From: Escherichia coli | Lineage (GTDB): Bacteria; Pseudomonadota; Gammaproteobacteria; Enterobacterales; Enterobacteriaceae | Strand: one strand, 5' to 3' | Assembly: GCF_003018115.1 (NCBI RefSeq) | Contig: NZ_CP027457.1 | Length of the DNA: 64,000 nt | Part shown: positions 1 to 64,000 of the stretch, piece after piece | Layout: the number at the start of each line of letters is the position of its first letter | Numbering within the stretch: position 1 is the first letter of the stretch | Translations under genes and position numbers: made by a program | The notes under the pieces: generated by a model | The model's input: the letters and a program-made list of their open reading frames with translations, nothing else | What the model was told of the DNA's origin: nothing | The model's database searches: none

Positions 1-1983
1 AAGCGCACCGGTTTTCATCTACCGGTGTTTTTGTATTCCGAACATGCTGTTGAATTACCTGCGGGCGTTACGGCGGTAATCAACGGCAACGAGCAGCAGT
101 GGCTGGAGCTGGAATCCGCAGCCTGTCAGTATGAAGAGAATTTGCTGCCACCGTTTTATGACACGCTGACGCAGTACGTTGAGATGGGCAACAGCACCTT
201 TGCTTGCCCTGGACATCAACATGGTGCGTTTTTTAAAAAGCATCCTGCCGGACGCCATTTTTACGATTTCTTTGGTGAGAACGTCTTTCGCGCCGATATG
301 TGTAATGCTGACGTAAAATTGGGCGATCTGCTTATTCATGAAGGATCGGCGAAAGATGCGCAGAAATTCGCAGCCAAAGTCTTTCATGCCGATAAAACCT
401 ATTTTGTGCTGAACGGCACATCGGCAGCGAATAAAGTGGTGACGAATGCGCTGTTAACGCGTGGCGATCTGGTGCTCTTCGACCGTAACAACCATAAGTC
501 GAATCATCACGGCGCGCTGATTCAGGCGGGGGCGACGCCGGTCTATCTGGAAGCTTCACGTAACCCGTTTGGTTTCATTGGCGGTATTGATGCGCACTGT
601 TTTAATGAAGAGTATCTGCGCCAGCAAATTCGCGACGTTGCGCCAGAAAAAGCTGAGTTGCCGCGCCCGTTTCGCCTGGCGATTATTCAGCTGGGAACCT
701 ATGACGGCACTGTCTATAACGCCCGTCAGGTGATCGATACCGTTGGGCATCTGTGTGATTACATTCTGTTTGATTCCGCGTGGGTCGGTTATGAACAATT
801 TATCCCGATGATGGCGGATAGCTCGCCGCTGCTGTTAGAACTTAACGAAAACGATCCGGGGATTTTTGTGACCCAGTCGGTGCACAAACAGCAGGCTGGA
901 TTCTCACAGACGTCGCAGATCCATAAAAAAGATAACCATATCCGCGGACAGGCGCGTTTTTGCCCGCATAAGCGGTTGAATAACGCCTTTATGCTCCATG
1001 CTTCTACCAGCCCTTTCTATCCGCTGTTTGCTGCACTGGATGTTAACGCCAAAATTCATGAAGGGGAGAGTGGGCGTCGGCTGTGGGCTGAGTGCGTTGA
1101 GTTGGGTATTGAGTCGCGCAAGGCTATTCTTGCGCGCTGTAAGCTGTTCCGCCCGTTTATCCCGCCCGTTGTTGATGGCAAATTGTGGCAGGATTATCCG
1201 ACATCAGTGTTAGCCAGCGACCGCCGTTTTTTCAGTTTTGAGCCGGGGGCGAAGTGGCACGGCTTTGAAGGATATGCCGCGGATCAGTATTTTGTTGATC
1301 CGTGCAAGCTGTTACTCACTACACCAGGTATCGATGCCGAAACCGGCGAATATAGCGACTTTGGCGTTCCGGCGACGATTCTGGCGCACTATCTGCGTGA
1401 GAACGGCATTGTGCCGGAGAAGTGCGATCTCAACTCCATTCTGTTCTTATTAACTCCGGCGGAAAGCCACGAGAAGCTGGCACAACTGGTGGCGATGCTG
1501 GCGCAATTTGAACAGCATATTGAGGATGACTTGCCGCTGGTTGAGGTGTTGCCGAGCGTTTATAACAAATATCCGGTGCGCTATCGCGACTACACCCTGC
1601 GCCAGTTGTGTCAGGAGATGCACGATCTGTATGTCAGTTTCGACGTCAAAGACCTACAAAAAGCGATGTTCCGCCAGCAGAGTTTCCCGTCAGTGGTGAT
1701 GAACCCCCAGGATGCGCATAGCGCTTATATTCGCGGTGACGTGGAGTTGGTGCGGATTCGTGATGCCGAAGGGCGAATTGCGGCAGAAGGGGCGTTGCCT
1801 TATCCACCTGGCGTGCTTTGCGTGGTACCCGGGGAAGTCTGGGGTGGGGCGGTTCAACGTTATTTCCTTGCACTGGAAGAAGGGGTGAATTTGTTGCCGG
1901 GATTTTCGCCGGAGCTGCAAGGTGTTTATAGCGAAACCGATGCGGATGGCATGAAACGGTTGTACGGTTATGTGTTGAAGTAA
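1..1983 (+). CDS. speC: Ornithine decarboxylase SpeC, 5'-truncated by window edge (frame open to position 1)
   Basis: ORF 25..1983 translation recognised as the C-terminal ~650 aa of a PLP-dependent Orn/Lys/Arg decarboxylase; no stop between position 1 and the first ATG; position next to nupG matches K-12 order. Confidence 0.93.
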   Translation, partial: KRTGFHLPVFLYSEHAVELPAGVTAVINGNEQQWLELESAACQYEENLLPPFYDTLTQYVEMGNSTFACPGHQHGAFFKKHPAGRHFYDFFGENVFRADMCNADVKLGDLLIHEGSAKDAQKFAAKVFHADKTYFVLNGTSAANKVVTNALLTRGDLVLFDRNNHKSNHHGALIQAGATPVYLEASRNPFGFIGGIDAHCFNEEYLRQQIRDVAPEKAELPRPFRLAIIQLGTYDGTVYNARQVIDTVGHLCDYILFDSAWVGYEQFIPMMADSSPLLLELNENDPGIFVTQSVHKQQAGFSQTSQIHKKDNHIRGQARFCPHKRLNNAFMLHASTSPFYPLFAALDVNAKIHEGESGRRLWAECVELGIESRKAILARCKLFRPFIPPVVDGKLWQDYPTSVLASDRRFFSFEPGAKWHGFEGYAADQYFVDPCKLLLTTPGIDAETGEYSDFGVPATILAHYLRENGIVPEKCDLNSILFLLTPAESHEKLAQLVAMLAQFEQHIEDDLPLVEVLPSVYNKYPVRYRDYTLRQLCQEMHDLYVSFDVKDLQKAMFRQQSFPSVVMNPQDAHSAYIRGDVELVRIRDAEGRIAAEGALPYPPGVLCVVPGEVWGGAVQRYFLALEEGVNLLPGFSPELQGVYSETDADGMKRLYGYVLK

Positions 1984-1986
1984 GAA

Positions 1987-2026
1987 TAAAAAAAACGGGT
2001 CGCCTTCTGGCGACCCGTTTTTCTTT
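1987..2026. terminator. Bidirectional intrinsic terminator between convergent speC and nupG
   Basis: A-tract, GC-rich hairpin cgggtcgcc-ttct-ggcgacccg, then T-tract. Confidence 0.7.
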
Positions 2027-2032
2027 GCGTAA

Positions 2033-3289
2033 TTAGTGGCTAACCGTCTGTGTACCTGTCGGGACACGAACGTGTTTATATTTGAACATCGCCATGAACG
2101 CGAAGGCCAGAACCACGGAGTAACCAGCGAAAATCAACCATACGGTCTGCCAGTCGGTAATGCCGTTTTGGGTGTACATCTCAACCACTTTACCGCTCAC
2201 GATGCCGCCGAGGATACAGCCGAAGCCGTTGGTCATCATCAGGAACATCCCTTGCGCACTGGCGCGAATCGCCGGGCTAACTTCTTTTTCGACAAACACC
2301 GAACCAGAGATGTTGAAGAAGTCGAACGCACAGCCGTAAACAATCATCGACAGAACCAGCAGTACGGTGCCGAACGGAGTCGGGTCGCCGTAAGCAAACA
2401 GCGCAAAACGCAGGATCCACGCCACGATACTGATCATCATTACGTTCTTAATGCCGTAGCGGCTTAAGAAGAACGGGATGGTCAGAATGAACAGGGTTTC
2501 AGAGATCTGCGAAATCGACATGATGATTGACGCATGCTGCACAATAAAGCTGCTGGCAAACATCGGATCTTTGTCGAAGCTGTGCAGGAAGGTATTACCG
2601 AACATGTTGGTAATCTGCAGTTCCGCGCCCAGCAGCATTGAGAAGATGAAGAAGATTGCCATACGCTTGTTTTTAAACAGCGCGAATGCATCGAGGCCCA
2701 GCAGGGTTGTCCAGCTCTGATTCGCTTGCTGTTTAGCAACCGGAATATGCGGCAGAGTCAGGGTAAACAGAACCAGAATGGCGGAAAGTGCTGCGCCAAT
2801 ATACAGCTGCATGTGGCTTAATTCGAAGCCAGACAGGCTCACCACCCACATTGCCATGATAAAGCCGATGGTGCCCCAGATACGGATTGGCGGGAAGTCA
2901 GTAACGATATCCATCCCGGCATTTTGCAGGCGATAGTAAGAGATGGTGTTGATTAACCCAAGCGTTGGCATATAAGCAAACGAGTTAATCAATATCACAA
3001 GGAACATCGCTTCCGGCGTCGTGACCTGTGCCGCCATGAACAGCGTGATAGCGCCAATGGTGTGGCAAATGGCATATACCCATTTCGCACTTAACCATTT
3101 GTCGGCCACAATCCCCAGCAGCGCAGGCATAAAGACCGCGGCGATACCCAGTGAGCTATAAACTGCGCCAATAGAAGCACCGTCAAACTTCAGGGTAACA
3201 AACATATAGGAACCGAGGGTCGTCAGCCAACTTCCCCACAGACAGAACTGCAGAAAAGAGAGGATTTTCAGCTGCAGCTTAAGATTCAT
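2033..3289 (-). CDS. nupG: Nucleoside:H+ symporter NupG (MFS)
   Basis: ORF 2033..3337; start placed at MNLKLQLKIL (418 aa); polytopic membrane protein matching NupG. Confidence 0.93.
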   Translation of the reverse strand: MNLKLQLKILSFLQFCLWGSWLTTLGSYMFVTLKFDGASIGAVYSSLGIAAVFMPALLGIVADKWLSAKWVYAICHTIGAITLFMAAQVTTPEAMFLVILINSFAYMPTLGLINTISYYRLQNAGMDIVTDFPPIRIWGTIGFIMAMWVVSLSGFELSHMQLYIGAALSAILVLFTLTLPHIPVAKQQANQSWTTLLGLDAFALFKNKRMAIFFIFSMLLGAELQITNMFGNTFLHSFDKDPMFASSFIVQHASIIMSISQISETLFILTIPFFLSRYGIKNVMMISIVAWILRFALFAYGDPTPFGTVLLVLSMIVYGCAFDFFNISGSVFVEKEVSPAIRASAQGMFLMMTNGFGCILGGIVSGKVVEMYTQNGITDWQTVWLIFAGYSVVLAFAFMAMFKYKHVRVPTGTQTVSH

Positions 3290-3490
3290 GTTAATTTCCT
3301 CACATCGTGATGCGGATGAGTGTTTGAAAAAGCACATTTGACCGTGCGAGATGATGGGATTCTATCAACTTCGCGGACTGGTTTTTTGTTACCTGTGGCA
3401 AATAATTGCAAACATTCCCAATTTGCAAAACGAAATTGTGATGTGGATAACATTTTTACCCCTGAGCATCGTCAGGGGCGGTTAATGGAA

Positions 3491-4597
<1,107 letters not shown>

Positions 4598-4634
4598 TTA
4601 TGCAAGTTGCCGGAGGCGTGCTCCGGCACTGTTT

Positions 4635-4913
<279 letters not shown>

Positions 4914-4937
4914 TCATCCTCTTTATCGACTCACGCG

Positions 4938-5990
4938 CTAAACCGGCGCGCCAGTGCGTAACTGCTGTAACAAACGCTCCACGGGAGCCGCCAGGCCAAC
5001 TGACGGCGGTTGCGCTAAGTTATACCAGAGCGCATTGCCTTCATCCATGCAGCCGGTGAATGACGACACGGGAAGCCACATAGGCACAATATCTAAGTGG
5101 AAATGGCTGAAGGTATGCCGAAACGCGGTCAGCTGCGTCAGGTTATCGGCAGCAATCTGCCGTTGCGCCAGCCACTGCCGCAAACTTTCTTCGTCGGCAA
5201 ACTGCGGGAAACAGTATAAACCGCCCCACAATCCGCTCGGCGGACGCTGCGCCAGCAATACTTCATCTTCGTGCTGTAACAGGAGTAAGTAGCCGGTGCG
5301 CTCCGGCAGCGTCTGTTTCGGTTTTTTGCCCGGATAAAGCGACCAGCTATTGTTGGTGGCGGCAATACATCCGTTTTGTAGCGGACAGAGCGAACATTTC
5401 GGCTTCGAACGCGTGCAAATCATCGCGCCCAAATCCATCATCGCCTGATTAAACCGTTCCACGCCGACCGCGGGCGTCACCTGCTCGCTTAAACTCCATA
5501 ATTTATTCTCGACCTCTTTTTTCCCAGGCCAGCCGCTTACAGCATAGCAGCGCGCCAGCACCCGTTTGACGTTACCGTCGAGAATCGGAAAGTGCTTACC
5601 CAGAGAAAGCGAGAGAATCGCGCCTGCGGTGGAACGCCCGACGCCCGGCAGTGCTGCAACTTCCTCAAAGGTTTCCGGGAATTTACCGCCGTGTAAGGTC
5701 GCCACTTGTTGTGCCGCTTTATGCAGATTGCGCGCGCGGGCGTAATAGCCAAGCCCGGTCCACAAGTGGAGAACTTCGTCGAGCGGCGCATTGGCGAGAT
5801 CGGTCACCGTCGGGAAGCGCGCCATAAAGCGTTCAAAATAGGGGATAACGGTCGCAACCTGAGTTTGTTGCAACATCACTTCTGAGAGCCATACTTTGTA
5901 GGGCGTCTTGTCAATTTGCCAGGGCAGAGTTTTTCGCCCGTATTTATCGTACCAGTCCAGAACCTGGGCTGAAAATTGCGACGCTTGCAT
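4938..5990 (-). CDS. mutY: Adenine DNA glycosylase MutY
   Basis: ORF 4938..6005; start set at [19 protein letters not shown] (350 aa); HhH-GPD and 4Fe-4S Cys cluster motifs. Confidence 0.94.
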
Positions 5991-6150
5991 GGTCACCGAA
6001 TTCACTGTTGTTGGGGGTAAGATTGCAGCACAGCGACGGCAGGGTGTAAACCGGAACTTTCCGCAGCCACGGCCTTATCATGCTTGCATCCGGCAACTAA
6101 CTTTGGATAATGCCCGTTTTCAGAACACTTTCACAAGCGACTAAATCTTT

Positions 6151-6870
6151 ATGAAAAACGACGTCATTTCACCGGAATTTGATGAAAACGGCCGCCCACT
6201 GCGCCGTATCCGTAGTTTTGTGCGCCGCCAGGGGCGACTGACCAAAGGCCAGGAACATGCGCTGGAAAACTACTGGCCGGTGATGGGCGTTGAGTTCAGC
6301 GAAGATATGCTGGATTTCCCCGCGCTTTTTGGCCGTGAAGCGCCGGTGACGCTTGAGATTGGTTTTGGCATGGGGGCGTCGCTGGTGGCAATGGCTAAAG
6401 ATCGCCCCGAGCAGGACTTCCTCGGCATCGAAGTGCATTCACCGGGCGTTGGTGCGTGCCTGGCTTCTGCGCATGAAGAGGGCTTAAGCAACCTGCGCGT
6501 GATGTGTCACGATGCGGTTGAAGTGCTGCATAAAATGATTCCTGACAATTCATTGCGCATGGTGCAGCTCTTTTTCCCTGACCCGTGGCACAAAGCGCGC
6601 CATAATAAACGCCGTATCGTTCAGGTGCCGTTTGCCGAACTGGTAAAAAGCAAACTGCAGCTGGGGGGCGTATTCCATATGGCGACCGACTGGGAACCTT
6701 ATGCGGAACATATGCTTGAAGTGATGTCTTCTATTGACGGTTATAAAAACCTGTCAGAGAGCAATGATTACGTACCGCGTCCGGCATCACGTCCGGTGAC
6801 GAAATTTGAACAACGTGGTCATCGTCTTGGTCACGGAGTATGGGACTTAATGTTCGAGAGGGTGAAATAA
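6151..6870 (+). CDS. trmB: tRNA (guanine46-N7)-methyltransferase TrmB
   Basis: 239 aa, SAM-methyltransferase motif LEIGFGMG; divergent from mutY. Confidence 0.94.
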
Positions 6871-7196
6871 TGGCAAAGAACCGTAGCCGTCGTCTGCGTA
6901 AAAAAATGCACATCGACGAATTCCAGGAATTAGGATTTTCGGTGGCATGGCGATTCCCGGAAGGTACATCGGAAGAACAGATTGATAAAACCGTTGATGA
7001 TTTTATTAACGAGGTTATCGAACCGAACAAACTGGCCTTTGACGGCAGCGGTTATCTGGCCTGGGAAGGTCTGATCTGCATGCAGGAAATCGGCAAATGC
7101 ACCGAAGAACATCAGGCGATTGTGCGTAAGTGGCTGGAAGAGCGCAAACTGGATGAGGTACGCACCAGCGAACTTTTCGACGTTTGGTGGGACTAA
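6870..7196 (+). CDS. yggL: DUF469 protein YggL
   Basis: ORF 6840..7196; start set at [18 protein letters not shown] (108 aa); overlaps trmB stop (ATGA-type coupling). Confidence 0.88.
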   Translation: MAKNRSRRLRKKMHIDEFQELGFSVAWRFPEGTSEEQIDKTVDDFINEVIEPNKLAFDGSGYLAWEGLICMQEIGKCTEEHQAIVRKWLEERKLDEVRTSELFDVWWD

Positions 7197-7228
7197 GAAA
7201 GCATACGGGCGATGACAAATGCAAAACT

Positions 7229-7308
7229 GCCTGATGCGCTACGCTTATCATGCCTACAAAGATGCACGATCGAGTAGGCGGGATAAGGCGTTTACGCCGC
7301 ATCCGGCA
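7229..7308. repeat. REP/BIME pair (two inverted REP units)
   Basis: gcctgatgcgctacgcttatcatgcctac ... gtaggcgggataaggcgtttacgccgcatccggc; canonical REP consensus. Confidence 0.8.
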
Positions 7309-7379
7309 TGGAAAACGCGTACTTTGTTATCAATCTGGGGCCAGCAAATGCTGGCCTGATTTGTTCTTGAGGGAAGACT

Positions 7380-8099
7380 ATGATGCGCAAAATGCTGCTG
7401 GCGGCAGCACTTTCAGTGACGGCAATTACCGCTCACGCCGACTACCAGTGCAGCGTCACGCCGCGTGACGATGTGATTGTCAGCCCGCAAACCGTGCAGG
7501 TGAAGGGCGAAAACGGCAATCTGGTGATCACGCCAGACGGCAACGTGATGTATAACGGTAAGCAATATTCTCTGAATGCCGCCCAGCGCGAGCAGGCGAA
7601 GGATTATCAGGCTGAACTACGCAGCACACTGCCGTGGATTGATGAAGGCGCGAAAAGCCGCGTCGAAAAAGCCCGTATTGCTCTGGATAAAATTATCGTT
7701 CAGGAGATGGGCGAAAGCAGCAAAATGCGCAGCCGTCTGACCAAACTTGATGCGCAGCTGAAAGAGCAGATGAACCGCATTATCGAAACGCGCAGCGATG
7801 GCCTGACGTTTCACTATAAAGCCATTGATCAGGTTCGCGCCGAAGGCCAGCAATTAGTGAATCAGGCAATGGGTGGAATTTTACAGGACAGCATTAATGA
7901 AATGGGCGCGAAAGCGGTGCTGAAAAGCGGCGGCAACCCATTACAGAATGTGCTGGGAAGTCTGGGCGGTCTGCAATCCTCAATCCAAACCGAGTGGAAA
8001 AAGCAGGAAAAAGATTTCCAGCAGTTTGGCAAAGATGTTTGTAGCCGCGTTGTGACTCTGGAAGATAGCCGCAAAGCCCTGGTCGGGAATTTAAAATAA
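7380..8099 (+). CDS. yggN: Periplasmic DUF2884 protein YggN
   Basis: 239 aa with N-terminal signal peptide (MMRKMLLAAALSVTAITAHA). Confidence 0.88.
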   Translation: MMRKMLLAAALSVTAITAHADYQCSVTPRDDVIVSPQTVQVKGENGNLVITPDGNVMYNGKQYSLNAAQREQAKDYQAELRSTLPWIDEGAKSRVEKARIALDKIIVQEMGESSKMRSRLTKLDAQLKEQMNRIIETRSDGLTFHYKAIDQVRAEGQQLVNQAMGGILQDSINEMGAKAVLKSGGNPLQNVLGSLGGLQSSIQTEWKKQEKDFQQFGKDVCSRVVTLEDSRKALVGNLK

Positions 8100-8204
8100 T
8101 CCTCTATTTTAAGACGGCATAATACTTTTTTATGCCGTTTAATTCTTCGTTTTGTTACCTGCCTCTAACTTTGTAGATCTCCAAAATATATTCACGTTGT
8201 AAAT

Positions 8205-8218
8205 TGTTTAACGTCAAA
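8205..8218. promoter_or_regulatory. Candidate FNR-type site (TTGTT-N4-GTCAA) upstream of ansB
   Basis: Near-palindromic match to TTGAT-N4-ATCAA about 60 bp upstream of the ansB ATG; ansB is known to be FNR/CRP-activated. Confidence 0.35.
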
Positions 8219-8274
8219 TTTCCCATACAAAGCTAAGGGATAATGCGTAGCGTTCACGTAACTGGAGGAATGAA

Positions 8275-9321
8275 ATGGAGTTTTTCAAAAAGACGGCACT
8301 TGCCGCACTGGTTATGGGTTTTAGTGGTGCAGCATTGGCATTACCCAATATCACCATTTTAGCAACCGGCGGGACCATTGCCGGTGGTGGTGACTCCGCA
8401 ACCAAATCTAACTACACAGCGGGTAAAGTTGGCGTAGAAAATCTGGTTAATGCGGTGCCGCAACTGAAGGACATTGCGAACGTTAAAGGCGAGCAGGTAG
8501 TGAATATCGGCTCCCAGGACATGAACGATAATGTCTGGCTGACACTGGCGAAAAAAATTAACACCGACTGCGATAAGACCGACGGCTTCGTCATTACCCA
8601 CGGTACCGACACGATGGAAGAAACTGCTTACTTCCTCGACCTGACGGTGAAATGCGATAAGCCGGTGGTGATGGTCGGCGCAATGCGTCCGTCCACGTCT
8701 ATGAGCGCAGACGGTCCATTCAACCTGTATAACGCGGTAGTGACCGCAGCTGATAAAGCCTCCGCCAACCGTGGCGTGTTGGTAGTGATGAACGACACCG
8801 TGCTTGATGGCCGTGACGTCACCAAAACCAACACCACCGACGTAGCGACCTTCAAGTCTGTTAACTACGGTCCTCTGGGTTACATTCACAACGGTAAGAT
8901 TGATTACCAGCGTACCCCGGCACGTAAGCACACCAGCGACACGCCATTCGATGTCTCTAAGCTGAATGAACTGCCGAAAGTCGGCATTGTTTATAACTAC
9001 GCTAACGCATCCGATCTTCCGGCTAAAGCACTGGTAGATGCGGGCTATGATGGCATCGTGAGCGCTGGTGTGGGTAACGGCAACCTGTATAAAACCGTAT
9101 TTGACACCCTTGCGACCGCCGCGAAAAACGGCACTGCGGTCGTGCGTTCTTCCCGCGTACCGACGGGCGCTACCACTCAGGATGCCGAAGTGGATGATGC
9201 GAAATACGGCTTCGTCGCCTCTGGCACGTTGAACCCGCAAAAAGCGCGCGTTCTGCTGCAACTGGCTCTGACGCAAACCAAAGATCCGCAGCAGATCCAG
9301 CAGATCTTCAATCAGTACTAA
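8275..9321 (+). CDS. ansB: Periplasmic L-asparaginase II
   Basis: 348 aa, signal peptide, asparaginase active-site motif ILATGGTIAG and full-length identity to AnsB. Confidence 0.96.
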   Translation: MEFFKKTALAALVMGFSGAALALPNITILATGGTIAGGGDSATKSNYTAGKVGVENLVNAVPQLKDIANVKGEQVVNIGSQDMNDNVWLTLAKKINTDCDKTDGFVITHGTDTMEETAYFLDLTVKCDKPVVMVGAMRPSTSMSADGPFNLYNAVVTAADKASANRGVLVVMNDTVLDGRDVTKTNTTDVATFKSVNYGPLGYIHNGKIDYQRTPARKHTSDTPFDVSKLNELPKVGIVYNYANASDLPAKALVDAGYDGIVSAGVGNGNLYKTVFDTLATAAKNGTAVVRSSRVPTGATTQDAEVDDAKYGFVASGTLNPQKARVLLQLALTQTKDPQQIQQIFNQY

Positions 9322-9437
9322 TCACCTCGCCCCGGTATCGTGCCGGGGCTTTTTCACTTCAGACTTACTTCCATTGCCAATTTTTATTACCCTGATGATA
9401 ATCACCGGAATAAATTATTCCGCGCGAGGGTTTTCGG

Positions 9438-10445
9438 GTGAAAAAGCAATGGATTGTTGGCACGGCACTGCTTATGTTGATGACTGGTAATGTCTGGGCA
9501 GATGGCGAACCGCCAACTGAAAATATCTTAAAAGATCAATTCAAAAAGCAGTATCACGGCATTCTCAAGCTTGATGCCATCACCTTAAAAAATCTTGATG
9601 CTAAGGGTAATCAGGCCACCTGGTCAGCGGAAGGCGATGTCTCTTCCAGTGACGATCTCTATACCTGGGTCGGTCAGTTGGCAGATTACGAACTGCTGGA
9701 ACAGACCTGGACGAAAGATAAACCGGTAAAATTCTCGGCAATGTTAACCAGTAAAGGAACGCCCGCGTCTGGCTGGTCGGTGAACTTTTACTCTTTTCAG
9801 GCGGCAGCCAGCGATCGTGGTCGGGTGGTCGACGATATCAAAACGAATAATAAATACCTGATCGTGAATAGCGAAGATTTCAATTATCGTTTTAGTCAGC
9901 TTGAGTCAGCGTTGAATACCCAGAAGAACTCGATTCCTGCGCTGGAGAAGGAAGTGAAAGAGCTTGATAAGAAAATGGCAGCGGCGCAGAAAGCAGCGGA
10001 TGCATATTGGGGAAAAGATGCAAACGGCAAGCAAATGACCCGCGAAGACGCCTTTAAAAAAATTCACCAACAGCGTGATGAGTTTAATAAACAGAACGAT
10101 AGCGAGGCGTTCGCGGTTAAATATGACAAAGAGGTTTATCAACCGGCGATTGCGGCATGTCATAAACAGAGTGAAGAGTGTTATGAAGTGCCGATTCAGC
10201 AGAAACGAGATTTCGATATCAACGAACAACGGCGACAGACTTTTCTGCAATCACAAAAACTCAGCCGTAAATTGCAGGATGACTGGGTAACGCTCGAAAA
10301 AGGGCAATATCCGTTAACGATGAAAGTTTCAGAAATAAACAGTAAAAAAGTCGCGATTTTGATGAAAATTGACGATATCAACCAAGCTAATGAACGCTGG
10401 AAAAAAGATACCGAACAACTGCGGCGCAATGGGGTGATTAAGTAA
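9438..10445 (+). CDS. yggM: DUF1202 periplasmic protein YggM
   Basis: 335 aa, signal peptide, apparent GTG start; conserved neighbour of ansB. Confidence 0.88.
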   Translation: MKKQWIVGTALLMLMTGNVWADGEPPTENILKDQFKKQYHGILKLDAITLKNLDAKGNQATWSAEGDVSSSDDLYTWVGQLADYELLEQTWTKDKPVKFSAMLTSKGTPASGWSVNFYSFQAAASDRGRVVDDIKTNNKYLIVNSEDFNYRFSQLESALNTQKNSIPALEKEVKELDKKMAAAQKAADAYWGKDANGKQMTREDAFKKIHQQRDEFNKQNDSEAFAVKYDKEVYQPAIAACHKQSEECYEVPIQQKRDFDINEQRRQTFLQSQKLSRKLQDDWVTLEKGQYPLTMKVSEINSKKVAILMKIDDINQANERWKKDTEQLRRNGVIK

Positions 10446-10463
10446 GTTTGATATAGTGCCTTT

Positions 10464-10500
10464 GCCGGATAATATAAAAAGTTATCCGGCAAATTATTTT
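10464..10500 (+). terminator. Intrinsic terminator after yggM (shared convergent junction with TRAP operon)
   Basis: Hairpin gccggataa-N9-ttatccggc followed by T-rich tract. Confidence 0.6.
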
Positions 10501-11802
10501 TTACATTAGCCCTAGTAGCTGTGGAATGAACAAGGATATTTGCGGAATGTAAGTGATCATCATCAACGCTACTAGCAATGCAGCATAAAATGGCAGCAAT
10601 GGTTTGATTAAATGTTGAATCTTCACACCCGAGATAGAACAACCAACAAATAGCGCACTACCCACCGGCGGTGTTAACAGCCCAATACAAAGGTTGGCCA
10701 CCATCATAATACCGAAATGTACTGGGTCCATTCCCAGCTCTTGTGCAATCGGCAAGAAGATCGGTGTAAAGATTAGTACAGCCGGTGTCATGTCCATAAA
10801 GATGCCGACAATTAATAAGACGATATTAATCAGCAGCAATATGATCAGTGGGTTATCAGAAATCCCCATCAATGCGTCGCTGATCATATAAGGAATATCA
10901 GCATTAGTCATTGCCCAGGACATGCCCACGGAAAAACCGATCAACAGTAATACAATCGAAGTGGTAACAACCGACTCCAGAATCAGTTTGGGTAAATGGC
11001 GCCATTTTACTTCCCGGTAAATCAGCACCGAGAGAATAAATGTGTAGACAACGGCAATTGCTGACGCTTCAGTTGCGGTAAAAATGCCGCCCAGAATGCC
11101 GCCCATCACAATGAACACCAGAAGCAAACTTGGTAAGGCATCCAGAAACGCTTTACAGGACTGAGCAAAGGTTGCTCTTTCTGAAAGCGGGTAGCCACGG
11201 CGTTTAGCAATAATGCCGCAGACTATCATTACCGCAAGACCCATTAAGATCCCTGGCAAATATCCCGCCATAAATAGCGATGCTACAGAAACGCCGCCAG
11301 CTGTCAGGGAAAACACAATTAACACGTTTGAGGGCGGTATCAGTAATCCAGTAATACAAGATGAGACGTTTACAGCGGTAGAAAATGCCGGATCATAACC
11401 TTGTTTGGTCTGAATGGGATTCAGTGTGCCACCAACGGCAGCAGCTGCCGCAACGGCTGAACCAGAAATGGAACCAAACATCATATTCGCCAGGACGTTC
11501 ACATGACCAAGTGAACCAGGAACCCGACCAACCATTACCTGGGCGAGGTTAATCAAACGTATCGCAATACCGCCGCTGTTCATCAGCGTTCCGGCAAAGA
11601 TGAAAAAGGGGATTGCCAATAGGGCAAAGTTATCCAGTCCATTAGCCAGTCGCTGCGAAACAGTGATTGCCGCGATATCCCAGGGAAACATCAAAAGCAT
11701 TGAAGCTACAGTGGCAATACCGATTGAGAACGAAATGGGCATACCAATAAAGACCAACACAAAAAAACAGCCAAACAGTGTAATCGCGATATAACTATCC
11801 AT
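10501..11802 (-). CDS. TRAP transporter large permease (DctM family)
   Basis: 433 aa polytopic membrane protein with DctM-type sequence; not present at this locus in K-12 as I recall. Confidence 0.88.
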   Translation of the reverse strand: MDSYIAITLFGCFFVLVFIGMPISFSIGIATVASMLLMFPWDIAAITVSQRLANGLDNFALLAIPFFIFAGTLMNSGGIAIRLINLAQVMVGRVPGSLGHVNVLANMMFGSISGSAVAAAAAVGGTLNPIQTKQGYDPAFSTAVNVSSCITGLLIPPSNVLIVFSLTAGGVSVASLFMAGYLPGILMGLAVMIVCGIIAKRRGYPLSERATFAQSCKAFLDALPSLLLVFIVMGGILGGIFTATEASAIAVVYTFILSVLIYREVKWRHLPKLILESVVTTSIVLLLIGFSVGMSWAMTNADIPYMISDALMGISDNPLIILLLINIVLLIVGIFMDMTPAVLIFTPIFLPIAQELGMDPVHFGIMMVANLCIGLLTPPVGSALFVGCSISGVKIQHLIKPLLPFYAALLVALMMITYIPQISLFIPQLLGLM

Positions 11803-12314
11803 TAACTGGCCTCCTGCGCATGTTGTTTCAGTTGTTGAATGCTTTGATTAATAAAACACAAGGCATAAAACATCATCACCAATCCACTTAATGGCAGAAT
11901 GATATATACGTATCCCATCGGTATTTGCATCGCGGCAGATACCTGTGATGTTGCCAGCGTTTTATCAATTAATTTCAGGCCACCAGTCACAATGACCGAA
12001 CCGGCAAAACCTAAAATAAGAACGTTAATGACTATACTAAGAAGTAATTGCTTGCGCTTATTCAGGGCGAGAGCAAATAAATCGATAGAGAGATGTCTCT
12101 GCGCGCCGACGGTATATGCAGCACCTAATAACCCTACCCAGATCATCAAAAATCGTGCCAGCTCATCGGTTAATGTACTTGGCTGGTTAAGTACGTAGCG
12201 GCTAAATACTTGCCAGACTACGCATACAACCAGAGCAAGCATGACGGCGACAGAAAACGCGGCAATGACGCGGTCTACCGCAAGTTTCAGGCGGTTAAAT
12301 ATCATTGTAAGCAT
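11802..12314 (-). CDS. TRAP transporter small permease (DctQ family)
   Basis: 170 aa, 4 predicted TM segments; stop overlaps the dctM-like start by 1 nt. Confidence 0.82.
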   Translation of the reverse strand: MLTMIFNRLKLAVDRVIAAFSVAVMLALVVCVVWQVFSRYVLNQPSTLTDELARFLMIWVGLLGAAYTVGAQRHLSIDLFALALNKRKQLLLSIVINVLILGFAGSVIVTGGLKLIDKTLATSQVSAAMQIPMGYVYIILPLSGLVMMFYALCFINQSIQQLKQHAQEAS

Positions 12315-12349
12315 CCTGGAAAATCAGGGCCAGAGACTGGCCCGGAATA

Positions 12350-23845: not shown

Positions 23846-24093
23846 TAACATTTATCTTAGTTATGATTTAAGTGCATGAAAATAATTGAGTTATATCATC
23901 ATAGATTAAACGCTGTTATCTGCAATTAAGACTTTACTGAAAAGAAATGTAACAACTGTGAAAACCGAATAATAATATGAAAATATTACAAATCTTTGTC
24001 TGTTGTGGTTGGTGTAATCGGTTTCAGTTGTGATGATAATTTGCGGTGAAACGTGATCAGGAAGAATGATGTTATTGTGCAGGCGGTTTTTTT

Positions 24094-24119
24094 GCCGGAT
24101 GCGGCGTGAACGCCTATCC
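24094..24119. repeat. Single REP unit
   Basis: gccggatgcggcgtgaacgcctatcc. Confidence 0.6.
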
Positions 24120-24130
24120 ACCGCGGTGAG

Positions 24131-24164
24131 GTAAAAGAAAAAGGCCAGCGCGAGGCTGGCCTTT
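24131..24164 (-). terminator. metK intrinsic terminator
   Basis: On minus strand: hairpin ggccagc-N5-gctggcc then U-tract, 20 bp after metK stop. Confidence 0.75.
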
Positions 24165-24183
24165 GAAAGCAGGTGAAGAAAGA

Positions 24184-25338
24184 TTACTTCAGACCGGCAG
24201 CATCGCGCAGCAGCTGCGCTTTGTCGGTTTTTTCCCACGGGAAATGTTCACGACCAAAGTGACCGTATGCTGCGGTTTCTTTGTAGATCGGGTGCAGCAG
24301 ATCCAGCATCTGAATCAGACCGTATGGGCGCAGGTCGAAGAACTCACGTACCAGCAGAGTCAGTTGTTCAGAAGGCACTTTCTCAGTACCGAAAGTTTCT
24401 ACCATGATGGAGGTCGGTTCAGCCACGCCGATTGCGTAGGAAACCTGAATTTCACAACGATCGGCCAGGCCAGCAGCAACGATGTTTTTCGCGACATAAC
24501 GTGCTGCGTAGGCTGCGGAACGGTCCACTTTTGATGGATCTTTACCAGAGAATGCTCCGCCACCGTGACGTGCCATGCCGCCGTAGGTATCAACGATAAT
24601 TTTACGACCAGTCAGACCGCAGTCACCCATCGGGCCACCGATAACAAAACGACCGGTCGGGTTGATGAAGAATTTGGTGGCAGAAGTCAGCCATTCAGCG
24701 GGCAGAATCGGCTTGATGATCTCTTCCATTACCGCTTCTTGCAGCGATTTCTGGTCGATCTCTTCAGAGTGCTGAGTGGAAAGCACGACAGCATCGATAC
24801 CAACGATTTTGCCGTCGTCATACTGGAAAGTCACCTGGCTTTTCGCGTCCGGGCGCAGCCACGGCAGAGTGCCGTTTTTACGCACTTCAGCCTGACGCTG
24901 TACCAGACGGTGTGCATAGGTGATAGGTGCTGGCATCAGCACGTCGGTTTCATTAGTTGCGTAGCCAAACATCAGACCCTGGTCACCCGCGCCCTGTTCC
25001 AGCGGATCGGCACGGTCAACGCCCTGGTTGATGTCAGGAGACTGTTTGCCGATAGCGCTCAGAACCGCACAGGAGTTAGCGTCAAAGCCCATGTCGGAAT
25101 GCACATAGCCAATTTCGCGAACGGTGTTACGGGTGATCTCTTCGATGTCTACCCAGGCGCTGGTGGTGATTTCGCCGCCAACTAAAACCATGCCGGTTTT
25201 TACGTAGGTTTCGCAAGCAACGCGTGCTTTCGGATCCTGTTCGAGGATCGCGTCTAAAACGGCATCAGAGATTTGGTCAGCAATTTTGTCAGGATGCCCT
25301 TCAGAGACGGACTCGGACGTAAAAAGGTGTTTTGCCAT
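24184..25338 (-). CDS. metK: S-adenosylmethionine synthetase
   Basis: ORF 24184..25350; start set at [18 protein letters not shown] (384 aa). Confidence 0.98.
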
Positions 25339-25378
25339 ATTTAATATCACCTAAAGAGAATTTGGTTAGCTCAAACTG

Positions 25379-25645
25379 TTGTGTGGATTTTCTGTGGTAG
25401 CGGATCCTACCACGACTCTGCAGGTTAAAAACACTGGCAGTCTGAGTGTTAATCGGTATGGATGGATTAACATCTGGATGGCTATTTTAGGTCAATTCTT
25501 CACCCGATTTCCACTTTTTTTTGAATCGTGTCTCATTCTGTTAAAAACGTGGCTGGAAATTTTTCCTGACAATGCCGGCATTCTGCGTATTTATCTTTTG
25601 CAATTTTCTGCCATTGTGGGGTATAAAACGCGGCGCGCGGCTTAA
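25379..25645 (+). CDS. Small hypothetical ORF in the metK upstream region (possibly yqgD-like); coding status doubtful
   Basis: 88-aa ORF, no recognisable domain; K-12 annotates small ORFs yqgC/yqgD here. Confidence 0.25.
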
Positions 25646-25857
25646 ATAAAAAGCACACGGCGTTTCTTTCGTGTTGCCACTTCCAGCCGGGTTGAAATCA
25701 GAGTTTTGGCTTGTGGGTTCGTCTTAACAGGCGGCCGTGGAGGTGATACGAAATAATGAACCGTTGTCTGCTGCTTAACCTGTCTCACCGTTCTGGTGAA
25801 GATTCGTTCCCCGCACTCTGCATCTCTGCTTTGCATACCTGCCGATGTTATACCCAT
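25642..25857 (-). CDS. Small hypothetical ORF (yqgC-like, 71 aa); coding status doubtful
   Basis: 71-aa ORF, same length as K-12 yqgC; no domain evidence. Confidence 0.3.
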
Positions 25858-25992
25858 CTCGGCGCTTCTCAGGATTCAAGAGCTGGTTACAGTTACTGAG
25901 GACTGAACAAGGGCGCTCTTGTAAAAACAAGAGTTTTCTCGTGGTTTCGCCGAACTGTCACACTTACGTTCGGTTATGTGCTTAATAATGTT

Positions 25993-26124
25993 ATGAAAAA
26001 GAAACCGGTTGCGCAGTTGGAGCGTCAGCATTCACTGCTGGAAAATCCATGTGCTTATGGGTTGTTATCGCAGTTCCAGGCTGCGATAGTCGTTAACTGT
26101 TTTACACTTAATAAAATAATTTGA
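25993..26124 (+). CDS. yqgB: Small protein YqgB (43 aa) immediately upstream of speA
   Basis: Translated by hand: [43 protein letters not shown]; below ORF-track size cutoff; stop 8 nt before speA ATG. Confidence 0.8.
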
Positions 26125-26132
26125 GGTTCGCT

Positions 26133-28109
26133 ATGTCTGACGACATGTCTATGGGTTTGCCTTCGTCAGCGGGCGAACACGGTGTACTACGCTCCATGCA
26201 GGAGGTTGCAATGAGCTCCCAGGAAGCCAGCAAGATGCTGCGTACTTACAATATTGCCTGGTGGGGCAATAACTACTATGACGTTAACGAGCTGGGCCAC
26301 ATCAGCGTGTGCCCGGACCCGGACGTCCCGGAAGCTCGCGTCGATCTCGCGCAGTTAGTGAAAACTCGTGAAGCACAGGGTCAGCGTCTGCCTGCACTGT
26401 TCTGTTTCCCACAGATCCTGCAGCACCGTTTGCGTTCCATTAACGCCGCGTTTAAACGTGCGCGGGAATCCTACGGCTATAACGGCGATTACTTCCTTGT
26501 TTATCCGATCAAAGTTAACCAGCACCGTCGCGTGATTGAGTCCCTGATTCATTCGGGCGAACCGCTGGGTCTGGAAGCCGGTTCCAAAGCCGAGTTGATG
26601 GCAGTGCTGGCACATGCTGGCATGACCCGTAGCGTCATCGTTTGCAACGGTTATAAAGACCGCGAATATATCCGCCTGGCATTAATTGGCGAGAAGATGG
26701 GGCACAAGGTCTATCTGGTCATTGAGAAGATGTCAGAAATCGCCATTGTGCTGGATGAAGCAGAACGTCTGAATGTCGTTCCTCGTCTGGGCGTGCGTGC
26801 ACGTCTGGCTTCGCAGGGCTCGGGTAAATGGCAGTCCTCCGGCGGGGAAAAATCGAAGTTCGGCCTGGCTGCGACTCAGGTACTGCAACTGGTTGAAACC
26901 CTGCGTGAAGCCGGGCGTCTCGACAGCCTGCAACTACTGCACTTCCACCTCGGTTCGCAGATGGCGAATATTCGCGATATCGCCACAGGCGTTCGTGAAT
27001 CGGCGCGTTTCTATGTGGAACTGCACAAGCTGGGCGTCAATATTCAGTGCTTCGACGTCGGCGGCGGTCTGGGCGTGGATTATGAAGGTACTCGTTCGCA
27101 GTCCGACTGTTCGGTAAACTACGGCCTCAATGAATATGCCAACAACATCATCTGGGCGATTGGTGATGCGTGTGAAGAAAACGGTCTGCCGCATCCGACG
27201 GTAATCACCGAATCGGGTCGTGCAGTGACTGCGCATCACACCGTGCTGGTGTCTAATATCATCGGCGTGGAACGTAACGAATACACGGTGCCGACCGCGC
27301 CTTCAGAAGATGCGCCGCGCGCGCTGCAAAGCATGTGGGAAACCTGGCAGGAGATGCACGAACCGGGAACTCGCCGTTCTCTGCGTGAATGGTTACACGA
27401 CAGTCAGATGGATCTGCACGACATTCATATCGGCTACTCTTCCGGCACCTTTAGCCTGCAAGAACGTGCATGGGCTGAGCAGCTTTATTTGAGCATGTGC
27501 CATGAAGTGCAAAAGCAGCTGGATCCGCAAAACCGTGCTCATCGTCCGATTATCGACGAGCTGCAGGAACGTATGGCGGACAAAATGTACGTCAACTTCT
27601 CGCTGTTCCAGTCGATGCCGGATGCGTGGGGGATCGACCAGTTGTTCCCGGTTCTGCCGCTGGAAGGGCTGGATCAAGTGCCGGAACGCCGCGCTGTGCT
27701 GCTGGATATTACCTGTGACTCTGACGGTGCTATCGACCACTATATCGATGGTGATGGTATTGCCACGACAATGCCTATGCCGGAGTACGATCCAGAGAAT
27801 CCGCCGATGCTCGGTTTCTTTATGGTCGGCGCATATCAGGAGATCCTCGGCAACATGCACAACCTGTTCGGTGATACCGAAGCGGTTGACGTGTTCGTCT
27901 TCCCTGACGGTAGTGTAGAAGTGGAACTGTCTGACGAAGGCGATACCGTGGCGGACATGCTGCAATATGTACAGCTCGATCCGAAAACGCTGTTAACTCA
28001 GTTCCGTGATCAAGTGAAGAAAACCGATCTTGATGCTGAACTGCAACAACAGTTCCTTGAAGAGTTCGAGGCAGGTTTGTACGGTTATACCTATCTTGAA
28101 GATGAATAA
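26133..28109 (+). CDS. speA: Biosynthetic arginine decarboxylase
   Basis: ORF 26121..28109; start set at [12 protein letters not shown] (658 aa); PLP-dependent decarboxylase. Confidence 0.96.
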
Positions 28110-28123
28110 TTAAGATTATTCTG

Positions 28124-28165
28124 CTGGCGGGTCGATTTATTTACGTAAATCGGTCCGCTTTCTTT
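28124..28165 (+). terminator. Candidate speA terminator
   Basis: Imperfect hairpin gcgggtcgattta-N6-taaatcggtccgc followed by tttcttttt. Confidence 0.5.
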
Positions 28166-28254
28166 TTATATATTCTTAAAAATAATTTAGCTGCTTTTCT
28201 TATTAAATAATCTCCCTACAATCGCTGCATTAATTAAATGCAGAGGGAACGGTT

Positions 28255-28986
28255 ATGAAAAAATGGAAAGTACGTAGCGCGTTGGTGGCATTAATCGTGC
28301 TGCTGGCCGGTTGTTCCAGTAATGCGCAGTATAATAGCAGTGCATCGGGCAATGTCGGCACCGCCTGGGGTGGGGATGTGCACTCAACGGTTCAGGGCGT
28401 ATCTGCTGAGCGAGCCTGGCGCGATCCGGCAGAGATGATCGTTATTAGTTATTCGACTAATGTTCCTTCCGGCTACGACCGCGTTTATAGCATTCGTATT
28501 AACGAACTGGAATATGCTATTCGCGATGGTAATTTTAATTCTCTACCTATTACGCGGGTTTATGATTCATCCAATAATGAACCACGCTATATTATCCATG
28601 CCAGAGTAGGAATGAATTATCAATTATATGTCCGCAATTACAGTCGTAACACCAACTACGAGATCGTTGCTACGGTTGATGGCCTGGATGTGCTGAACGG
28701 CAAGCAAGGTTCGCTGAATAACAACGGCTATATTGTGAATGCCGGAGATTCGTTAGCGATTAAAGGATTCCGCAAAGATAAACATACCGAAGCGGCTTTT
28801 CAGTTCGCCAACGTTGTTGATTCCTACGCAGCCAATTCGGCGCAAGGCGATATGCGTAATACCGGGGTAATCGGCTTTGCCGCCTTTGAATTACAAGGCC
28901 CGGCGCAAAACGCGCTGCCACCGTGCTCTGGACAAGCTTTTCCAGCAGATAACAATGGCTATGCGCCGCCACCGTGTCGGAAATAG
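28255..28986 (+). CDS. Orphan lipoprotein of unknown function
   Basis: 243-aa ORF with signal peptide and lipobox (LLAGC), Asn/Tyr/Ser-rich, two C-terminal Cys; own AT-rich upstream region and downstream terminator; no family recognised; not present between speA and speB in K-12 as I recall. Confidence 0.7.
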   Translation: MKKWKVRSALVALIVLLAGCSSNAQYNSSASGNVGTAWGGDVHSTVQGVSAERAWRDPAEMIVISYSTNVPSGYDRVYSIRINELEYAIRDGNFNSLPITRVYDSSNNEPRYIIHARVGMNYQLYVRNYSRNTNYEIVATVDGLDVLNGKQGSLNNNGYIVNAGDSLAIKGFRKDKHTEAAFQFANVVDSYAANSAQGDMRNTGVIGFAAFELQGPAQNALPPCSGQAFPADNNGYAPPPCRK

Positions 28987-29052
28987 CAACCTCGCTTGAT
29001 GCCTCGCCCATTTAAGGCGATAATTAGCACAAACTTGTGTTTCGCAAATCCA

Positions 29053-29095
29053 ACCCTTCCTCGTCGGGCCTAACGACGCGGAAGGGTTTTTTTAT
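29053..29095 (+). terminator. Intrinsic terminator after the lipoprotein gene
   Basis: Hairpin cccttcc...ggaaggg followed by T7. Confidence 0.65.
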
Positions 29096-29121
29096 ATCGA
29101 CTTTGTAATAGGAGTCCATCC

Positions 29122-30042
29122 ATGAGCACCTTAGGTCATCAATACGATAACTCACTGGTTTCCAACGCCTTTGGTTTTTTACGCCTGCCGATGAACTTCC
29201 AGCCGTATGACAGCGATGCCGACTGGGTGATTACTGGTGTGCCGTTCGATATGGCCACTTCTGGTCGTGCGGGGGGACGCCACGGCCCGGCAGCTATCCG
29301 TCAGGTTTCGACTAACCTGGCCTGGGAACACAACCGCTTCCCGTGGAATTTCGACATGCGCGAGCGTCTGAACGTGGTGGACTGCGGCGATCTGGTATAT
29401 GCCTTCGGCGATGCCCGTGAGATGAGCGAAAAACTGCAGGCACACGCCGAGAAGCTGCTGGCTGCCGGTAAGCGTATGCTCTCCTTCGGTGGTGACCACT
29501 TTGTTACGCTGCCGCTGCTGCGTGCTCATGCGAAGCATTTCGGCAAAATGGCGCTGGTACACTTTGACGCCCACACCGATACCTACGCGAACGGTTGTGA
29601 ATTTGACCACGGCACCATGTTCTATACCGCGCCGAAAGAAGGTCTGATCGACCCGAATCATTCCGTGCAGATTGGTATTCGTACCGAATTTGATAAAGAC
29701 AACGGCTTTACCGTGCTGGACGCCTGCCAGGTGAACGATCGCAGCGTGGATGACGTTATCGCCCAGGTGAAACAGATTGTGGGTGATATGCCGGTTTACC
29801 TGACCTTTGATATTGACTGCCTGGATCCTGCTTTTGCACCAGGCACCGGTACCCCGGTAATTGGCGGCCTGACCTCCGATCGCGCTATTAAACTGGTACG
29901 CGGCCTGAAAGATCTCAACATCGTTGGGATGGACGTAGTGGAAGTGGCTCCGGCATACGATCAGTCGGAAATCACTGCTCTGGCAGCGGCAACGCTGGCG
30001 CTGGAAATGCTGTATATTCAGGCGGCGAAAAAGGGCGAGTAA
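29122..30042 (+). CDS. speB: Agmatinase
   Basis: 306 aa, arginase-family Mn-binding motifs (DAHTD, DIDCLDP). Confidence 0.96.
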
Positions 30043-30071
30043 GCACCAGATGCGATGCGCACGGGTAAAAC

Positions 30072-30350
<279 letters not shown>

Positions 30351-30360
30351 CCACCATGCC

Positions 30361-31119
30361 TTACTTAATCCCGTCCGCGCTCATACGATCGCGAATATGC
30401 TGGGCGCGTTCGGCGGATGCAGGATGGTCGTCAAACATTGAGCTTTGGCGACCTTCTTCCAGTTTTGCCAGTTTTTCAAAGCTGGTGGCAAGACCTGCCG
30501 GACTGATGCCGTGTTGGCGCAGTAAATCGTAGGAGTAATCATCCGCCTCTGCTTCCTGGCGCTGGGAGAATTGCGAATTGACTAATTTCTCGCCCAGATC
30601 ACCGAGTTGTGATTGAGATAAACTGCCGACGATACCGCCCGCAGAGGCCGCCGCGACTCGCACGGCATTTGTACCAAGTGCCACCTGCATCCCTTTCTTC
30701 ACATGGCCTAACGCCACGTGCCCCATTTCGTGACCGATCACCGCTTCGACTTCGTTATCCGTCATCATATCCATCAGCCCGCTATAGACGCGGATACAGC
30801 CGTTAGCCATTGCAAAGGCGTTCACATCCTTCGCCATATACACTTTGTAATTTACCGGCTGACCGTTGATATTGTTGCCTAGCGCATTGGCAATAGTTGT
30901 CAGACGTTTAGCGTATTCGCTATTGGCTGGCGCAATCGTCGCCTTGCTGTCCATCTCCTGACATGCCTGATCGCTCAGGGTTTTCACCTGCGCATCACTC
31001 AAACTGTAAGCCTGAAAAGCTTCCGCTCCTGATGAGAGCAGTCCGTTGGAGTCCATATTCTGGCAACCAGTCAGTACCGTTGCCACGCTCATTGCTACCA
31101 ATAAGGCGCGAATTTTCAT
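30361..31119 (-). CDS. loiP: Outer-membrane M48 metalloprotease lipoprotein LoiP (YggG)
   Basis: ORF 30361..31338; start set at MKIRALLVAMSVATVLTGC (252 aa); HEMGH zinc motif. Confidence 0.92.
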   Translation of the reverse strand: MKIRALLVAMSVATVLTGCQNMDSNGLLSSGAEAFQAYSLSDAQVKTLSDQACQEMDSKATIAPANSEYAKRLTTIANALGNNINGQPVNYKVYMAKDVNAFAMANGCIRVYSGLMDMMTDNEVEAVIGHEMGHVALGHVKKGMQVALGTNAVRVAAASAGGIVGSLSQSQLGDLGEKLVNSQFSQRQEAEADDYSYDLLRQHGISPAGLATSFEKLAKLEEGRQSSMFDDHPASAERAQHIRDRMSADGIK

Positions 31120-31396
31120 GTTTTTTCTTCCGCACAAGGTCAGGATTATTCTAAAAATGCGCCGTTTGCAGGTGAACCGACGCTCAGTCTCAGTATAAGG
31201 AAAAGCGCAGCGGACGGGCGAGTAGATTGCGCAACATGCGAGCATGATCCAGAGATTTCTGAAGCGGCAAAAGGATGTTCCATGTACATGACGCGCGGCT
31301 TGCGGTAAATTGTTGGCAAATTTTCCGGCGTAGCCCAAAACGCGCTGTCGTCAAGTCGTTAAGGGCGTGCCCTTCATCATCCGATCTGGAGTCAAA

Positions 31397-33388
31397 ATGT
31401 CCTCACGTAAAGAGCTTGCCAATGCTATTCGTGCGCTGAGCATGGACGCAGTACAGAAAGCCAAATCCGGTCACCCGGGTGCCCCTATGGGTATGGCTGA
31501 CATTGCCGAAGTCCTGTGGCGTGATTTCCTGAAACACAACCCGCAGAATCCGTCCTGGGCTGACCGTGACCGCTTCGTGCTGTCCAACGGCCACGGCTCC
31601 ATGCTGATCTACAGCCTGCTGCACCTCACCGGTTACGATCTGCCGATGGAAGAACTGAAAAACTTCCGTCAGCTGCACTCTAAAACTCCGGGCCACCCGG
31701 AAGTGGGTTACACCGCTGGTGTGGAAACCACCACCGGTCCGCTGGGGCAGGGTATTGCCAACGCAGTCGGTATGGCGATTGCAGAAAAAACGCTGGCGGC
31801 GCAGTTTAACCGTCCGGGCCACGACATTGTCGACCACTACACCTACGCCTTCATGGGCGACGGCTGCATGATGGAAGGCATCTCCCACGAAGTTTGCTCT
31901 CTGGCGGGTACGCTGAAGCTGGGTAAACTGATTGCATTCTACGATGACAACGGTATTTCTATCGATGGTCACGTTGAAGGCTGGTTCACCGACGACACCG
32001 CAATGCGTTTCGAAGCTTACGGCTGGCACGTTATTCGCGACATCGACGGCCATGACGCAGCATCCATCAAACGCGCAGTTGAAGAAGCGCGCGCAGTGAC
32101 TGACAAACCGTCCCTGCTGATGTGCAAAACCATCATCGGTTTCGGTTCCCCGAACAAAGCCGGTACCCACGACTCCCACGGTGCGCCGCTGGGCGACGCT
32201 GAAATTGCCCTGACCCGCGAACAGCTGGGCTGGAAATACGCGCCGTTCGAAATCCCGTCTGAAATCTATGCGCAGTGGGATGCGAAAGAAGCAGGTCAGG
32301 CGAAAGAATCTGCATGGAACGAGAAGTTTGCTGCTTACGCCAAAGCTTATCCGCAGGAAGCTGCTGAATTCACCCGTCGTATGAAAGGCGAAATGCCGTC
32401 TGACTTCGACGCGAAAGCGAAAGAGTTCATTGCTAAACTGCAGGCTAATCCGGCGAAAATCGCCAGCCGTAAAGCGTCTCAGAATGCTATTGAAGCGTTC
32501 GGCCCGTTGTTGCCGGAATTCCTCGGCGGCTCTGCTGACCTGGCACCGTCTAACCTGACCCTGTGGTCTGGTTCTAAAGCAATCAACGAAGATGCTGCGG
32601 GTAACTACATCCACTACGGTGTTCGCGAGTTCGGTATGACCGCGATTGCTAACGGTATCTCCCTGCACGGTGGTTTCCTGCCGTACACCTCCACCTTCCT
32701 GATGTTCGTGGAATACGCACGTAACGCCGTACGTATGGCTGCGCTGATGAAACAGCGTCAGGTGATGGTTTACACCCACGACTCCATCGGTCTGGGCGAA
32801 GACGGCCCGACTCACCAGCCGGTTGAGCAGGTCGCTTCTCTGCGCGTGACCCCGAACATGTCTACATGGCGTCCGTGTGACCAGGTTGAATCCGCGGTCG
32901 CGTGGAAATACGGTGTTGAGCGTCAGGACGGTCCGACCGCGCTGATCCTCTCCCGTCAGAACCTGGCGCAGCAGGAGCGTACTGAAGAGCAACTGGCAAA
33001 CATCGCGCGCGGTGGTTATGTGCTGAAAGACTGTGCTGGTCAGCCGGAACTGATCTTCATCGCCACCGGTTCTGAAGTTGAACTGGCGGTTGCTGCCTAC
33101 GAAAAACTGACTGCCGAAGGCGTGAAAGCGCGCGTGGTTTCCATGCCGTCTACCGACGCATTCGACAAGCAGGACGCGGCTTACCGTGAGTCTGTCCTGC
33201 CGAAAGCGGTTACTGCACGCGTTGCGGTGGAAGCGGGTATTGCTGACTACTGGTACAAGTATGTTGGCCTGAACGGTGCTATCGTCGGTATGACCACCTT
33301 CGGTGAATCTGCTCCGGCAGAGCAACTCTTTGAAGAGTTCGGCTTCACCGTTGACAACGTTGTTGCGAAAGCAAAAGAACTGCTGTAA
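31397..33388 (+). CDS. tktA: Transketolase 1
   Basis: ORF 31367..33388; start set at [12 protein letters not shown] (663 aa); TPP-binding motifs. Confidence 0.98.
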
Positions 33389-33401
33389 TTAGCATTTTGG
33401 G

Positions 33402-33430
33402 TAAAAAGGTCGCTTCGGCGACCTTTTTTA
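33402..33430 (+). terminator. tktA intrinsic terminator
   Basis: ggtcgc-ttcg-gcgacc hairpin followed by tttttt. Confidence 0.8.
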
Positions 33431-33701
33431 TTACCTTGACATGTCCGTTTTCGGACGAGCAATAGATAAAGCGTGTTGTAGATCACAAATATTTATATGC
33501 AATAAATATCAATTATGTAATATGCATCACGATATGCGTGTTGACATTTGTTGTTATATCTATAACTCAATGTTATATAAGAAATTAATAATTCACTGTT
33601 TTCAAAACACCGGTTTCCCTGCTCAATTGCTTTCATTAAACCGCACGAGTATTTTATTTTTACCGCCGGACGGTACCCTAAAAATAAAATAAGGATAATT
33701 T

Positions 33702-34145
33702 ATGCGGCTTAGTGATTATTTTCCAGAATCATCAATCTCAGTTATACATTCAGCAAAAGATTGGCAGGAAGCTATCGATTTCTCGATGGTATCATTGCTG
33801 GATAAAAACTATATCAGCGAGAATTACATTCAGGCAATTAAAGATTCCACCATTAACAATGGCCCTTATTATATTCTCGCACCAGGCGTGGCAATGCCTC
33901 ATGCGCGACCGGAATGTGGGGCGCTTAAAACCGGGATGTCTTTGACATTACTTGAACAAGGTGTTTATTTTCCGGGGAATGACGAACCAATTAAATTACT
34001 CATCGGACTCTCTGCTGCCGATGCCGATTCGCACATTGGCGCTATTCAGGCGTTAAGTGAATTACTGTGCGAAGAAGAAATACTCGAACAACTCTTAACA
34101 GCATCATCAGAAAAACAATTAGCGGACATTATCAGCCGCGGATAA
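33702..34145 (+). CDS. cmtB: Mannitol-family PTS EIIA (cryptic)
   Basis: 147 aa, PTS EIIA-2 domain with His motif (GVAMPHAR). Confidence 0.9.
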   Translation: MRLSDYFPESSISVIHSAKDWQEAIDFSMVSLLDKNYISENYIQAIKDSTINNGPYYILAPGVAMPHARPECGALKTGMSLTLLEQGVYFPGNDEPIKLLIGLSAADADSHIGAIQALSELLCEEEILEQLLTASSEKQLADIISRG

Positions 34146-34172
34146 TTACTCTCTCCTCTACAGGATAATATT

Positions 34173-35561
34173 ATGGAAAACAAGTCTGCTCGTGCAAAGG
34201 TCCAGGCTTTTGGGGGCTTTTTGACTGCAATGGTCATCCCCAATATTGGTGCTTTTATTGCCTGGGGTTTTATTACTGCGTTATTTATTCCCACCGGTTG
34301 GCTGCCTAACGAACATTTCGCCAAAATTGTCGGCCCGATGATTACCTATTTATTGCCCGTGATGATTGGTTCTACCGGTGGTCATCTGGTCGGCGGTAAA
34401 CGCGGCACGGTCATGGGCGGAATAGGTACTATTGGTGTGATCGTCGGCGCAGAGATCCCGATGTTCCTTGGCTCAATGATTATGGGGCCGCTCGGTGGGC
34501 TGGTCATAAAATATGTCGATAAGGCACTGGAAAAACGCATACCTGCTGGTTTTGAGATGGTTATCAATAACTTCTCATTAGGTATCGCGGGGATGCTCCT
34601 TTGCCTGCTGGGTTTTGAAGTGATCGGCCCGGCGGTGTTAATTGCCAATACTTTCGTCAAAGAGTGTATTGAGGCGCTGGTACATGCGGGTTATCTGCCT
34701 CTGCTGTCAGTCATCAATGAACCGGCGAAAGTGCTTTTCCTTAATAATGCGATCGATCAGGGCGTCTATTATCCGCTGGGAATGCAACAGGCTTCGGTTA
34801 ACGGTAAATCCATCTTCTTTATGGTGGCCTCTAACCCAGGTCCGGGCCTGGGGCTGCTGCTGGCGTTTACCTTGTTTGGTAAAGGGATGAGTAAACGTTC
34901 TGCGCCCGGGGCGATGATTATTCACTTCCTCGGTGGGATCCACGAACTGTATTTCCCATATGTGCTGATGAAGCCGCTGACTATTATTGCCATGATTGTG
35001 GGCGGTATGTCTGGCACCTGGATGTTTAACTTACTGGACGGTGGTCTGGTGGCTGGCCCAAGTCCGGGGTCTATCTTTGCTTACCTGGCGCTGACGCCGA
35101 AAGGTTCGTTCCTGGCGACAATTGCCGGTGTTACGGTAGGTACCCTGGTGTCCTTTGCTATCACTTCGCTGATACTGAAGATGGAAAAAACGGTGGAAAC
35201 GGAGAGCGAAGATGAGTTTGCTCAGTCAGCCAATGTGGTTAAGGCGATGAAACAAGAGGGTGCATTCTCGTTAAGCAGGGTTAAGCGTATCGCCTTTGTT
35301 TGCGATGCGGGGATGGGCTCCAGTGCGATGGGCGCGACCACCTTCCGTAAACGCCTGGAAAAAGCGGGGCTGGCAATTGAAGTAAAACATTACGCCATAG
35401 AAAACGTGCCTGCGGATGCGGATATCGTCGTTACTCATGCCAGTCTGGAAGGGCGCGTGAAACGTGTGACGGATAAACCACTGATATTGATTAATAACTA
35501 TATTGGCGATCCAAAACTCGACACTTTATTTAATCAATTAACCGCCGAACATAAACACTGA
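34173..35561 (+). CDS. cmtA: Mannitol-family PTS EIICB (cryptic)
   Basis: 462 aa, polytopic EIIC followed by EIIB (CDAGMGSS). Confidence 0.92.
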   Translation: MENKSARAKVQAFGGFLTAMVIPNIGAFIAWGFITALFIPTGWLPNEHFAKIVGPMITYLLPVMIGSTGGHLVGGKRGTVMGGIGTIGVIVGAEIPMFLGSMIMGPLGGLVIKYVDKALEKRIPAGFEMVINNFSLGIAGMLLCLLGFEVIGPAVLIANTFVKECIEALVHAGYLPLLSVINEPAKVLFLNNAIDQGVYYPLGMQQASVNGKSIFFMVASNPGPGLGLLLAFTLFGKGMSKRSAPGAMIIHFLGGIHELYFPYVLMKPLTIIAMIVGGMSGTWMFNLLDGGLVAGPSPGSIFAYLALTPKGSFLATIAGVTVGTLVSFAITSLILKMEKTVETESEDEFAQSANVVKAMKQEGAFSLSRVKRIAFVCDAGMGSSAMGATTFRKRLEKAGLAIEVKHYAIENVPADADIVVTHASLEGRVKRVTDKPLILINNYIGDPKLDTLFNQLTAEHKH

Positions 35562-35575
35562 TTACAGAGGTAAAA

Positions 35576-36853
35576 ATGAAAACCAAAGTTGCTGCTATTT
35601 ATGGCAAGCGGGATGTCCGTCTGCGCGAATTTGAACTACCAGAAATTACCGATAATGAATTACTGGTGAGTGTGATTTCTGACAGCGTCTGTTTATCCAC
35701 CTGGAAAGCGGCGTTACTCGGTAGTGAACATAAACGCGTACCCGACGATTTAGAAAATCATCCGGTCATTACCGGGCATGAATGTGCCGGGGTTATTGTC
35801 GAAGTGGGTAAAAATCTCACTGGCAAATATAAAAAAGGCCAGCGTTTTGTATTGCAACCGGCGATGGGATTACCAAGCGGATATTCAGCGGGCTACAGCT
35901 ACGAATATTTTGGCGGCAATGCCACTTATATGATTATTCCCGAAATCGCCATTAATTTGGGCTGCGTATTACCGTATCACGGCTCTTATTTTGCTGCGGC
36001 GTCGCTGGCAGAGCCTATGTGCTGCATTATTGGTGCTTATCATGCCAATTATCACACCACGCAATATGTTTATGAGCATCGCATGGGCGTCAAACCTGGC
36101 GGCAATATTGCGCTACTGGCGTGTGCAGGTCCGATGGGCATTGGCGCTATAGATTACGCCATTAACGGCGGCATACAACCGTCGCGGGTGGTGGTGGTCG
36201 ATATCGACGACACACGTCTGGCGCAGGTACAGAAGCTGCTGCCGGTGGAACTGGCGGCCAGTAAAGGCATTGAGCTGGTGTATGTGAATACCAAAGGGAT
36301 GAGCGATCCTGTCCAGATGCTGCGGGCGCTGACAGGAGATGCCGGGTTCGATGACATTTTTGTTTATGCGGCGGTGCCTGCTGTCGTTGAGATGGCTGAT
36401 GAATTACTGGCGGAAGATGGCTGTCTGAACTTCTTTGCCGGGCCGACGGATAAAAACTTCAAAGTGCCGTTTAATTTCTACAACGTTCATTACAACAGCA
36501 CGCACGTCGTCGGTACATCCGGCGGTTCAACGGACGACATGAAAGAGGCGATTGCCCTTAGCGCCACTGGGCAGTTACAGCCGTCGTTTATGGTGACCCA
36601 TATCGGTGGCCTGGATGCGGTGCCAGAAACCGTGCTCAATCTGCCGGATATCCCTGGCGGTAAAAAACTCATTTATAACGGCGTGACCATGCCGCTCACT
36701 GCCATTGCCGATTTTGCCGAAAAAGGCAAAACCGATCCGCTGTTTAAAGAGTTGGCGCGGCTGGTTGAGAAAACGCACGGCATCTGGAATGAACAGGCCG
36801 AGAAATATCTGCTGGCACAATTTGGCGTTGATATCGGGGAGGCCGCGCAATGA
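35576..36853 (+). CDS. yggP: Zinc-type alcohol dehydrogenase-like (MDR) protein YggP
   Basis: 425 aa, MDR family (GHECAG zinc-ligand region, Rossmann fold). Confidence 0.9.
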   Translation: MKTKVAAIYGKRDVRLREFELPEITDNELLVSVISDSVCLSTWKAALLGSEHKRVPDDLENHPVITGHECAGVIVEVGKNLTGKYKKGQRFVLQPAMGLPSGYSAGYSYEYFGGNATYMIIPEIAINLGCVLPYHGSYFAAASLAEPMCCIIGAYHANYHTTQYVYEHRMGVKPGGNIALLACAGPMGIGAIDYAINGGIQPSRVVVVDIDDTRLAQVQKLLPVELAASKGIELVYVNTKGMSDPVQMLRALTGDAGFDDIFVYAAVPAVVEMADELLAEDGCLNFFAGPTDKNFKVPFNFYNVHYNSTHVVGTSGGSTDDMKEAIALSATGQLQPSFMVTHIGGLDAVPETVLNLPDIPGGKKLIYNGVTMPLTAIADFAEKGKTDPLFKELARLVEKTHGIWNEQAEKYLLAQFGVDIGEAAQ

Positions 36854-37815
36854 TGTCCCTGGCGTGGCCATTATTTCGCGTTACGGAACAGGCAGCGTTG
36901 GCTGCCTGGCCGCAAACCGGATGTGGCGACAAAAATAAAATTGATGGCCTGGCGGTCACCGCGATGCGCCAGGCATTAAACGAAGTCGCTTTTCGTGGAC
37001 GAGTGGTTATCGGCGAAGGAGAAATTGACCATGCGCCGATGCTGTGGATTGGAGAAGAGGTGGGCAAAGGCGATGGGCCAGAAGTCGATATCGCGGTTGA
37101 TCCCATTGAAGGCACGCGGATGGTGGCGATGGGGCAGAGCAATGCGCTGGCGGTCATGGCTTTCGCCCCTCGAGATAGCCTGTTACATGCGCCCGATATG
37201 TATATGAAAAAGCTGGTTGTTAATCGACTGGCTGCCGGGGCGATTGATCTGTCTTTGCCTCTGGCGGACAACTTGCGTAACGTGGCGCGGGCGTTAGGTA
37301 AACCGCTGGACAAGCTGCGCATGGTTACGCTGGATAAACCGCGTCTGAGTGCCGCGATTGAAGAAGCAACACAGCTGGGCGTGAAGGTTTTTGCCCTGCC
37401 GGATGGCGATGTCGCCGCCAGCGTGCTGACCTGCTGGCAGGATAATCCTTACGATGTGATGTACACCATCGGCGGTGCGCCGGAAGGCGTGATTTCTGCC
37501 TGTGCCGTTAAAGCATTAGGCGGGGATATGCAGGCCGAGCTGATTGACTTTTGTCAGGCTAAAGGGGATTACACGGAAAATCGGCAGATTGCAGAGCAGG
37601 AGCGCAAGCGTTGCAAGGCAATGGGCGTTGACGTTAACCGTGTGTACTCGCTCGATGAACTGGTGAGGGGGAACGATATCCTCTTTAGCGCTACGGGCGT
37701 GACGGGCGGTGAGCTGGTGAACGGTATCCAACAGACGGCGAATGGGGTGCGGACGCAGACATTACTGATCGGCGGCGCGGACCAAACGTGTAATATAATA
37801 GACTCCCTGCATTGA
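36850..37815 (+). CDS. yggF: Class II fructose-1,6-bisphosphatase (GlpX paralogue) YggF
   Basis: 321 aa GlpX-family; start overlaps yggP stop. Confidence 0.92.
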   Translation: MMSLAWPLFRVTEQAALAAWPQTGCGDKNKIDGLAVTAMRQALNEVAFRGRVVIGEGEIDHAPMLWIGEEVGKGDGPEVDIAVDPIEGTRMVAMGQSNALAVMAFAPRDSLLHAPDMYMKKLVVNRLAAGAIDLSLPLADNLRNVARALGKPLDKLRMVTLDKPRLSAAIEEATQLGVKVFALPDGDVAASVLTCWQDNPYDVMYTIGGAPEGVISACAVKALGGDMQAELIDFCQAKGDYTENRQIAEQERKRCKAMGVDVNRVYSLDELVRGNDILFSATGVTGGELVNGIQQTANGVRTQTLLIGGADQTCNIIDSLH

Positions 37816-37836
37816 TGGTGATCTATCGGAAGACCA

Positions 37837-38346
37837 ATGGCGACGCTGACAGAAGATGATGTGCTTGAGCAACTGGATGCACAGGACAATTTATTTTCAT
37901 TTATGAAAACGGCGCATTCTATTTTGCTCCAGGGGATACGCCAGTTTCTACCGTCGCTGTTTGTCGATAACGATGAAGAGATCGTCGAATATGCAGTGAA
38001 GCCGTTACTCGCCCAAAGCGGCCCGCTTGACGATATTGATGTTGCGCTGCGTTTGATTTATGCGCTGGGGAAAATGGATAAATGGCTGTACGCCGATATC
38101 ACGCACTTTTCCCAGTTCTGGCATTACCTGAACGAACAGGATGAAATGCCCGGATTTGCCGATGACATGACCTGGGATTTTATCAGCAACGTCAATAGCA
38201 TAACCCGCAATGCGACGCTCTATGACGCGTTGAAAGCGATGAAGTTCGCCGATTTCGCCGTCTGGTCAGAGGCGCGTTTTAGCGGGATGGTCAAAACGGC
38301 GCTGACGCTGGCAGTAACGACAACCTTAAAGGAATTAACGCCGTGA
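37837..38346 (+). CDS. yggD: MtlR-like regulatory protein YggD
   Basis: 169 aa, MtlR-family. Confidence 0.88.
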   Translation: MATLTEDDVLEQLDAQDNLFSFMKTAHSILLQGIRQFLPSLFVDNDEEIVEYAVKPLLAQSGPLDDIDVALRLIYALGKMDKWLYADITHFSQFWHYLNEQDEMPGFADDMTWDFISNVNSITRNATLYDALKAMKFADFAVWSEARFSGMVKTALTLAVTTTLKELTP

Positions 38347-39056
38347 AAATTGAATTAACGGTGAATGGTCTGAAGGTACAGGCACAGTACCATGATGATG
38401 AGATAGAAAATGTACATAAACCGTTGCTGCGCATGTTGGCGGCCTTACAGACGGTAAATCCGCAGCGGCGTACGGTAGTTTTTCTTTGCGCTCCGCCGGG
38501 GACGGGGAAATCTACCCTAACCACCTTCTGGGAATATCTCGCACAACAAGACCCGGAACTACCCGCTATTCAGACGCTCCCGATGGATGGTTTTCACCAT
38601 TACAATAGCTGGCTGGATGCGCATCAATTGCGCCCCTTCAAAGGCGCACCAGAGACATTTGACGTTGCGAAACTGGCGGAAAATCTGCGCCAGGTAATGG
38701 AAGGGGATTGTACGTGGCCACAGTACGATCGACAAAAGCATGATCCTGTTGAAGATGCGTTGCACGTTACCGCACCACTCGTCATCGTCGAAGGAAACTG
38801 GTTGTTGCTGGACGACGAGAAGTGGTGCCAGCTTGCGCAATTTTGTGATTTCTCGATCTTTATCAACGCGCCAGCTACTGCGTTGCGGGAACGACTGGTG
38901 GGGCGCAAGCTGGCGGGAGGGTTATCGCTGGCAGACGCAGAAGCCTTTTATGACCGTACCGATGGGCCGAATGTTCGCCGGGTGCTGGAAGAGAGTCTGC
39001 CTGCACATTTGACCTTAATAATGACCGCTACGGGTGAATATCGTCTGGTGGATTAA
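38343..39056 (+). CDS. yggC: P-loop NTPase/kinase-like protein YggC
   Basis: 237 aa, Walker A (APPGTGKST). Confidence 0.9.
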   Translation: MKIELTVNGLKVQAQYHDDEIENVHKPLLRMLAALQTVNPQRRTVVFLCAPPGTGKSTLTTFWEYLAQQDPELPAIQTLPMDGFHHYNSWLDAHQLRPFKGAPETFDVAKLAENLRQVMEGDCTWPQYDRQKHDPVEDALHVTAPLVIVEGNWLLLDDEKWCQLAQFCDFSIFINAPATALRERLVGRKLAGGLSLADAEAFYDRTDGPNVRRVLEESLPAHLTLIMTATGEYRLVD

Positions 39057-39705
39057 CGTTCCTGATTACACCATCTTCCAGTCGCACCACCCGAGAGAAA
39101 TGACGCCGGGTAAATGCGGCGTCATGACTGATTGCTACGACGCTCGTGCCTCGCTGGCGGCACTTTTCCAGCCAGCTTTCAAACACGCTCATCCAATTTT
39201 CGTCAAAATCCCGACTCGGCTCGTCCAGCAGCAATAGCGGCGGAGAGAGTGCTTCCAGGCAGGCGACGGCGACCATCCGTCGCTGCGCACTATGCAGATC
39301 TAACGGATGCGCGCTGGCAGTGTCTGCTAACTGACAGCATTGCAGGGCAGCATGGGTACGTTGAGTGATTTCATCCGCCGGGCATTTTTGCAGTTTCAAA
39401 CCAAATGCGATCTCGTCGGCGACGGTGCTGTGAAAAAGCTGGTTTTCCGCTTCCTGAAACAGTACGCCAATCTTTGCTGCACGTTGGCGGTTTTTCAGGT
39501 TTTTCATCGCCTGTTGTTGCAATATAACCGTACCGGTTGTGGGCGTAAGAAGACCTGCCATTACTCGTAACAGCGTCGATTTTCCCGCGCCATTGTCGCC
39601 GGTCAGCGCCAACCATTCACCTTGTTTGAGTTGCAGAGAAATGTCGCAAAGACAATCCGTTGCCGCGCCAGGCCAGCGATAAGTTATCTGATTTAACGTT
39701 AGCAT
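39028..39705 (-). CDS. ECF/ABC transporter ATPase subunit 2 (EcfA'-like) with degenerate signature motif
   Basis: 225 aa; Walker A GDNGAGKST, Walker B LLLLDEPS, LSGGQ replaced by LHSAQRR; 3' end overlaps yggC 3' end by 29 bp (convergent). Confidence 0.85.
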   Translation of the reverse strand: MLTLNQITYRWPGAATDCLCDISLQLKQGEWLALTGDNGAGKSTLLRVMAGLLTPTTGTVILQQQAMKNLKNRQRAAKIGVLFQEAENQLFHSTVADEIAFGLKLQKCPADEITQRTHAALQCCQLADTASAHPLDLHSAQRRMVAVACLEALSPPLLLLDEPSRDFDENWMSVFESWLEKCRQRGTSVVAISHDAAFTRRHFSRVVRLEDGVIRNVNPPDDIHP

Positions 39706-40376
39706 AGTGGCTGGAGCGCTCCGTTTTGCAATTGCCAGGCTTGCTGGCAGTAGTTCAGGAAAGGTGTGCGATGACGTTCAAAAAGAATAATCAGCGAACC
39801 ACGTTCAAGCGCCCAGTGTTGTAAGCGCTGCAACAGCATTTCGCTGGCCTGCGGCGTCAGGCGACTAAAGGCTTCATCAAGTATTAAGAGCTTTGGCTGC
39901 ATCGCGATGGCGCAGGCGATGACCACGCGCTGTGTCTCTCCACCGGAGAGTGTTGCCGGGTGACGATGGCGCAACGGCTGGCACTCGGTCAGAGTCAGGG
40001 CGGCATCAATCCGCGCCATAATCTCTTCTTCAGCAAGACACAGATTTTCTGGCCCAAAGGCAACTTCTTCTTCCACGCTAAAGGTACAGCCGGAGAGCTG
40101 CAAATAGGGCGATTGCTGAACGAGCTGGATGGTGGCGGATTGTTCATTAAGCGGGAGATGCCCAATGGGCGTACCGAGAAGCGTCCCCGTGCCGGTTATC
40201 TCTCCTGGCAGAAAGTCCGGATACCAGCCCGCCATCAGCTGTGCCAGCGTACTTTTGCCACTGCCGTTGTCACCAAAGATGGCGACCATCCCCGGTTTGA
40301 CATAGTGAAAGTCATAACAGAACGGAGGATGCGTTGAGTGTGTCGGGCAATAACGGAACTGTTCTAACGTAACCAT
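39699..40376 (-). CDS. ECF/ABC transporter ATPase subunit 1 (EcfA-like)
   Basis: Walker A GDNGSGKST, signature LSGGETQR, Walker B LLILDEA; first ATG at 40376 (GTG at 40382 also possible); overlaps flanking genes. Confidence 0.85.
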   Translation of the reverse strand: MVTLEQFRYCPTHSTHPPFCYDFHYVKPGMVAIFGDNGSGKSTLAQLMAGWYPDFLPGEITGTGTLLGTPIGHLPLNEQSATIQLVQQSPYLQLSGCTFSVEEEVAFGPENLCLAEEEIMARIDAALTLTECQPLRHRHPATLSGGETQRVVIACAIAMQPKLLILDEAFSRLTPQASEMLLQRLQHWALERGSLIILFERHRTPFLNYCQQAWQLQNGALQPLC

Positions 40377-41071
40377 ATCCACGCTCCGAATTCTGTCAGC
40401 ATCAGCAAGATCATGGTGTAACGCGCTACGCGTTGTAGGGTGCTATCGGCTGGTGCCCACAACGTTGTTCGTCGGTTGTGGATCCGAAATGCCCGCATAT
40501 CCAGCGCCGCACCACGGACAGCAAGATTGTTTAGCGCATTGTGTGTTAGCGGAATAATTAACGCGGGCATCGCACGTAAACGCTGATACCAGCCCTCATC
40601 CAGCGGCACGCCGCGGGCACGCTGCGCTTCATGAATAATCGCTAATTGCCGTTTTAACTGCTCAACGACCAATAACGGCCCGGCAAACAGATAAGCGACG
40701 CCTGGCGGCAGGCGAGAAGCAAACAGAGCGCGGATAAAACATTGCACGGGGACGTACTGCATCCACAACTGTGAGGTTGAAACAATCGCCAGAATCCGCA
40801 ACCAGAGCGTAATAGCATGCGTCCAACGCTCCGGCGAACGCGGCGTGCCGCTTAGCCATTCTGTTAGCCAGCCACCGTGTACCAGCCACAGCCCGGCTCC
40901 CAGCGAGAACATCAGCCAGACGACATATTTTGCCCGCCGCCGCGTGGCCTTTAGCGCAATAAGGCAGAAAAAGGTCGCCGCGCTATAGACTGGCAGTATT
41001 GTCTGTGTGGGCAGGATAAGCGTGGTGCAGGCCGCCAATGCCCATAGTGTTAATGAGGTAAATGGATGCAT
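40364..41071 (-). CDS. ECF transporter transmembrane T component (EcfT/CbiQ family)
   Basis: 235 aa polytopic; conserved Ala-Arg-Gly motifs (EAQRARGVP, LAVRGAAL); start codon directly abuts the S-component stop. Confidence 0.83.
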   Translation of the reverse strand: MHPFTSLTLWALAACTTLILPTQTILPVYSAATFFCLIALKATRRRAKYVVWLMFSLGAGLWLVHGGWLTEWLSGTPRSPERWTHAITLWLRILAIVSTSQLWMQYVPVQCFIRALFASRLPPGVAYLFAGPLLVVEQLKRQLAIIHEAQRARGVPLDEGWYQRLRAMPALIIPLTHNALNNLAVRGAALDMRAFRIHNRRTTLWAPADSTLQRVARYTMILLMLTEFGAWIWLR

Positions 41072-41650
41072 TTAGCGCACGGCAGCCATTGCCGGAAAAT
41101 GGCGCGTGGTGCGAATCGGCAGCTGGCGCAGTAAAAGCCAGACAATCACCGCTGTAAGAGTTTTATCGACCAGGTTCGCGCCTATCACCGTAATCGCCAC
41201 CGACTCCACCAGGTTTTGCCCCATCGAGTGCATCCAGGCAACGAACAAATCGGCTCCGCTACCGGTGACACCGCCGAACAGCGCAGTACGCAGCGGTACA
41301 GCGACGACCGTTACCGCAAGCGTAATAATCACGCCGCTGACAACGACTTTTGGCAGGGTGCGAAACCAACCCGCTCGCGCCAGCCAACCGGCGACCAGGC
41401 CGATGACCATCGCGACGGGTGCAAATGCGGCGGCGATCGGGTCGGTCAGCAATCCCCAGAGTAAATTGGTCAGTAAGCCGGTCAGCATTCCGATCACCGG
41501 ACCAAGCAGTACCGCGCTAATAAGTGTGCCGATGGAGTCGAGAAATATAGGTAATTTGACCATGCTGGCCAGTTGCCCGCCGATCATATTGATGGCGATA
41601 GATATAACGATCAACACCAGTGCCTGACTGGAAAAGTGGCTACGCGCCAT
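41072..41650 (-). CDS. ECF transporter substrate-specific S component (substrate unknown)
   Basis: 192 aa from MARSHFSS, ~6 TM segments, GAGAGG RBS 7 nt upstream; S-component-like small integral membrane protein. Confidence 0.75.
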   Translation of the reverse strand: MARSHFSSQALVLIVISIAINMIGGQLASMVKLPIFLDSIGTLISAVLLGPVIGMLTGLLTNLLWGLLTDPIAAAFAPVAMVIGLVAGWLARAGWFRTLPKVVVSGVIITLAVTVVAVPLRTALFGGVTGSGADLFVAWMHSMGQNLVESVAITVIGANLVDKTLTAVIVWLLLRQLPIRTTRHFPAMAAVR

Positions 41651-41672
41651 AAGAAAACCTCTCTGAAAGTAG

Positions 41673-42104
41673 TTATTTAACGGGGGAAATATGCAACTCG
41701 TCGTAACCAGAAAGCGCGCAAGGTTGGCGGCTAAACGCCAGTTCCTCAAGGCTACCGATCACCAGTTCAAGCGTGGTCCGCACGGTACAGCCGGGCATCA
41801 TATGACCGCCAAGCATCGTGCCGTGTGGATCGGAAACGCAGAGATGAAGATGCTCACCACTCTGTTCCAACGTGCCGTTTAGTGAGATCACTTCGAATGT
41901 ACCGTTCAGGAGCGTGGTGCCTTCTTGCCCGGCATAGCGCAAGGCGATGTCAGTCAGGCTACCGGTACAGCCTGCAATCCAGGCGGCATGAAGTTGCTGC
42001 TGCTGTGCAAAAGCGTGTAGCTGGGAAAAAACTTCCTGCCCGGGGAGGAGGCGCAGTGCGTAAAAGCGTGCGGAGGAAGAATATGGGTAGGGCAATGTCA
42101 TCAT
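41673..42104 (-). CDS. PPC/DUF296 domain protein, first gene of the ECF operon
   Basis: 143 aa; recognised as PPC (DUF296) from memory; GGAG RBS 7 nt upstream of MMTLPYPY. Confidence 0.7.
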   Translation of the reverse strand: MMTLPYPYSSSARFYALRLLPGQEVFSQLHAFAQQQQLHAAWIAGCTGSLTDIALRYAGQEGTTLLNGTFEVISLNGTLEQSGEHLHLCVSDPHGTMLGGHMMPGCTVRTTLELVIGSLEELAFSRQPCALSGYDELHISPVK

Positions 42105-42475
42105 TGGAGTACTCCGAAACTCGGACGTATTGCGGATAATATCGACGCTGCATCAGTCATATTCTGATATAAGTCAGGGTTTGTGACGGCACAACGAAAA
42201 GATTTTGCTACGCTTATTCGTGATTCTGCAAAGTGGAATAAATTCCACAGGGGCGGGGCTGAAAACGTGACGTAAGTCAGATATTTGTTTTCTTTGACTG
42301 GACAATCATTCCTTTTATTCCACGTTTCGCTTATCCTAGCTGAAGCGTTTCAGTCGATTAAATGTTCGACAATTAACCAATCAGTCGCAGTTTGCGACAG
42401 GTAAGGTTTCCCCGGACGATTTGCTGGATTACTCTGTCTGGCAAATTTGCTCAGGGAAAACCTTGCAGGAGATCT

Positions 42476-43495
42476 ATGACCGTACGCGTAGCGATAAATG
42501 GCTTCGGTCGCATCGGGCGTAATGTGGTTCGTGCTTTGTATGAATCCGGACGCCGGGCGGAAATTACCGTGGTGGCAATCAACGAACTGGCGGATGCTGC
42601 GGGCATGGCGCATTTGTTGAAATATGACACCAGCCATGGCCGTTTTGCATGGGAAGTACGACAGGAACGCGATCAACTTTTTGTTGGTGATGACGCCATC
42701 CGCGTATTGCATGAACGTTCACTGCAATCGCTCCCCTGGCGTGAACTTGGCGTTGATGTAGTCCTCGACTGCACCGGCGTATATGGCTCCCGCGAGCATG
42801 GCGAAGCGCATATTGCCGCCGGGGCCAAAAAAGTGCTCTTTTCACATCCTGGCAGTAACGATCTCGACGCGACCGTTGTTTACGGCGTCAATCAGGATCA
42901 ACTTCGTGCGGAACACCGCATCGTTTCTAACGCTTCCTGTACCACGAATTGCATAATTCCCGTCATCAAATTGTTAGATGATGCGTACGGTATTGAGTCC
43001 GGCACTGTGACCACAATTCACTCCGCCATGCACGATCAACAGGTTATTGATGCATACCATCCTGACCTGCGTCGCACCCGGGCAGCCAGCCAGTCGATCA
43101 TTCCGGTCGATACTAAACTGGCCGCCGGTATCACACGATTTTTTCCGCAATTTAACGATCGCTTTGAAGCGATTGCGGTACGTGTGCCAACCATAAATGT
43201 GACGGCAATCGATTTAAGCGTGACGGTGAAGAAACCTGTAAAAGCCAATGAAGTCAACCTGTTGCTGCAAAAAGCAGCACAAGGTGCATTTCATGGTATA
43301 GTTGACTATACGGAATTGCCGTTGGTCTCTGTAGATTTTAACCACGATCCGCACAGTGCCATTGTCGATGGCACCCAAACCCGGGTCAGTGGCGCACACC
43401 TGATCAAAACGTTGGTCTGGTGCGATAACGAATGGGGCTTTGCTAACCGAATGCTCGACACGACGTTAGCTATGGCTACTGTTGCTTTCAGGTAA
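42476..43495 (+). CDS. epd: D-erythrose-4-phosphate dehydrogenase
   Basis: ORF 42392..43495; start set at [15 protein letters not shown] (339 aa); GAPDH family. Confidence 0.96.
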
Positions 43496-43544
43496 GACGC
43501 AAGCAGCGTCTGCAAAACTTTTAGAATCAACGAGAGGATTCACC

Positions 43545-44708
43545 ATGTCTGTAAATAAGATGACCGATCTGGATCTTGCTGGGAAACGTGTATTTATCCG
43601 TGCGGATCTGAACGTACCAGTAAAAGACGGGAAAGTAACCAGCGACGCGCGTATCCGTGCTTCTCTGCCGACCATCGAACTGGCCCTGAAACAAGGCGCA
43701 AAAGTGATGGTAACTTCCCACCTGGGTCGTCCTACCGAAGGCGAGTACAACGAAGAATTCTCTCTGCTGCCGGTTGTTAACTACCTGAAAGACAAACTGT
43801 CTAACCCGGTTCGTCTGGTTAAAGATTACCTCGACGGCGTTGACGTTGCTGAAGGTGAACTGGTTGTTCTGGAAAACGTTCGCTTCAACAAAGGCGAGAA
43901 GAAAGACGACGAAACCCTGTCCAAAAAATACGCTGCACTGTGTGACGTGTTCGTAATGGACGCATTCGGTACTGCTCACCGCGCGCAGGCTTCTACTCAC
44001 GGTATCGGTAAATTCGCTGACGTTGCATGCGCAGGCCCGCTGCTGGCAGCTGAACTGGACGCGCTGGGTAAAGCACTGAAAGAACCTGCTCGCCCGATGG
44101 TGGCTATCGTTGGTGGTTCTAAAGTATCTACCAAACTGACCGTTCTGGACTCCCTGTCTAAAATCGCTGACCAGCTGATTGTTGGTGGTGGTATCGCTAA
44201 CACCTTTATCGCGGCACAAGGCCACGATGTGGGTAAATCCCTGTACGAAGCTGACCTGGTTGACGAAGCTAAACGTCTGCTGACCACCTGCAACATCCCG
44301 GTTCCGTCTGATGTTCGCGTAGCAACCGAGTTCTCTGAAACTGCACCGGCTACCCTGAAATCTGTTAACGATGTGAAAGCTGACGAGCAGATCCTGGATA
44401 TCGGTGATGCTTCCGCTCAGGAACTGGCTGAAATCCTGAAGAATGCGAAAACCATTCTGTGGAACGGTCCGGTTGGCGTGTTCGAATTCCCGAACTTCCG
44501 CAAAGGTACTGAAATCGTGGCTAACGCTATCGCAGACAGCGAAGCGTTCTCCATCGCTGGCGGCGGCGACACTCTGGCAGCAATCGACCTGTTCGGCATT
44601 GCTGACAAAATCTCCTACATCTCCACTGGCGGCGGCGCATTCCTCGAATTCGTGGAAGGTAAAGTACTGCCTGCAGTAGCGATGCTCGAAGAGCGCGCTA
44701 AGAAGTAA
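43545..44708 (+). CDS. pgk: Phosphoglycerate kinase
   Basis: ORF 43482..44708; start set at [15 protein letters not shown] (387 aa). Confidence 0.98.
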
Positions 44709-44922
44709 AAAATCACAGGGCAGGGAAACCTGCCCTTGTTTCAGCGCGCTTTTAGAGCACGCATTTTTTCATACTCTAAATAATTCGAGTTGCAGGAAGG
44801 CGACAAGAGAGTGAATCCCCAGGAGCTTACATAAGTAAGTGACTGGGGTGAGCGAACGCAGACGCAGCACATGCAACTTGAAGTATGACGAGTATAAGGC
44901 CCGACGATACAGGACAAGAGAC

Positions 44923-46002
44923 ATGTCTAAGATTTTTGATTTCGTAAAACCTGGCGTAATCACTGGTGATGACGTACAGAAAGTTTTCCAGGTAGCAAAA
45001 GAAAACAACTTCGCACTGCCAGCAGTAAACTGCGTCGGTACTGACTCCATCAACGCCGTACTGGAAACCGCTGCTAAAGTTAAAGCGCCGGTTATCGTTC
45101 AGTTCTCCAACGGTGGTGCTTCCTTTATCGCTGGTAAAGGCGTGAAATCTGACGTTCCGCAGGGTGCTGCTATCCTGGGCGCGATCTCTGGTGCGCATCA
45201 CGTTCACCAGATGGCTGAACATTATGGTGTTCCGGTTATCCTGCACACTGACCACTGCGCGAAGAAACTGCTGCCGTGGATCGACGGTCTGCTGGACGCG
45301 GGTGAAAAACACTTCGCTGCTACCGGCAAGCCGCTGTTCTCTTCTCACATGATCGACCTGTCTGAAGAATCTCTGCAAGAGAACATCGAAATCTGCTCTA
45401 AATACCTGGAGCGCATGTCCAAAATCGGCATGACTCTGGAAATCGAACTGGGTTGCACCGGTGGTGAAGAAGACGGCGTGGACAACAGCCACATGGACGC
45501 TTCTGCACTGTACACCCAGCCGGAAGACGTTGATTACGCATACACCGAGCTGAGCAAAATCAGCCCGCGTTTCACCATCGCAGCGTCCTTCGGTAACGTA
45601 CACGGTGTTTACAAGCCGGGTAACGTTGTTCTGACTCCGACCATCCTGCGTGATTCTCAGGAATATGTTTCTAAGAAACACAACCTGCCGCACAACAGCC
45701 TGAACTTCGTATTCCACGGTGGTTCCGGTTCTACTGCTCAGGAAATCAAAGACTCCGTAAGCTACGGCGTAGTGAAAATGAACATCGATACCGATACCCA
45801 ATGGGCAACCTGGGAAGGCGTTCTGAACTACTACAAAGCGAACGAAGCTTATCTGCAGGGTCAGCTGGGTAACCCGAAAGGCGAAGATCAGCCGAACAAG
45901 AAATACTACGATCCGCGCGTATGGCTGCGTGCCGGTCAGACTTCGATGATCGCTCGTCTGGAAAAAGCATTCCAGGAACTGAACGCGATCGACGTTCTGT
46001 AA
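44923..46002 (+). CDS. fbaA: Class II fructose-bisphosphate aldolase
   Basis: ORF 44839..46002; start set at MSKIFDFVKPGV (359 aa). Confidence 0.98.
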   Translation: MSKIFDFVKPGVITGDDVQKVFQVAKENNFALPAVNCVGTDSINAVLETAAKVKAPVIVQFSNGGASFIAGKGVKSDVPQGAAILGAISGAHHVHQMAEHYGVPVILHTDHCAKKLLPWIDGLLDAGEKHFAATGKPLFSSHMIDLSEESLQENIEICSKYLERMSKIGMTLEIELGCTGGEEDGVDNSHMDASALYTQPEDVDYAYTELSKISPRFTIAASFGNVHGVYKPGNVVLTPTILRDSQEYVSKKHNLPHNSLNFVFHGGSGSTAQEIKDSVSYGVVKMNIDTDTQWATWEGVLNYYKANEAYLQGQLGNPKGEDQPNKKYYDPRVWLRAGQTSMIARLEKAFQELNAIDVL

Positions 46003-46024
46003 GTCATTCCTTTCTGCTTATCTC

Positions 46025-46049
46025 AAGGCCCGCTCTGCGGGTCTTTTTT
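46025..46049 (+). terminator. fbaA intrinsic terminator
   Basis: cccgc-tct-gcggg hairpin followed by T8. Confidence 0.8.
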
Positions 46050-46056
46050 TTGCCAA

Positions 46057-46154
46057 AAGAAAAATTGCCTGATGCGCTACGCTTATCAGGCCTACACGTA
46101 TCCTGCAATATATTGAATTAGCAGGTTTTTGTAGGCCGGATAAGGCGTTCACGC
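46057..46154. repeat. REP/BIME pair between fbaA and mscS
   Basis: gcctgatgcgctacgcttatcaggcctac ... gtaggccggataaggcgttcacgccgcatccggc. Confidence 0.85.
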
Positions 46155-46194
46155 CGCATCCGGCATGACAAAGCGCACATTGATATCTGTCTGA

Positions 46195-46218
46195 GCCCCG
46201 CTCTGCGGGTCTTTTTTT
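46195..46218 (+). terminator. Second copy of the fbaA terminator hairpin
   Basis: ccccgctctgcgggtcttttttt, near-identical to 46025-46049, on the far side of the BIME. Confidence 0.6.
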
Positions 46219-46360
46219 CGCCAAAAGCAAGGTGATACAGATGAGAAATCTGTGATCTATTTGGCAAAATTATGCTTTATTGTTTACCCTTGTCAGACTG
46301 CCCGTCATAAGGCGGCGGAGTGTATTTCTCCATTTTGAGTCAGTTGAAAAGGAATATTGA

Positions 46361-47221
<861 letters not shown>

Positions 47222-47359
47222 TCAACGCTGAGGCCAGATAATACTCTCTGGCCTCTCTCTTATTATTTTTTCTGATTGCCAATTAATATTATCAATTTCC
47301 GCTAATAACAATCCCGCGATATAGTCTCTGCATCAGATACTTAATTCGGAATACCAAAC

Positions 47360-47995
47360 GTGTTTTCTTATTACTTTCAAGGTCTTGCACTTGGCGCAGC
47401 TATGATCCTACCGCTCGGTCCACAAAATGCTTTTGTGATGAATCAGGGCATTCGTCGTCAGTACCACATTATGATTGCCTTACTTTGCGCTATCAGCGAT
47501 TTGGTCCTGATTTGCGCCGGGATTTTTGGTGGCAGCGCGTTATTGATGCAGTCGCCGTGGTTGCTGGCGCTGGTCACCTGGGGCGGCGTAGCCTTCTTGC
47601 TCTGGTATGGTTTTGGCGCTTTTAAAACAGCGATGAGCAGTAATATTGAGTTAGCCAGTGCCGAAGTCCTGAAGCAAGGCAGATGGAAAATTATCGCCAC
47701 CATGCTGGCAGTGACCTGGCTGAATCCGCATGTTTACCTGGATACTTTTGTTGTACTGGGCAGCCTTGGCGGGCAGCTTGACGTTGAACCAAAACGTTGG
47801 TTTGCGCTCGGGACAATTAGCGCCTCTTTCCTGTGGTTCTTTGGTCTGGCTATTCTCGCAGCCTGGCTGGCACCGCGCCTGCGCACGGCAAAATCACAGC
47901 GCATTATCAATCTGGTAGTGGGATGTGTCATGTGGTTTATAGCCTTGCAGCTGGCGAGAGACGGTATTGCTCATGCACAAGCCTTGTTCAGTTAG
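47360..47995 (+). CDS. argO: Arginine exporter ArgO (LysE family)
   Basis: 211 aa, apparent GTG start. Confidence 0.92.
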
Positions 47996-48087
47996 GCGCT
48001 ATCTGATGGAAAAATAAAACAGAGGCGCTAAGCTTGCCTCCAGAGGTCCTGAATTTTGGGCAAGTCAATTAACACGGAGAGACTAAC

Positions 48088-48828
48088 GTGAAGTTCAAAG
48101 TTATCGCCCTGGCGGCATTAATGGGTATTAGCGGGATGGCAGCGCAGGCTAACGAATTGCCGGATGGACCGCATATTGTCACCTCCGGTACGGCAAGTGT
48201 GGATGCGGTGCCAGACATTGCCACTCTTGCGATTGAAGTTAACGTGGCCGCGAAGGATGCCGCTACAGCCAAGAAACAGGCAGATGAGCGCGTCGCACAA
48301 TACATTTCCTTCCTTGAACTCAATCAGATCGCGAAAAAAGATATCAGCTCAGCGAATTTACGCACCCAGCCAGATTATGATTATCAGGATGGTAAAAGTA
48401 TCCTTAAAGGCTACCGCGCTGTGAGAACGGTGGAAGTCACGCTCCGTCAGTTAGACAAACTGAATTCCTTGCTGGATGGCGCGCTGAAGGCGGGTCTTAA
48501 CGAAATTCGTTCTGTGTCGCTGGGCGTGGCGCAGCCGGATGCCTATAAAGACAAAGCGCGTAAGGCAGCGATTGATAACGCGATTCATCAGGCGCAGGAA
48601 CTGGCGAACGGCTTTCATCGTAAACTGGGGCCGGTATATAGCGTGCGCTACCATGTTTCCAACTATCAGCCCAGCCCAATGGTGCGGATGATGAAAGCCG
48701 ATGCCGCGCCGGTGTCCGCCCAGGAAACTTACGAGCAGGCCGCTATTCAGTTTGATGATCAGGTCGATGTGGTCTTCCAGTTAGAACCTGTGGATCAACA
48801 ACCCGCTAAAACACCTGCAGCACAATAA
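48088..48828 (+). CDS. yggE: DUF541/SIMPL periplasmic protein YggE
   Basis: 246 aa, signal peptide. Confidence 0.92.
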   Translation: MKFKVIALAALMGISGMAAQANELPDGPHIVTSGTASVDAVPDIATLAIEVNVAAKDAATAKKQADERVAQYISFLELNQIAKKDISSANLRTQPDYDYQDGKSILKGYRAVRTVEVTLRQLDKLNSLLDGALKAGLNEIRSVSLGVAQPDAYKDKARKAAIDNAIHQAQELANGFHRKLGPVYSVRYHVSNYQPSPMVRMMKADAAPVSAQETYEQAAIQFDDQVDVVFQLEPVDQQPAKTPAAQ

Positions 48829-48994
48829 TACTTGTAGCCCGACGTATTCGTCGGGCTAATGCCTTTACCCGATATTGCCTCCTTTTTCTGTAATTTTCTG
48901 TAAAACCATGACGTAATCACCTATCTTTGCTCGCGGTTTCATCAAGGATAGGCTGACTGAAACGGTTAAGCGGACAAGGATGCGGGGGAGGGGG

Positions 48995-49891
48995 ATGGAC
49001 ATTTTTATTTCGAAAAAGATGCGCAATTTCATTTTATTAGCGCAAACCAATAATATTGCCCGGGCGGCAGAAAAAATCCATATGACGGCTTCGCCATTTG
49101 GTAAAAGCATTGCCGCGCTGGAAGAACAAATTGGCTATACGCTATTTACCCGCAAAGATAATAATATCAGCCTCAATAAAGCCGGACAGGAACTGTATCA
49201 AAAACTGTTCCCGGTTTATCAACGGCTTTCTGCGATTGATAATGAAATCCATAACTCAGGGCGTCGTTCACGAGAAATTGTGATTGGCATAGATAATACT
49301 TATCCGACAATTATTTTCGATCAGTTGATTAGTCTCGGAGATAAGTATGAAGGCGTGACCGCCCAGCCAGTTGAGTTCAGCGAAAACGGCGTTATCGATA
49401 ATCTTTTTGACCGCCAGTTAGATTTTATTATCTCCCCACAGCATGTATCTGCACGAGTTCAGGAACTGGAAAACCTGACTATCAGTGAACTACCACCGCT
49501 GCGATTAGGCTTTCTCGTTTCTCGCCGTTATGAAGAGCGTCAAGAGCAAGAGCTGCTTCAGGAGCTGCCCTGGCTACAAATGCGCTTTCAGAACCGGGCC
49601 AACTTCGAAGCAATGATTGATGCGAATATGCGACCTTGTGGGATCAATCCAACCATTATTTATCGTCCCTACAGTTTTATGGCCAAAATCAGCGCCGTGG
49701 AGCGCGGACATTTTCTGACGGTGATCCCGCATTTTGCCTGGCGACTGGTGAATCCGGCAACGCTGAAATATTTTGATGCGCCGCACAGGCCGATGTATAT
49801 GCAGGAATATCTTTATTCAATCAGAAATCATCGTTATACCGCCACGATGCTTCAGCATATTGCTGAAGATCGTGACGGGACGAGTCATTAA
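48995..49891 (+). CDS. ygfI: LysR-type transcriptional regulator YgfI
   Basis: ORF 48980..49891; start set at MDIFISKKMRNF (298 aa); N-terminal wHTH; 3' end overlaps scpC 3' end by 4 bp. Confidence 0.86.
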   Translation: MDIFISKKMRNFILLAQTNNIARAAEKIHMTASPFGKSIAALEEQIGYTLFTRKDNNISLNKAGQELYQKLFPVYQRLSAIDNEIHNSGRRSREIVIGIDNTYPTIIFDQLISLGDKYEGVTAQPVEFSENGVIDNLFDRQLDFIISPQHVSARVQELENLTISELPPLRLGFLVSRRYEERQEQELLQELPWLQMRFQNRANFEAMIDANMRPCGINPTIIYRPYSFMAKISAVERGHFLTVIPHFAWRLVNPATLKYFDAPHRPMYMQEYLYSIRNHRYTATMLQHIAEDRDGTSH

Positions 49892-51366
49892 CCCAGCATC
49901 GAGCCGGTTGCTATTAAATTACGGTGTAAGTCGAAGACGTGGCTAAGATCGTGGTGAATATGTCCGCCAGGCGCATTTTCCAGATAGCGATGCAGATAAT
50001 CCCGATACATAGGATGTGCACAATTATCAATGATAGTGCGGGCGCGTTGAAGCGGGGAAAGACCGCGCAGATCGGCGATCCCTTGTTCAGTGATGATCAC
50101 TTTGACGCTGTGTTCGCTGTGATCAACATGGCTGCACATTGGCACGACGGTTGAGATCTTGCCTTCTTTAGCAATCGACGGGGCCATAAAGATCGACAGA
50201 TACGCGTTGCGTTCAAAATCACCGCTGCCGCCGATGCCGTTCATCAGATCGACCCCGGCTACGTGCGTTGAGTTGGCATGCCCGTAAATATCAAACTCCA
50301 GGCCGACGTTCAGAGCGATGACGCCCAGACGACGGATGATTTCCGGGTTATTGGAAATCTCCTGCGGACGCAACACAATGCGGCTGGCAAAGTAATCCAT
50401 ATTGTCGTAAATCTTGCGCAGGGAATCGGCCGAGATTGTCAGGCTGGAGGCGCTGGCCCCGCTGATTTTGCCGGTTTCCAGTAAATGCACCACCGATTCC
50501 TGTAGCACTTCCGAATACATCATAAACGGAGGAATTTCCGGGTTTTCCCCCAGACGCGCCATTACCGCATTATTGATATTGCCCACGCCACTTTGCAGCG
50601 GCAGAAATTCCGGCGGAATACGCCCATGCGCCATTTCCTGCAACAAGAACGTGACCACGTTATCGGCAATCTGCTGGCACATGGGATTTTGCTTATCCAG
50701 CATATTACCGGCGTCGGGCAAGTTGGTTTCCACGACGGCGACAATCTTTTTCGGATCGATTTGCACATAGCGGGTACCGACGCGATCCATTGCATGGAAG
50801 ATCGACACGCTATTGCGCCGCGGTGGCGCGCCAGGAATCACAATATCTGCCAGTTCTGCAACGCGCGGATCGTGATAGTGATTAAGTTCAATGATCACTT
50901 TCTTCGCTCGCAGCAGCCAGGTCGGCGCATTACCGATCCCGCTGGTTAACCAGACTCGACCATCTGGTGCCAGTGCCGATGCTTCAATGACGGCAACATC
51001 AATGTCGCCGAAGAAACCGTAATTGACCATTTGCGCCACTTCGCTCAAATGCAGGTCAACGAAACTCACCGCGCCCTGATTGATCTTTTTACGTAAACCG
51101 GACGATGTTTGATATGGCGCACGCCAGGAAACAGCATCGGCGTCAGAAAGTACATCGTCAGCGGCGGCGCTGATTGACGCCCCCGTCAGCAGGCGAATTT
51201 GATACGGCTTTTTGGCCTCATGCTGTTCGTTAGCTCTGCGGGCAATCGCGGTGGGTAGGGCTTTCGGCGAACCCGCTGGGGTAAAACCGCTAAATGCCAC
51301 CATGTCGTTATGCTGGATAATTTCTGCCGCTTCATCGGCGGTCATCCTTGTCCACTGAGTTTCCAT
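49888..51366 (-). CDS. scpC: Propionyl-CoA:succinate CoA-transferase
   Basis: 492 aa, full-length match. Confidence 0.94.
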   Translation of the reverse strand: METQWTRMTADEAAEIIQHNDMVAFSGFTPAGSPKALPTAIARRANEQHEAKKPYQIRLLTGASISAAADDVLSDADAVSWRAPYQTSSGLRKKINQGAVSFVDLHLSEVAQMVNYGFFGDIDVAVIEASALAPDGRVWLTSGIGNAPTWLLRAKKVIIELNHYHDPRVAELADIVIPGAPPRRNSVSIFHAMDRVGTRYVQIDPKKIVAVVETNLPDAGNMLDKQNPMCQQIADNVVTFLLQEMAHGRIPPEFLPLQSGVGNINNAVMARLGENPEIPPFMMYSEVLQESVVHLLETGKISGASASSLTISADSLRKIYDNMDYFASRIVLRPQEISNNPEIIRRLGVIALNVGLEFDIYGHANSTHVAGVDLMNGIGGSGDFERNAYLSIFMAPSIAKEGKISTVVPMCSHVDHSEHSVKVIITEQGIADLRGLSPLQRARTIIDNCAHPMYRDYLHRYLENAPGGHIHHDLSHVFDLHRNLIATGSMLG

Positions 51367-51389
51367 TTTTACTCCTTCGTTCGCAGGGA

Positions 51390-52175
51390 TTAATGACCAA
51401 CGAAATTAGGTTTACGTTTTTCGAGGAAAGCGTTCATCCCTTCCTGGTAATCTTCGCTGTCATAAACCGCGCGGCGCATCCCCTGAATACGTTCAAATTC
51501 ATCGGAGTTCATGGTGTGTGCTTCGCCCAGTACACGCAGCTCTTCTTTGATAACGGCAATGGCTAACGGCGCTTTCTCAGAGATGTGGTGCGCCATTTGT
51601 AAGGTGAAATCTTCCAGTTCTTCCACTTCCACAACATGGTTGAGGATGCCGACAGCCAGCGCGCGCTGGGCGGTGATTGGCGAAGCGGTAAAAATCAGCT
51701 CTTTGACAATGTGGAAGCCCGCGTCGCGGGTCAGGTTGTGAATGCCGACCAGGTTATACGGGACGCCGAGGTTTACAGGCGTCATTGAGAAGGTTGAGGT
51801 ACTGGCGGCGATGATCAGATCGGAACTCATGATCATTTCAAATGCGCCACCCCAAACACTACCTTCCACCATCGAAATGATCGGTTTCGGGAATTTTTGG
51901 ATCATGCGGGTGATTTGACGCAACGGATCATCATAGGAGAGCGGATCGCGACCGCCAGACGGCAGTTCGTGAATATCGTGACCTGCGGAGAAGACTTTGG
52001 ATCCACTCGGCGCGCGCAAAATGATACAGCGAATTTCCGGCCGGTTGAGATCGCTTAACGCCTGCATAAGATCATCAATAAAGACTTTACTTAAGGCATT
52101 AAGTTTTCGGCCATAGTTAAACTCAATGACCGCCACTTTGTTGATAGTGGCAACGTTCACATACTGATAAGACAT
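51390..52175 (-). CDS. scpB: Methylmalonyl-CoA decarboxylase (crotonase fold)
   Basis: ORF 51390..52217; start set at MSYQYVNVATINKVAVIEF (261 aa). Confidence 0.92.
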   Translation of the reverse strand: MSYQYVNVATINKVAVIEFNYGRKLNALSKVFIDDLMQALSDLNRPEIRCIILRAPSGSKVFSAGHDIHELPSGGRDPLSYDDPLRQITRMIQKFPKPIISMVEGSVWGGAFEMIMSSDLIIAASTSTFSMTPVNLGVPYNLVGIHNLTRDAGFHIVKELIFTASPITAQRALAVGILNHVVEVEELEDFTLQMAHHISEKAPLAIAVIKEELRVLGEAHTMNSDEFERIQGMRRAVYDSEDYQEGMNAFLEKRKPNFVGH

Positions 52176-52185
52176 AAAAATTCCT

Positions 52186-53181
52186 TTAATCAAAATATTG
52201 CGTCTGGATAAATTCACTGAGCTGCCGCAGGCCGGTGCGCGGTGAGAGCGTATTGTTTTTGACCGCTAAAAGCGTCTGGCGGTAATAGCGATCGAAATCT
52301 TCATTCGCGAACAGGTGATTCAGTACTTCTTCTTCGGTCTGCTTACGCAGCCATTCCACCGATTGTTGTTGCCGCACTTGTTGTAAACGACCACTGGCAG
52401 TTAGCGCGGTTTTGAAGTCGATGATGGCGTGCCAGATCTCATCGATTCCACGTTTTTCCAGTGCGCTACAAGTCAGAACCCGTGGCTGCCATTCGTCGTA
52501 TTTACGTCGCAGAATATGCAGGGCACTCTCGTACATATGCCGGGCAATGGCGACATTGGTATGGTTATCGCCATCGTCTTTGTTGATAACGATCAGATCA
52601 GCCACTTCCATCAGCCCTTTTTTAATGCCCTGCAGATCATCGCCGCCACCGGCAATTTGCAACGAGATAAAACAGTCCACCATGCGGGCGACTTCCGTTT
52701 CCGACTGCCCGACGCCAACCGTTTCGACAATCACTACGTCATAACCCGCCGCTTCGCATAACAGCATTAATTCCCGCGCTCGCTGACTGGCACCGCCCAG
52801 ATGACCGGAGGATGGTACCGGGCGAATAAACGCCGTCTCGGCACGCGCCAGGTCATTCATGCGGGTTTTATCCCCGAGAATGCTACCGCCAGTGACCGGA
52901 CTGCTGGGATCGACCGCAATAACCGCAACCTTTAATCCATCACGAATCAACAACATGCCAAAGGCTTCAAGAAAGGTACTTTTCCCCGCGCCGGGTGTGC
53001 CGGTAACGCCCAGTCGCAGGGCGTTACCGCAGTACGGCATAATGGCATCAAGCAGTTGCGTACTTAGCGCCTGATGACGCGGGTGACGGCTTTCCACCAG
53101 CGTCATGGCCTGGGCGAGTGTGGCACGCTCACCCTGACGTAAGCGGCGAATACTTTCTGCCAGCGTGGCTTCATTAATCAT
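52186..53181 (-). CDS. argK: MeaB-like GTPase / methylmalonyl-CoA mutase accessory protein ArgK
   Basis: 331 aa, P-loop GTPGAGKST. Confidence 0.94.
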
Positions 53182-55318
53182 GATGCTGGCTTATCAGATT
53201 CAGTACGTCGCGCACACTGTCGAGCATAGGTGTACCTGGACCATAAATCGCCGCCACGCCGCGCTCTTGCAGGAAGGCGTAATCCTGCGGTGGAATGACG
53301 CCACCGGCGACTACGCAGATATCTTCGCGTCCCCATTTTTTCAGCGCTTCGACCAGTTCCGGGATCAGCGTTTTATGACCGGCAGCCAGTGAGGATGCGC
53401 CCACTACGTGAACGTCATTTTCTACTGCCAGGCGGGCGATCTCTTCAGGTGTAGAGAACATCGGGCTTAAATCTACGTCGAAACCGAGATCGGAATAGGC
53501 GCTGGCGATCACTTTCGCGCCGCGATCGTGCCCATCCTGGCCCATTTTGGCGATCAGAATGCGCGGGCGACGACCATTGTCGGCAAGGAACTGCTCCGTT
53601 TGCGCAACAATGGCATCGAACTCCGAGGCCGATTTCTCAGATTGATGATAGCTTTGCGCAATCACGCCGGTAACACACTGGCTTGGCACCAGATAACGGT
53701 CGAAAGCGGCTTCCAGCGCATCGGAAATTTCACCCAGGGTGGCGCGAACGCGAGCGGCATTAACAGCGGCAGCCAGCAGGTTTTCGTTATGCTGTGCGGC
53801 GTGAGTCAGGGCGTTCAACGCGGCGGTTACGGCGGCATCATCACGGGTGGCGCGAATGCGTTCCAGCGAAGCAATTTGCTCGTTACGCACCATCACGTTG
53901 TCGATCTCAAGTACATCGGTTTCGTCTTCGTGATCCAGTTTGTACTTGTTGACACCAACGATGACACGCTTGCCCTGGTCGATCAGCGACTGTTCGCGCG
54001 CTGAGGCCTCTTCGATCATTCGTTTTGGCAGACCTGCTTCGATCGCTTTCGCCATGCCACCGGCTTCGTCGATCTGTTGGATAATAGCTCTGGCTTGTTT
54101 GACGATTTGATCGGTCAGCGACTCAATGTAATAGGATCCGGCCAGTGGATCGACGGTGCGGCAGAGTTCTGATTCTTCCTGGATGATGATCTGGGTGTTG
54201 CGGGCAATGCGTGCGGAGAAATCGGTAGGCAAACCAAGCGCTTCGTCAAAGGCGTTGGTATGCAGTGACTGAGTACCGCCCAGCGTCGCAGCCAGTGCTT
54301 CAATGGTGGTGCGGATAACGTTGTTATACGGATCCTGTTCAGTCAGGCTCCAGCCTGAGGTCTGGCAGTGGGTACGCAGCGCCAGTGATTTCGGGTCCTG
54401 TGCGCCAAATCCACTGACCGCTTCGCTCCATAAATAACGTGCCGCACGCAACATGGCGACGTTCATAAACAGATCCATGCCGATGCCGAAGAAGAACGAC
54501 AGGCGAGGAGCGAAGTCATCAATTTTCAGTCCGGCAGAGATTGCTGCTTTGATGTACTCAATCCCATCAGCGAGCGTAAATGCTACCTGCTGCACGCAGT
54601 TGGCACCCGCTTCACCCATGTGGTAACCGCTGATACTGATGGTATTAAATCGCGGCATGTTGCCGGAACACCAGGCGATGATGTCGGCGATAATGCGCAT
54701 TGACGGTTTTGGCGGGTAAATATAGGTGTTGCGGCAGAGGTACTCTTTGAGGATATCGTTCTGAATGGTGCCGGTCAGTTTATCAGGTGTAACACCTTGC
54801 TCTTCCGCGGCGACGATATAAAACGCCAGTACTGGTAGCACTGCGCCATTCATGGTCATCGAAACCGACATTTTATCCAGCGGGATCTGGTCGAACAGGA
54901 CTTTCATATCTTCCACGGTGTCGATAGCGACGCCCGCTTTGCCGACGTCGCCCGCCACGCGCGGGTTATCGGAGTCGTAGCCTCGGTGGGTGGCAAGGTC
55001 AAACGCAACGGAAAGACCTTTTTGCCCGGCGGCCAGGTTACGGCGATAAAAAGCGTTGGACTCTTTTGCTGTTGAAAAACCAGCATACTGACGGATGGTC
55101 CACGGTTGGGCGGTATACATAGTGGCACGCGGGCCACGAACGTAGGGCGGCAAACCAGGAAGGGTACCTGTCACCTCCAGATTATCGAGATCGGCTTCGG
55201 TATACAGCGGCTTGATGGCGATCCCTTCCGCGGTTTGCTGAACCAGCGAGTCGACAGTTTTCTCCCGACGGCTCAATTCCTTGTTGGCAAGCTGTTGCCA
55301 CTCCTGCACGTTAGACAT
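53174..55318 (-). CDS. scpA: Methylmalonyl-CoA mutase (B12-dependent) ScpA/Sbm
   Basis: ORF 53174..55339; start set at [14 protein letters not shown] (714 aa). Confidence 0.95.
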
Positions 55319-55521
55319 TATTTGCTCCGTAAAACGCAATCAAAATGAGGGTATTTGCGCCTACGGTGAGCTTTTTACGTGGGTTTGTCGCCAGCAAAAA
55401 AAATGCATTCAGACGTCGTTTTTTGCCGCCTGAGATTTGTCTATTTTGTGATGTGATTCAAGGAATACAAAAAGAAGTGAGGACAACGCCTGATATGTGC
55501 TATCAGGCATTATTTGATGGA

Positions 55522-56415
55522 TTAATCCTGACGAAGGACTTTGTGACCATAATCGAGTAACGCATCAGTGACTTTACGCATCATGCGGCTTTCAGGAGCA
55601 AAGCGGTGCCAGTAGAGCATCCGTCGTTGAAATAGCCCAGGCGTTAAGTCAATCAGTTCACCGCTGGCCAGCTCTTTCTCGATTTGCAGGTGCGGGATCA
55701 TACAGCAGGTGGTGCCCTGGCGAGCAAGTTGTACGAACGCTTCTGAAGAATTAACGATATGGCAGGGCACGCTGCCTGGAGGCAGATCGAAGTTTTGCTG
55801 CAAAAAGGCCTGGTGCATATCGTCAAGATGGTCAAACGCGACCACTGGCGCTTTCAGTAATGCCGAACGCGTTACGCCGTTAGGGAAATATTTTTCGGCA
55901 AAGGGTTTTGAGCTGACGAACAGATAGTCGAGCGCACCAAGTTTATCGACAAGACAACTCGGCAGCGCCTGATGTTGAATACTCACCGCGCCGACCACTT
56001 CGCCGCGGCGCAGACGTTCCTGAGTGCGGGTTTCATCTTCTACCTGCAAGTTGAGGCGGATAGGCGAATCAGCCAACACAGGAGCCAGTGCAGGAAGCAA
56101 CCACGTCGCCAGACTGTCGGCGTTGACCGCCAGTGAAAGCAGCAGCGGAGTCGAACCGGTTTGTTCATCGCCCAGCCACTCTTCTTCCAGCAACTCCACC
56201 TGGCGCAGCAGTGCCAGCAGTTTTTGACCTTGTTCCGTTGGGCGCGGCGGTACGGTACGCACTAACAGCGGCTGCCCGAACATATTTTCCAGTTGCTTAA
56301 TGCGCTGTGAGACGGCTGATTGTGTAATGCACAGCTTTTGTGCCGCGCGCTCAAATCCTCGTTCACGTATCACCGCATCCAGTGCCTGTAATGTTCTGTA
56401 GTCCGGGCGTTTCAT
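55522..56415 (-). CDS. argP: LysR-type regulator ArgP (IciA)
   Basis: ORF 55522..56481; start set at [15 protein letters not shown] (297 aa). Confidence 0.94.
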
Positions 56416-56556
56416 TGCTGTTGTCTGCTCCTGGTAAATGCTTTTTCCTGCACTATGACACAATTTTGTGTCAGGTTGCATATACCGAAGCCGTCGGCGG
56501 GTAACATTTGTATTCGTGGTTAAACGCGCAGCTTAAAAGATCAGGGATTTGCGCTA

Positions 56557-56787
56557 ATGCATTTCGCTCAGCGAGTTCGCGCCCTGGTTGTGTTGAATGG
56601 CGTGGCGTTATTGCCTCAATTTGCCTGTAAACAGGGGCTTGCGAACGGTGAACTGGTGCGCCTGTTTGCACCGTGGAGCGGCATACCCAGATTGTTGCAT
56701 GCCTTATTTGCGGGGCGAAAGGGGATGCCTGCCATTGCGCGATATTTTATGGATGAGTTAACCACGCGGCTTGCCAACGGGGTCTGA
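56557..56787 (+). pseudogene. yqfE: Remnant encoding only the C-terminal end of a LysR-family regulator (yqfE-like pseudogene)
   Basis: 76-aa ORF resembling the C-terminal effector-domain end of LysR proteins (LVRLFAPW...); no N-terminal HTH anywhere upstream. Confidence 0.5.
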
Positions 56788-56842
56788 ATCGCTTTTTTTG
56801 TATATAATGCGTGTGAAATTTCATACCACAGGCGAAACGATC

Positions 56843-57502
56843 ATGACGCAGGATGAATTGAAAAAAGCAGTAGGATGGGCGGCACTTCAGTATGTTCAGC
56901 CCGGCACCATTGTTGGTGTAGGTACAGGTTCCACCGCCGCACACTTTATTGACGCGCTCGGTACAATGAAAGGCCAGATTGAAGGGGCCGTTTCCAGTTC
57001 AGATGCTTCCACTGAAAAACTGAAAAGCCTCGGCATTCACGTTTTTGATCTCAACGAAGTCGACAGCCTTGGCATCTACGTTGATGGCGCAGATGAAATC
57101 AACGGCCACATGCAAATGATCAAAGGCGGCGGCGCGGCGCTGACCCGTGAAAAAATCATTGCTTCGGTTGCGGAAAAATTTATCTGCATTGCAGACGCTT
57201 CCAAGCAGGTTGATATTCTGGGTAAATTCCCGCTGCCAGTAGAAGTTATCCCGATGGCACGTAGTGCAGTGGCGCGCCAACTGGTGAAACTGGGCGGTCG
57301 TCCGGAATACCGTCAGGGCGTGGTGACCGATAATGGCAACGTGATCCTCGACGTCCACGGCATGGAAATCCTTGACCCGATAGCGATGGAAAACGCCATA
57401 AATGCGATTCCTGGCGTGGTGACTGTTGGCTTGTTTGCTAACCGTGGCGCGGACGTTGCGCTGATTGGCACACCTGACGGTGTCAAAACCATTGTGAAAT
57501 GA
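56843..57502 (+). CDS. rpiA: Ribose-5-phosphate isomerase A
   Basis: ORF 56771..57502; start set at [12 protein letters not shown] (219 aa). Confidence 0.96.
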
Positions 57503-57757
57503 TCTGACGGGGGAACCTCCCCCGTTAAAAAAATTCTCTTCATTAAATTTGGTGACATGTGTCACGCTTTTACCAGGCAATTGTCGATTGCTCTAAATAA
57601 ATCCTCTAAACCAGCATATTCATCCAAGAATTACCTTTGCGTGATATTTCCTCAACATCGCGACGCAAACGTTCATATTGCCGCAATATTATTTTTTGAT
57701 ATGTTGAAAGGCGGATGCAAATCCGCACACAACATTTCAAAAGACAGGATTGGGTAA

Positions 57758-58990
57758 ATGGCAAAGGTATCGCTGGAGAAAGACAAGATTAAGTTTCTGC
57801 TGGTAGAAGGCGTGCACCAAAAGGCGCTGGAAAGCCTTCGTGCAGCTGGTTACACCAACATCGAATTTCACAAAGGCGCGCTGGATGATGAACAATTAAA
57901 AGAATCCATCCGCGATGCCCACTTCATCGGCCTGCGATCCCGTACCCATCTGACTGAAGACGTGATCAACGCCGCAGAAAAACTGGTCGCTATTGGCTGT
58001 TTCTGTATCGGAACAAACCAGGTTGATCTGGATGCGGCGGCAAAGCGCGGGATCCCGGTATTTAACGCACCGTTCTCAAATACGCGCTCTGTTGCGGAGC
58101 TGGTGATTGGCGAACTGCTGCTGCTATTGCGCGGCGTGCCGGAAGCCAATGCTAAAGCGCACCGTGGCGTGTGGAACAAACTGGCGGCGGGGTCTTTTGA
58201 AGCGCGCGGCAAAAAGCTGGGTATCATCGGCTACGGTCATATTGGTACGCAATTGGGCATTCTGGCTGAATCGCTGGGAATGTATGTTTACTTTTATGAT
58301 ATTGAAAACAAACTGCCGCTAGGCAACGCCACTCAGGTACAGCATCTTTCTGACCTGCTGAATATGAGCGATGTGGTGAGTCTGCATGTACCAGAGAATC
58401 CGTCCACCAAAAATATGATGGGCGCGAAAGAAATTTCACTAATGAAGCCCGGCTCGCTGCTGATTAATGCTTCGCGCGGTACTGTGGTGGATATTCCGGC
58501 GCTGTGTGATGCGCTGGCGAGCAAACATCTGGCGGGGGCGGCAATCGACGTATTCCCGACGGAACCGGCGACCAATAGCGATCCATTTACCTCTCCGCTG
58601 TGTGAATTCGACAACGTCCTTCTGACGCCACACATTGGCGGTTCGACTCAGGAAGCGCAGGAGAATATTGGCCTGGAAGTTGCGGGTAAATTGATCAAGT
58701 ATTCTGACAATGGCTCAACGCTCTCTGCGGTGAACTTCCCGGAAGTCTCGCTGCCACTGCACGGTGGGCGTCGTCTGATGCACATCCACGAAAACCGTCC
58801 GGGCGTGCTAACTGCGCTGAACAAAATCTTCGCCGAGCAGGGCGTCAACATCGCCGCGCAATATCTACAAACTTCCGCCCAGATGGGTTATGTGGTTATT
58901 GATATTGAAGCCGACGAAGACGTTGCCGAAAAAGCGCTGCAGGCAATGAAAGCTATTCCGGGTACCATTCGCGCCCGTCTGCTGTACTAA
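57758..58990 (+). CDS. serA: D-3-phosphoglycerate dehydrogenase
   Basis: 410 aa, NAD Rossmann motif plus C-terminal ACT domain. Confidence 0.98.
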   Translation: MAKVSLEKDKIKFLLVEGVHQKALESLRAAGYTNIEFHKGALDDEQLKESIRDAHFIGLRSRTHLTEDVINAAEKLVAIGCFCIGTNQVDLDAAAKRGIPVFNAPFSNTRSVAELVIGELLLLLRGVPEANAKAHRGVWNKLAAGSFEARGKKLGIIGYGHIGTQLGILAESLGMYVYFYDIENKLPLGNATQVQHLSDLLNMSDVVSLHVPENPSTKNMMGAKEISLMKPGSLLINASRGTVVDIPALCDALASKHLAGAAIDVFPTEPATNSDPFTSPLCEFDNVLLTPHIGGSTQEAQENIGLEVAGKLIKYSDNGSTLSAVNFPEVSLPLHGGRRLMHIHENRPGVLTALNKIFAEQGVNIAAQYLQTSAQMGYVVIDIEADEDVAEKALQAMKAIPGTIRARLLY

Positions 58991-59010
58991 TTCCCCTTCT
59001 CTGAAAATCA

Positions 59011-59041
59011 ACGGGCAGGTCACTGACTTGCCCGTTTTTTT
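59011..59041 (+). terminator. serA intrinsic terminator
   Basis: acgggcaggtc-N-gacttgcccgt hairpin followed by T7. Confidence 0.8.
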
Positions 59042-59171
59042 ATCCCTTCTCCACACCGTTGCCGCGTTGCGCATTCTACTTTGCGAGTCTGCTCCAGAAA
59101 ATAAATCAAAGTCAGATCAATGCGTTGTGTTTATTTAATGGGGATTTACGATGGCAGGACAGCATAGGGCT

Positions 59172-59330
59172 GTAACGGTAAAGCCCTCACCGAAGCGAGG
59201 GCTTGAAGGAGAAGGGTTATGATGCGACTTGTCATCATACTGATTGTACTGTTACTCATAAGTTTCCCAGCTTATTAACAGTCAGTCTCAGGGGAGGAGT
59301 CATCCTCCCTTACCCTTACTCACTAAATTA
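59172..59330 (-). ncRNA. Inferred Sib-type antisense sRNA opposite ibs copy 1 (approximate ends)
   Basis: Sib antitoxins are ~140-nt antisense RNAs covering the ibs ORF; minus-strand hairpin gccctcgcttcggtgagggc then UUU lies just beyond the ibs 5' end. Confidence 0.35.
59219..59278 (+). CDS. Ibs-family type I toxin (19 aa), copy 1, variant with Pro17
   Basis: atgatgcgacttgtcatcatactgattgtactgttactcataagtttcccagcttattaa = MMRLVIILIVLLLISFPAY; GGAGA RBS 6 nt upstream. Confidence 0.7.
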   Translation: MMRLVIILIVLLLISFPAY

Positions 59331-59360
59331 GGTCAAAGAATCAACGATGTCAATCAGGGC

Positions 59361-59428
59361 GATGCGGGATGTATCGCCCTGAACCGATCATTTGGATGCG
59401 GGATGTATCGCCCTGAACCGATCATTTG
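59361..59428 (+). repeat. Perfect 34-bp tandem direct duplication
   Basis: gatgcgggatgtatcgccctgaaccgatcatttg occurs twice back-to-back (59361-59394, 59395-59428). Confidence 0.95.
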
Positions 59429-59597
59429 ATAGACACTTCATCGCCCACGTTTACTGCCGTAATTAATCCCTTATCCCTGCAATGTGTGTCTGTCTTACAT
59501 GACGTTTTACGAGTGCGCTCGAAGAAAAAATTTAAAGGTAGATCAATGCATTGTGCATATTTAAAGAGAGTTTACGATGGCAGGGCAGCATGGGGCT

Positions 59598-59756
59598 GTA
59601 ACGGTAAAGCCCTCACCGAAGCGAGGGCTTGAAGGAGAAGGGTTATGATGCGACTTGTCATCATACTGATTGTACTGTTACTCATAAGTTTCAGCGCTTA
59701 TTAACAGTCAGTCACAGGGGAGGAGCAATCCTCCCTTACCCTTACTCACTAAATTA
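59598..59756 (-). ncRNA. sibC: Inferred SibC-type antisense sRNA opposite ibs copy 2 (approximate ends)
   Basis: Same repeat architecture as copy 1, 426 bp downstream. Confidence 0.35.
59645..59704 (+). CDS. ibsC: Ibs-family type I toxin IbsC (19 aa), copy 2
   Basis: atgatgcgacttgtcatcatactgattgtactgttactcataagtttcagcgcttattaa = MMRLVIILIVLLLISFSAY. Confidence 0.75.
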   Translation: MMRLVIILIVLLLISFSAY

Positions 59757-59804
59757 GGTTAAAGAATCAACGATGTCAATCAGGGCGATGCAGGTGTGTC
59801 GCCC

Positions 59805-60353
59805 TCACCACTCCCAGACTTTCGACGGTGTAACCACCGCAGGAAGAGGGATATCCCACTCTTCAACGGGGAGTTTTTCCACCAACTGACAATCATGCGC
59901 ATAACCCACCGGTTGCATTTTATAGTGCTGCCAGTTTTGTAAGGTCCGATCATAAAAACCACCGCCCATTCCCAGGCGCTGGCCGTACTCATCAAAGGCG
60001 ACCAGCGGTGTGATCAACACGTCTAATCGGGAAAGGGGTAGCACGTCACGCACATCCAATTTTGGCTCATGGATCTTCAACCTGTTCATCACCAGTTCGC
60101 TTTGCGGATGGTAATTCAGGAACAGCAAATTACCGGCACTAAAGGGATGCAAAACTGGAAGATATACGCGCTTACCGGCGCGCCAGAGTTGTTCTATGAG
60201 TGGCTGGGTGTCGAGTTCGCCATCAAAAGAGAGGAATACAGCGACCGTATGTGCCATCACCACCGGGGGATAAGTCATCATCCGGGTAGCGGCTTGTTGA
60301 CCCATTTCCTGCTGTTGTTCCGGCGTTAACGTACGACGACGTTGCCGAATCAT
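59805..60353 (-). CDS. fau: 5-formyltetrahydrofolate cyclo-ligase family protein Fau (YgfA)
   Basis: ORF 59805..60551; start set at MIRQRRRTLTPEQQQEM (182 aa); downstream of ssrS as in K-12. Confidence 0.88.
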   Translation of the reverse strand: MIRQRRRTLTPEQQQEMGQQAATRMMTYPPVVMAHTVAVFLSFDGELDTQPLIEQLWRAGKRVYLPVLHPFSAGNLLFLNYHPQSELVMNRLKIHEPKLDVRDVLPLSRLDVLITPLVAFDEYGQRLGMGGGFYDRTLQNWQHYKMQPVGYAHDCQLVEKLPVEEWDIPLPAVVTPSKVWEW

Positions 60354-60424
60354 TTTGCGGATTTCTTGTCGGGATAATGTCAGTGGGAGTTCTGGTAGTT
60401 GCGTCATGGCTGGTGCCAGATAAG

Positions 60425-60611
60425 AAGGGAATCTCCGAGATGCCGCCGCAGGCTGTAACCCTTGAACCCTTGGTTCAAGGTGAATGTGTCGTCGCAGTTT
60501 TAAGGCTTCTCGGACGGACCGAGCATGCTCACCAACCGCGGAGCGCCACATTCTTGTGGTATGAAATATCGGCTCAGGGGACTGGCCCGCTTGCGAACAT
60601 CTCAGAGAAAT
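60425..60611 (-). ncRNA. ssrS: 6S RNA
   Basis: Minus-strand sequence reads AUUUCUCUGAGAUGUUCGCAAGCGGGCCAGUCCCCUGAGCCGAUAUUUCAUACCACAAGAAUGUGGCGCUCCGCGG...GGCAUCUCGGAGAUUCCCU, matching E. coli 6S RNA; between zapA and fau. Confidence 0.92.
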
Positions 60612-60652
60612 TTTGTCTTCACGGTTACTCTACCACAGTAAACCGAAAAGTG

Positions 60653-61048
<396 letters not shown>

Positions 61049-61149
61049 CTATAGCTACCCTGATGAGAAGAGACAAGCCCTTTTCTGGTCCACCAGGGCC
61101 CAAAGTGGTAGCATATCATGAATATTCCTCCCTTTGACGACGAATGCTT

Positions 61150-61728
61150 ATGTCTATACAGAACGAAATGCCTGGTTACAACGAAATGAACCAGTATCTG
61201 AACCAACAAGGGACGGGTCTGACCCCTGCTGAGATGCATGGTTTAATCAGTGGGATGATATGTGGCGGTAACGATGACAGCTCATGGCTGCCGCTACTTC
61301 ACGACCTGACGAACGAAGGCATGGCTTTCGGTCATGAGCTGGCACAGGCACTGCGTAAAATGCACTCTGCCACCAGCGATGCCCTGCAGGATGACGGCTT
61401 CCTTTTTCAGCTTTATCTGCCTGATGGCGATGATGTCAGCGTTTTCGATCGGGCTGATGCGCTGGCAGGTTGGGTCAATCACTTCCTGCTTGGTCTTGGC
61501 GTTACGCAACCGAAGCTGGACAAAGTGACCGGCGAAACCGGTGAAGCCATCGACGATCTGCGTAACATCGCGCAGTTGGGCTACGACGAAGACGAAGATC
61601 AGGAAGAGCTTGAAATGTCGCTTGAAGAGATCATCGAGTACGTCCGTGTTGCCGCGCTGTTATGCCACGACACCTTTACTCATCCGCAACCGACCGCGCC
61701 AGAAGTACAAAAACCGACTCTACACTAA
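61150..61728 (+). CDS. ygfB: UPF0149 protein YgfB
   Basis: ORF 61144..61728; start set at [17 protein letters not shown] (192 aa). Confidence 0.9.
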
Positions 61729-61753
61729 AAACAAAAAACGTAAGGAGAGTGTT

Positions 61754-63079
61754 ATGAGTGAGATATCCCGGCAAGAGTTTCAGCGTCGCCGTCAGGCCCT
61801 GGTGGAGCAAATGCAACCCGGCAGCGCCGCGCTGATTTTTGCTGCACCAGAAGTAACACGTAGCGCCGACAGCGAATACCCCTATCGTCAGAACAGTGAC
61901 TTCTGGTACTTCACCGGCTTTAACGAACCGGAAGCGGTGCTGGTGCTGATTAAAAGCGATGACACTCATAACCACAGCGTTCTGTTTAACCGCGTTCGCG
62001 ACCTGACGGCGGAGATCTGGTTTGGCCGTCGTTTAGGTCAGGATGCCGCGCCAGAGAAACTGGGCGTTGACCGCGCACTGGCATTCAGCGAAATTAATCA
62101 GCAACTTTATCAACTACTTAATGGTCTGGATGTGGTTTACCACGCCCAGGGCGAATATGCATATGCTGATGAAATCGTGAACAGCGCGCTTGAGAAACTG
62201 CGTAAAGGTTCGCGGCAAAATCTCACCGCGCCGGCAACGATGATCGACTGGCGTCCCATTGTTCATGAAATGCGCCTGTTCAAATCGCCGGAAGAGATTG
62301 CCGTACTTCGCCGCGCGGGTGAAATCACCGCCCTGGCGCATACCCGGGCGATGGAAAAATGCCGTCCGGGAATGTTCGAGTACCACCTGGAAGGCGAAAT
62401 TCACCACGAATTTAACCGCCACGGCGCGCGCTATCCTTCCTATAACACCATTGTCGGCAGCGGTGAAAACGGCTGCATTCTGCATTACACCGAAAACGAG
62501 TGTGAACTGCGCGACGGCGATCTGGTGTTGATTGACGCGGGTTGCGAATACAAAGGTTACGCTGGCGATATTACCCGCACCTTCCCGGTCAACGGCAAAT
62601 TCACTCAGGCTCAGCGTGAAATCTACGACATTGTGCTGGAGTCTCTCGAAACCAGCCTGCGCCTGTATCGTCCGGGAACTTCCATTCAGGAAGTCACCGG
62701 TGAAGTGGTGCGCATCATGGTTAGCGGCCTGGTAAAACTCGGCATCCTGAAAGGTGATGTTGATGAACTGATCGCTCAGAACGCCCATCGTCCTTTCTTT
62801 ATGCATGGCCTTAGCCACTGGTTAGGGCTGGATGTCCATGACGTTGGCGTTTATGGTCAGGATCGCTCGCGCATTCTGGAACCGGGCATGGTACTGACCG
62901 TAGAGCCAGGGCTGTATATTGCGCCGGATGCAGAAGTGCCAGAACAATATCGCGGTATCGGCATTCGTATTGAAGACGACATTGTGATTACCGAAACCGG
63001 TAACGAAAACCTCACCGCCAGCGTGGTGAAAAAGCCGGAAGAAATCGAAGCATTGATGGCAGCTGCGAGAAAGCAATGA
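61754..63079 (+). CDS. pepP: Xaa-Pro aminopeptidase (aminopeptidase P II)
   Basis: ORF 61541..63079; start set at MSEISRQEFQRRRQAL (441 aa) with GGAGAG RBS; M24 metallopeptidase. Confidence 0.96.
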   Translation: MSEISRQEFQRRRQALVEQMQPGSAALIFAAPEVTRSADSEYPYRQNSDFWYFTGFNEPEAVLVLIKSDDTHNHSVLFNRVRDLTAEIWFGRRLGQDAAPEKLGVDRALAFSEINQQLYQLLNGLDVVYHAQGEYAYADEIVNSALEKLRKGSRQNLTAPATMIDWRPIVHEMRLFKSPEEIAVLRRAGEITALAHTRAMEKCRPGMFEYHLEGEIHHEFNRHGARYPSYNTIVGSGENGCILHYTENECELRDGDLVLIDAGCEYKGYAGDITRTFPVNGKFTQAQREIYDIVLESLETSLRLYRPGTSIQEVTGEVVRIMVSGLVKLGILKGDVDELIAQNAHRPFFMHGLSHWLGLDVHDVGVYGQDRSRILEPGMVLTVEPGLYIAPDAEVPEQYRGIGIRIEDDIVITETGNENLTASVVKKPEEIEALMAAARKQ

Positions 63080-64000
63080 GCGTAATCATCGTCGGTGGCG
63101 GCATGGCGGGCGCGACGCTGGCGCTGGCTATTTCCCGGTTAAGTCACGGGGTGTTGCCGGTACATCTGATTGAAGCGATCGCACCAGAGTCACATGCCCA
63201 TCCAGGCTTTGATGGCCGGGCTATTGCGCTGGCAGCAGGCACTTGTCAGCAGCTGGCGCGCATCGGTGTCTGGCAATCTCTGGCCGATTGCGCAACCGCC
63301 ATCACCACCGTTCATGTCAGCGATCGCGGCCATGCCGGATTCGTCACTCTTGCCGCAGAAGATTATCAACTGGCGGCGCTAGGGCAGGTTGTCGAATTGC
63401 ACAATGTTGGGCAACGGCTGTTTGCGCTGTTGCGTAAAGCACCAGGCGTCACGCTGCATTGTCCGGATCGCGTGGCTAACGTTGCCCGTACTCAGAGTCA
63501 TGTTGAAGTGACGCTGGAGTGTGGCGAGACGCTAACGGGCCGCGTGCTGGTAGCCGCTGATGGCACCCATTCAACGTTAGCCACTGTGTGCGGCGTTGAC
63601 TGGCAGCAGGAGCCTTACGAACAACTGGCTGTGATTGCCAACGTTGCGACTTCCGTTGCGCATGAAGGGCGAGCTTTTGAACGCTTTACGCAACATGGCC
63701 CGCTGGCGATGTTGCCGATGTCTGACGGACGCTGTTCGCTGGTCTGGTGTCATCCACTGGAACGGCGCGAAGAGGTGCTGTCGTGGAGCGACGAGAAGTT
63801 TTGCCGTGAACTCCAGTCGGCCTTTGGCTGGCGACTTGGGAAAATTACCCACGCTGGTAAACGCAGTGCTTATCCGCTGGCGTTAACCCACGCCGCCAGA
63901 TCTATTACCCATCGTACCGTGCTGGTGGGCAATGCGGCGCAAACCCTGCACCCGATTGCCGGGCAAGGGTTCAACCTCGGTATGCGAGATGTCATGAGTC
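63076..64000 (+). CDS. ubiH: 2-octaprenyl-6-methoxyphenol hydroxylase UbiH, 3'-truncated by window edge
   Basis: ATG at 63076 overlaps pepP stop (ATGA); translation MSVIIVGGGMAGATLALAI... shows FAD-binding GxGxxG; frame open to window end. Confidence 0.93.
   Translation, partial: MSVIIVGGGMAGATLALAISRLSHGVLPVHLIEAIAPESHAHPGFDGRAIALAAGTCQQLARIGVWQSLADCATAITTVHVSDRGHAGFVTLAAEDYQLAALGQVVELHNVGQRLFALLRKAPGVTLHCPDRVANVARTQSHVEVTLECGETLTGRVLVAADGTHSTLATVCGVDWQQEPYEQLAVIANVATSVAHEGRAFERFTQHGPLAMLPMSDGRCSLVWCHPLERREEVLSWSDEKFCRELQSAFGWRLGKITHAGKRSAYPLALTHAARSITHRTVLVGNAAQTLHPIAGQGFNLGMRDVMS

Follow-up and report, generated by a model that had tools for sequence, protein, structure and literature searches.

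The 794-bp spacer between metK and speA of Escherichia coli (25339-26132) is probably best explained as a control region with two sides, one carrying the metK promoter and the other a speA leader in which yqgB is coupled in cis to speA and yqgG encodes a leader peptide. This explanation joins documented features, namely the annotation, the transcript and its dependence on Rho, the patterns of conservation and the hairpins that covary, to two elements that we infer: coupling of yqgB to speA and any sensing by YqgG. All coordinates refer to the window, the 64,000-nucleotide stretch of E. coli chromosome that was analysed. The borders of the spacer and its annotated small ORFs are:

24184-25338, minus strand: metK coding sequence, methionine adenosyltransferase, left border (ORF list and RefSeq annotation; its ATG ends at 25338)
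25394-25645, plus strand: yqgD, annotated 83-aa ORF from GTG 25394, with an earlier 88-aa ORF from TTG 25379 (25379-25645)
25642-25857, minus strand: yqgC, annotated 71-aa ORF, antisense to yqgG
25756-25899, plus strand: yqgG, 47-aa upstream ORF annotated as b4784, with a C-terminal motif at codons 28-44 (25837-25887)
25993-26124, plus strand: yqgB, 43-aa upstream ORF annotated as b2939, ATG at 25993, stop UGA at 26122-26124 overlapping the speA Shine-Dalgarno GAGG
26133-28109, plus strand: speA, biosynthetic arginine decarboxylase, right border (ORF list and annotation; ATG 26133-26135)

A first-pass annotation of this DNA had described a spacer of about 790 bp with small ORFs, and all the features it stated are present in the sequence. 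The same locus is found in E. coli K-12 (speA-yqgB-yqgG-yqgC-yqgD-metK, b2938-b2942 and b4784), where gene order and coordinates correspond one-to-one and the spacer is without differences; a 243-aa gene between speA and speB in the present strain is absent from K-12. All four small ORFs and the long, Rho-attenuated speA leader are already known from the K-12 annotation or from publications. The first-pass annotation had missed yqgG, the transcribed speA leader and the type of conservation seen in yqgB (frame and stop position, not peptide). Of 5426 complete E. coli genomes, 5425 contain the spacer at an identity of at least 95%, and in 5380 of these 5425 the identity of the locus DNA reaches 99% or more. 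A scan of 24000-28500 with Rfam covariance models, at E values up to 1, gave no match inside 25339-26132.

Because the spacer contains 10 ORFs of at least 35 aa, ORFs the size of yqgC, yqgD, yqgB and yqgG are not beyond chance. We compared 78 distinct Enterobacteriaceae spacers, for which dN/dS was calculated pairwise and is not corrected for phylogeny. Start, frame and stop are kept for yqgB and yqgG in 49-50 of the 78 species and for the other eight ORFs in 2-23. Conservation is what sets yqgB and yqgG apart from the other ORFs in the spacer.

By contrast, yqgC is intact in 6/78 species and yqgD in 4/78, solely within Escherichia among these spacers, and both have stops elsewhere. Their dN/dS values are 0.87 and 0.94, and yqgD is without codon periodicity. 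Against Pfam and NCBIfam, yqgD gave no match; it overlies the metK and speA promoters. PGAP leaves yqgC uncalled in an identical genome, and the conserved N-terminus of yqgC mirrors the yqgG motif on the opposite strand. Weaver et al. (2019) saw no ribosome density on YqgC and did not find the tagged protein, and a literature search for translation of YqgD found no evidence. Thus, yqgC and yqgD are probably chance ORFs rather than genes, in agreement with earlier doubts about whether the two larger ORFs (71-88 aa) are coding. The same two ORFs had also been described as overlapping. They do overlap, convergently, by 4 nt, but the larger overlap is that of yqgC antisense to yqgG.

The spacer had been expected to carry the metK promoter, and the sequence of its left side fits this. 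Two features were located:

25439-25518, minus strand: metK promoter/operator block (promoter scan and per-base conservation; 80-96% identity across the 78 Enterobacteriaceae spacers)
25452-25483, no strand assigned: candidate MetJ operator, four tandem 8-bp met-box-like repeats in register (MetJ-box scan)

The promoter scan found promoter-like hexamers in the conserved block, TGGAAA (25513-25508) and TAAAAT (25489-25484) separated by 18 nt, with TTGACC (25495-25490) as an alternative -35. The scan for MetJ boxes, proposed in the first-pass annotation, did return a MetJ-like array of four boxes, but its score is marginal: the best array has 18/32 matches to (AGACGTCT)x4, a score reached by 3.4% of shuffles (p about 0.03). 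The array sits in the most conserved stretch of the spacer. From the sequence alone, support for MetJ boxes is therefore marginal; metK is a known member of the MetJ regulon, with metboxes in 119 of 122 Enterobacteriales (PMC3228920). The left ~300 bp would serve metK, supplying its 5' UTR, the promoter block with its high conservation and the candidate array of met boxes for MetJ.

The DNA to the right of about 25635 is a transcribed, structured speA leader and not promoter DNA. Its features are:

25598-25627, plus strand: putative speA-leader promoter, -35 TTGCAA (25598-25603), 18-nt spacer and -10 TATAAA (25622-25627), followed by a GC-rich discriminator
25635-26132, plus strand: speA leader RNA of 498 nt carrying yqgG and yqgB (5' end from the forward primer GCGCGGCTTAAATAAAAAGC of the speA 5' UTR fusion of Adams et al.)

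Adams et al. (2021) describe a yqgG-yqgB-speAB transcript, the 5' end of its leader and Rho-dependent premature termination. The supplement entries place a Rho-dependent 3' end 57 nt into the speA ORF (26190 in the window) and a Term-seq 3' end at 25749. TTGCAA/TATAAA is likely to be the promoter of this leader. The -10 and the discriminator are near-invariant in the 78 species, and the -10 ends 8 nt upstream of the 5' end that Adams et al. used for their "entire 5' UTR" fusion. A sigma-70 scan passed over the speA promoter, as the tool demands a T at the end of the -10 and TATAAA has none there.

The first-pass annotation had placed a 43-aa yqgB 8 nt before the speA ATG, and this is where it ends (gap 26125-26132). 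YqgB matches PF11036 over its full length at 113 bits (cut-off 24) and the equivalog NF033844 at 90 bits (cut-off 35). All 78 species retain the ATG and have an open frame, while each of the other five frames has stops in 56-78 of the 78. Lack of a translation signal together with lack of a conserved frame in relatives had been named as what would count against yqgB; with the frame open in every species, we regard yqgB as real. In 58 species the stop is a TGA ending 8 nt before the speA ATG, and in the other 20 it is the TGA in ATGTCTGA, 8 nt into speA. Species in which insertions have extended the ORF to 55-91 aa keep this position too. In two distant lineages, in which SpeA is about 85% identical, unrelated uORFs of 24-25 aa likewise end at the speA start. 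A stop within a few nt of the speA start, which is what coupling would need, is thus conserved in 78/78 species despite indels and in both distant loci. We also looked for selection on the YqgB peptide and did not find it: dN/dS is 0.89 in frame versus 0.83 and 0.64 out of frame, there is no codon periodicity, and the invariant YqgB "motifs" coincide with the arms of RNA helices. What is conserved in yqgB is its frame and stop position, not its peptide. These data suggest that yqgB is a uORF for cis translational coupling to speA.

An unlikely alternative is that YqgB and YqgG are ordinary small proteins acting in trans, YqgB in acid stress, that share an operon with speAB and whose position has no regulatory meaning. 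Both are annotated with Pfam families, YqgB is detectable as a protein, and its NCBI name is "acid stress response protein". Its start codon was detected in vitro by INRI-seq and went undetected by in vivo Ribo-RET. Deletion phenotypes and binding of ranitidine to YqgB by SPR have been reported, and overproduced YqgB leads to a heat-shock response. However, the YqgB peptide shows no selection beyond conservation at the nucleotide level, and the stop stays in position despite insertions, and also where the lineage has an unrelated peptide. In Salmonella, moreover, deletion of yqgB decreases speA and speB mRNA and enzyme levels, and its effect on colistin killing is reversed by putrescine or spermidine; complementation was not reported. 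The phenotypes may therefore be cis effects.

This alternative is stronger for YqgG, where the C-terminus is under peptide selection, than for YqgB. YqgG matches PF23505 over residues 1-47 (130 bits, cut-off 27, E 3e-38), and the tagged protein, YqgG-SPA, has been detected (Weaver 2019). Its frame is the only one open in 78/78 species. Over codons 28-44, dN/dS is 0.24 in frame versus 1.0 and 4.3 out of frame, and the 17-residue C-terminal motif is under purifying selection at the amino-acid level. Synonymous codon switching is seen at D40, S41, R42, A43 and G44, with AGA, AGG, CGG and CGA at Arg42 and TCA, TCC and TCG at Ser41. At both conserved arginines the codon is always a rare one. A long-range RNA helix, and not the peptide, could account for part of the third-position pattern. 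Distant loci with a SpeA of 85% identity still carry the motif. All matches of word-indexed protein searches with YqgG and YqgB were close relatives within the Enterobacteriaceae, and a profile search of representatives reached slightly further. In most species the yqgG ORF is 44-51 aa long, with 0-7 variable residues between RAG and the stop; this spacing differs from that of arrest peptides that stall at a fixed stop. In SecM-like arrest, a "RAG" motif is followed by proline. We considered such a motif in YqgG and rejected it, as the residue after RAG is variable and not proline. YqgG is possibly a sensory upstream leader peptide, judging from these patterns.

The structure of the leader was predicted with RNAalifold and pair counts on 47 sequences, and folding energies were expressed as z scores. 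Compensatory changes occur at 19 leader pairs, compared with a shuffle mean of 14.2 (0/500 shuffles reach 19) and with 6-12 in slid controls, and six hairpins are backed by covariation. The main elements are:

25653-25677, plus strand: 5' leader hairpin (helix 2), 2 pairs with compensatory changes, G-C to A-U in 11 sequences
25678-25745, plus strand: predicted anti-SD CACUUCCA (25678-25685) paired with the yqgG Shine-Dalgarno UGGAGGUG (25738-25745), from RNAalifold and pair counts
25785-25799, plus strand: hairpin UCACC/GGUGA in the 5' half of yqgG (helix 6), compensatory changes at 4/5 pairs
25916-25944, plus strand: terminator-like hairpin CUCUUG/CAAGAG (25916-25933) followed by an invariant UUUUCUCGUGG (terminator scan)
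25950-25973, plus strand: hairpin CCGAAC/GUUCGG between yqgG and yqgB (helix 10), compensatory changes at 3/6 pairs
26003-26089, plus strand: structured yqgB core (helices 11-14) including the invariant hairpin UUAUCGC/GCGAUAG (26065-26089), -37.8 kcal/mol, z -2.9
26126-26178, plus strand: predicted hairpin burying the speA start codon, GUUCGCUAUGUCUGACGA with UCGUCAGCGGGCGAAC (speA codons 11-16), 16 pairs, 99% paired in 47 sequences

The 8-bp anti-SD:SD helix is invariant in 47/47 sequences and hence beyond a covariation test; the Term-seq 3' end at 25749 lies directly after it. The hairpin that it encloses (25716-25736) has compensatory changes at 6/8 pairs. In the yqgB core, compensatory changes occur in helix 12, no variation is seen in helix 14, and the arms of helices 11-14 encode the "conserved" YqgB motifs. 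The predicted hairpin at the speA start (-21.2 kcal/mol) has a z of only -1.4, and its invariance means that covariation provides no test. It was rejected as a universal feature, being absent from the two distant loci. Two long-range helices, one between the 5' end and yqgG codons 42-44 and one between the U-tract and speA codons 21-25, were predicted with one-sided changes only and are kept as possibilities.

These elements raise the question of classical attenuation, in which translation of yqgG would choose between a terminator, formed by the 25916-25944 hairpin and the U-tract, and an antiterminator. The hairpin and its U-run lie 17 nt past the yqgG stop, the hairpin is stable (-13 kcal/mol, z -3.5) with a U-A to C-G compensatory change in 13/47 sequences, and the rarity of both conserved Arg codons of yqgG would also suit such a mechanism. 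In E. coli, the 5' arm GCUCUUG has its complement, CAAGAGC, within yqgG codons 41-43. This antiterminator was rejected since the pairing is not conserved: it is lost in most genera, and CCAGGGC or CCCGGGC stands there in other genera while the hairpin shows no corresponding change. No more than 3 pairs of the stem are G-C, and termination in the leader is reported as Rho-dependent. In the supplement entries of Adams et al. examined for this region, the Term-seq 3' ends fall at 25749 and 26190, and none lies at the hairpin, near 25940. Together, these points make attenuation of the classical type quite unlikely.

It is less likely still, and in our view improbable, that the functional parts are RNA and DNA elements alone (promoters, operators, hairpins and Rho sites) with the small ORFs incidental to them. 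Most of the conserved blocks of yqgB do coincide with helix arms, the N-terminal half of yqgG has no peptide-level constraint and holds a covarying hairpin, and third positions are invariant in much of the yqgG motif. However, this reading does not fit the stop-free yqgB frame in every species or the poor retention of the eight control ORFs. The alternation of AGR and CGR codons at Arg42 of yqgG, the survival of the motif through many synonymous changes in distant loci and the translation seen experimentally also argue against it.

We return to the explanation that we favour, a metK promoter beside a speA leader with cis coupling through yqgB. The speA leader would start at about 25635, downstream of TTGCAA/TATAAA, and would be translated at two upstream ORFs. 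The Shine-Dalgarno of yqgG would be paired to the conserved anti-SD. YqgG would most likely act by making ribosomes pause, with arginine or polyamines as a possible signal, and this pausing would set the share of the leader that is read through to yqgB-speA. Under this model yqgB is mainly a cis coupling ORF. Ribosomes that terminate at the yqgB UGA would occupy the Shine-Dalgarno and AUG of speA, unfold the local hairpin and hand translation over to speA. Where speA is left untranslated, Rho would halt transcription about 57 nt into the gene.

As a comparison, in SecM-secA and in classical coupling at a start-site hairpin, a ribosome that has reached the 3' end of the first ORF covers a structure that hides the downstream start, and the secM effect needs a defined arrest sequence. 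With yqgB, too, stop and start lie within a few nt, but its peptide seems irrelevant and the hairpin is a predicted one. The mgtCBR operon of Salmonella has a long structured leader with the short ORFs mgtM and mgtP. It resembles the speA leader only in architecture, with two short translated ORFs ahead of the operon, and differs from it in operon, signals and sequences. SpeFL-speF is a leader with an ornithine-sensing arrest peptide. Both SpeFL, or orf34-speF in Salmonella (PMC6386406), and YqgG are leader peptides upstream of a decarboxylase of polyamine biosynthesis, with a conserved C-terminal region and Rho involvement. However, they have no sequence similarity, the YqgG motif lies at a varying distance of 0-7 residues from the stop, and for YqgG both stalling and a ligand are putative. 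Adams et al. (2021) describe MdtU-mdtJI among several leaders that combine a uORF with Rho and list yqgB-speA as an uncharacterised candidate. Like the speA leader, mdtJI has a translated uORF in the long 5' UTR of a polyamine-related operon and Rho-dependent premature termination. Spermidine dependence and a need for uORF translation have been shown for mdtU, and there is one uORF there compared with two in the speA leader.

A more specific version, which we put forward tentatively and consider possible rather than probable, is that the speA leader is a two-stage translational relay. In this relay YqgG would be a metabolite- or tRNA-sensing peptide (responding to arginine, to agmatine or to polyamines), the part of yqgB would be that of a coupling ORF, independent of its sequence, which delivers ribosomes to speA and in this way shields it from Rho, and the "acid stress" and colistin phenotypes would be cis effects on speAB.

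The comparison across species gives a clear verdict against treating yqgC and yqgD as genes. It also provides a testable idea about the control of arginine decarboxylase, with which one of the pathways to putrescine begins. If the relay is correct, the "acid stress" and colistin phenotypes now credited to the YqgB protein would have to be reassigned to speAB. The published yqgB deletion phenotypes, on which the case for YqgB as a drug target now draws, may simply reflect lost speAB expression.

The interval between metK and speA measures 794 bp (25339-26132), in agreement with the roughly 790 bp of the first-pass annotation. The sequence and the ORF list place the ATG of metK (minus strand) with its end at 25338 and that of speA (plus strand) at 26133. 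The window is E. coli chromosomal DNA. The interval has a match at 95% identity or more in 5425 of 5426 complete E. coli genomes, several of them at 100%, and the locus has been described and annotated before. The small-gene coordinates below were transferred to the window from two RefSeq annotations, that of K-12 MG1655 and that of an identical strain.

25394-25645, plus strand: yqgD, 83 aa, GTG start
25642-25857, minus strand: yqgC, 71 aa, annotated in K-12 only
25756-25899, plus strand: yqgG, 47 aa
25993-26124, plus strand: yqgB, 43 aa

The first-pass annotation rightly had the 43-aa yqgB ending 8 nt before the speA ATG (stop codon 26122-26124). It also described two overlapping ORFs of 71-88 aa; both are present, the 88-aa one beginning at TTG 25379, but they are convergent and share only 4 nt. 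Absent from its list was yqgG, which overlaps yqgC antisense. The observation is confirmed, and the interpretation was sound but incomplete. The Pfam families named after YqgB, YqgG and YqgC are each matched by the respective protein; YqgD had no match in Pfam or NCBIfam searches.

For comparison, we searched with the first 200 residues of SpeA and retrieved 80 loci of different Enterobacteriaceae species. Spacers were taken where metK and speA were both present, giving 78 distinct spacers of 633-1039 bp that were then aligned. The whole spacer is unusually conserved, with 50-96% identity per 20-nt bin. Start, frame and stop were all kept in 4 species for yqgD and in 6 for yqgC, all of them Escherichia, and outside this genus both frames are full of stops. 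Strict conservation was found in 50 species for yqgG, 58 for the annotated yqgB and 49 for a 48-aa GTG-start ORF that encloses it (25978-26124); six other spacer ORFs of at least 35 aa, used as a control, were kept in 2-23. In the work of Weaver et al. (2019), tagged YqgG was detected; YqgC showed no ribosome density, and its tagged form was not detected. The species comparison bears out earlier doubts about the two larger ORFs and speaks against yqgC and yqgD being genes.

When read through to its actual stop, the yqgB frame is open in all 78 species with its ATG conserved. Only two TGAs serve as its stop: one ending 8 nt before the speA ATG (58 species) and the other within ATGTCTGA, ending 8 nt into speA (20 species). 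The pattern persists despite insertions of 20 to ~130 nt, which lengthen the ORF to 55-91 aa; the five other frames across yqgB have stops in 56-78 species. The dN/dS of yqgB (pairwise Nei-Gojobori, uncorrected for shared ancestry) was 0.89 in its own frame versus 0.83 and 0.64 when the frame is shifted, and diversity was flat over codon positions, so the peptide shows no constraint in addition to that at the nucleotide level. The apparent peptide motifs, in which none of the three codon positions varies, overlie predicted RNA helix arms. In two distant lineages, unrelated short ORFs end at the speA start (UGAUG overlap; ATGTCTGA). These data argue that yqgB acts mainly in cis. Its start codon was seen by INRI-seq in vitro, where in vivo Ribo-RET had not seen it, and yqgB-speA is among the uncharacterised uORF candidates listed by Adams et al. 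(2021).

In several species the leader has taken up inserts of 116-137 nt that may be repeat-type elements. Insertions lie just past the leader 5' end in loci L013 and L030 and in the yqgB 3' end in L030, L056 and L079, where the frame stays open to the speA start. In the Citrobacter loci L012 and L017, an insertion within yqgG removes the conserved C-terminus, giving a product of 55 aa.

The forward primer with which Adams et al. (2021) cloned the 'entire 5' UTR' of speA starts at 25635, which implies a leader of 498 nt. They reported a probable yqgG-yqgB-speAB transcript and Rho-dependent premature termination, backed by lacZ fusions and northern blots. Among their Term-seq entries that we examined, one 3' end is at 26190, 57 nt into speA (flagged 'uORF'), and a second at 25749 (K-12 3086295). 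The leader was analysed with RNAalifold and explicit pair counts on 47 sequences without large insertions. Pairing was retained in 97.5% of cells versus 35-45% with slid partners. Compensatory changes occur in 19 pairs; slid controls gave 6-12 and shuffles 14.2 on average, with none of the 500 shuffles reaching 19. Covariation backs the first six helices below; the last three are invariant, so covariation neither supports nor refutes them. All are on the plus strand, as is the putative promoter upstream of 25635.

25598-25627, putative speA promoter: TTGCAA (25598-25603), 18-nt spacer, TATAAA (25622-25627), GC-rich discriminator
25653-25677, 5' hairpin
25716-25736, hairpin just upstream of the yqgG Shine-Dalgarno (SD)
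25785-25799, hairpin within yqgG
25916-25944, terminator-like hairpin with U-run
25950-25973, hairpin
5' part of yqgB, helix
25678-25685 with 25738-45, predicted: anti-SD CACUUCCA paired with the yqgG SD UGGAGGUG
26065-26089, predicted hairpin in yqgB
26126-26178, predicted 16-bp hairpin burying the speA start codon

The speA-start hairpin has a folding energy of -21.2 kcal/mol with a z-score of only -1.4, and was not found in two distant loci that were folded. Inside speA (26200-26213, plus strand), a strong SD, AGGAGG, precedes by 5 nt an in-frame ATG at codon 27, a published internal start that yields a cytoplasmic isoform shorter by 26 residues; in the RNAalifold model the invariant U-tract of the leader (25934-25944) pairs with this SD, through many G-U pairs and with no covariation. 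The 3' end at 25749 lies 4 nt past the anti-SD helix and suggests a stable 5' fragment of ~115 nt from the leader.

The -10 and discriminator on the speA side are nearly invariant between genera. On the other side, a block at 25439-25518 is 80-96% identical among the 78 spacers and contains promoter-like hexamers, in keeping with the claim that the region carries the metK promoter. metK is an established MetJ regulon member, with metboxes in 119 of 122 Enterobacteriales; the best four-box array here (25452-25483) has 18/32 matches, and 3.4% of shuffles score at least as high. Beyond metK, naRNA4 (E 0.63) and a Brucella sRNA (E 0.15) from Rfam match the galP-metK spacer (24060-24166) weakly and below threshold; a REP-type repeat or chance is the likeliest cause. 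Between speA and speB, a 243-aa ORF (28255-28986, plus strand) labelled 'hypothetical protein' has a lipoprotein-type signal (MKKWKVRSALVALIVLLAGCSS...) and no convincing match in Pfam or NCBIfam; K-12 lacks it, and about 3550 of 5426 complete E. coli genomes have it.

The N-terminal 27 codons of yqgG, which hold a covarying hairpin, behave as non-coding sequence. Over codons 28-44, pairwise dN/dS (uncorrected for shared ancestry) was 0.24 in frame versus 1.00 and 4.30 out of frame, and its own frame is the sole one open in all 78 species. Frequent variants in this stretch are mainly synonymous (Asp40 GAT/GAC; Ser41 TCA/TCC/TCG; Arg42 AGA/AGG/CGG/CGA; Ala43 GCT/GCC; Gly44 GGT/GGC). A profile search over 1.84 billion representative proteins gave 19 relatives; the three most divergent ones checked lie between metK and speA (SpeA 85-93% identical to that of E. 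coli) and retain RCY(T/P)(H/P)xGA(S/T)QDSRAG despite many synonymous differences. The fourfold sites of Ala43 and Gly44 are pyrimidines in 77 and 76 species, and synonymous variation at codons 42-44 consists only of transitions retaining G-C, G-U or A-U pairs. The pyrimidine-only sites would also fit a predicted long-range helix of 25635-25643 with 25880-25887, which joins the first nine leader bases to these codons. The conserved arginines are limited to four rare codons, Arg30 (25843-25845) being CGA in 78/78 and Arg42 (25879-25881) AGA, AGG, CGG or CGA, never CGT or CGC; non-conserved N-terminal arginines are mostly CGT. Three database proteins of 115-152 aa (P0040, P0046, P0052) are gene calls joining YqgG, the downstream leader and YqgB; frameshift variants or errors of sequencing in genomes resembling Klebsiella or Salmonella presumably account for them.

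One possible reading of the leader is classical attenuation through the terminator-like hairpin at 25916-25944. This is weakened because the E. coli antiterminator pairing is not conserved and no 3' end occurs at the hairpin among the Term-seq entries examined. A stall at the stop codon, as in TnaC or SpeFL, is disfavoured for YqgG since the distance from motif to stop is variable. The best-supported part of our model, from sequence comparison, is that yqgB would be kept because a ribosome must terminate beside the start codon of speA: the stop keeps its position, the peptide sequence varies and insertions occur only with an open frame. With the yqgB stop at the speA start and a Rho-dependent 3' end 57 nt into speA, the data fit translational coupling that may shield speA from Rho.

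In a 2026 Salmonella study (PMC13159126), yqgB deletion lowered speA and speB mRNA and enzyme levels, and added putrescine or spermidine reduced colistin killing of the mutant. YqgB was proposed as a drug target on the basis of that deletion, which was reported with no complementation and no polarity control or discussion; the deleted yqgB sits in the speA leader, 8 nt from the speA start. Coupling between yqgB and speA would explain the lower speAB expression. The C-terminal peptide of YqgG is selected, and its start site is sequestered in the predicted structure. A pausing or sensing role is hypothetical; the species comparison marks YqgG as a candidate regulatory leader peptide.

Follow-up and report, generated by a model that had tools for sequence, protein, structure and literature searches.

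The described systems closest to the locus reported here are the E. coli mannitol operon mtlADR, the L-sorbose PTS operons sorCDFBAME of Klebsiella and Lactobacillus, the fructose PTS operon fruBKA, the glpFKX operon, and the frcBCAK operon of S. meliloti, which encodes a fructose ABC transporter together with FrcK. MtlR works via protein contact with HPr. In the fruBKA system, the PTS product fructose-1-phosphate is converted by FruK to fructose-1,6-bisphosphate (FBP), and in S. meliloti, mutation of frcK cuts fructose uptake and deregulates mannitol transport, FrcK not being the fructokinase. The locus compared with these systems is the chromosomal cmtBA-yggPFDC operon of E. coli, which is intact and under selection. 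In the window (the whole 64,000-nt stretch of contig NZ_CP027457.1 that was analysed), the ORF list gives six plus-strand ORFs with limits at exactly 33702-39056:

cmtB, 33702..34145, plus strand: 147 aa, PTS enzyme IIA of the mannitol/fructose (EIIA_2) type
cmtA, 34173..35561, plus strand: 462 aa, PTS enzyme IICB of the mannitol family
yggP, 35576..36853, plus strand: 425 aa in one ORF, SorE-like zinc/NAD medium-chain dehydrogenase
yggF, 36850..37815, plus strand: 321 aa, class II (GlpX-type) fructose-1,6-bisphosphatase (FBPase) paralogue
yggD (annotated fumE), 37837..38346, plus strand: 169 aa, MtlR-fold protein
yggC, 38343..39056, plus strand: 237 aa with a GTG start, P-loop kinase of the PRK/uridine-kinase/PanK fold (FrcK-like)

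Successive genes are spaced by 27, 14, -4, 21 and -4 bp, the yggF start overlapping the yggP stop codon and yggC overlapping the yggD stop by 4 bp each; these overlaps and gaps of at most 27 bp indicate one operon. At its 3' end, yggC shares 29 bp with a convergent ECF ATPase gene. The initial annotation had described an intact, co-oriented and tightly packed six-gene cluster, which the ORF limits and spacing bear out, and all six of its gene identities agree with domain profiles, with the RefSeq annotation of a genome 100% identical to the window (the same six genes) and with K-12 MG1655, where the gene order is the same. It had also singled out yggP as one intact 425-aa ORF; the ORF is indeed intact, but this is the normal state and not a peculiarity of the strain, as yggP of MG1655 (b4465) is also 425 aa. 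The cluster is already known and, being carried by 5425 of 5426 complete E. coli genomes, is part of the ordinary, near-universal core genome, so its presence and intactness are no news; what is new here is the comparative evidence.

CmtB carries a PTS_EIIA_2 domain, scores 326 bits against NF007358 ("PTS mannitol transporter subunit IIA", cutoff 192) and has its phosphorylatable His within the motif GVAMPHARPE. CmtA (PTS_EIIC and PTS_IIB domains), with an intact EIIB Cys motif (VCDAGMGSSAMGA), is 52% identical to the true MtlA of Rahnella and passes the mannitol-family models barely (480 versus a cutoff of 468 for TIGR00851 mtlA, and 590.6 versus 589 for NF011663). YggP contains ADH_N and ADH_zinc_N domains, and its closest characterised relative is SorE (L-sorbose-1-phosphate reductase) of the Klebsiella and Lactiplantibacillus sor operons, at 46-47% identity over the full length; against the annotated SorE of a genuine Klebsiella sorCDFBAME operon, identity is 45.8% over 98% of the length, or 47% in an alignment. 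Invariant features of YggP include its Zn ligands (C39/H68/E69), the GPMG motif and D209. Because SorE acts on a PTS-made ketose-1-phosphate, YggP is proposed to be a polyol-1-phosphate 2-dehydrogenase, equivalently a ketose-1-phosphate reductase. YggF (FBPase_glpX domain; TIGR00330 at 586 versus a cutoff of 259) is referred to as a type II isozyme of FBPase in PMC3105977.

YggD contains the MtlR domain PF05068 (178.6 bits), and its structure matches are PDB 3c8g (E = 5e-109) and the MtlR structures 6kcr and 3brj. RefSeq names its product fumarase E, an assignment cited as verified, and ChIP-exo recorded no DNA binding by YggD. Because of the MtlR fold, and because a PRD/Mga/EIIA regulator stands in its stead where it is absent, YggD probably has the regulatory role in the cluster. 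YggC has an intact Walker A motif (APPGTGKST) and matches PRK09270.1-1 (nucleoside/nucleotide kinase; 520 versus a cutoff of 402), the family through which we take it to be tied to FrcK. Its PDB matches are 3c8u, deposited as "fructokinase" (E = 2e-22), and PanK (1e-9). Fusion proteins combine YggC-like domains with PfkB sugar kinases and with a Cof-type (HAD) sugar phosphatase, and the neighbours of distant YggC homologues are heterogeneous.

Transcription of the cluster can be considered in light of the following elements:

33403..33428, plus strand: tktA intrinsic terminator, read from the sequence as AAAAAGGTCGC-TTCG-GCGACCTTTTT, then a T-run
33472..33487, plus strand: distal CRP-like site, CGTGTTGTAGATCACA, with 2 mismatches and alone no better than chance
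33516..33531, plus strand: proximal CRP-like site, TGTAATATGCATCACG, lying 44 bp away from the distal one
33627..33655, plus strand: candidate sigma-70 promoter, TTGCTT, 17-nt spacer, TATTTT, proposed from conservation
33650..33691, no strand assigned: candidate operator palindrome, a perfect 13-nt inverted repeat, TATTTTATTTTTA / TAAAAATAAAATA, 100% complementary
36096..36112, plus strand: sigma-54 motif inside yggP, CTGGCGGCAATATTGCG, differing at 1 position from the K-12 site given in PMC4591121

The tktA terminator, a perfect 11-nt inverted repeat that a simple terminator scan did not list, bounds the cmt transcription unit on its upstream side. In a 13-genus alignment, the distal CRP-like block is conserved and lies near the TGTGA-N6-TCACA consensus in most other genera, the ATCAC half-site of the proximal site is invariant, and the TTGCTT and TATTTT blocks are among the most conserved parts of the intergenic region; a promoter scan at a 9-of-12 threshold did not report this candidate. 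CRP binding and activation at the cmtB promoter have been published (PMC3105977; PMC12412646), and from these data and the conserved CRP-like sites we infer that expression is cAMP-CRP-dependent. The palindrome contains an inner ACCG/CGGT repeat, overlaps the -10-like hexamer, ends at the cmtB Shine-Dalgarno sequence and is kept across Enterobacteriaceae genera in the same alignment; considered as RNA, its folding is not unusual (z = -0.27), and an Rfam search gave no match. The sigma-54 motif, whose K-12 counterpart was mapped by ChIP (PMC4591121), retains its TGGC element only in Escherichia in a cross-genus comparison and is probably incidental.

The comparative set comprised 44 species-level genomes from the Enterobacterales, the Vibrionaceae, and the Lachnospiraceae and other Clostridia, loci being admitted at a YggP identity of at least 62% with usable flanks. 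Genes cmtB, cmtA and yggC adjoin yggP in 44 of 44 informative loci, and EIIA, EIICB, YggP and YggC are always together while gene order is reshuffled across Enterobacterales, Vibrionaceae and Clostridia. Because the cluster is the same gene for gene in eight genera (Escherichia, Citrobacter, Salmonella, Klebsiella, Enterobacter, Raoultella, Buttiauxella and Providencia) and its four-gene core extends to Vibrionaceae and Clostridia, these genes do not lie together by chance. An accessory slot is filled according to lineage by YggF (21 enterobacterial loci), a YcdX-like PHP phosphatase (12 of 12 Vibrionaceae), a reversible PPi-phosphofructokinase (PPi-PFK; Hungatella-type loci) or a class II FBP aldolase. 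The yggF gene is confined to Enterobacteriaceae-type clusters, being absent in Rahnella, Budvicia, Vibrionaceae and Clostridia, and the Rahnella cluster adjoins mtlA-mtlD-mtlR. All 38 proteobacterial clusters have yggD adjacent to yggC; the Clostridia clusters lack yggD, carry the PRD/Mga/EIIA regulator instead, and retain yggC between the EIIA and EIICB genes. In Anaerostipes and Hespellia, a class II FBP aldolase (TIGR01859, 385 versus 343) directly follows yggP, and Hespellia locus L041 has a second module, in which a YggP paralogue accompanies an EIIA and a 1-phosphofructokinase (1-PFK; TIGR03828, 329.7 versus a cutoff of 292). All six E. coli genes are under purifying selection, with dN/dS of 0.02-0.23 against five other taxa, dS being saturated against other genera. 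The near-universal presence, the low dN/dS and the intact EIIA His, EIIB Cys, Walker A and YggP Zn and NAD motifs indicate maintenance by selection.

The initial annotation held the substrate of the cluster to be poorly defined, and named a published assignment of the whole cluster to a known substrate as its refutation; a full-text search of the searchable library found no paper assigning a substrate or function to the whole cluster, in agreement with that view. Antibiotic tolerance induced by mannitol requires mtlA and not cmtA (PMC11656735). In a PcmtA-gfp screen of 198 Biolog compounds, the inducers that the paper names are uridine, bromo-succinic acid and inosine, with nucleosides at the top and no polyol among those named (PMC12412646). 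The mtlA dependence and the named, non-polyol inducers argue against mannitol as a working laboratory substrate. Deletion of cmtA measurably alters the tobramycin MIC, which indicates that the operon is expressed.

Our preferred reading, held tentatively and at slightly less than an even chance, is that the cluster would form a self-contained PTS catabolic route from a mannitol-like sugar alcohol through a doubly phosphorylated ketose to glycolysis, with YggD, by its MtlR fold, as the regulatory component. CmtB and CmtA would import the polyol with phosphorylation at C1, and the NAD-type YggP would oxidise the carbon beside the phosphate of this polyol-1-phosphate, giving a ketose-1-phosphate such as fructose-1-phosphate or a close analogue. 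YggC, as a stand-in for 1-phosphofructokinase unrelated to that enzyme, may add the second phosphate, and a class II aldolase would split the resulting ketose-1,6-bisphosphate for glycolysis; this bisphosphate step is suggested by the Hespellia 1-PFK module, the Anaerostipes and Hespellia aldolases and the PfkB and Cof fusions of YggC-like domains. Part of the bisphosphate would be returned to the 6-phosphate (fructose-6-phosphate) by YggF for biosynthesis, as for glpX in glpFKX, a slot suggested by the occurrence of YggF, the YcdX-like phosphatase or PPi-PFK according to lineage. Expression would need cAMP-CRP and otherwise be low in laboratory media, perhaps via the palindrome over the promoter.

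Several observations weigh against this pathway. A mannitol or glucitol substrate would duplicate the mtl and srl systems of E. coli, cmtA deletion has no effect on the mannitol phenotype, and no polyol is among the inducers named for the Biolog screen. No sugar-phosphate substrate has been proven biochemically for the family of YggC, the related FrcK of S. meliloti possibly modulates transport, and the surroundings of distant YggC homologues are mixed; the verified-fumarase citation for YggD also counts here. The Anaerostipes aldolase gene precedes an unrelated ispF-like gene and might be a neighbour with a housekeeping role, and the Rahnella and Budvicia clusters contain no phosphatase or PFK partner among their genes.

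It is unlikely that CmtAB is a redundant or back-up mannitol transporter feeding mannitol-1-phosphate to MtlD, with yggPFDC as passengers of unrelated function (an extra dehydrogenase and an extra FBPase, a fumarase and an uncharacterised kinase). The mannitol-model scores of CmtA, its identity to MtlA, the Rahnella neighbourhood and the RefSeq name of YggD fit such a role, but the mannitol-induced tolerance depends on mtlA, mannitol is missing from the inducers named for the PcmtA screen, and neither the linkage of the four core genes despite reshuffling nor the spacing of a single operon is expected of passengers. YggP could alternatively run in the direction of SorE, which is characterised as reductive on L-sorbose-1-phosphate (by annotation and operon context): the substrate would be a ketose that enters through the PTS and receives a phosphate on C1, as happens in the fructose branch of that superfamily. 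Reduction of this ketose-1-phosphate by YggP would give a hexitol phosphate, from which other dehydrogenases, SrlD or MtlD, would make fructose-6-phosphate, leaving side or regulatory roles to YggC and YggF. Although the Hespellia module is readable as a ketose-1-phosphate branch point, we find this direction improbable: CmtA scores with the mannitol and not the fructose subfamily, a SorD-equivalent second dehydrogenase, always in sor operons, is never in the cluster, and the strict YggC linkage and the aldolase, PFK and FBPase partners are left unexplained.

We give a similarly small chance to YggD and YggC being a regulatory pair in which the kinase modulates the transporter or YggD, as suggested for FrcK, and catabolism proceeds via the PTS, YggP and host enzymes such as FruK. 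The two genes are translationally coupled neighbours in all proteobacterial clusters, the frcK phenotype is of this kind, and YggD, showing no DNA binding, may act through protein contacts; however, Clostridia retain yggC without yggD, the YggC-like fusions point to small-molecule sugar-phosphate chemistry, and the kinases that share the YggC fold, PanK, Udk and PRK, act on small molecules. That the cluster is a decaying evolutionary remnant, "cryptic" for want of any current function, is highly improbable and largely refuted by the selection analysis. The historical label and the lack of a known laboratory phenotype on standard carbon sources are set against its near-universal carriage, constrained coding sequences, intact catalytic motifs, conserved promoter elements and the tobramycin effect of cmtA deletion.

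Set beside the known systems, the cluster resembles mtlADR in its mannitol-family enzyme II with the same EIIB Cys motif, its MtlR-fold protein and its CRP-dependent expression, but has IIA as a separate protein, a SorE-like medium-chain dehydrogenase in place of MtlD, and an added P-loop kinase and class II FBPase; mannitol is apparently neither its working substrate nor its inducer. A kinase taken to be YggC-like accompanies fructose/hexitol uptake in frcBCAK, a likeness drawn from the PRK09270 family and the P-loop/PanK domain description of FrcK, with PDB 3c8u as the only direct sequence match bearing on it; frcBCAK has an ABC transporter rather than a PTS, and no SorE-like dehydrogenase. 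The GlpX-type FBPase within a catabolic operon recalls glpFKX, which differs in transporter and pathway, and YggF is evolutionarily dispensable to the module. With the sor operons the cluster shares a full-length SorE homologue, with common Zn, NAD and family-specific motifs, coupled to a PTS making a C1-phosphorylated six-carbon compound; in those operons the PTS belongs to the mannose family, a second dehydrogenase of the SDR type (SorD) and the SorC regulator are present, and there is neither kinase nor FBPase. The proposed logic, from a 1-phosphate PTS product to a 1,6-bisphosphate, is that of fruBKA, whose kind of kinase, a true 1-phosphofructokinase, stands beside the YggP paralogue in Hespellia; in the cmt cluster, the kinase has the PRK/PanK P-loop fold rather than that of PfkB, and a dehydrogenase step would precede it.

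The cmtBA-yggPFDC cluster comprises six plus-strand genes, which ORF calls placed at exactly the limits given by the initial annotation:

33702-34145, + strand: cmtB, open reading frame
34173-35561, + strand: cmtA, open reading frame
35576-36853, + strand: yggP, single open reading frame of 425 aa
36850-37815, + strand: yggF, open reading frame
37837-38346, + strand: yggD (also named fumE), open reading frame
38343-39056, + strand: yggC, open reading frame

These ORF limits leave intergenic gaps, from cmtB to yggC, of 27, 14, −4, 21 and −4 bp. The genes are co-oriented and minimally spaced, and the sequence scan detected no internal terminator (terminator-like matches, 3 versus 7.2 in shuffled sequence, were confined to the cmtA coding sequence); the cluster is predicted to form a single operon. 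The RefSeq annotation of an identical genome bears out the initial interpretation, listing the same six gene names with yggD as "fumE", and several O169:H41-type strains match positions 33000-40000 at 100% identity. The cluster is already known: the region is matched in 5,425 of 5,426 complete E. coli genomes, making it near-universal in the species, and it is annotated in K-12, where MG1655 carries the six genes in identical order under locus tags that jump from b2930 to b4465 to b2933. The initial description of yggP as one intact 425-aa ORF was correct, but this is not a peculiarity of the strain, as K-12 yggP (b4465) is likewise 425 aa, the species norm. In comparisons with K-12, E. albertii, Citrobacter, Salmonella diarizonae, Klebsiella spallanzanii and Buttiauxella, in which synonymous sites were often saturated, all six genes exhibited dN/dS values of 0.02-0.23. 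The PTS proteins, YggP (the dehydrogenase) and YggC (the kinase) all retain intact catalytic motifs, and this, together with the low dN/dS, indicates that "cryptic" means silent in the laboratory rather than decaying.

CmtB contains a PF00359 (EIIA_2) domain (102.9 bits) and the active-site histidine motif GVAMPHARPE, which identify it as a predicted PTS enzyme IIA, and matches the NF007358 equivalog with a score of 326 against a cutoff of 192. CmtA, with PF02378 (EIIC) and PF02302 (EIIB) domains, narrowly passes the mannitol-family models TIGR00851 (480.1 versus 468.4) and NF011663 (590.6 versus 589). Its EIIB phosphorylatable-cysteine motif (CDAGMGSSAMG type), VCDAGMGSSAMGA, aligns with that of Rahnella MtlA, to which CmtA is 52% identical. 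Based on its domains, model matches and cysteine motif, CmtA is predicted to be a PTS enzyme IICB of the mannitol family (TC 4.A.2, MtlA-like). In three Rahnella loci (L023-L025, 8078-17800), the genes cmtB-cmtA-yggP-yggD-yggC adjoin an apparent classical mtlA-mtlD-mtlR operon; its mtlA label (640 aa) is based on the 52% identity to CmtA, and its mtlD (382 aa) and mtlR labels on size, position and a weak YggD-like match.

YggP is predicted to be a zinc/NAD medium-chain dehydrogenase of a SorE-like family. Among characterised proteins it is closest to SorE, the L-sorbose-1-phosphate reductase of sor operons; the SorE encoded on a Klebsiella replicon is 45.8% identical over 98% of the length (E = 3e-114), or 47% identical in the protein alignment of YggP with SorE and paralogues. 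The neighbours of the Klebsiella gene are the canonical sorC, sorD and mannose-type PTS genes, confirming the sorCDFBAME context, and a YggP homologue on a Lactiplantibacillus plasmid lies in the same type of operon. In an alignment of eight sequences, C39, H68, E69, E146, the GPMG motif at 185-188 and D209 do not vary among YggP, SorE and the paralogues, which also have many family-specific blocks in common. C39, H68 and E69 are the Zn ligands, GPMG is the dinucleotide motif and D209 is acidic. A PDB search returned no close solved structure for YggP, the best match (E = 5e-9) covering the N-terminal part only. SorE acts at the carbon adjacent to the terminal phosphate installed by the PTS, and by homology YggP should probably interconvert a polyol-1-phosphate and a ketose-1-phosphate. 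YggP homologues of 55-59% identity (L049-L082, around 10001-11250) were found in MAGs of Lentisphaerae, Spirochaetes and Clostridia with neither PTS genes nor yggC nearby. Many of these loci contain some of a fused E1 (823 aa), E2 and E3, a 628-aa class II aldolase-SDR fusion and a DeoR regulator; the E1/E2/E3 set resembles acetoin/2-oxoacid dehydrogenase complexes, the labels being a reading of the neighbouring sequences. These loci seem to represent a distinct and apparently uncharacterised pathway that employs a dehydrogenase of the same family; they are different systems, and their contexts gave no clue to the substrate.

YggC matches the NF006742 equivalog (520.5 versus 402) and retains an intact Walker A motif, APPGTGKST. 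Its matches in the PDB are 3c8u, a structural genomics entry named "fructokinase" (E = 2e-22), and pantothenate kinases (~1e-9); the Pfam threshold of PF00485, a domain recorded for YggC orthologues, was not reached by the protein of the window. YggC is thus placed, as a prediction, among the P-loop kinases of the PRK/uridine kinase/PanK fold (PRK09270, FrcK-like), and its relatives in this fold are small-molecule kinases. The prediction of YggC as a "sugar/polyol kinase" was still in progress in 2011. FrcK, encoded by S. meliloti frcBCAK, is presumably a relative of YggC. That kinase has been implicated in the use of fructose and hexitols, in a role that is unclear (PMC10433430). A search covering 1.8 billion representative proteins identified fusions of YggC-like domains with PfkB sugar kinases (P0344, P0355) and with a Cof-type HAD sugar phosphatase (P0257), and one of the PfkB fusions adjoins genes for a lyxose-isomerase-family protein and an FGGY kinase. 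More distant YggC homologues have unrelated neighbours, and belong to different systems; their contexts likewise gave no clue to the substrate. Rare fusions of YggD (MtlR domain) to YggC, the 406-aa proteins P0121 and P0131, were also observed; a 1-nt change within the 4-bp overlap is their probable origin, and sequencing errors could also account for them.

YggF is predicted at equivalog level to be a class II (GlpX-type) fructose-1,6-bisphosphatase (TIGR00330, 586.2 versus 259.3; PF03320, 405 bits, full length). Its activity was reportedly described in a primary paper by Brown in 2009. YggF is cited among four FBPase isozymes in PMC3105977. In co-culture of E. coli with Chlamydomonas, yggF mRNA rose 30.8-fold and glpX mRNA 9.6-fold relative to LB (PMC10972114); this could be due to cAMP-CRP activation or to an algal compound. 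YggD is assigned, from sequence and structural matches, to the MtlR family and fold (PF05068, 178.6 bits; PDB 3c8g, E = 5e-109; MtlR structures 6kcr and 3brj). A fumarase function for FumE/YggD is said to originate in a primary paper by Sevin in 2017. A further article, which cites this secondarily, describes YggD as "verified as fumarase E" and found no DNA binding by ChIP-exo (PMC8464067). Pfam and NCBIfam searches linked YggD to no class I or class II fumarase, its matches being to the MtlR family only.

The composition of the cluster across bacteria was examined by a scan for YggP relatives with one genome per species, in which 80 loci were queried with the six window proteins and their neighbouring genes clustered. 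Genera that retain all six genes in this order include Escherichia, Citrobacter, Salmonella, Klebsiella, Enterobacter, Raoultella, Superficieibacter, Phytobacter, Buttiauxella and Providencia. Rahnella and Budvicia lack yggF and have the order cmtB-cmtA-yggP-yggD-yggC, and in all 12 Vibrionaceae loci the place of yggF is taken by a gene after yggC encoding a 248-aa YcdX-like PHP phosphatase (PRK09248, 335 versus 264). Lachnospiraceae and other Clostridia have neither yggD nor yggF, and their order is PRD/Mga/EIIA regulator, cmtB, yggC, cmtA, yggP. EIIA, EIICB and YggC genes adjoin yggP in each of the 44 loci with usable flanks and a YggP of at least 62% identity, and YggC is the sole partner never parted from YggP and the PTS. 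Because this linkage is complete and the presence of yggD and yggF depends on lineage, the core consists of four genes. The yggD gene occupies a regulator slot in Proteobacteria that a PRD regulator fills elsewhere, an exchange that indirectly supports a regulatory role for YggD. Likewise, there is an accessory slot with several alternative occupants, of which yggF is one. In Anaerostipes and Hespellia, the gene directly after yggP encodes a class II fructose-bisphosphate aldolase (TIGR01859, 385 versus 343), and a PPi-dependent phosphofructokinase gene lies just upstream in Hungatella-type loci (PRK14072, 484 versus 273). The PPi-dependent phosphofructokinase is reversible, and this enzyme, YggF and the aldolase all act on a ketose-1,6-bisphosphate, as by its position the Vibrionaceae PHP phosphatase may also do. 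Hespellia has a second module, containing an EIIA, a 1-phosphofructokinase (TIGR03828, 329.7 versus 292) and a YggP paralogue of 52% identity. In three Vibrio species (L028, L030 and L042; about 5600-8000), a co-oriented transketolase gene lies directly upstream of the cluster (cmtB-cmtA-yggP-yggD-yggC-PHP), a placement like that of E. coli tktA (31397-33388). This adjacency may reflect ancient synteny or a functional connection with pentose or heptose phosphate metabolism.

The following elements were located upstream of cmtB:

33403-33428: clean terminator of tktA
33472-33487 and 33516-33531: two CRP-like sites, from an alignment of the region upstream of cmtB in 13 genera
33627-33655: TTGCTT and TATTTT hexamers with a 17-nt spacer, conserved in the 13-genus alignment
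33650-33662 and 33679-33691: perfect 13-nt AT-rich inverted repeat, TATTTTATTTTTA / TAAAAATAAAATA, with inner ACCG/CGGT

CRP is known to bind and activate the cmtB promoter (PMC3105977; PMC12412646). A search with the CRP consensus alone performed at chance level (26 matches, 26 expected), and the two CRP-like sites are credible only because of their conservation across genera and the published CRP dependence. The inverted repeat overlaps the −10-like hexamer, reaches the cmtB ribosome-binding site and is kept across enterobacterial genera; it is absent from the upstream regions of Vibrionaceae. An RNA element was considered and rejected, as no Rfam match was obtained on either strand of 33300-39400 and the palindrome folds no better than shuffled sequence (z = −0.27). 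On these grounds the palindrome is read as a candidate DNA operator, which could explain the silence of the operon in the laboratory. If fructose-1-phosphate were produced, control by Cra/FruR would be expected; no Cra-like site was found in the promoter region of cmtB. The window contains a single good site, located upstream of epd-pgk-fbaA: a near-consensus Cra/FruR-like palindrome (CTGAAGCGTTTCAG, 42340-42353) that departs from the search pattern by 1 mismatch. A sigma-54 ChIP site has been reported inside yggP (PMC4591121), where a sigma-54 motif is present at 36096-36112. This motif is conserved only within Escherichia and spans the GGNIA codons, so it is probably incidental and was rejected as a conserved regulatory feature.

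Between yggC and epd, and convergent with yggC, lies an ECF-type transporter module (39028-42104, − strand) that shares 29 bp with the 3' end of yggC:

39028-39705, − strand: ABC ATPase
39699-40382, − strand: ABC ATPase
40364-41071, − strand: ECF T component
about 41072-41650, − strand: ECF S component
about 41673-42104, − strand: PPC-domain DNA-binding protein

The module is absent from K-12 and present in 3,330 of 5,426 complete E. coli genomes, and is also found in E. albertii, Citrobacter, S. diarizonae, Superficieibacter and Buttiauxella. Two deeply divergent classes of yggC exist in E. coli: about 3,344 genomes carry an allele at least 90% identical in nucleotide sequence to that of the window, and 2,071 carry one of 80-90% identity in which the last ~70 bp cannot be aligned. 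These counts roughly match the 3,330 genomes with the ECF island and the ~2,100 without it. Between the window and K-12, YggC is 84% identical with a dS of 0.49, compared with 98-100% identity and a dS of up to 0.12 for the five neighbouring genes. This pattern suggests an old recombination or replacement event at the border of the island. On a Firmicutes-type contig (L090, 298-4549), a gene for a distant YggC-like kinase directly follows ecfA-ecfA'-ecfT-truA; this echo of the arrangement in the window is probably a coincidence.

A pathway of five steps is tentatively favoured for the cluster. CmtBA would take up a polyol and phosphorylate it at C1, and YggP would oxidise the polyol-1-phosphate to a ketose-1-phosphate. 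The fold of YggC, its fusions and the presence of 1-phosphofructokinase in the equivalent position in Hespellia lead, as the simplest reading, to YggC probably phosphorylating the ketose-1-phosphate made by YggP, and its product would be a 1,6-bisphosphate. A class II aldolase would cleave this bisphosphate, and YggF would return part of the flux to the 6-phosphate. YggD would serve as regulator, with CRP required for expression. The scheme rests on the SorE-type chemistry, the obligatory P-loop kinase and the interchangeable slot held by FBPase, PHP phosphatase, PPi-dependent phosphofructokinase or aldolase.

Other readings of the cluster are less well accommodated. CmtBA is unlikely to be a back-up mannitol transporter accompanied by unrelated passenger genes, as the gene linkage extends across phyla, and the published evidence, although indirect, is negative for D-mannitol as a CmtA substrate under laboratory conditions. 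Mannitol-induced antibiotic tolerance requires mtlA and does not require cmtA (PMC11656735), and in a Biolog screen of PcmtA-gfp with 198 compounds, the inducers named are uridine, bromo-succinic acid and inosine, none of them a polyol (PMC12412646). Uridine also induced 13 further sugar-transporter promoters (PMC12412646), so that induction of cmtA looks like a general catabolite effect. Deletion of cmtA raises the tobramycin MIC, which implies at least some expression of the gene; aminoglycoside uptake is affected by CmtAB expression (PMC12412646), and knowledge of the true inducer is potentially useful. Operation in the reductive, SorE-like direction, starting from a ketose, is similarly improbable, because the cluster contains no second dehydrogenase of the SorD type and the YggC kinase would be left unexplained. 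There is equally little to recommend YggD and YggC as a purely regulatory pair, given that yggC is retained without yggD in Clostridia and that YggC-like domains are fused to sugar kinases and a sugar phosphatase. That the cluster is a decaying remnant is highly improbable, being contradicted by the selection analysis.

With regard to the substrate of the favoured polyol pathway, the initial view that it is poorly defined was upheld by a full-text literature search, which gave no assignment for the cluster. Mannitol-1-phosphate or glucitol-1-phosphate would yield fructose-1-phosphate. Since no inducer reported from the standard panels is a polyol, polyols outside these panels are attractive, and possible natural substrates include rare hexitols and heptitols such as volemitol or perseitol. 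With a heptitol, sedoheptulose-1-phosphate would be converted to sedoheptulose-1,7-bisphosphate and, through the GlpX-type YggF, to sedoheptulose-7-phosphate; this would fit the position of the cluster beside tkt in E. coli and the three Vibrio species.

The cluster is an orphan PTS operon of the best-studied bacterium, under strong purifying selection, whose four-gene core is common to Vibrionaceae and gut Clostridia. The comparative pattern is the main new evidence, and converts an "unknown" into a short biochemical scheme that is testable and cheap to test. If true, the scheme would provide a function for the PRK09270/FrcK kinase subfamily and a new entry route for polyols into glycolysis. 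With more reserve, it is possible that the cluster represents a biochemically uncharacterised PTS route in which a SorE-like dehydrogenase yields a ketose-1-phosphate and the PRK/PanK-fold YggC is a ketose-1-phosphate kinase. This would be a new activity for the fold, on a route conserved from E. coli and Vibrio to gut Lachnospiraceae, and YggC would be a non-orthologous replacement of 1-phosphofructokinase. The presence of a GlpX-type FBPase in a catabolic operon has a parallel in glpFKX, where a pathway that enters below fructose-6-phosphate carries its own gluconeogenic step, and by analogy YggF may play a similar role in the cmt cluster.

Follow-up and report, generated by a model that had tools for sequence, protein, structure and literature searches.

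Two adjacent genes in the window, a 64,000-nucleotide stretch of the Escherichia coli contig NZ_CP027457.1 (assembly GCF_003018115.1), encode ECF-type ABC ATPases, designated here A1 and A2. Comparison of their motifs confirmed that, as judged from sequence, the asymmetry between A1 and A2 is real and that they are a conserved pair. We consider it fairly probable that A1 and A2 form a heterodimer in which one composite ATP site (site 2) serves as the hydrolytic motor and the other (site 1) is degenerate, binding ATP and hydrolyzing it slowly or not at all. The two genes belong to an operon at 39028-42104 on the minus strand, which encodes an ECF-type (vitamin-type) ABC importer of the dedicated kind (group I), made up of a PPC-domain protein, S and probable T components, A1, and A2:

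41673..42104, minus strand, PPC (DUF296) domain protein, first gene of the operon (Pfam PCC, 98.7 bits)
41072..41650, minus strand, S component (substrate capture) of the ECF transporter, 192 aa when begun at the RefSeq start; at its longest, the open reading frame reaches 41749
40364..41071, minus strand, probable T component (transmembrane coupling) of the ECF transporter, 235 aa, named energy-coupling factor transporter transmembrane component T in RefSeq
40610-40624, minus strand, coupling-helix (A/V)RG motif QRARG of T, residues 150-154
40511-40525, minus strand, coupling-helix (A/V)RG motif LAVRG of T, residues 183-187
39699..40382, minus strand, A1, ECF-type ABC ATPase, 227 aa from a GTG start (RefSeq WP_001613780.1)
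39028..39705, minus strand, A2, ECF-type ABC ATPase, 225 aa (RefSeq WP_001613781.1, ABC transporter ATP-binding protein)

The presence of the S, T, and A genes in one operon identified the system as a group I transporter. Its ECF identity was supported by the S component, which scored above threshold with Pfam ECF_trnsprt (PF12822; 32.5 bits against a cut-off of 30.7) and is named ECF transporter S component in RefSeq, by the (A/V)RG motifs of T, and by ECF_ATPase models as the top matches of both ATPases. The S component scored 134.2 bits with the NCBIfam CD3073-family model NF045596 (cut-off 180), and is thus related to that family without being a member by the NCBI criterion. The T component matched Pfam CbiQ (PF02361) at 21.4 bits, under the 25-bit cut-off, and had no NCBIfam match. 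Pfam ABC_tran (PF00005; cut-off 25) matched A2 at 96 bits and A1 at 77 bits, and the best NCBIfam models for A1 and A2 were ECF_ATPase_1/2 and cbiO, with ECF_ATPase_2 and ECF_ATPase_1 the top matches of A2, below their cut-offs. RefSeq starts A1 at the ATG at 40376, which gives a protein of 225 aa. The gene order PPC-S-T-A1-A2 was kept in all 53 loci long enough to show it and also in metagenomic relatives; the PPC gene lay upstream of S in 55 of 55 loci, and also in metagenomic relatives with fused ATPases.

The first-pass annotation had described A2 as having intact Walker A and B motifs with LHSAQRR in place of LSGGQ, and A1 as having a canonical LSGGETQR. Both descriptions were borne out by the motifs located in A2 and A1, and in HMMER alignments to solved nucleotide-binding domains (NBDs) the LHSAQ of A2 fell exactly opposite LSGGQ. 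The motifs of A2 were as follows:

39574..39600, minus strand, Walker A GDNGAGKST (Lys42)
39433-39462, minus strand, Q-loop and Q-helix LFQEAENQLF
39283..39297, minus strand, degenerate signature LHSAQ(RR), residues 137-141, replacing LSGGQ
39220..39237, minus strand, Walker B LLLLDE (Asp161 and catalytic Glu162)
39202-39216, minus strand, D-loop SRDFD, following Walker B
39121..39132, minus strand, canonical H-loop ISHD (switch His194)

The motifs of A1 were as follows:

40248..40274, minus strand, intact Walker A GDNGSGKST (Lys43)
39936..39950, minus strand, canonical signature LSGGE, residues 145-149, within LSGGETQR
39873-39890, minus strand, intact Walker B LLILDE
39855..39869, minus strand, D-loop FSRLT, with Thr176 at the usual position of the D-loop aspartate
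39771..39782, minus strand, degenerate H-loop F-E-R-H, residues 201-204, with Arg203 at the switch-histidine position

A1 therefore lacks both the H-loop histidine and the D-loop aspartate, a loss that the earlier annotation had missed. The intact Walker A of A1 is expected to allow nucleotide binding. Following the Q-loop, the Q-helix motif was FQEAENQLF in A2 and VQQSPYLQL in A1. The placement of Arg203 opposite the H-loop histidine was common to three hhalign profile alignments, in which A1 was aligned with A2, with the first NBD (NBD1) of fused ECF-type ATPases, and with the second (NBD2). Since the consensus of NBD1 in the fused class is v-E-H at this position, A1 shows a change of histidine to arginine. 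An AlphaFold2 model of A1-(GGGGS)6-A2, built from a paired 22-sequence alignment, reached a pLDDT of 87 with a pTM of only 0.59, and it was used for secondary-structure register, which agreed with hhalign (A1 strand 197-202, A2 strand 445-449). Conflicting HMMER pairwise alignments with the NBDs of P-glycoprotein placed E202 or H204 at the histidine position; these were rejected in favor of the three concordant profile-profile alignments, and no conserved histidine occurs at the H-loop of A1 whichever placement is used.

Conservation of these motifs was analyzed in two sets. The protein set consisted of the best 120 clusters, which were 70-97% identical to A2 and spanned Escherichia, Salmonella, Citrobacter, Klebsiella, Atlantibacter, and Leclercia; LH[T/S/A]AQRR was present in every one of the 117 that covered the signature. 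The locus set consisted of 55 genomic loci of other species from Enterobacterales and Aeromonas, from which 52 A2 orthologues were read. Here the signature L-[H/N/Y]-x-[A/G]-Q was found in 51 of the 52, the exception (L012) having an unsequenced gap at that point, and it was conserved from Escherichia to Proteus, Morganella, Budvicia, and Aeromonas. A check for orthologues with a canonical motif had been proposed with the original observation; when it was run, LSGGQ occurred at this position in none of the 117 covering protein clusters and in none of the 51 covering orthologues. The remaining motifs of A2 were equally stable: Walker A was GDNGAGKST in 50 orthologues and GNNGAGKST in two, with an invariant lysine, LDEP and RDFD were invariant across loci, and ISHD was invariant in 52 loci. 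In A1, LSGGE was invariant in 54 loci, SRLT was near-invariant, and the catalytic glutamate was kept in all loci as LDE(A). The E-R of the A1 H-loop was nearly invariant and the next residue varied (N/H/T/K/R/D/Q), so that His204 is not conserved. Ka/Ks values of 0.05-0.21 for A1, A2, and T indicated purifying selection.

Each ATP site of an ABC transporter is a composite of the Walker A and B motifs and the A-, Q-, and H-loops of one NBD with the signature of the other (PMC7756269). The H-loop of A1 and the signature of A2 thus fall in the same composite site, which leaves one degenerate site and one that is fully consensus. The missing D-loop aspartate of A1 belongs to this same site. The pair therefore shows the pattern of a degenerate-site transporter, with a deviant signature in one NBD, a deviant H-loop in the other, and consensus motifs in the second site; a canonical signature together with an H-loop histidine was found in neither NBD (LHSAQ in A2 and F-E-R-x in A1). 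The first-pass prediction that one site is competent and the other degenerate is supported by the motifs, and the H-loop and D-loop losses of A1, which converge on the site already marked by the A2 signature, strengthen it.

In the arrangement that we favor, A1 and A2 would associate head-to-tail to give two composite ATP sites. Site 2 would consist of the Walker A, Walker B (Glu162), Q-loop, and H-loop (His194) of A2 with the LSGGE of A1, and would act as the hydrolytic motor. Site 1 would consist of the Walker A and B of A1 with the signature of A2, and would carry two conserved defects, L-H-x-A/G-Q and Arg203 in place of the switch histidine. ATP binding is most likely retained at site 1, since Lys43, an aromatic residue of the A-loop, and Asp169/Glu170 are all kept in A1. 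Hydrolysis there is probably slow or absent, in which case the bound ATP would act as a structural or allosteric glue that helps the dimer to close. One ATP per cycle would then be hydrolyzed, at site 2, and as the A1/A2 dimer closes it would move the coupling helices of T, so that the S component is released or reset. ATP binding without hydrolysis at site 1, like the coupling mechanism, is what we infer from the parallel with solved ECF transporters and with ABC exporters that have a degenerate site. The catalytic glutamate has been lost in many classical degenerate sites; because A1 retains Glu170 as well as the Walker A lysine, site 1 could keep some activity.

The same retained residues, with the Walker B Asp-Glu and the Q-loop, would also fit a pair in which both ATP sites are active and the LH-x-A/G-Q signature and the E-R H-loop are tolerated lineage variants, the roles of the signature serine and the switch histidine being taken over by His138 and Arg203, respectively. 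Such a pair would be symmetric in function. The replacing residues are strictly conserved and polar or charged, and contact with the gamma-phosphate might in principle still be made by an Arg in place of the switch histidine and by a His or Asn in place of the signature serine. Group II ECF modules need both sites: both catalytic glutamates are required, and in the Lactobacillus delbrueckii module, the one ECF module that has been studied well, ATPase activity and transport were both lost when either site was disabled (PMC10368641). We nevertheless regard activity at both sites as rather unlikely here, because the two deviations share one composite site while the other site is invariantly consensus, and because model ABC ATPases lose all or most of their hydrolysis when the switch histidine or the signature Gly/Ser is replaced (PMC7756269). 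Moreover, the same polarity recurs in fused relatives, whose NBD2 signatures diverge so widely (LSRGQ, LRWAQ, LNLTE, and LPKGD are examples) that not all of them can preserve the canonical contacts.

The recurrence in fused relatives was seen in a survey of 141 fused ECF-type two-NBD ATPases. The polarity was the same as in A1/A2 in 105 of them (about 74%), a proportion that may be biased, as the surveyed proteins were the best matches to A2 and are mutually related. The NBD1 signature was canonical in 129 of the 141 and the NBD2 signature was non-canonical in 105. The H-loop histidine was missing from NBD1 in 36 proteins and from NBD2 in one, and 34 of the 36 without the NBD1 histidine also had a degenerate NBD2 signature. 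Two natural fusions with the same motifs were found in the same PPC-S-T context, an A1-A2 protein of 503 aa (P0122) and a T-A1-A2 protein of 652 aa (P0155). Such fusions support a 1:1 dimer of A1 and A2, and it is from them that formation of the heterodimer is inferred. These fused relatives were metagenomic.

Since the fused relatives carry the same asymmetry, asymmetry alone cannot distinguish split from fused genes. The first-pass annotation had used it to argue for a deliberately asymmetric pair and against a frameshifted fused ATPase; this part of the argument did not hold, and the conclusion stands on other evidence, the separate reading frames and purifying selection. The stop codon of A1 overlaps the start codon of A2 out of frame within ATGCTAA. 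This overlap was conserved in all Enterobacteriaceae loci, with a GGAG located 13 nt upstream of the A2 ATG, and because the overlapping start and stop codons are conserved we take the split to be real. Elsewhere, the junction was an overlap of 14-17 nt in Morganellaceae and Budviciaceae and a short gap in Aeromonas. A1 and A2 were separate, intact open reading frames in all 52 loci where both were readable; translationally coupled, the two genes form a stable arrangement and do not reflect a recent lesion. In two loci (L026 and L031), A2 appeared as fusions of 437-451 aa; these were rejected, as the lengths were an artefact of translating past a stop codon located within a tblastn match. Breakage of one fused ATPase gene by a frameshift in this lineage might have been suspected from the out-of-frame overlap and from the existence of close relatives fused as A1-A2 (503 aa) or T-A1-A2 (approximately 650 aa), but a split shared by every readable locus, with an identical junction throughout Enterobacteriaceae and purifying selection on both genes, makes it very improbable.

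It is just as improbable that A1 and A2 are unpaired, each forming a homodimer or A2 serving another transporter. Homodimers are used by group I ECF systems that have only one ATPase gene (PMC6828968), which is a general precedent with nothing specific to this operon. A homodimer of A2 would have two defective signatures and a homodimer of A1 two sites without a switch histidine. In addition, every locus has the two genes side by side with translational coupling, and in relatives they are fused in one chain. Finally, a strain-specific mutation, a sequencing error, or early decay of a dispensable operon would be in keeping with the accessory status of the operon in E. coli (at least 80% of its length was present in 3319 of 5426 complete genomes, and deletions cross it in some strains), but has next to no chance of explaining a signature that is shared from Escherichia to Aeromonas in intact reading frames and under Ka/Ks values that are not near 1.

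The A1/A2 pair was compared with known transporters. Degenerate ATP sites are a central theme of the mechanism of ABC exporters. Heterodimeric transporters of this kind include TAP1/TAP2, CFTR, MRP1, TM287/288, and Pdr5 (PMC7756269, PMC3971661), and A1/A2 resembles them in having non-identical NBDs in which the signature and the opposite H-loop deviate and the deviation is conserved in orthologues. The LAAGQ of TAP2 and the LNVEQ of Pdr5 resemble the LHAGQ and LHSAQ of the A2 family. Those systems have type I/II exporter folds and function as exporters or channels, whereas the A1/A2 system is an ECF-type (type III) importer; its degenerate site keeps the Walker B glutamate, whose replacement is frequent and not universal among degenerate sites, and the switch histidine is changed to Arg in A1 as against Gln, Ser, or Tyr in degenerate-site exporters. 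The fused NBDs RbsA and NupO of Bacillus subtilis type II importers have been noted to contain one degenerate ATP site (PMC11466899); they belong to another transporter type and have lost the Walker A lysine, which is intact in both A1 and A2.

The closest solved single-NBD structures by sequence were EcfA1/EcfA2 (E of approximately 1e-30 for A2 and 1e-25 for A1). Group II EcfA-EcfA'-EcfT modules are represented by those of L. brevis (4HUQ) and L. delbrueckii (5JSZ/8BMP) (PMC10368641). The present system resembles them in its A, A', S, and probable T components, in the (A/V)RG motifs of that probable T component, and in a Q-helix-like motif after the Q-loop. In contrast, group II modules serve many S components encoded elsewhere, whereas here the S gene lies inside the operon; both of their sites face a canonical LSGGQ, whereas here one site is degenerate; and both ATPases of Enterobacteriaceae lack the C-terminal extension of approximately 50 residues found in group II modules. 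With the NCBIfam equivalog models TIGR04520 and TIGR04521 (cut-offs 315 and 330 bits), A2 scored 150.6 and 145.8 bits and A1 scored 121.7 and 107.7 bits. Because these scores are far below the cut-offs, A1 and A2 are ECF-type A components of a dedicated system and not equivalogs of the housekeeping EcfA1/EcfA2, which qualifies the designation EcfA/EcfA' pair given in the first-pass annotation.

YkoD of YkoEDC is a fused two-NBD group I ECF-type ATPase (PMC5037267). From comparison with the fused relatives, YkoD apart, A1 resembles NBD1 of the fused class (consensus v-E-H H-loop and canonical LSGGQ/E) and A2 resembles NBD2 (canonical [ST]HD H-loop and an often non-canonical signature). In the fused class both NBDs lie in one chain, whereas in the window A1 and A2 are separate, translationally coupled genes.

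A full-text literature search found no description of a degenerate site in ECF transporters or importers, fused ECF ATPases included; the degenerate sites found were those of exporters and channels, except for the one note on the two fused B. subtilis importer ATPases. Likewise, neither a fused ECF ATPase nor a member of the A1/A2 family was found among solved structures. To our knowledge, there is no experimental precedent for an ECF motor that runs on one site. Judging from the motifs, it is possible, though somewhat doubtful, that a large ECF clade, comprising the split PPC-linked family and many fused group I ATPases, runs on a single hydrolytic site, its second site being conserved for binding ATP without catalysis. 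If so, it would contrast with group II ECF modules, in which both sites are required, and the native E. coli operon would offer a tractable genetic model for the number of ATP molecules used per cycle of S-component toppling. A one-sided ECF motor that is conserved in Enterobacterales and apparently common in fused ATPases would bear on the ATP cost per transport cycle and on whether ATP binding at the second site suffices for dimer closure and expulsion of the S component. The practical weight is modest, because the system is accessory in E. coli and the claim is motif-based.

An Rfam scan of 41600-42600 for a riboswitch that could point to the substrate gave no match. A search of the literature for CD3073 or for DUF296 with ECF found nothing relevant. 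The nucleotide-kinase-like gene yggC, considered as a hint to function, was absent from the Morganellaceae, Budviciaceae, and Aeromonas loci and adjoined the operon in only about one-third of the Enterobacteriaceae loci; because of this patchy linkage it was rejected as part of the conserved module. For the fused relatives, the JGI names of cluster members and scans with NCBIfam yielded generic ECF ATPase names only, the JGI name for proteins of the fused class being "energy-coupling factor transport system ATP-binding protein".

Comparison with E. coli chromosomes showed 100% identity of the window region to strain F9792. On its minus strand, five closely spaced genes formed one operon encoding an energy-coupling factor (ECF) transporter, with assignments from Pfam and NCBIfam that agreed with the RefSeq annotation.

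Genes of the ECF operon
41673–42104, minus strand, PPC/DUF296-domain protein
41072–41650, minus strand, ECF S component
40364–41071, minus strand, ECF T component
39699–40382, minus strand, ATPase A1
39028–39705, minus strand, ATPase A2

A2 matched the ABC ATPase model PF00005 with 96 bits and carried Walker A (GDNGAGKST), Q-loop (LFQEAENQ), Walker B (LLLLDE), D-loop (SRDFD), and H-loop (ISHD) motifs. Its signature position read LHSAQRR (residues 137–143), and in HMMER alignments of A2 with solved nucleotide-binding domains (NBDs), LHSAQ (39283–39297) lay exactly opposite LSGGQ. The first-pass annotation, which had set this sequence and intact Walker A/B motifs in A2 beside LSGGETQR in A1, had therefore described the motifs accurately. 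Among the 120 best A2 protein clusters, which were 70–97% identical, came from Escherichia, Salmonella, Citrobacter, Klebsiella, Atlantibacter, and Leclercia, and in some cases represented hundreds to thousands of sequences, LH(T/S/A)AQRR was found in all 117 that covered the motif. A second sample, obtained with the S component as the query and one genome per species, comprised 55 loci from Enterobacteriaceae, Morganellaceae (Proteus, Morganella, and Providencia), Budviciaceae (Budvicia and Limnobaculum), and Aeromonas, and all 53 loci of sufficient length kept the gene order PPC-S-T-A1-A2. The A2 signature was LH-x-AQ in Enterobacteriaceae, LH-x-GQ in Morganellaceae and Budviciaceae, LNAGQ in Aeromonas, and LYIAQ in one Superficieibacter. 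The A2 Walker B and H-loop were invariant across the loci, and Walker A was GDNGAGKST in 50 of 52 orthologues and GNNGAGKST in the other two. Canonical LSGGQ in orthologues, named in the first-pass annotation as the finding that would speak against its reading, was looked for and was absent from this position in the clusters and in the loci read. A strain-specific mutation or sequencing error was ruled out by retention of the motif in the 117 clusters and the loci, together with Ka/Ks values of 0.05–0.21 when A1, A2, and T were compared with their counterparts in seven other taxa.

The two ATPases also varied in length. Both were short in Enterobacteriaceae (approximately 225 amino acids; window 39028–40382), intermediate in Aeromonas (A1, 247; A2, 231 amino acids), and longer in Proteus, Morganella, Providencia, Budvicia, and Limnobaculum (A1, approximately 279; A2, 252–273 amino acids; loci L038–L056, about 7260–8920), where a C-terminal extension of approximately 25–50 residues resembled that of typical EcfA proteins. 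Loss of both extensions went together with additional decay of the A2 signature (LH-x-GQ to LH-x-AQ).

Across the loci, A1 kept the signature LSGGE, Walker A GxNGSGKS, and Walker B LLLDEA including the catalytic Glu, and its H-loop region was F-E-R-x. The His following E-R in E. coli A1 (ERH) gave way in other genera to N, T, K, R, D, Q, or P. Placement of the A1 H-loop was ambiguous in pairwise HMMER alignments; three concordant profile-profile alignments, of the A1 family with the A2 family and with the profiles of the first (NBD1) and second (NBD2) domains of fused relatives, put Arg203 at the switch-His position and Glu202 at the preceding S/T position. Because the NBD1 H-loop consensus of the fused relatives was v-E-H, the A1 residue represents a change from His to Arg. 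In an AlphaFold2 model of A1-linker-A2 (pLDDT 87, pTM 0.59), the register of the strands was consistent with this placement of Arg203. The A1 D-loop was SRLT, with Thr where Asp is usual.

An ABC ATP site takes its Walker A/B motifs and its A-, Q-, and H-loops from one NBD and its signature from the other (PMC7756269), and hence the A1 H-loop defect and the A2 signature defect share one site. The second site, consisting of the A2 Walker A, Walker B, Q-loop, and H-loop with the A1 LSGGE, was consensus in every motif and every orthologue. A1 and A2 are thus an asymmetric A/A' pair, conserved and under selection, that serves a dedicated ECF importer; of their two ATP sites, one is consensus and the other, marked by the A2 signature, A1 H-loop, and A1 D-loop, is degenerate. 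The prediction of one competent and one degenerate site is supported by the motifs and extended by the two A1 changes. The layout is that of classical degenerate-site ABC heterodimers, with the one difference that the degenerate site of A1/A2, unlike many of theirs, retains the Walker B glutamate; the motifs suggest that hydrolysis has probably been lost there.

Degenerate sites are described in reviews as a feature of ABC exporters and channels (PMC3971661, PMC4338842, PMC7756269), and two ATPases of B. subtilis type II importers, both fused, have been noted with such sites in an analysis that did not include ECF systems (PMC11466899). In the group II ECF module of L. delbrueckii, LSGGQ is engaged at both sites, and a single E-to-Q substitution in either subunit abolished ATPase activity and transport (PMC10368641). 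A full-text literature search, with subscription journals mostly outside its coverage, turned up no ECF transporter described as having a degenerate site, and no solved structure of the A1/A2 family or of any fused ECF ATPase was found. A1 and A2 scored 108–151 bits against the NCBIfam models of EcfA1/EcfA2, whose cut-offs are 315–330; they are not equivalogs of EcfA1/EcfA2.

A frameshifted single gene was ruled out, since each of the 52 loci with both genes readable had A1 and A2 as separate ORFs and the start/stop overlap was conserved: ATGCTAA was common to almost all Enterobacteriaceae loci, with overlaps of 14–17 nt in other families and a short gap in Aeromonas. The two-gene arrangement is stable, with A1 and A2 translationally coupled. 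Among 1.8 billion representatives, searched exhaustively, were metagenomic A1-A2 fusions: P0122, of 503 amino acids, and P0133 and P0155, of 650–680 amino acids with an N-terminal region of approximately 200–240 residues ahead of A1-A2. The gene context of P0122 was PPC-S-T-(A1A2) and that of P0155 was PPC-S-(T-A1-A2); because a separate T gene was absent from the latter locus, its N-terminal region is presumably T. These fusions support a 1:1 A1:A2 dimer. Their H-loops, where resolved, were F-E-R or L-E-R and their signatures LHAGQ or LNSAE, and the fusions show that the asymmetry predates the split/fused difference and therefore is itself no argument against a fused origin. Use of the asymmetry in this way was the only weak point in the first-pass argument for a deliberately asymmetric pair rather than a frameshifted fusion.

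Among the best 150 representatives, 141 were two-NBD ECF-type ATPases, all selected as A2 matches and phylogenetically related to one another. Their best NCBIfam models were ECF_ATPase_1/2, and JGI-named members were called energy-coupling factor transport system ATP-binding protein or EcfA2. The NBD1 signature was canonical in 129 of the 141, and the NBD2 signature was other than LSGG(Q/E) in 105. The H-loop His was missing from NBD1 in 36 proteins, 34 of which had a degenerate NBD2 signature, and from NBD2 in one. The polarity of E. coli A1/A2 appears to be common among fused group I ECF ATPases, as judged from these mutually related A2 matches.

The PPC/DUF296 gene was the first operon gene in 55 of 55 loci, some copies being cut by the contig end, and it also preceded the S component in the fused-ATPase metagenomic relatives (L057, 919–1383; L058, 3732–4190); the PPC protein appears to be an obligate partner of this transporter family. 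Riboswitch control is common among ECF operons; an Rfam scan of 41600–42600 (the PPC leader and divergent epd intergenic region) at E values up to 1 detected no family and no riboswitch. The S stop abutted the T start (41071–41072), T and A1 overlapped by 19 nt (40364–40382; reduced to 13 nt if A1 begins at the RefSeq ATG, 40376), and A1 and A2 by 7 nt, a packing suited to translational coupling.

The operon was flanked by cmtBA-yggP-glpX(yggF)-fumE(yggD)-yggC on one side and epd-pgk-fbaA on the other. It is accessory and polymorphic within E. coli, being found over at least 80% of its length in 3319 of 5426 complete genomes. In one strain (L061, NZ_CP180597.1), a deletion from mid-cmtA to just upstream of the PPC gene (window 34173–42200) removed yggP, glpX, fumE, yggC, and the entire operon. 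The nucleoside/nucleotide-kinase family gene yggC (38343–39056, plus strand) was convergent with A2, and their 3' ends overlapped by 29 bp (39028–39056). yggC adjoined the operon only in Enterobacteriaceae, in approximately one-third of the loci, and not in any more distant locus, and epd lay on the opposite side in nearly all Enterobacteriaceae loci.

Follow-up and report, generated by a model that had tools for sequence, protein, structure and literature searches.

Overlaps between convergent genes are well represented in Escherichia coli K-12, where 75 of the 663 overlapping adjacent pairs are convergent (Huvet & Stumpf 2014, PMC4161906), and they have been attributed to movement of stop codons (PMC4161906; see also PMC2716372). 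For convergent pairs, termination driven by polymerase collision has been described, in a model that needs a stem-loop in the overlapping region (bioRxiv 10.1101/2022.10.23.513370). Rho and NusG terminate untranslated and antisense transcripts (PMC11551753). On yggC, one of the two genes considered here, we found a single relevant literature item, in which its product is predicted to be a sugar or polyol kinase and is marked as in progress (PMC3223725). A search of the literature on yggC and on overlapping pairs returned no paper on the particular overlap described below.

We analysed a 64-kb stretch of E. coli DNA (hereafter the window), in which two of the seven convergent gene pairs overlap. 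One is scpC/srsR, with 4 bp in common. The other, which is the subject of this report, is the meeting point of the convergent operons cmtBA-yggP-glpX-fumE-yggC (+ strand) and PPC-ecfS-ecfT-ecfA-ecfA' (- strand). The features of the region are:

38343..39056, + strand: yggC, nucleoside/nucleotide kinase family, 237 aa (ORF, NCBIfam NF006742, RefSeq CDS)
39028..39056, both strands: tail-to-tail overlap (ORF list and raw sequence)
39028..39705, - strand: second (last) ABC ATPase gene, 225 aa (ORF; Pfam ABC_tran, 96 bits; RefSeq CDS)
39699..40382, - strand: first ABC ATPase gene, 227 aa (ORF, Pfam, RefSeq; RefSeq start 40376)
40364..41071, - strand: ECF T (transmembrane) component, 235 aa (RefSeq product name)
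41072..41650, - strand: ECF S (substrate-specific) component, 192 aa from the RefSeq start (Pfam ECF_trnsprt)
41673..42104, - strand: PPC (DUF296) domain protein, first gene of the cluster (Pfam PF03479, 98.7 bits; RefSeq CDS)
42476..43495, + strand: epd, far-side neighbour of the ECF cluster (RefSeq CDS; synteny kept in all related loci)

The two genes share 29 bp tail to tail. In the raw sequence, yggC (38343-39056, + strand) ends in TAA at 39054-39056, and the last ECF ATPase gene (39028-39705, - strand) ends at 39028-39030, which reads CTA on the + strand and TAG on the - strand. RefSeq/PGAP annotates both coding sequences with the identical 29-bp overlap in E. coli F9792 and CFT073; across a 7.2-kb comparison stretch the former departs from the window at one base only, 38845, and the latter is about 96% identical to it. 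The ORF list, the raw sequence and these two RefSeq genomes thus all bear out the coordinates and the convergent overlap reported in the initial annotation. Within the overlap, codon position 1 lies opposite position 1, position 2 opposite 3 and position 3 opposite 2. Since each wobble position therefore faces a second position, no site in the overlap is synonymous in both genes.

Neither yggC nor the ATPase gene contains an in-frame stop upstream of its annotated end, as judged from the ORF list and the sequence. The four main clusters of the E. coli ATPase in the protein database, which together hold about 3,650 members, have a uniform length of 225 aa, and other lengths are rare in E. coli, being confined to singletons or small truncated clusters. 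Identical stops are present in E. marmotae, E. albertii and E. whittamii. The stops of both genes are natural, and both genes are intact and protein-coding. The case that the initial annotation had named as fatal to its claim, a sequencing error hiding a true ATPase stop further upstream, is excluded by the presence of the same stop in thousands of genomes and in the three other Escherichia species. Because both reading frames are real conserved genes, chance is the wrong test for this overlap.

The identities of the two genes, given as yggC and the last ATPase of the ECF operon when the overlap was first noted, were upheld by NF006742, ABC_tran and RefSeq. YggC matches the NCBIfam equivalog NF006742 with 520 bits over residues 1-237 of 237, on a model of 237 positions. 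Its gene starts with GTG, overlaps fumE (yggD) by 4 bp and is the last member of the tight + strand string cmtB-cmtA-yggP-glpX(yggF)-fumE(yggD)-yggC. On the - strand, the genes overlap or abut except for a short gap after the PPC gene, and the two ATPase genes overlap each other by 7 bp. The S component scores 32.5 bits against Pfam ECF_trnsprt (PF12822; cut-off 30.7) and is nearest to the CD3073 family, with 134.9 bits against NCBIfam NF045596, under its 180-bit cut-off. The T component reaches 21.4 bits against Pfam CbiQ, under the 25-bit cut-off. For the last ATPase, the best NCBIfam matches are ECF_ATPase_2 and ECF_ATPase_1, both under their cut-offs, and its alignments to solved EcfA1 chains extend to the final residue, 225. 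The occurrence of S, T and two ABC ATPase genes together identifies the five-gene cluster as a predicted ECF (vitamin-type) transporter module.

Of 5426 complete E. coli genomes, 3317 (61%) carry the entire cluster together with the junction; in the others, K-12-type ones among them, epd directly follows yggC. The K-12-type yggC allele and that of the window are both 714 bp long and align without gaps. A two-rate change-point analysis placed a break at yggC nucleotide 470, which is position 38813, with 3.8% divergence before it and 40.6% after it, and BLAST placed the resumption of K-12 homology near 42255, which is some 150 bp upstream of the PPC gene. Together these delimit the following feature:

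38813..42254, no strand: segment of ~3.4 kb that differs between the haplotypes (change-point and BLAST)

The initial annotation had suggested defining the K-12 indel boundary by alignment; the boundary is not at the overlap, and the break lies inside yggC. From left to right, the segment takes in 244 bp at the 3' end of yggC, then all of the ECF cluster, and finally about 150 bp of DNA upstream of PPC. K-12-type genomes have about 307 bp instead, which consist of a full-length, very different coding region for the C-terminal third of YggC and a 63-bp spacer. This K-12-type C-terminal third is an outgroup even to the YggC of Salmonella and Atlantibacter. A BLAST comparison with 80 species-level yggC loci revealed no close relative that could have donated it, the best match being 69% in C. 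amalonaticus. The K-12-type yggC is a mosaic with a 3' third that is about 40% divergent.

Every other Escherichia species has either the yggC allele linked to ECF or what is left of a decayed cluster. In Escherichia sp. E1V33 and sp. MOD1-EC7003 the cluster has suffered internal deletions, and ATPase remnants spanning residues 138-225 or 144-225 still lie against yggC. This distribution implies that lacking the cluster is a derived state, reached on at least three occasions. The ECF-epd gene order is identical in Escherichia, Salmonella, Citrobacter, Klebsiella, Atlantibacter, Phytobacter and others. Neither direct nor inverted repeats were found flanking the ECF cluster or the haplotype breakpoints, with short matches at chance level only, and the annotation near the cluster contains no integrase, transposase or tRNA. 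The repeats, mobility genes and non-syntenic spread that mark a genomic island or mobile element were accordingly lacking. Judged from gene order and alignments, the ECF cluster is an old resident next to epd in many Enterobacteriaceae that has been lost repeatedly, and not an island. The earlier description of the cluster as welded to the junction and not delimited by repeats holds as far as the repeats are concerned; what it missed is that the cluster is an old neighbour of epd and was not inserted.

To survey the junction in Enterobacteriaceae, we examined the genomic context of the ATPase orthologues and also, with one genome for each species, searched for yggC and classified its downstream neighbourhood; in the species scan the Epd protein served as a positional marker only. 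Three configurations were found: yggC-ECF-epd, tktA-ECF, and yggC-epd without ECF. Wherever yggC faces an intact ECF cluster the two genes overlap, and a gap was observed in none of these loci. The lengths of the overlap are:

29 bp: E. coli, E. marmotae, E. albertii, E. whittamii
32 bp: three Salmonella lineages
44 bp: several Citrobacter species, Atlantibacter
26 bp: Silvania
41 bp: Superficieibacter
68 bp: C. koseri
92 bp: UBA5654
11 bp: Phytobacter

The overlap is kept in five Escherichia species, and other lengths occur in at least seven further genera. All eight lengths equal 2 modulo 3, so the relative reading frame has never changed, and the junction alignment attributes the differences to in-frame indels and stop-codon shifts. 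An unbroken overlap in more than eight genera could reflect selected coupling and not just a failure to regain a spacer. The ECF cluster faces tktA, with the cmt-ygg block absent, in C. freundii, one S. enterica and a Klebsiella (loci L006, L008 and L009); there the ATPase is 216-218 aa long, 7-9 residues shorter, and a spacer of 43-161 bp separates the genes. The ECF-less state, with epd about 285 bp after yggC, is found in K-12-type E. coli, Raoultella, Lelliottia, Buttiauxella, C. amalonaticus and others. Each of these two modules, ECF cluster and cmt-ygg block, has thus been gained or lost independently of the other, and the overlap is the homologous, inherited and ancient form of the junction between them.

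The overlap codes for the last 8-9 codons of each gene, which specify the endings ...TGEYRLVD of YggC (+ strand) and ...(V)NPPDDIHP of the ATPase (- strand), each followed by its stop. The YggC tail contains a conserved G-E-Y, of which G231 and Y233 are invariant in our alignment A2, and similar G-x-Y endings occur also in ECF-less lineages and in distant Firmicutes homologues. Past residue 212 the ATPase is variable between genera, with P-[DS]-D-I kept in Escherichia and Salmonella. The Phytobacter orthologue ends in the canonical GKIAADGTPDEVL, which aligns without gaps to GVIRNVNPPDDIH (G-T-P-D-E-V against the Escherichia ending). NPPDDI is therefore probably the end of the nucleotide-binding domain, resembling the usual G-T-P-x-E-V, and probably ancestral. 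The tail nevertheless seems dispensable, because the tktA-facing lineages have replaced it by unrelated ends of 3-7 residues. Within Escherichia, the ATPase tails drift (PPDDIHP, PPDNIHP, PPGDIHP, LPDSIHR), as do those of YggC (TGEYRLVD, TGEYCLVD, NGEYCLAD), which is consistent with a weak constraint on both. That the ATPase tail is mere translated antisense of yggC is less likely, given that the EcfA1 alignments reach residue 225 and that the Phytobacter ending is canonical.

A scan for consensus terminators between 38900 and 39200 detected no terminator-like site on either strand. As a positive control, the same scan detected the tktA terminator of L008; it missed the hairpin of L006, which has one mismatch and was confirmed by folding. 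The tktA-facing spacers carry a bidirectional terminator with an A-tract, a G+C hairpin and a U-tract, with fold energies of -21.1 kcal/mol in L008 (z = -4.6), -18.7 in L009 and -24 in L006 (tktA strand). At the yggC junction, the - strand RNA past the ATPase stop is no more structured than its shuffles (z = +1.07 and +0.48), and no hairpin is present inside the 29-bp overlap. An Rfam scan of 38000-42600 gave no matches at E<=1. The assertion in the initial annotation that there is no room for a terminator is therefore correct insofar as there is no canonical intrinsic terminator in or near the junction on either strand. What the geometry excludes is only an intergenic hairpin, and termination inside the opposing gene is possible. 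The interference and antisense pairing raised in the initial annotation may occur but do not follow from the geometry. Over the initial 160 nt, C exceeds G in both read-through RNAs (C/G ratios 1.2-2.1); this composition is compatible with rut sites but weak evidence for them, because coding sequences in general tend to have C-rich antisense strands.

The sole strong hairpin near the junction lies within the ATPase gene and begins 44 nt downstream of the yggC stop:

39100..39125, no strand: perfect 9-bp palindromic hairpin, ATGACGCCG-N8-CGGCGTCAT, inside ATPase codons 194-202 (HDAAFTRRH)

It folds with -17.7 kcal/mol in the + strand RNA (z = -4.9, calculated over 41 nt) and -15.6 kcal/mol in the - strand RNA. 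A U-tract is absent on the + strand, while UUUCUCUC comes after the stem on the - strand. Among synonymous recodings of HDAAFTRRH, 16-19% fold as stably, and the stem is largely explained by its being encoded by conserved residues. Eight or nine of the nine pairs are kept in Escherichia, Salmonella, most Citrobacter and Atlantibacter, and they decay to 3-5 of 9 in Klebsiella, Superficieibacter and Phytobacter. The hairpin is equally present in the tktA-facing L006 and L008, which own a terminator. Selection of this hairpin as a terminator or pause site is thus unsupported, and it could still act as a pause site. A weak GUGCC...GGCAC+UUUU element was also seen in the fold at about 39147-39170, where the 141-nt region has a z of only -2.1.

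The overlap between yggC and the ATPase gene is old, conserved and ordinary, and it is neither an error nor the scar of a mobile element. We think it likely that it is a real, ancient and functionally passive junction of the terminal genes of two convergent operons. The junction would have lost, or never had, an intergenic spacer, and would later have undergone only in-frame indels and stop-codon shifts. Because a hairpin terminator is absent, we propose that each transcript runs past its own stop into the antisense of the other gene. This read-through RNA, by then untranslated and C-rich, would be ended by Rho/NusG inside the opposing gene, and head-on collision of polymerases would contribute when both operons are active. 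Mutual interference would be a side effect, relevant only if both operons were strongly induced together. From sequence considerations, termination at the yggC junction most likely takes place inside the opposing gene, in a Rho-dependent or collision-driven manner.

The overlap might instead have been selected as an either/or switch between the cmt-ygg polyol/sugar operon and the ECF operon, acting by interference or by RNase III cleavage of the complementary 3' ends; we consider this unlikely. It would agree with the facts that every lineage with yggC and an intact ECF cluster keeps the overlap, that none of them has gained a terminator, and that the same ECF operon has a strong one when it faces tktA. 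In E. coli, moreover, expression can be tuned by convergent or antisense transcription of synthetic design (PMC4731013). However, the overlap length drifts between 11 and 92 bp and the tails vary even within Escherichia, which fits neutral stop-codon drift. Moreover, each partner has repeatedly been lost, the ECF cluster in K-12-type E. coli, E1V33 and MOD1-EC7003 and the cmt-ygg block in C. freundii, some Salmonella and Klebsiella, and the 3' end of the remaining partner shows no compensating change. Given the deletion bias of bacterial genomes, a conserved spacer-less junction is expected in any case, which also counts against a switch. We attach still less probability to the broader claim that the junction was kept throughout the Escherichia-Salmonella-Citrobacter history because the operons are coupled negatively, with transcription of either one into the terminal gene of the other silencing the partner by collision or RNase III. 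If that were true, the junction would be a built-in either/or switch and a natural test case for collision termination without an intergenic hairpin.

The palindrome at 39100-39125 could also be regarded as a working bidirectional terminator or pause hairpin that ends read-through from yggC and positions polymerase collisions, particularly as the collision model requires a stem-loop. The perfect 9-bp stem, its stability (-17.7 kcal/mol, z = -4.9) and its formation in both transcripts speak for such a role, as do the UUUCUCUC that follows the stem on the - strand, the flagging of the orthologous C. freundii site as terminator-like by the scanner, and the retention of 8 or 9 of the 9 pairs in Escherichia, Salmonella, most Citrobacter and Atlantibacter. 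We nevertheless find this role improbable, since 16-19% of synonymous recodings of HDAAFTRRH are equally stable and the stem follows largely from conserved residues, and since the hairpin occurs equally in the tktA-facing L006 and L008 and has only 3-5 pairs left in Klebsiella, Superficieibacter and Phytobacter. In addition, the + strand has no U-tract, and termination at this site on the - strand would leave an ATPase mRNA that lacks a stop codon. It is very improbable that the overlap is a scar left when an ECF island, acquired horizontally, inserted with one end in yggC. The presence of the cluster in only 61% of complete E. coli genomes and the sharp difference between the K-12-type and ECF-type haplotypes could be read in this way, but the cluster is syntenic next to epd across genera and has neither flanking repeats nor mobility genes, the K-12 breakpoint at ~38813 is away from the overlap, and all other Escherichia species carry the ECF-linked allele or a remnant. 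Scarcely credible is an artefact of annotation or sequencing, with the real stop of the ATPase gene or of yggC further upstream. It could draw on the variability of the ATPase tail past residue 212 between genera and on the absence of this tail in tktA-facing lineages; yet the stops are shared by two independent complete genomes (F9792, CFT073) and by four further species of Escherichia, about 3,650 ATPase sequences from E. coli are 225 aa long, no upstream in-frame stop exists, and YggC matches its equivalog over the full length.

By itself the overlap matters little: genes that overlap tail to tail are common, and RefSeq already annotates this pair in thousands of genomes. Its value lies in a natural comparison, available within single genera, between an ECF operon that ends at a strong bidirectional terminator (facing tktA) and one that ends at none (facing yggC). 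This comparison could address terminator-less convergent termination and its possible expression cost. It also clarifies the history of the yggC-epd region in the pangenome, where the ECF state is ancestral and has been lost in at least three separate ways in Escherichia.

Compared with described systems, the overlap is an ordinary feature and a well-documented example of convergent overlapping gene pairs. Like the known cases, it involves two genuine genes on opposite strands that share their 3' ends over a short distance, and it is conserved among relatives. Its 29 bp exceed the 4 bp of the minimal stop-on-stop type represented by scpC/srsR. The pair is missing from the K-12-based lists because K-12 lacks the ECF cluster; its history is traceable, with one frame class and lengths from 11 to 92 bp in at least eight genera. 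As at the ynaJ-uspE bidirectional sites (Ju et al. 2019, as cited in bioRxiv 10.1101/2022.10.23.513370), the convergent transcripts must end in a shared region and collision is plausible. Unlike those sites, which according to that preprint are intergenic and need a stem-loop, the yggC/ATPase junction has no intergenic DNA, and its nearest hairpin is intragenic and accounted for by the encoded protein. The tktA/ECF terminator of C. freundii, some S. enterica and Klebsiella provides a contrast, as it belongs to the same operon in the same convergent geometry, whereas the yggC-facing form has neither spacer nor terminator. As in dedicated ECF operons, genes for S, T and two ATPases form one tight operon with overlapping or abutting frames. 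The two ATPases (225 and 227 aa) differ from a typical EcfA of ~280 aa in having no C-terminal extension, with profile matches ending at ~231 of 279, and the yggC-adjacent operon differs from dedicated ECF operons in being led by a PPC/DUF296 gene.

We compared yggC of the window haplotype with that of K-12-type E. coli strains. The first 470 nucleotides of the gene (nt 1-470) are ~96% identical between the two, and the 3′ third (the last 244 nt; window 38813-39056 versus 2014-2257 of the K-12-type locus L002) shows only ~59% identity. Despite this divergent 3′ third, the K-12-type gene still codes for a full-length protein. The yggC gene of K-12-type E. coli is a mosaic. No donor of the K-12-type 3′ segment was found among 80 species-level loci, where the top match reached 69%.

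Over window positions 36800-44000, the sole difference from E. coli strain F9792 is at position 38845 (G in the window, T in F9792), which gives YggC Cys168 in the window and Phe168 in F9792. All seven YggC sequences in the alignment have Cys168. The source of the window is therefore either very closely related to F9792, or the substitution is private to F9792.

The ECF cluster has been deleted in place in Escherichia sp. E1V33 and Escherichia sp. MOD1-EC7003 (loci L015 5689-5982 and L011 5689-5912, respectively). The E1V33 remnant joins ATPase residues 138-225 to PPC residues 1-27, and that of MOD1-EC7003 comprises ATPase residues 144-225 with a frameshift; both ATPase 3′ remnants still overlap yggC. 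These two losses are independent and differ from the K-12-type replacement. For the complete E. coli genome NZ_CP180597.1 (hit H30), the query match was confined to the epd end and the annotated cmtA adjoins epd, which suggests a larger deletion that took out everything from yggP up to and including the ECF cluster. In CFT073, the cmt-ygg operon is undergoing decay. The window alignment to this strain breaks down at glpX/yggF (L003 701-1016), which lies upstream of fumE and is annotated there as a split/partial pseudogene.

In Enterobacter sp. ENT03, yggC overlaps tail-to-tail by 24 bp (L047 5694-5717) with the gene of an unrelated ABC ATPase. This ATPase (33% identical) has a permease gene upstream and stands in place of the ECF cluster. 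The absence of a dedicated yggC terminator seems not to be confined to a single context. The window contains a second convergent overlap besides yggC/ATPase, a tail-to-tail 4-bp overlap of scpC and srsR (window 49889-49892, RefSeq annotation of F9792).

Two repeat features were located in the region:

Window 39100-39135, minus strand: 9-bp palindrome, then UUUCUCUC (codons HFS) on the coding strand, inside the ATPase gene

Window 42230-42242 and 42314-42326: inverted repeat AAAGTGGAATAAA / TTTATTCCACGTT, in the divergent PPC gene-epd region

The palindrome with UUUCUCUC resembles an intrinsic terminator located ~70 nt before the stop codon, and a terminator scanner flagged the orthologous site of C. 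freundii (L006 5588-5604). A synonymous-recoding control indicated that this element follows from the conserved peptide. The inverted repeat may represent a regulator binding site; the K-12-type spacer holds a similar pair, TTTATTCCAG...CTGGAATAAA.

The two ECF ATPases themselves (window 39028-40382) are unusually short, with 225 and 227 amino acids. Because their ECF_ATPase profile matches both end at approximately position 231 of 279, the C-terminal extension typical of EcfA/EcfA′ is absent from both.

Follow-up and report, generated by a model that had tools for sequence, protein, structure and literature searches.

For four decades it has been asked how REP sequences and BIMEs colonize enterobacterial genomes, and the favoured agent is the REP-associated transposase RAYT. 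BIME-1, also termed RIP or RIB (Gilson, Bachellier and Hofnung; Oppenheim 1993; Boccard & Prentki 1993), is, as far as the summaries in PMC3333891 and PMC1187871 describe it, an extragenic unit of approximately 140 bp found at the 3′ end of a transcription unit, with a Y and a Z1 REP in inverted orientation and a linker, L, that has a site for IHF. The element between fbaA and mscS of Escherichia coli considered here is alike in these respects. It differs from the family in being without the left outer motif and in lying between two 37-nt copies of host terminator sequence.

The REPIN/RAYT system, explained by a single-strand ‘peel and paste’ mechanism (PMC3116915, PMC2817692, PMC3333891), has two inverted REPs with a spacer and GTAG/CTAC tags. 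The same is seen here, where Y ends with CTAC and Z1 starts with GTAG, but the repeated unit reaches approximately 25–30 nt beyond each REP. Enzymes of the IS200/IS605 type, the family of RAYT, generate no flanking target repeats (PMC3333891, PMC2817692), whereas at fbaA a 37-nt repeat flanks the element and is present in single copy at the empty site. Since IS200/IS605 transposition leaves no target repeats, hairpin-sized duplications are a poor fit to the prevailing RAYT model. In E. coli tnpA-REP is located at yafL-fhiA (PMC3333891), outside the DNA analysed here.

A second comparison is with MITEs, which carry terminal inverted repeats and target-site duplications; Correia, ERIC and RUP are examples (PMC3184786). 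They are small and non-coding, with direct target repeats and a one-copy empty site, as is the case at fbaA, and the outer ends of a canonical BIME-1 are likewise mutually inverted. The fbaA copy does not have terminal inverted repeats as the right end alone is retained, and the duplications, short and of fixed length (2–10 bp) in MITEs, are 37 nt here and 19–25 nt at other BIME-1 loci, tracking the size of the target hairpin. A review concludes that REPs show no MITE signatures (PMC3184786). A duplication of these lengths matches no known transposase, and comparison of the outer ends with the terminal repeats of three families, IS30, IS5 and IS1, gave no significant similarity.

Tandem intrinsic terminators are known as fail-safe pairs, rrnB T1-T2 for example. 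The fbaA spacer resembles that arrangement in having two hairpin and U-tract signals in series after a highly expressed operon. The second signal, however, is a copy of the first and apparently a by-product of insertion, is dispensable, being absent in approximately 31% of genomes, and is decaying in some lineages.

Anatomy of the fbaA–mscS spacer

The window, that is the whole 64-kb stretch of DNA that was analysed, matches E. coli chromosomes with identity up to 100%. Its + strand carries pgk, fbaA, mscS and argO. The start of fbaA is placed at an internal ATG (MSKIFDF...) of the open reading frame, following the 1080-nt annotated fbaA in matching E. coli records. Features of the locus are listed in Table 1.

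Table 1. Features of the fbaA–mscS region, in window coordinates, and the basis for each assignment
Feature	Position	Strand	Basis
fbaA CDS, class II fructose-bisphosphate aldolase	44923..46002	+	stop TAA 46000-46002; ORF 44839-46002
Terminator 1: 9-bp stem-loop AAGGCCCGC-TCT-GCGGGTCTT (46025-46045) into T8 (46044-46051)	46025..46051	+	terminator scan, RNA fold
Direct repeat copy 1, 37 nt: hairpin, T tract, GCCAAAAGAAA	46026..46062	+	repeat search, 22-mer count
AATT, sole remnant of the BIME-1 left outer motif (canonical TGAGAYTGMTGACAAACGCAAAACT, 25 nt)	46063..46066	+	alignment with 4 other BIME-1 loci and 20 metagenome-sampled loci
Y-type REP (palindromic unit), CTAC at end	46067..46095	+	invariant alignment block; inverted-repeat arm
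BIME-1 L linker, conserved core TGCAATATATTGAATT	46096..46130	+	consensus match; alignment; Rfam ES036
Z1-type REP, GTAG at start	46131..46164	+	exact Z-pattern match; inverted repeat; partial naRNA4 Rfam match below threshold
BIME-1 right outer motif ATGACAAAGCGCACATTGATATCTGTCTG, diverged ATGAACAAAGCGCACTTTGTCAACAATCTG	46165..46193	+	alignment with other BIME-1 copies
Direct repeat copy 2, 37 nt, with terminator 2: core stem CCCGC-TCT-GCGGG 46197-46209, T7 46212-46218	46194..46230	+	repeat search, terminator scan, 22-mer count
mscS CDS	46361..47221	+	ORF list; annotations of matching records

A repeat search reveals one strong direct repeat, AGGCCCGCTCTGCGGGTCTTTTTTTTGCCAAAAGAAA in copy 1 and AGCCCCGCTCTGCGGGTCTTTTTTTCGCCAAAAGCAA in copy 2, with 34 of 37 positions identical (92%) and 168 nt from start to start. 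One 22-mer of the repeat, CCCGCTCTGCGGGTCTTTTTTT, has just two occurrences in the window (46029 and 46197), where 0.00 would be expected (no match in 100 shuffles). In K-12, copy 1 is the empty-site sequence through ...CGCCAAAAGCAA. The earlier note on this DNA had reported a hairpin with its T tract at 46026 and again at 46196, bracketing a two-REP BIME between fbaA and mscS. That description is borne out, the coordinates of the hairpins being off by 1–3 nt and the BIME proving to be two inverted REPs with an L linker. A possible leftward extension of the repeat (TATCTC against TATCTGTCTG) was discarded: the similarity is weak and gapped, and the right outer motifs of other BIME-1 copies end in ...AATCTG, which assigns these bases to the element.

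Both copies are picked up by the terminator scan as hairpin and T-tract sites, and both present a GC-rich stem-loop followed by a U tract on the same strand, downstream of a gene, as expected of an intrinsic terminator. Copy 1 folds as RNA into a 9-bp stem (−14.1 kcal/mol, z −3.5) leading into U8; the stem of copy 2 has an internal mismatch (−9.9 kcal/mol) and leads into U7. The copy 1 hairpin with at least seven T is invariant in six taxa (the window, K-12, E. albertii, E. whittamii, Escherichia sp. E1V33 and MOD1-EC7003). Copy 2 varies from one species to the next, and in E. whittamii its hairpin is destroyed. Because copy 1, the promoter-proximal one, is conserved across taxa and has the more stable hairpin, we predict that it is most likely the working fbaA terminator. 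Copy 2 would then be a decaying, weakly constrained back-up placed in front of the mscS promoter region. The proposal of two consecutive terminators, also made in the earlier note, holds structurally, on the scan and the folds, with termination itself a prediction.

The two copies are each self-complementary and can therefore pair with one another. In the predicted fold of a read-through transcript (46003-46235) hairpin 1 contributes its 5′ half and hairpin 2 its 3′ half to a helix that encloses the whole BIME (−84.2 kcal/mol, z −4.7). Further downstream, at 46253-46295 and upstream of mscS, is a block, TGTGATCTATTTGGCAAAAT...TTGTTTACCC, near-identical in Klebsiella, Enterobacter and Escherichia while the rest of the spacer is not conserved. 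The block is likely to be the promoter of mscS or the site of a regulator. TTTGGCAAAA is in addition the inverted partner of TTTTGCCAAA in repeat copy 1. We note that the K-12 reference (NC_000913.3, 3069808-3070164), in the copy consulted, lists no repeat feature in the fbaA–mscS spacer, though the BIME and both terminator copies are present.

The 131 nt between the repeats comprise AATT, the Y REP, the L linker, the Z1 REP and the 29-nt right motif. One Y and one Z1 REP are placed in opposite orientation, the latter with an exact Z pattern. The long L linker is conserved, its core CTGCAATATATTGAATTAGCA showing one mismatch to the consensus and aligning with all sampled BIME-1 copies, and the REPs and L core are invariant in an alignment with BIME-1 copies of four other E. 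coli loci. The window has a single unit, not a tandem array, although tandem units occur at the same locus in some genomes. On these sequence features we assign the element to BIME-1 (RIP/RIB type). The L linker of BIME-1 frequently carries an IHF site (PMC3333891); the one here is putative, with the sequence motif present and binding taken from the literature as a property of the family.

In a canonical BIME-1 the outer motifs, extending approximately 25 nt to the left of Y and 30 nt to the right of Z1, are mutually inverted repeats (TCAGAYTGMTGACAAA / TTTGTYAACAATCTGA). The fbaA copy has kept the right motif, which is canonical at this locus in E. whittamii, and its left motif is reduced to the last 4 nt.

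Searches of Rfam returned only repeat-derived matches, ES036 above and naRNA4 below threshold, and so added no identity beyond that of a BIME. The ES036 (CssrF sRNA) match, at 46088-46130 on the minus strand with 40 bits against a gathering score of 37.6, is just the Y-REP/L-linker part of BIME-1. This ‘sRNA family’ looks like a repeat-derived model that would match every BIME-1. Elsewhere in the window Z-type REP matches with two mismatches each occur at 7278-7307 (+) and 30083-30112 (−). There is no L-linker match near either of them and they are therefore not BIME-1.

Hairpin repeats at other BIME-1 loci and the fbaA left junction

Is the bracketing hairpin peculiar to fbaA? In strains without the fbaA BIME the best BIME matches are at mog-satP, rsmS-mscK and other loci. 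Four other BIME-1 loci were fetched, and two of them (mog-satP and rsmS-mscK) are flanked by 19-nt direct repeats of a locus-specific hairpin. A larger sample was taken from metagenome contigs using an exact L and Z1 pattern, giving 120 hits at 23 distinct loci, 20 of which could be analysed. The left flank of each was scored against its own right flank, with 380 cross-locus pairs as controls (mean 13.4, 99th percentile 22, maximum 25). Five of the 20 loci score above the 99th percentile, namely fbaA (51), metE-ysgA (30), cluster 14 (30), ymdF-rutG (28) and cluster 8 (25). Three further loci with weaker scores, 16–20, have the same geometry, and at approximately 12 loci there is no flanking repeat.

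The geometry is consistent. In all eight loci the flanking copies are direct, and a foldback (inverted) duplication of the hairpin was rejected since the direct match beats the reverse complement at every one. The right hairpin copy starts approximately 30 nt after Z1, past the right outer motif, at fbaA as elsewhere, and, with the exception of fbaA, every repeat-flanked locus has its left copy immediately in front of the left outer motif. Repeats at the other loci are 19–25 nt, according to hairpin size, and comprise the hairpin only; the first copy has no T tract, having lost it to the element, and the element at these loci is therefore predicted to be co-transcribed. At fbaA, in contrast, the element sits behind a complete terminator. 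Stable hairpins (−8 kcal/mol or better) abut the left end of the element in 14 of 20 loci and the right end in 14 of 20, compared to 11 of 40 controls, an enrichment with p = 2e-4 and 9e-3.

Empty alleles are informative at two of these loci, metE-ysgA and ymdF-rutG, where they contain exactly one hairpin. The ymdF-rutG site is occupied in 1733 genomes, and in the others it is shorter by 174 bp. At metE-ysgA the occupied allele is absent from all 5426 complete E. coli genomes; it was found in an Escherichia metagenome contig of approximately 93% identity (L150), as a BIME-1 with the metE terminator hairpin duplicated, and may be a lineage-specific gain. If so, metE-ysgA would be well suited to establishing in which direction the duplication went. 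As a rule BIME-1 elements border on a hairpin particular to the locus, and in this sample of sequences the hairpin is repeated at both ends in a third or more of BIME-1 loci, and the arrangement is not peculiar to fbaA. The idea that the fbaA duplication came with insertion gains from this comparison, with the same hairpin-BIME-hairpin order at three to seven other BIME-1 loci and a single-hairpin empty allele at two.

One other metagenome contig (L215, ~1784) has a BIME-1 with the left flank of entD-fepA and the right flank of rsmS-mscK. Either recombination of two BIME-1 copies has rearranged the DNA, or the contig is a chimera assembled across the repeat.

The right junction at fbaA is canonical. 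The left repeat continues beyond its hairpin for 18 nt, taking in the T tract and CGCCAAAAGCAA, and 25 nt, the length of the canonical left motif, separate hairpin 1 from the Y REP. The 3′ part of these 25 nt, GCCAAAAGCAAAATT, matches canonical GACAAACGCAAAACT at 12 of 15 positions. Given that likeness, part of the ‘target’ repeat may be element sequence or a later gene-conversion product. The junction could also represent a 5′-truncated insertion at a microhomology (GCAA, imperfectly extended). A reading based on the RAYT cleavage site was rejected, as the candidate, TGCC followed by TGAT, is 7 nt inside the element and the empty site shows that AATTGCC does not belong to the target.

Gene conversion is the alternative that survives best. 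A canonical insertion would have duplicated the hairpin, approximately 20 nt, in front of a full left motif, and a short conversion tract would then have overwritten the first 21 nt of that motif, with the T tract and CGCCAAAAGCAA downstream of copy 2 as donor and the repeat lengthened to 37 nt. Such a history accounts for the 25-nt distance and for the residual likeness at 12 of 15 positions, and the allele series described below indicates that the two copies clearly exchange sequence. It requires an extra event, however, no Escherichia allele has a canonical left motif at the fbaA locus, and the likeness could be the junctional microhomology of a truncated insertion. We regard a canonical insertion followed by conversion as unlikely, but as deserving more weight than the other alternatives considered below.

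Alleles and age of the locus in Escherichia

The full allele, terminator-BIME-terminator, is present in 3719 of 5426 complete E. coli genomes. Nearly all of the remainder are exactly 168 bp shorter (a 353-bp match as opposed to 521 bp, 74% of the query), and the empty allele, with one terminator and no BIME, accounts for approximately 31% of the complete genomes. In a second search the best BIME match was at another locus in 1745 records. Approximately 20 of the 5426 fbaA–mscS loci were read base by base. The empty alleles among them (L001, L003, L013, L040 and L243–L245) have one hairpin each and no L motif. The short allele reads ...CTCAAGGCCCGCTCTGCGGGTCTTTTTTTCGCCAAAAGCAAGGTG..., in which copy 1 supplies the left part and copy 2 the right part. 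The alignment with BIME-less strains that the earlier note had proposed as a check gives a single terminator copy and a spacer shorter by the repeat plus the BIME. The observation that would have spoken against the insertion reading, two hairpins with no REP between them, was not encountered in the approximately 20 loci read.

The locus is also found doubled. A junction specific to the tandem arrangement has a match in seven E. coli genomes, two of them confirmed by sequence. The doubled units, of 167 nt, are 100% identical in SW070917, 98% in AH04 and 99% in Escherichia sp. E1V33, whereas BIME-1 has been described as occurring in single copies (PMC3333891). The allele states are thus 0, 1 and 2 BIME units, with terminators always one more than the BIMEs, and the only intergenic lengths among the loci read are 190/191, 357–361 and approximately 525 nt. 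Slippage or unequal sister exchange between short direct repeats, RecA-independent events included (PMC5426353, PMC2884548), removes one repeat precisely, together with the DNA in between, and yields a tandem duplication as the reciprocal product. The 37-nt repeats, spaced 168 nt apart, suggest this ordinary mechanism of repeat exchange, acting here on a repeat generated by an element. The perfect identity of the tandem units in SW070917 implies that the repeats are actively recombining now.

Over 3161 nt of flank the empty TW10690 has 23 and 27 differences to the full alleles of FCI56 and the window, respectively, compared to 57 and 44 to the empty MS15052 and Z135-5. Since TW10690 is nearer to full-allele strains than to other empty strains, the empty alleles are polyphyletic. 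Both flanks of the empty L001 are identical to the window, and those of the empty E69 are 4.3% diverged from E. coli. The empty and doubled alleles of E. coli are most likely later unequal exchanges between the repeats, and presence or absence within the species is more likely a matter of later deletion between repeats than of recent insertion. A 1997 study by Bachellier et al. (Genetics 145:551) reportedly described ‘excision of a whole BIME-1’ after PCR at three BIME-1 loci. That report is cited in PMC1187871 for BIME-1 being cleanly present or absent among isolates and, to the extent that the citing paper permits comparison, the whole-or-absent polymorphism among E. coli isolates is the same.

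When did the element arrive? A search with a degenerate pattern for the C-terminal end of fbaA yielded 112 loci, E. fergusonii and Salmonella not being among them. In more than 40 loci from other Enterobacterales (Enterobacter, Klebsiella, Raoultella, Citrobacter, Pseudescherichia and others) a single terminator and no BIME follow fbaA, as the insertion reading of the earlier note predicts. The allele is occupied in E. albertii, E. whittamii and Escherichia sp. MOD1-EC7003, doubled in Escherichia sp. E1V33, and empty in two divergent ‘E. coli’ genomes, E69 and SCPM-O-B-8794. All occupied alleles share the same atypical left junction, GCCA[A/G]AAG[C/A]AA joined to AATTGCC, which argues for a single origin. 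The flanks of E1V33 and E. albertii are 6–7% diverged from E. coli, and the E. albertii and K-12 BIMEs differ at approximately 6 of 131 nt, a similar divergence. The most economical reading, with polarity assigned by parsimony from these sequences, is that the insertion and its duplication are ancient and go back to the early history of the genus Escherichia. An ancestral polymorphism redistributed by recombination would agree with these data as well.

In E. whittamii and E1V33 the spacers beside the L core (GTGATCTC...CATGCTT) differ from those of E. coli (ACGTATCC...CAGGTTT) far more than the flanks do, which suggests gene conversion from other BIME-1 copies. The right outer motif in these two is nearer to the family consensus.

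Might the empty site instead be ancestral in E. coli, the occupied allele being a recent gain spread by homologous recombination, into other Escherichia also? The empty allele has the length of the Klebsiella and Enterobacter spacers, E. coli recombines often, and flanking haplotypes are common to empty and full alleles, L001 and the window providing an instance. Recent gain is nevertheless difficult to reconcile with the odd left junction that four other Escherichia species, their flanks 6–7% diverged, have in common with it, with a BIME that has diverged between E. albertii and K-12 about as much as its surroundings, or with the identical tandem units of SW070917, which are a sign of repeats that recombine at present. 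We judge it distinctly improbable.

Still less credit attaches to the view that tandem slippage duplicated the terminator first and that a BIME-1 later landed between the copies, the repeats being unrelated to insertion. Both fbaA copies are complete terminators with T tracts, unlike the hairpin-only repeats elsewhere, and REP/BIME elements do accumulate in 3′ intergenic regions (PMC3333891, PMC12306157). Yet no hairpin-hairpin allele without a BIME occurs among the loci read, where the three spacer lengths are the only ones. The right junction falls exactly where other BIME-1 copies meet a repeated hairpin, 30 nt after Z1, and the hairpin-BIME-hairpin order at four strong and three weaker other loci would demand repeated coincidences. 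Finally, that independent GC hairpins with T tracts came to look alike by convergence or chance can be dismissed: the shape is generic among intrinsic terminators, but the identity includes the loop and 12 nt beyond the T tract, the shuffled sequences gave no match to the 22-mer, and the indel is exactly one repeat plus the BIME.

A proposed history and its implications

Our preferred account is that a BIME-1 inserted immediately downstream of the fbaA intrinsic terminator in an ancestor of the genus Escherichia. Insertion would have duplicated 37 nt of target, consisting of the hairpin, the T tract and 12 further bases, to create the order terminator-BIME-terminator. The 37-nt repeats would then have served as substrates for unequal exchange or replication slippage, with contraction giving an empty site and one terminator, and expansion giving terminator-BIME-terminator-BIME-terminator. 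Taken as a whole, with duplication a trait of the family, this history is in our view probable. The anatomy, the allele series, the phylogenetic distribution and the parallel loci are observed in the sequences, whereas we infer the order of events, in which insertion precedes the deletions, the identity of the terminating copy and the biochemistry. The target-site duplication on insertion that the earlier note had suggested is supported in so far as duplication accompanied insertion, but a hairpin-sized repeat of 37 nt is not a classical transposase target-site duplication.

With respect to mechanism, the simplest formal explanation, offered with low confidence, is that the two strands of an extruded stem-loop are cut in a staggered fashion, each at a different foot, and the gaps then filled in. 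Alternatively, a polar copy-in process could have stopped at a microhomology. A broader and more tentative proposal, which we consider possible but rather doubtful, is that BIME-1 elements are MITE-like units of approximately 170 nt with inverted outer ends that, guided by structure, integrate at the feet of stem-loops, mostly intrinsic terminators, and duplicate the whole hairpin. The duplications of 19–37 nt would be incompatible with RAYT peel-and-paste, and the repeats would then drive clean loss and tandem gain of BIME-1 across E. coli. Were this proposal true, the fbaA copy, canonical on the right and truncated on the left with microhomology, would record a polar copy-in event.

The accessible literature, with the key BIME papers of the 1990s outside it, contained no description of the flanking terminator or hairpin duplication, of its generality or of the 0/1/2 series. 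Hairpin duplication may therefore be a new feature of an element of known kind, and one informative on mechanism. The footprint consists of a hairpin on both sides, a clean one-copy empty site and a series of 0, 1 and 2 units. It provides testable points on how BIME-1 spreads: the target, a stem-loop; the appearance of the junction; and loci polymorphic enough to catch events. For annotation, the clean presence or absence of a BIME-1 need not signify recent transposition and can be the repeat-mediated loss of an ancient insertion. For the organism, strains differ in having one, two or three predicted terminators, together with a putative IHF-binding element, between the highly expressed epd-pgk-fbaA operon and mscS, and this constitutes a natural allele series for studies of read-through and insulation.

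Follow-up and report, generated by a model that had tools for sequence, protein, structure and literature searches.

The closest described counterpart of this locus is yqfE (b2915) of Escherichia coli K-12 MG1655, a 231-bp ORF at the same rpiA-argP position, 55 bp from rpiA and 138-141 bp from argP, which is marked as a pseudogene in the MG1655 RefSeq annotation. Literature searches on yqfE, b2915 and argP/iciA promoter mapping yielded nothing specific to this locus besides the removal of yqfE and its neighbours in the viable reduced-genome strain DGF-298 (PMC10652928) and a remark that argP is probably not a PhoB target. The window, which is the whole 64,000-nt stretch of E. coli DNA analysed here (contig NZ_CP027457.1), carries the gene order scpA (minus strand), argP (minus), a 424-bp gap, rpiA (plus) and serA (plus) at 53-59 kb, and was compared with K-12 and other complete genomes across the gap. 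DNA identity to the K-12 yqfE region was 98.8-99%, and a 501-bp query (56380-56880) gave 100% identity with strain F9792 and 98.8% with K-12 DH1, and had a match in 5425 of the 5426 complete E. coli genomes. The window allele differs from K-12 yqfE and belongs to another E. coli lineage, with four substitutions in 15 bp that produce P to L and Y to H changes in the LysR-derived part and one synonymous change.

The remnant is an already known, curated, non-functional pseudogene, and the analysis confirms that curation. Added here are the chimeric start of the ORF, the identity of the block of genes that was lost, the persistence of that block in ~4% of strains, and its repeated loss; these details are tidy and unsurprising, and the finding is an ordinary one with little significance for biology at large.

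Composition of the argP-rpiA interval

The interval at 56416-56842 was delimited as the argP-rpiA intergenic region, bordered by the minus-strand argP ATG (complement 56416-56418) and the plus-strand rpiA ATG at 56843, in agreement with the placement of the remnant in a preliminary description of this DNA. Its sole sizeable ORF is the 76-codon frame at 56557-56787, for which the preliminary coordinates and description matched the ORF list exactly, and which was correctly equated there with the K-12 yqfE pseudogene, since its 231-bp length and its spacing to rpiA and argP are equal in MG1655. In most genomes PGAP predicts a protein from the ORF, under the label "LysR substrate-binding domain-containing protein" or "hypothetical protein"; in O157:H7 it calls no CDS at the yqfE position. 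The left neighbour is an intact LysR-type regulator, and is named argP in all matching E. coli genomes. Features of the region are as follows.

55522-56418, minus strand: argP (iciA), left neighbour, outside the remnant (HTH_1 E 1.6e-18, LysR_substrate E 1.1e-12)
56419-56471, minus strand: argP 5' leader and putative core-promoter region (99% identity to island-bearing strains; similarity ends at 56471)
56472-56515, no strand: filler of ~44 bp at the left deletion junction (single copy in 5176 of 5426 E. coli genomes)
56516-56594, minus strand: 3'-end fragment of an FMN-dependent NADH-azoreductase gene, residues 182-207 of 209 (tblastn and blastn)
56557-56787, plus strand: chimeric 76-codon ORF, equivalent of yqfE (b2915) (ORF list; ATG start; MG1655 annotation)
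56595-56787, plus strand: LysR remnant, codons 236-298 and stop, end of the effector-binding domain (98% DNA identity; Pfam; tblastn)
56788-56842, plus strand: rpiA leader and putative promoter region (TATAAT at 56803-56808; sequence read directly)
56843-57502, plus strand: rpiA, ribose-5-phosphate isomerase A, right neighbour (Pfam Rib_5-P_isom_A E 5.9e-61)
57758-58990, plus strand: serA

Profile searches with the ORF matched residues 15-72 to positions 151-208 of 209 in the Pfam LysR_substrate model (E 1.4e-5, 25 bits, just below the gathering cut-off of 28 bits), and gave a match to positions 237-297 of 303 in the NCBIfam LysR equivalog PRK14997 (E 7e-6); by themselves these matches are only suggestive of a LysR origin. 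With regard to the features that define a LysR-type transcriptional regulator (LTTR), the DNA-binding domain HTH_1 (PF00126) was not found in the 76-aa ORF by Pfam search, the effector domain (LysR_substrate, PF03466, ~209 positions) was represented by positions 151-208 only, and descent by orthology at the same locus was seen as ~98% DNA identity over codons 236-298. The full-length tblastn that the preliminary description had proposed was run with the intact LysR of strain F2_81 (298 aa; HTH_1 at residues 4-63 and LysR_substrate at 88-294 by Pfam) against the whole window, and matched only 56575-56784, where residues 229-298 align at 87% identity with a significant E of 1.8e-34; residues 1-228, HTH included, had no match in the intergenic region or in the rest of the window. 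Since residues 1-228 were unmatched by tblastn, no HTH-coding sequence survives, and the preliminary description was right that such sequence is absent upstream and, from the Pfam, NCBIfam and tblastn matches together, that the resemblance is limited to the extreme C-terminus of LysR. Blastn of 56595-56900 gave 98% DNA identity to the final 63 LysR codons and rpiA leader of F2_81 and A16. This similarity to LysR is far beyond chance. The LysR-derived share of the ORF is its C-terminal 63 of 76 codons (56595-56787), which are codons 236-298 of the 298-aa regulator; the apparent likeness of the first ORF residues to LysR in the tblastn alignment (VRALVVL vs LQAVLGG) is fortuitous.

The ATG at 56557 and the first 13 ORF codons are not LysR sequence; they are antisense to the 3' end of the azoreductase gene. 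AzoR residues 182-207 were placed by tblastn on the minus strand at 56593-56516 (81% identity, E 5e-9 for the whole window), and 56537-56594 showed 88-93% DNA identity by blastn to the azoR 3' end in four block-bearing loci (L003, L004, L006 and L010). The junction between the azoR and LysR fragments at 56594|56595 is blunt, with no shared bases and no microhomology, and corresponds to 3267|4614 in L004, the locus of F2_81; the left junction is at 56471/56472. Because the ATG and the first 13 codons read the azoreductase scrap backwards, the ORF is an accidental in-frame fusion created by the deletion. Its LysR portion has the marks of a pseudogene in being a truncated copy with identifiable deletion junctions and intact relatives. 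A start codon taken from the antisense strand of another gene is a caution for pipelines that name such an ORF a LysR substrate-binding domain-containing protein.

To look for a source of the filler, the segment 56472-56536 was aligned locally with the island of five genomes and with the rest of the window, where it scored no better than shuffled sequence; blastn searches further afield found no second copy in E. coli genomes and no source outside E. coli in the plasmid collection. The only resemblance seen was a weak, colinear one to the 3' part of the block's ferric-reductase gene (p 0.01 with Escherichia sp. E1V33, p 0.09 with F2_81), and the filler may be a heavily diverged tail of that gene. 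The 58-bp azoR scrap differs at 5 sites from every E. coli island allele (4 of them synonymous in the azoR frame), and 3 of the 5 are shared with E1V33, whereas the LysR scrap is nearly identical to E. coli island alleles. Since one scrap is divergent and the other nearly identical, the sequences left and right of the junction seem to have had separate allelic histories. Import of the left part from a lineage with a divergent azoR adjoining argP was considered and found to be unsupported, as the minus-frame peptide, searched against 5.8 billion proteins, matched only spurious E. coli/Shigella ORF calls.

The ancestral block and its distribution

Genomes that retain an intact gene at this site, with which the preliminary description had suggested comparison, were found in MSB1_4I, F2_81, A16 and outgroups. 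In the first three, an intact 298-aa LysR lies directly upstream of rpiA (WP_000568124.1 / WP_072169413.1 / WP_024189814.1), with residues 236-298 that are 97-100% identical to the remnant, and with the 3' flank and rpiA junction shared with the window. The gene there is complete and faces an azoreductase/DUF1471/ferric-reductase operon, whereas the window is without codons 1-235 and without the whole operon. The intact block consists of four genes.

L004:1515-2840 (F2_81), minus strand: NOX-like ferric reductase, 441 aa, with Ferric_reduct transmembrane, FAD_binding_8 and NAD_binding_1 domains
Minus strand: DUF1471 (YdgH/BhsA/McbA-like) periplasmic stress protein, 86 aa
Minus strand: FMN-dependent NADH-azoreductase, 209 aa, with a Flavodoxin_2 domain
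Plus strand: LysR-type regulator, 298 aa, 100 bp from the azoreductase start and just upstream of rpiA

The domain set of the ferric reductase is a NOX-like architecture, and the gene is missing from the window. The arrangement of LysR and azoreductase is the classical divergent layout of an LTTR and its target, from which we infer that the lost regulator controlled the redox/stress operon. The best family-level matches of the intact protein were of the PRK14997, YafC and AaeR type (NCBIfam; E 1e-49, 3e-44 and 1e-36), for which the remnant gave E 7e-6 to 0.06. The intact protein scored 169 bits against the 380-bit cut-off of PRK14997, and since all equivalog scores fell far under their cut-offs, the ancestral regulator is a distinct uncharacterised LTTR, and none of PRK14997, YafC or AaeR.

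The block was surveyed in 5426 complete E. coli genomes, with presence counted at >=80% coverage, and was found in 233 of them (4.3%). The copies fall into no fewer than three haplotype classes, at >=99%, ~98.2% and ~95% identity to that of MSB1_4I, and IS1 or IS5 interrupts several of them. The K-12-type junction and mosaic, which is the allele of the window, was present in 5156 of the 5426 genomes. Beyond E. coli, the block was likewise found between argP and rpiA, in E. whittamii and Escherichia sp. E1V33 (LysR intact, ferric reductase degraded), in Escherichia sp. MOD1-EC7003 (same synteny, LysR frameshifted), and in a Pseudocitrobacter MAG (LysR 73% identical, azoR absent, ferric reductase degraded). 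Since the "empty" site holds gene fragments of the block and outgroups share its synteny, the block is ancestral and the window state is derived. In one strain, WB61, and in no other of the 5426 genomes, a single deletion removed ~2.98 kb between the 3' end of the ferric-reductase gene and approximately codon 210 of LysR, and its different end points show that the block was lost at least twice, independently. As a separate observation, the ferric-reductase gene was inactivated repeatedly: several E. coli strains have IS1 or IS5 inserted in it, and internal deletions disrupt it in E. whittamii, E1V33, MOD1-EC7003 and Pseudocitrobacter.

The interval is very probably a non-functional deletion scar of this four-gene block. 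In the proposed sequence of events, whose order and number of deletions are our reconstruction, the ancestor of Escherichia would have had the four genes between argP and rpiA, and in the lineage that makes up ~95% of sequenced E. coli, ~3.1 kb would have been removed. Three scraps would have been left, namely the ~44 bp of filler, ~80 bp of the azoreductase 3' end, and 63 LysR codons with their 3' flank, the last carrying the putative promoter region of rpiA; the 76-codon yqfE ORF would then have arisen because an antisense ATG within the azoreductase scrap is by chance in frame with the LysR tail. The ancestral content of the argP-rpiA interval is hereby made explicit as a redox/quinone-stress block, presumably LysR-controlled and still polymorphic in E. 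coli, and the locus serves as a modest, well-dated case of genes being lost stepwise and repeatedly in a single species.

Putative promoter elements and the retained LysR tail

On the argP side, ACTATGACA at 56452-56460, which is TGTCATAGT when read in the direction of argP, is a putative extended -10 of that gene. TGTCATAGT is conserved in cryptic Escherichia clades and Pseudocitrobacter, in a leader of which the rest is ~78-81% identical, and since it lies in a segment common to both genome types, the argP core promoter was probably left untouched by the deletion. Between E. coli and the cryptic Escherichia clades (L010-L013) the leader diverges to ~77-81% identity although the ArgP protein is 99.3-99.7% identical; across Escherichia clades only the ATGTCATAGT motif and the Shine-Dalgarno-proximal part are conserved within it.

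On the rpiA side, TATAAT at 56803-56808 lies 35 bp before the rpiA ATG and is a putative rpiA -10; from TATAAT onward, island-bearing strains are 100% identical. Strict-consensus, terminator and Rfam scans of 56300-57000 found no full promoter/sigma-70 consensus, no intrinsic terminator and no Rfam family. Any -35 or UP region of rpiA would overlap the last LysR codons. An alternative to a scar without function is a cis requirement: the LysR tail would have been kept as the -35/UP region of rpiA and the left scraps as argP upstream sequence, such that only deletions sparing the tail were viable. The position of TATAAT 16 bp past the LysR stop, which makes promoter-upstream DNA overlap the end of LysR, is consistent with this reading, as are the two independent deletions (K-12-type and WB61) that both spare the LysR 3' end, and the stretch from 56788 to rpiA, which is invariant in six aligned remnant alleles. 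Such a requirement would, however, reach at most ~60 bp beyond the -10 on its upstream side, whereas the deletions kept 193 bp (K-12-type) or ~270 bp (WB61); the presumed ERIC element of MSB1_4I shifts all LysR DNA ~120 bp from the -10 without loss of rpiA, and many lineages tolerate the loss of 45 bp from within the tail. A cis requirement is therefore considered unlikely, and a non-functional scar is preferred; promoter overlap may explain why both deletions spared the very end of LysR, but not the persistence of ~190 bp.

MSB1_4I carries a 119-bp insertion (L003:20260-20378) between the LysR stop and rpiA, equivalent to window 56803-56806, which we take to be an ERIC element from an exact reverse complement of the ERIC2 primer (CGCTCACCCCAGTCACTTACTT) and a copy of ERIC1R with one mismatch. 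The insertion interrupts the TATA of the putative -10 of rpiA, where a duplication of TATA restores TATAAT. The LysR-rpiA gap is similarly enlarged in MOD1-EC7003 (L013). In MSB1_4I, argO, the arginine exporter gene and best-known ArgP target, is split by IS1A (L003:7047-8459).

Decay, coding capacity and strain HS-02

Further disruption of the remnant, as expected of a pseudogene, was found in some lineages, in addition to the non-synonymous changes of the window allele. In the O157:H7 and LP5-1 alleles the ATG is changed to TTG and an in-frame TAG stands at codon 5, and a 45-bp in-frame deletion (15 codons, window 56624-56668) is present in O157:H7, LP5-1 and strain 0-4, and common in other lineages; this additional damage in O157:H7-type alleles argues against function. 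The deleted 45-bp segment is flanked by a short GCCT repeat. A count of 2147 genomes for the 45-bp-deletion allele was discarded as unreliable, because in undeleted genomes BLAST joins its pieces over the gap.

The 63 LysR-derived residues of K-12, CFT073, WB61 and HS-02 are identical to those of the intact A16 protein, and the LysR scraps of K-12 and CFT073 differ by 4 synonymous and 0 non-synonymous changes. Taken alone, the unchanged residues could suggest constraint, but they would be more simply explained by a young deletion and polymorphism inherited from intact alleles, and allele comparisons gave no evidence of constraint that would have acted after the deletion. Since only 1-2 of 192 nt separate the K-12 remnant from the intact LysR of F2_81 and A16, the deletion is young relative to the diversity of E. 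coli, and the intact block is still segregating. The preliminary description is thus supported in calling the sequence a gene remnant, with the refinements that the allele is a non-K-12 one, that the ORF is a chimera made by deletion, and that "ancient" was overstated.

The predicted product would be without the winged-helix domain, the linker helix and ~70% of the effector-binding domain, losses with which it could not act as a LysR regulator. A purine-rich AGGGA is found 9 nt upstream of the ORF ATG, and the yqfE ORF could be translated if the region is transcribed.

Strain HS-02 (L015:7480-7843, NZ_CP172818.1) shares the blunt azoR|LysR junction of the common remnant, joined to an island-type left flank, and retains an IS1-disrupted ferric reductase, DUF1471 and the azoR tail. 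It was initially a candidate for a true intermediate of a two-step deletion, which was dropped: HS-02 is a singleton and is 99.6-100% identical on both sides of the junction to the intact-island strain FDAARGOS_497, so that either the identical deletion recurred or the assembly is chimeric. The assembly is small (4.5 Mb) and has frameshifted genes, and could be chimeric or mixed. A recurrence, if real and independent, would point to a site-directed mechanism, or to unusual recombination that spreads the junction without the flanking alleles. Very little probability is assigned to the pair of alternatives that an identical, microhomology-free 1346-bp deletion occurred twice, as HS-02 would imply, or that the chimeric ORF is an expressed de novo micro-protein.

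Lower still is the probability given to the ORF being a newborn expressed small protein, for example a dominant-negative partner of other LysR-type regulators. The intact 76-codon frame with its ATG and weak upstream AGGGA, the unchanged LysR-derived residues in several lineages, and the PGAP protein calls in most genomes would fit such a product, but the frame is broken in O157:H7-type alleles and LP5-1 by start loss, the in-frame TAG and the 15-codon deletion, the window allele has gained the P to L and Y to H changes, the strict scan found no upstream promoter consensus, and the locus is curated as a pseudogene in MG1655. In LTTR structures, the part of the effector domain that corresponds to LysR_substrate positions 151-208 of 209, here scoring below the Pfam cut-off, cannot by itself form either Rossmann-like subdomain, and a protein made of it would be unable to do so.

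With the non-functional scar retained as the preferred reading, the remaining alternative, in which a minority of strains gained the block recently by horizontal insertion and the yqfE-like ORF is convergent with LysR or unrelated to it, has next to no probability and is already refuted by fragment homology: the block is indeed present in few E. coli genomes, but the "empty" site holds colinear fragments of two block genes at 91-98% DNA identity, which insertion cannot create and which show no sign of being mobile-element ends, the same site is occupied in outgroup Escherichia clades and Pseudocitrobacter, and the E. coli island haplotypes are up to 5% apart, as expected of an old, vertically inherited polymorphism.

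Follow-up and report, generated by a model that had tools for sequence, protein, structure and literature searches.

The interval between serA and fau in this Escherichia coli genome carries, in our reading, two tandem and intact SibC/IbsC modules, which form one haplotype of a common, long-standing one-or-two-copy polymorphism at the serA-fau locus; we give this reading a probability of roughly 85%. Many E. coli genomes share this polymorphic two-module state, which has already been annotated and is not new, and the family, its mechanism, its tandem tendency and the two-copy locus have all been described or annotated before. The sib/ibs copy number expected from K-12 fails for a third of E. 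coli, and this mismatch matters for small-RNA annotation and for RNA-seq multi-mapping at serA-fau. All coordinates below refer to the window, by which we mean the whole 64,000-nucleotide stretch of DNA that was analyzed.

A repeat finder located one repeat family in the interval, with two direct copies of 289 nt each that are 90% identical and have a start-to-start spacing of 426 nt, in agreement with the original prediction of two ∼290-bp units lying 426 bp apart between serA and fau. Repeat unit 1 (59080..59368, from repeat finder and alignment) is proximal to serA and contains the ibs promoter region, the ibs-1/Sib-1 overlap, and the Sib promoter. Repeat unit 2 (59506..59794, from the repeat finder) is proximal to fau and is separated from unit 1 by an inter-copy spacer (59369..59505) that single-copy genomes lack. 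When the units are aligned pairwise, ∼29 positions differ; the core from ∼59135 to 59366 is nearly identical, and the first ∼70 nt are more diverged. The left flank is formed by serA (phosphoglycerate dehydrogenase, 57758..58990, plus strand), a 410-amino acid ORF annotated as serA in matching E. coli records, followed by a hairpin and T-run (59010..59036, plus strand), which is the sole terminator-like site in a scan of 58950-59850. The right flank is fau (5-formyltetrahydrofolate cyclo-ligase, 59805..60407, minus strand; coordinates carried over from the annotation of strain AB66), and the 6S RNA gene ssrS lies beyond it, directly upstream of fau (60428-60611, minus strand; Rfam match of 139.8 bits). 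The longest mechanical ORF for fau (59805-60551, minus strand, 248 amino acids) extends into the 6S gene, and the RefSeq protein has 200 amino acids. Placement of ssrS next to fau, with this overlap with the longest ORF, is the usual ssrS-fau arrangement.

Each repeat unit contains an ibs ORF of 19 codons plus stop on the plus strand, with a GGAG(A) motif that precedes the ATG by 7 nt (59208-59212 in copy 1, with the Shine-Dalgarno GGAG at 59208-59211). Both ORFs, and the GGAGA ribosome binding sites claimed for them, were found by translation and by reading the sequence; they are absent from the list of ORFs, which used a 20-amino acid minimum. Copy 1 (59219..59278) encodes MMRLVIILIVLLLISFPAY, the common Pro-17 allele of IbsC, and copy 2 (59645..59704) encodes MMRLVIILIVLLLISFSAY, which equals K-12 IbsC. 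The peptides differ at residue 17 only (Pro versus Ser), and translations compared with K-12 thus bear out the earlier description of copy 2 as IbsC and of copy 1 as its variant with Pro for Ser-17. Both copies have the features that define an Ibs family member, namely a 19-residue hydrophobic ORF with a Shine-Dalgarno sequence, located wholly antisense within the span of a Sib RNA.

The copy 1 peptide is identical to that of copy 1 in O145 strain RM9872, to that of the single copy in strain F9792, and to WP_071525914.1, which carries the RefSeq name “type I toxin-antitoxin system toxin IbsC”; the copy 2 peptide corresponds to WP_010723220.1 in AB66 and O145. Of 5426 complete E. coli genomes, 1199 contain the 81-nt copy 1 sequence without a mismatch, CCA at codon 17 included, and the six records among the matches listed for this exact allele all have a single place, annotated ibsC. 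Codon 17 encodes Ser, Pro, Gly, Ala, or Gln across alleles, and Pro also occupies the position of residue 17 in K-12 IbsB (..ISFPAY) and K-12 IbsE (..LSFPTY), the latter being termed “toxic peptide” in the K-12 record; this resemblance lends indirect support to toxicity of the Pro-17 peptide. Pro-17 is ordinary family variation and a major natural ibsC allele, not a lesion. We had considered a rare or disabling mutation, which is ruled out by the 1199 genomes and by the occurrence of this allele as the sole copy in many of them. The variant toxin had been singled out as noteworthy, a view that does not survive its frequency or the RefSeq naming of its product as IbsC.

Antisense to each ibs ORF, we located a Sib RNA gene on the minus strand. 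Matches to the Rfam SIB_RNA family (RF00113) were obtained at 59203-59353 for copy 1 (137.6 bits, E 2.9e-28) and at 59629-59779 for copy 2 (134.6 bits, E 1.6e-27), both on the minus strand. Both span model positions 1-147 of 147 and are far above chance (gathering score 56), and these full-length matches support the antisense RNAs that had been inferred in the original prediction. With RNA ends taken over by analogy from the K-12 annotation, Sib-1 would correspond to 59177..59317 and Sib-2 to 59603..59743, each 141 nt long. Sib-1 is of the SibC type and shares 136 of 141 positions with K-12 SibC; Sib-2 is SibC with one substitution (A30U; 140/141 identical). When the five K-12 Sib RNAs were aligned, SibA, SibB, SibD, and SibE shared at most 115 of 136 aligned positions with either of the window Sib RNAs. 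We assign both units to the SibC subtype because K-12 SibC is closest by sequence and because they are located at serA-fau, and this comparison with K-12 sibA-E/ibsA-E had been proposed as a check in the original prediction. A relocated SibA, SibB, SibD, or SibE paralogue as the origin of copy 1 is ruled out by its 136/141 identity with SibC.

Minimum-energy folding yields -55.3 kcal/mol (z -4.9) for Sib-1 and -53.9 kcal/mol (z -5.8) for Sib-2. The predicted architectures are alike, with a P1 closing stem, P2, P5, and P6 hairpins, a single-stranded J1/7, and a terminator hairpin (at +114-137 in the Sib-1 prediction), and they agree with the SibC architecture described previously (PMC2943612). 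In both predicted folds, +49-51 is located in the P5 loop and +107-113 is unpaired. Reading the sequence upstream of the RNAs, we found that TTGACA-N17-TAATTT precedes the K-12-equivalent +1 by 7 nt in each copy. These candidate promoters have their boxes at 59353-59348 (TTGACA) and 59330-59325 (TAATTT) for Sib-1, and at 59779-59774 and 59756-59751, respectively, for Sib-2. The candidate -10 box TAATTT fits the consensus at 3 of 6 positions only, and a σ70 consensus scan of 58950-59850 found no promoter; the Sib and ibs candidate promoters deviate from consensus.

Comparison of Sib-1 and Sib-2 revealed six differing positions: +17 and +18 in the P2 loop, +30, and +49-51. The last three form the triplet opposite ibs codon 17 (59267-59269 in copy 1 and 59693-59695 in copy 2), which reads UGG in Sib-1 and GCU in K-12 SibC. 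Sib-1 thus has UGG for GCU at +49-51 (Pro-17 for Ser-17) and GA for UG in the P2 loop when compared with K-12 SibC, whereas fold, TRD2, the Shine-Dalgarno/start region, and terminator of both window copies are like those of K-12 sibC/ibsC. The K-12 MG1655 sibC/ibsC module (b4446/b4665) is found between fau (ygfA) and serA, in the same locus and orientation as in the window. MG1655 has exactly one module there, as stated in the original prediction, and no spacer, compared with two modules plus spacer in the window.

To define the frequency of the two-copy state, we searched 5426 complete E. coli genomes with a query that covers the spacer (window 59354-59520). It matched in 1857 genomes (about 34%), O157:H7 and O145 included; 55 matches are at least 99% identical, 309 are 90-95% identical, and 1493 are 80-90% identical. 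With an 81-nt probe across the ibs ORF, 5422 genomes gave 7288 places, never more than two each. This corresponds to ∼1866 genomes with two SibC-type copies, in agreement with the spacer count. We opened one record per spacer identity class (O145 RM9872, O157:H7 N8B7-2, and EC43) together with the best match, AB66. All four have the order serA, ibs, ibs, fau, and both ibs coding sequences are annotated by RefSeq. Over the whole region, none of the genomes in the collection matches the window exactly; AB66 comes closest (99.4%). The original prediction had regarded the two-copy number as noteworthy for this genome, a claim that we do not uphold since about 34% of complete E. coli share it and it is already annotated.

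The O145:H28 RM9872/RM13514 group, O157:H7, phylogroup B1 strains such as EC43, and AB66 share the window layout (serA, ibs/Sib-1, spacer, ibs/Sib-2, fau). The O145 group encodes the same peptide pair (FPAY, then FSAY) with a spacer at least 99% identical, and O157 and EC43, unlike the window, have other codon 17 alleles (Gly/Pro). In AB66, O157, and EC43, the two copies differ in addition at +113 in TRD2, a difference that is absent from the window and from O145. Two Sib/Ibs modules likewise share one intergenic region in K-12 sibA-sibB and sibD-sibE, with start-to-start periods of 335 and 376 nt, respectively, compared with 426 nt for the window pair, and ibs-sib loci have been described as characteristically repeated in tandem (Fozo et al. 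2010, PMC2887945). The K-12 tandem pairs are diverged in both recognition domains, whereas the window pair differs in TRD1 only; with the exception of ibsA, the K-12 pairs are reported to be cognate-specific (PMC2943612).

We then considered the history of the locus. Strain F9792 (NZ_CP024273.1) and a set of records that includes O169:H41 strains are closest to the window by their flanks among the matches listed. This group is 99.6% identical to the window over 24.5 kb and 425 nt shorter. F9792 contains a single module (positions 19487-19886 of its locus were compared with window 58985-59810). On the serA side this module equals window copy 1, and beyond a switch point it continues with the copy 2 tail. 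The switch occurs within a 31-nt stretch that both units share without a difference (59336-59366 and 59762-59792). The F9792 single copy looks as if an unequal crossover had cleanly removed 426 bp from a window-type pair, as judged from these alignments, and we infer that copy number shifts by unequal homologous recombination between the units. The single copy of K-12 is a different mosaic of copy 1-like and copy 2-like sites. These comparisons indicate that the pair is old and has been lost repeatedly.

Outgroup loci were collected by a pattern scan of genome contigs with CATCATAACCCTTCTCCTT, which returned 22 stretches. Eight enterobacterial ones were used, and the other 14, which look like chance matches in unrelated phyla, were left out; the pattern missed some Escherichia representatives, so the outgroup sample is incomplete. 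Single modules occupy the serA-fau interval in E. albertii, Escherichia sp. E1V33, Escherichia sp. MOD1-EC7003, Citrobacter sp. MGH106, and Pseudocitrobacter vendiensis, the first four being species representatives. Two modules and a homologous spacer are present in a divergent record, SCPM-O-B-8794, which is titled E. coli and whose serA 3′ end is only 89% identical. Outside Escherichia, Pseudocitrobacter faecalis has two tandem Sib matches (2670-2820 and 3012-3161 of its locus) beside fau and 6S RNA, of which the latter match is more diverged (101 bits); this locus was seen without its serA end. Two modules in P. faecalis versus one in P. vendiensis suggest an independent copy-number change at the same locus.

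A falsely duplicated repeat, which the original prediction had named as a concern, would make the second unit an assembly artefact. We found nothing in favor of this explanation, the one oddity being an exact 34-bp duplication that reaches into the spacer, and this duplication is also present in the independent assembly of AB66. With ∼29 differing positions, a unique spacer between the copies, and the same layout in complete genomes (about 1857) that many laboratories produced on many platforms, we reject an artefact with near certainty. A rival reading, in line with the tandem duplication of the original prediction, is that a K-12-like single sibC/ibsC module was duplicated recently and in one lineage, and that Ser-17 then changed to Pro in the new copy. 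K-12 does have one copy, and the single modules of E. albertii, E1V33, MOD1-EC7003, and MGH106 mean that one copy may be ancestral for the genus. Yet the units are only 90% identical, and far less so in their first ∼70 nt, and the spacer has diverged homologues (80-95% identical) in some 1800 other genomes as well as in a divergent lineage of Escherichia, which indicates that the pair is old. The Pro-17 (CCA) allele occurs alone in many single-copy genomes, and CCA and AGC differ at all three bases, which argues against a simple point mutation. The single copy of the nearest relative is itself a deletion derivative of the pair, and limited alignments point to copy 1 and copy 2 as separate deep clades that do not pair within genomes. 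A recent duplication is therefore improbable in our view. The description as a tandem duplication holds in that two modules are arranged in tandem, but it oversimplifies as a duplication relative to K-12, since copies and spacer are old and diverged. We thus favor an old one-or-two-copy polymorphism, of which the window carries one haplotype.

The mechanism of the family has been defined for K-12. IbsC is a 19-residue membrane peptide that, upon over-production, depolarizes the membrane and kills the cell, and its repression by the cognate Sib is likewise established (PMC2943612; review PMC8309996). SibC is fully complementary to the ibsC mRNA of ∼159 nt (PMC2943612; PMC8309996). Pairing starts at either TRD1 (+46-68, P5 loop, within the ORF) or TRD2 (+99-115, J1/7, over the Shine-Dalgarno and start codon) (PMC2943612). 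One domain alone is enough for repression, which is lost only when both are changed, and SibC +1-29 is dispensable (Han et al. 2010, PMC2943612). By analogy, each window module would produce a plus-strand ibs mRNA of ∼159 nt, starting near 59159 or 59585, and its 19-residue hydrophobic peptide would depolarize the inner membrane when over-produced. Each module would also express, constitutively and from the minus strand, a 141-nt Sib RNA with full complementarity to its own ibs mRNA. This RNA would initiate at TRD1 (P5 loop, opposite ibs codons 12-18) or at TRD2 (J1/7, opposite the Shine-Dalgarno/start), and pairing is expected to block translation and lead to decay of the ibs mRNA.

The significance of the pair had been sought in cognate-specific pairing, and this is unlikely to hold fully, since the copies differ in TRD1 only and have the same TRD2. 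We predict that each Sib represses both ibs mRNAs, leaving the pair at most partly insulated, because TRD2 is shared between the copies and because either domain sufficed in the experiments of Han et al. This prediction extrapolates from plasmid co-transformation assays, in which the published TRD1 mutant was UGC, compared with UGG in window Sib-1. The alternative is that the modules are insulated cognate pairs, in which the TRD1 triplet alone confers specificity and the toxins are released independently. Sib +49-51 differs between the copies in six of six two-copy loci examined, and SibC and SibD are strictly cognate with determinants in TRD1 and TRD2 (PMC2943612), both consistent with insulation. 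Against it, TRD2 and indeed all 90 nt from +52 to +141 are identical between Sib-1 and Sib-2, where insulated Sib RNAs would be expected to differ in both domains. SibC in which G49CU51 was replaced by UGC, and which thus has a SibD-type TRD1, still repressed ibsC through TRD2 (PMC2943612), and the window has no counterpart of the additional TRD2 difference at +113 in AB66, O157, and EC43. We consider full insulation unlikely and retain the prediction of cross-repression.

The TRD1 triplets in these six loci (CCA/AGC, GGA/CCA, and GGA/GCCA, written as ibs codons) look like a hot spot of variation; they suggest selection for some discrimination and argue against full redundancy. We propose, tentatively, that the haplotype of the window and of the O145 type may represent a naturally half-diverged Sib pair, in which the TRD1 triplet and codon 17 were split by selection for discrimination and TRD2 is shared. 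If this were true, ibs codon 17 would be hypervariable through selection at the level of RNA, not protein, and the natural alleles could be used to test how many domains must diverge for tandem modules to become independent. The difference between these alleles coincides exactly with the TRD1 triplet that has been mutated experimentally, and they represent ready material for tests of Sib discrimination.

The 34-bp exact tandem duplication mentioned above (59361..59428, repeat finder) consists of two copies of GATGCGGGATGTATCGCCCTGAACCGATCATTTG. It begins in the last 8 nt of unit 1 (59361-59368), continues into the spacer, and sits upstream of the Sib-1 -35 box. Both 34-bp units occur in only one of the 5426 complete E. 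coli genomes, AB66, whereas a single unit is present in 54 others that share the spacer. The duplication, which probably arose by replication slippage, is the only rare detail of the region and has no evident function. Elsewhere in the window, Rfam returned a match to the ES036 (CssrF) small RNA at 46088-46130 on the minus strand (40.0 bits, compared with a gathering score of 37.6). The 24.5 kb from 39500 to 64000 have a median of 37 matching places per E. coli genome, with at least 40 in 3444 records, and these numbers mean that short dispersed repeats (REP-like or IS fragments) must lie inside this stretch.
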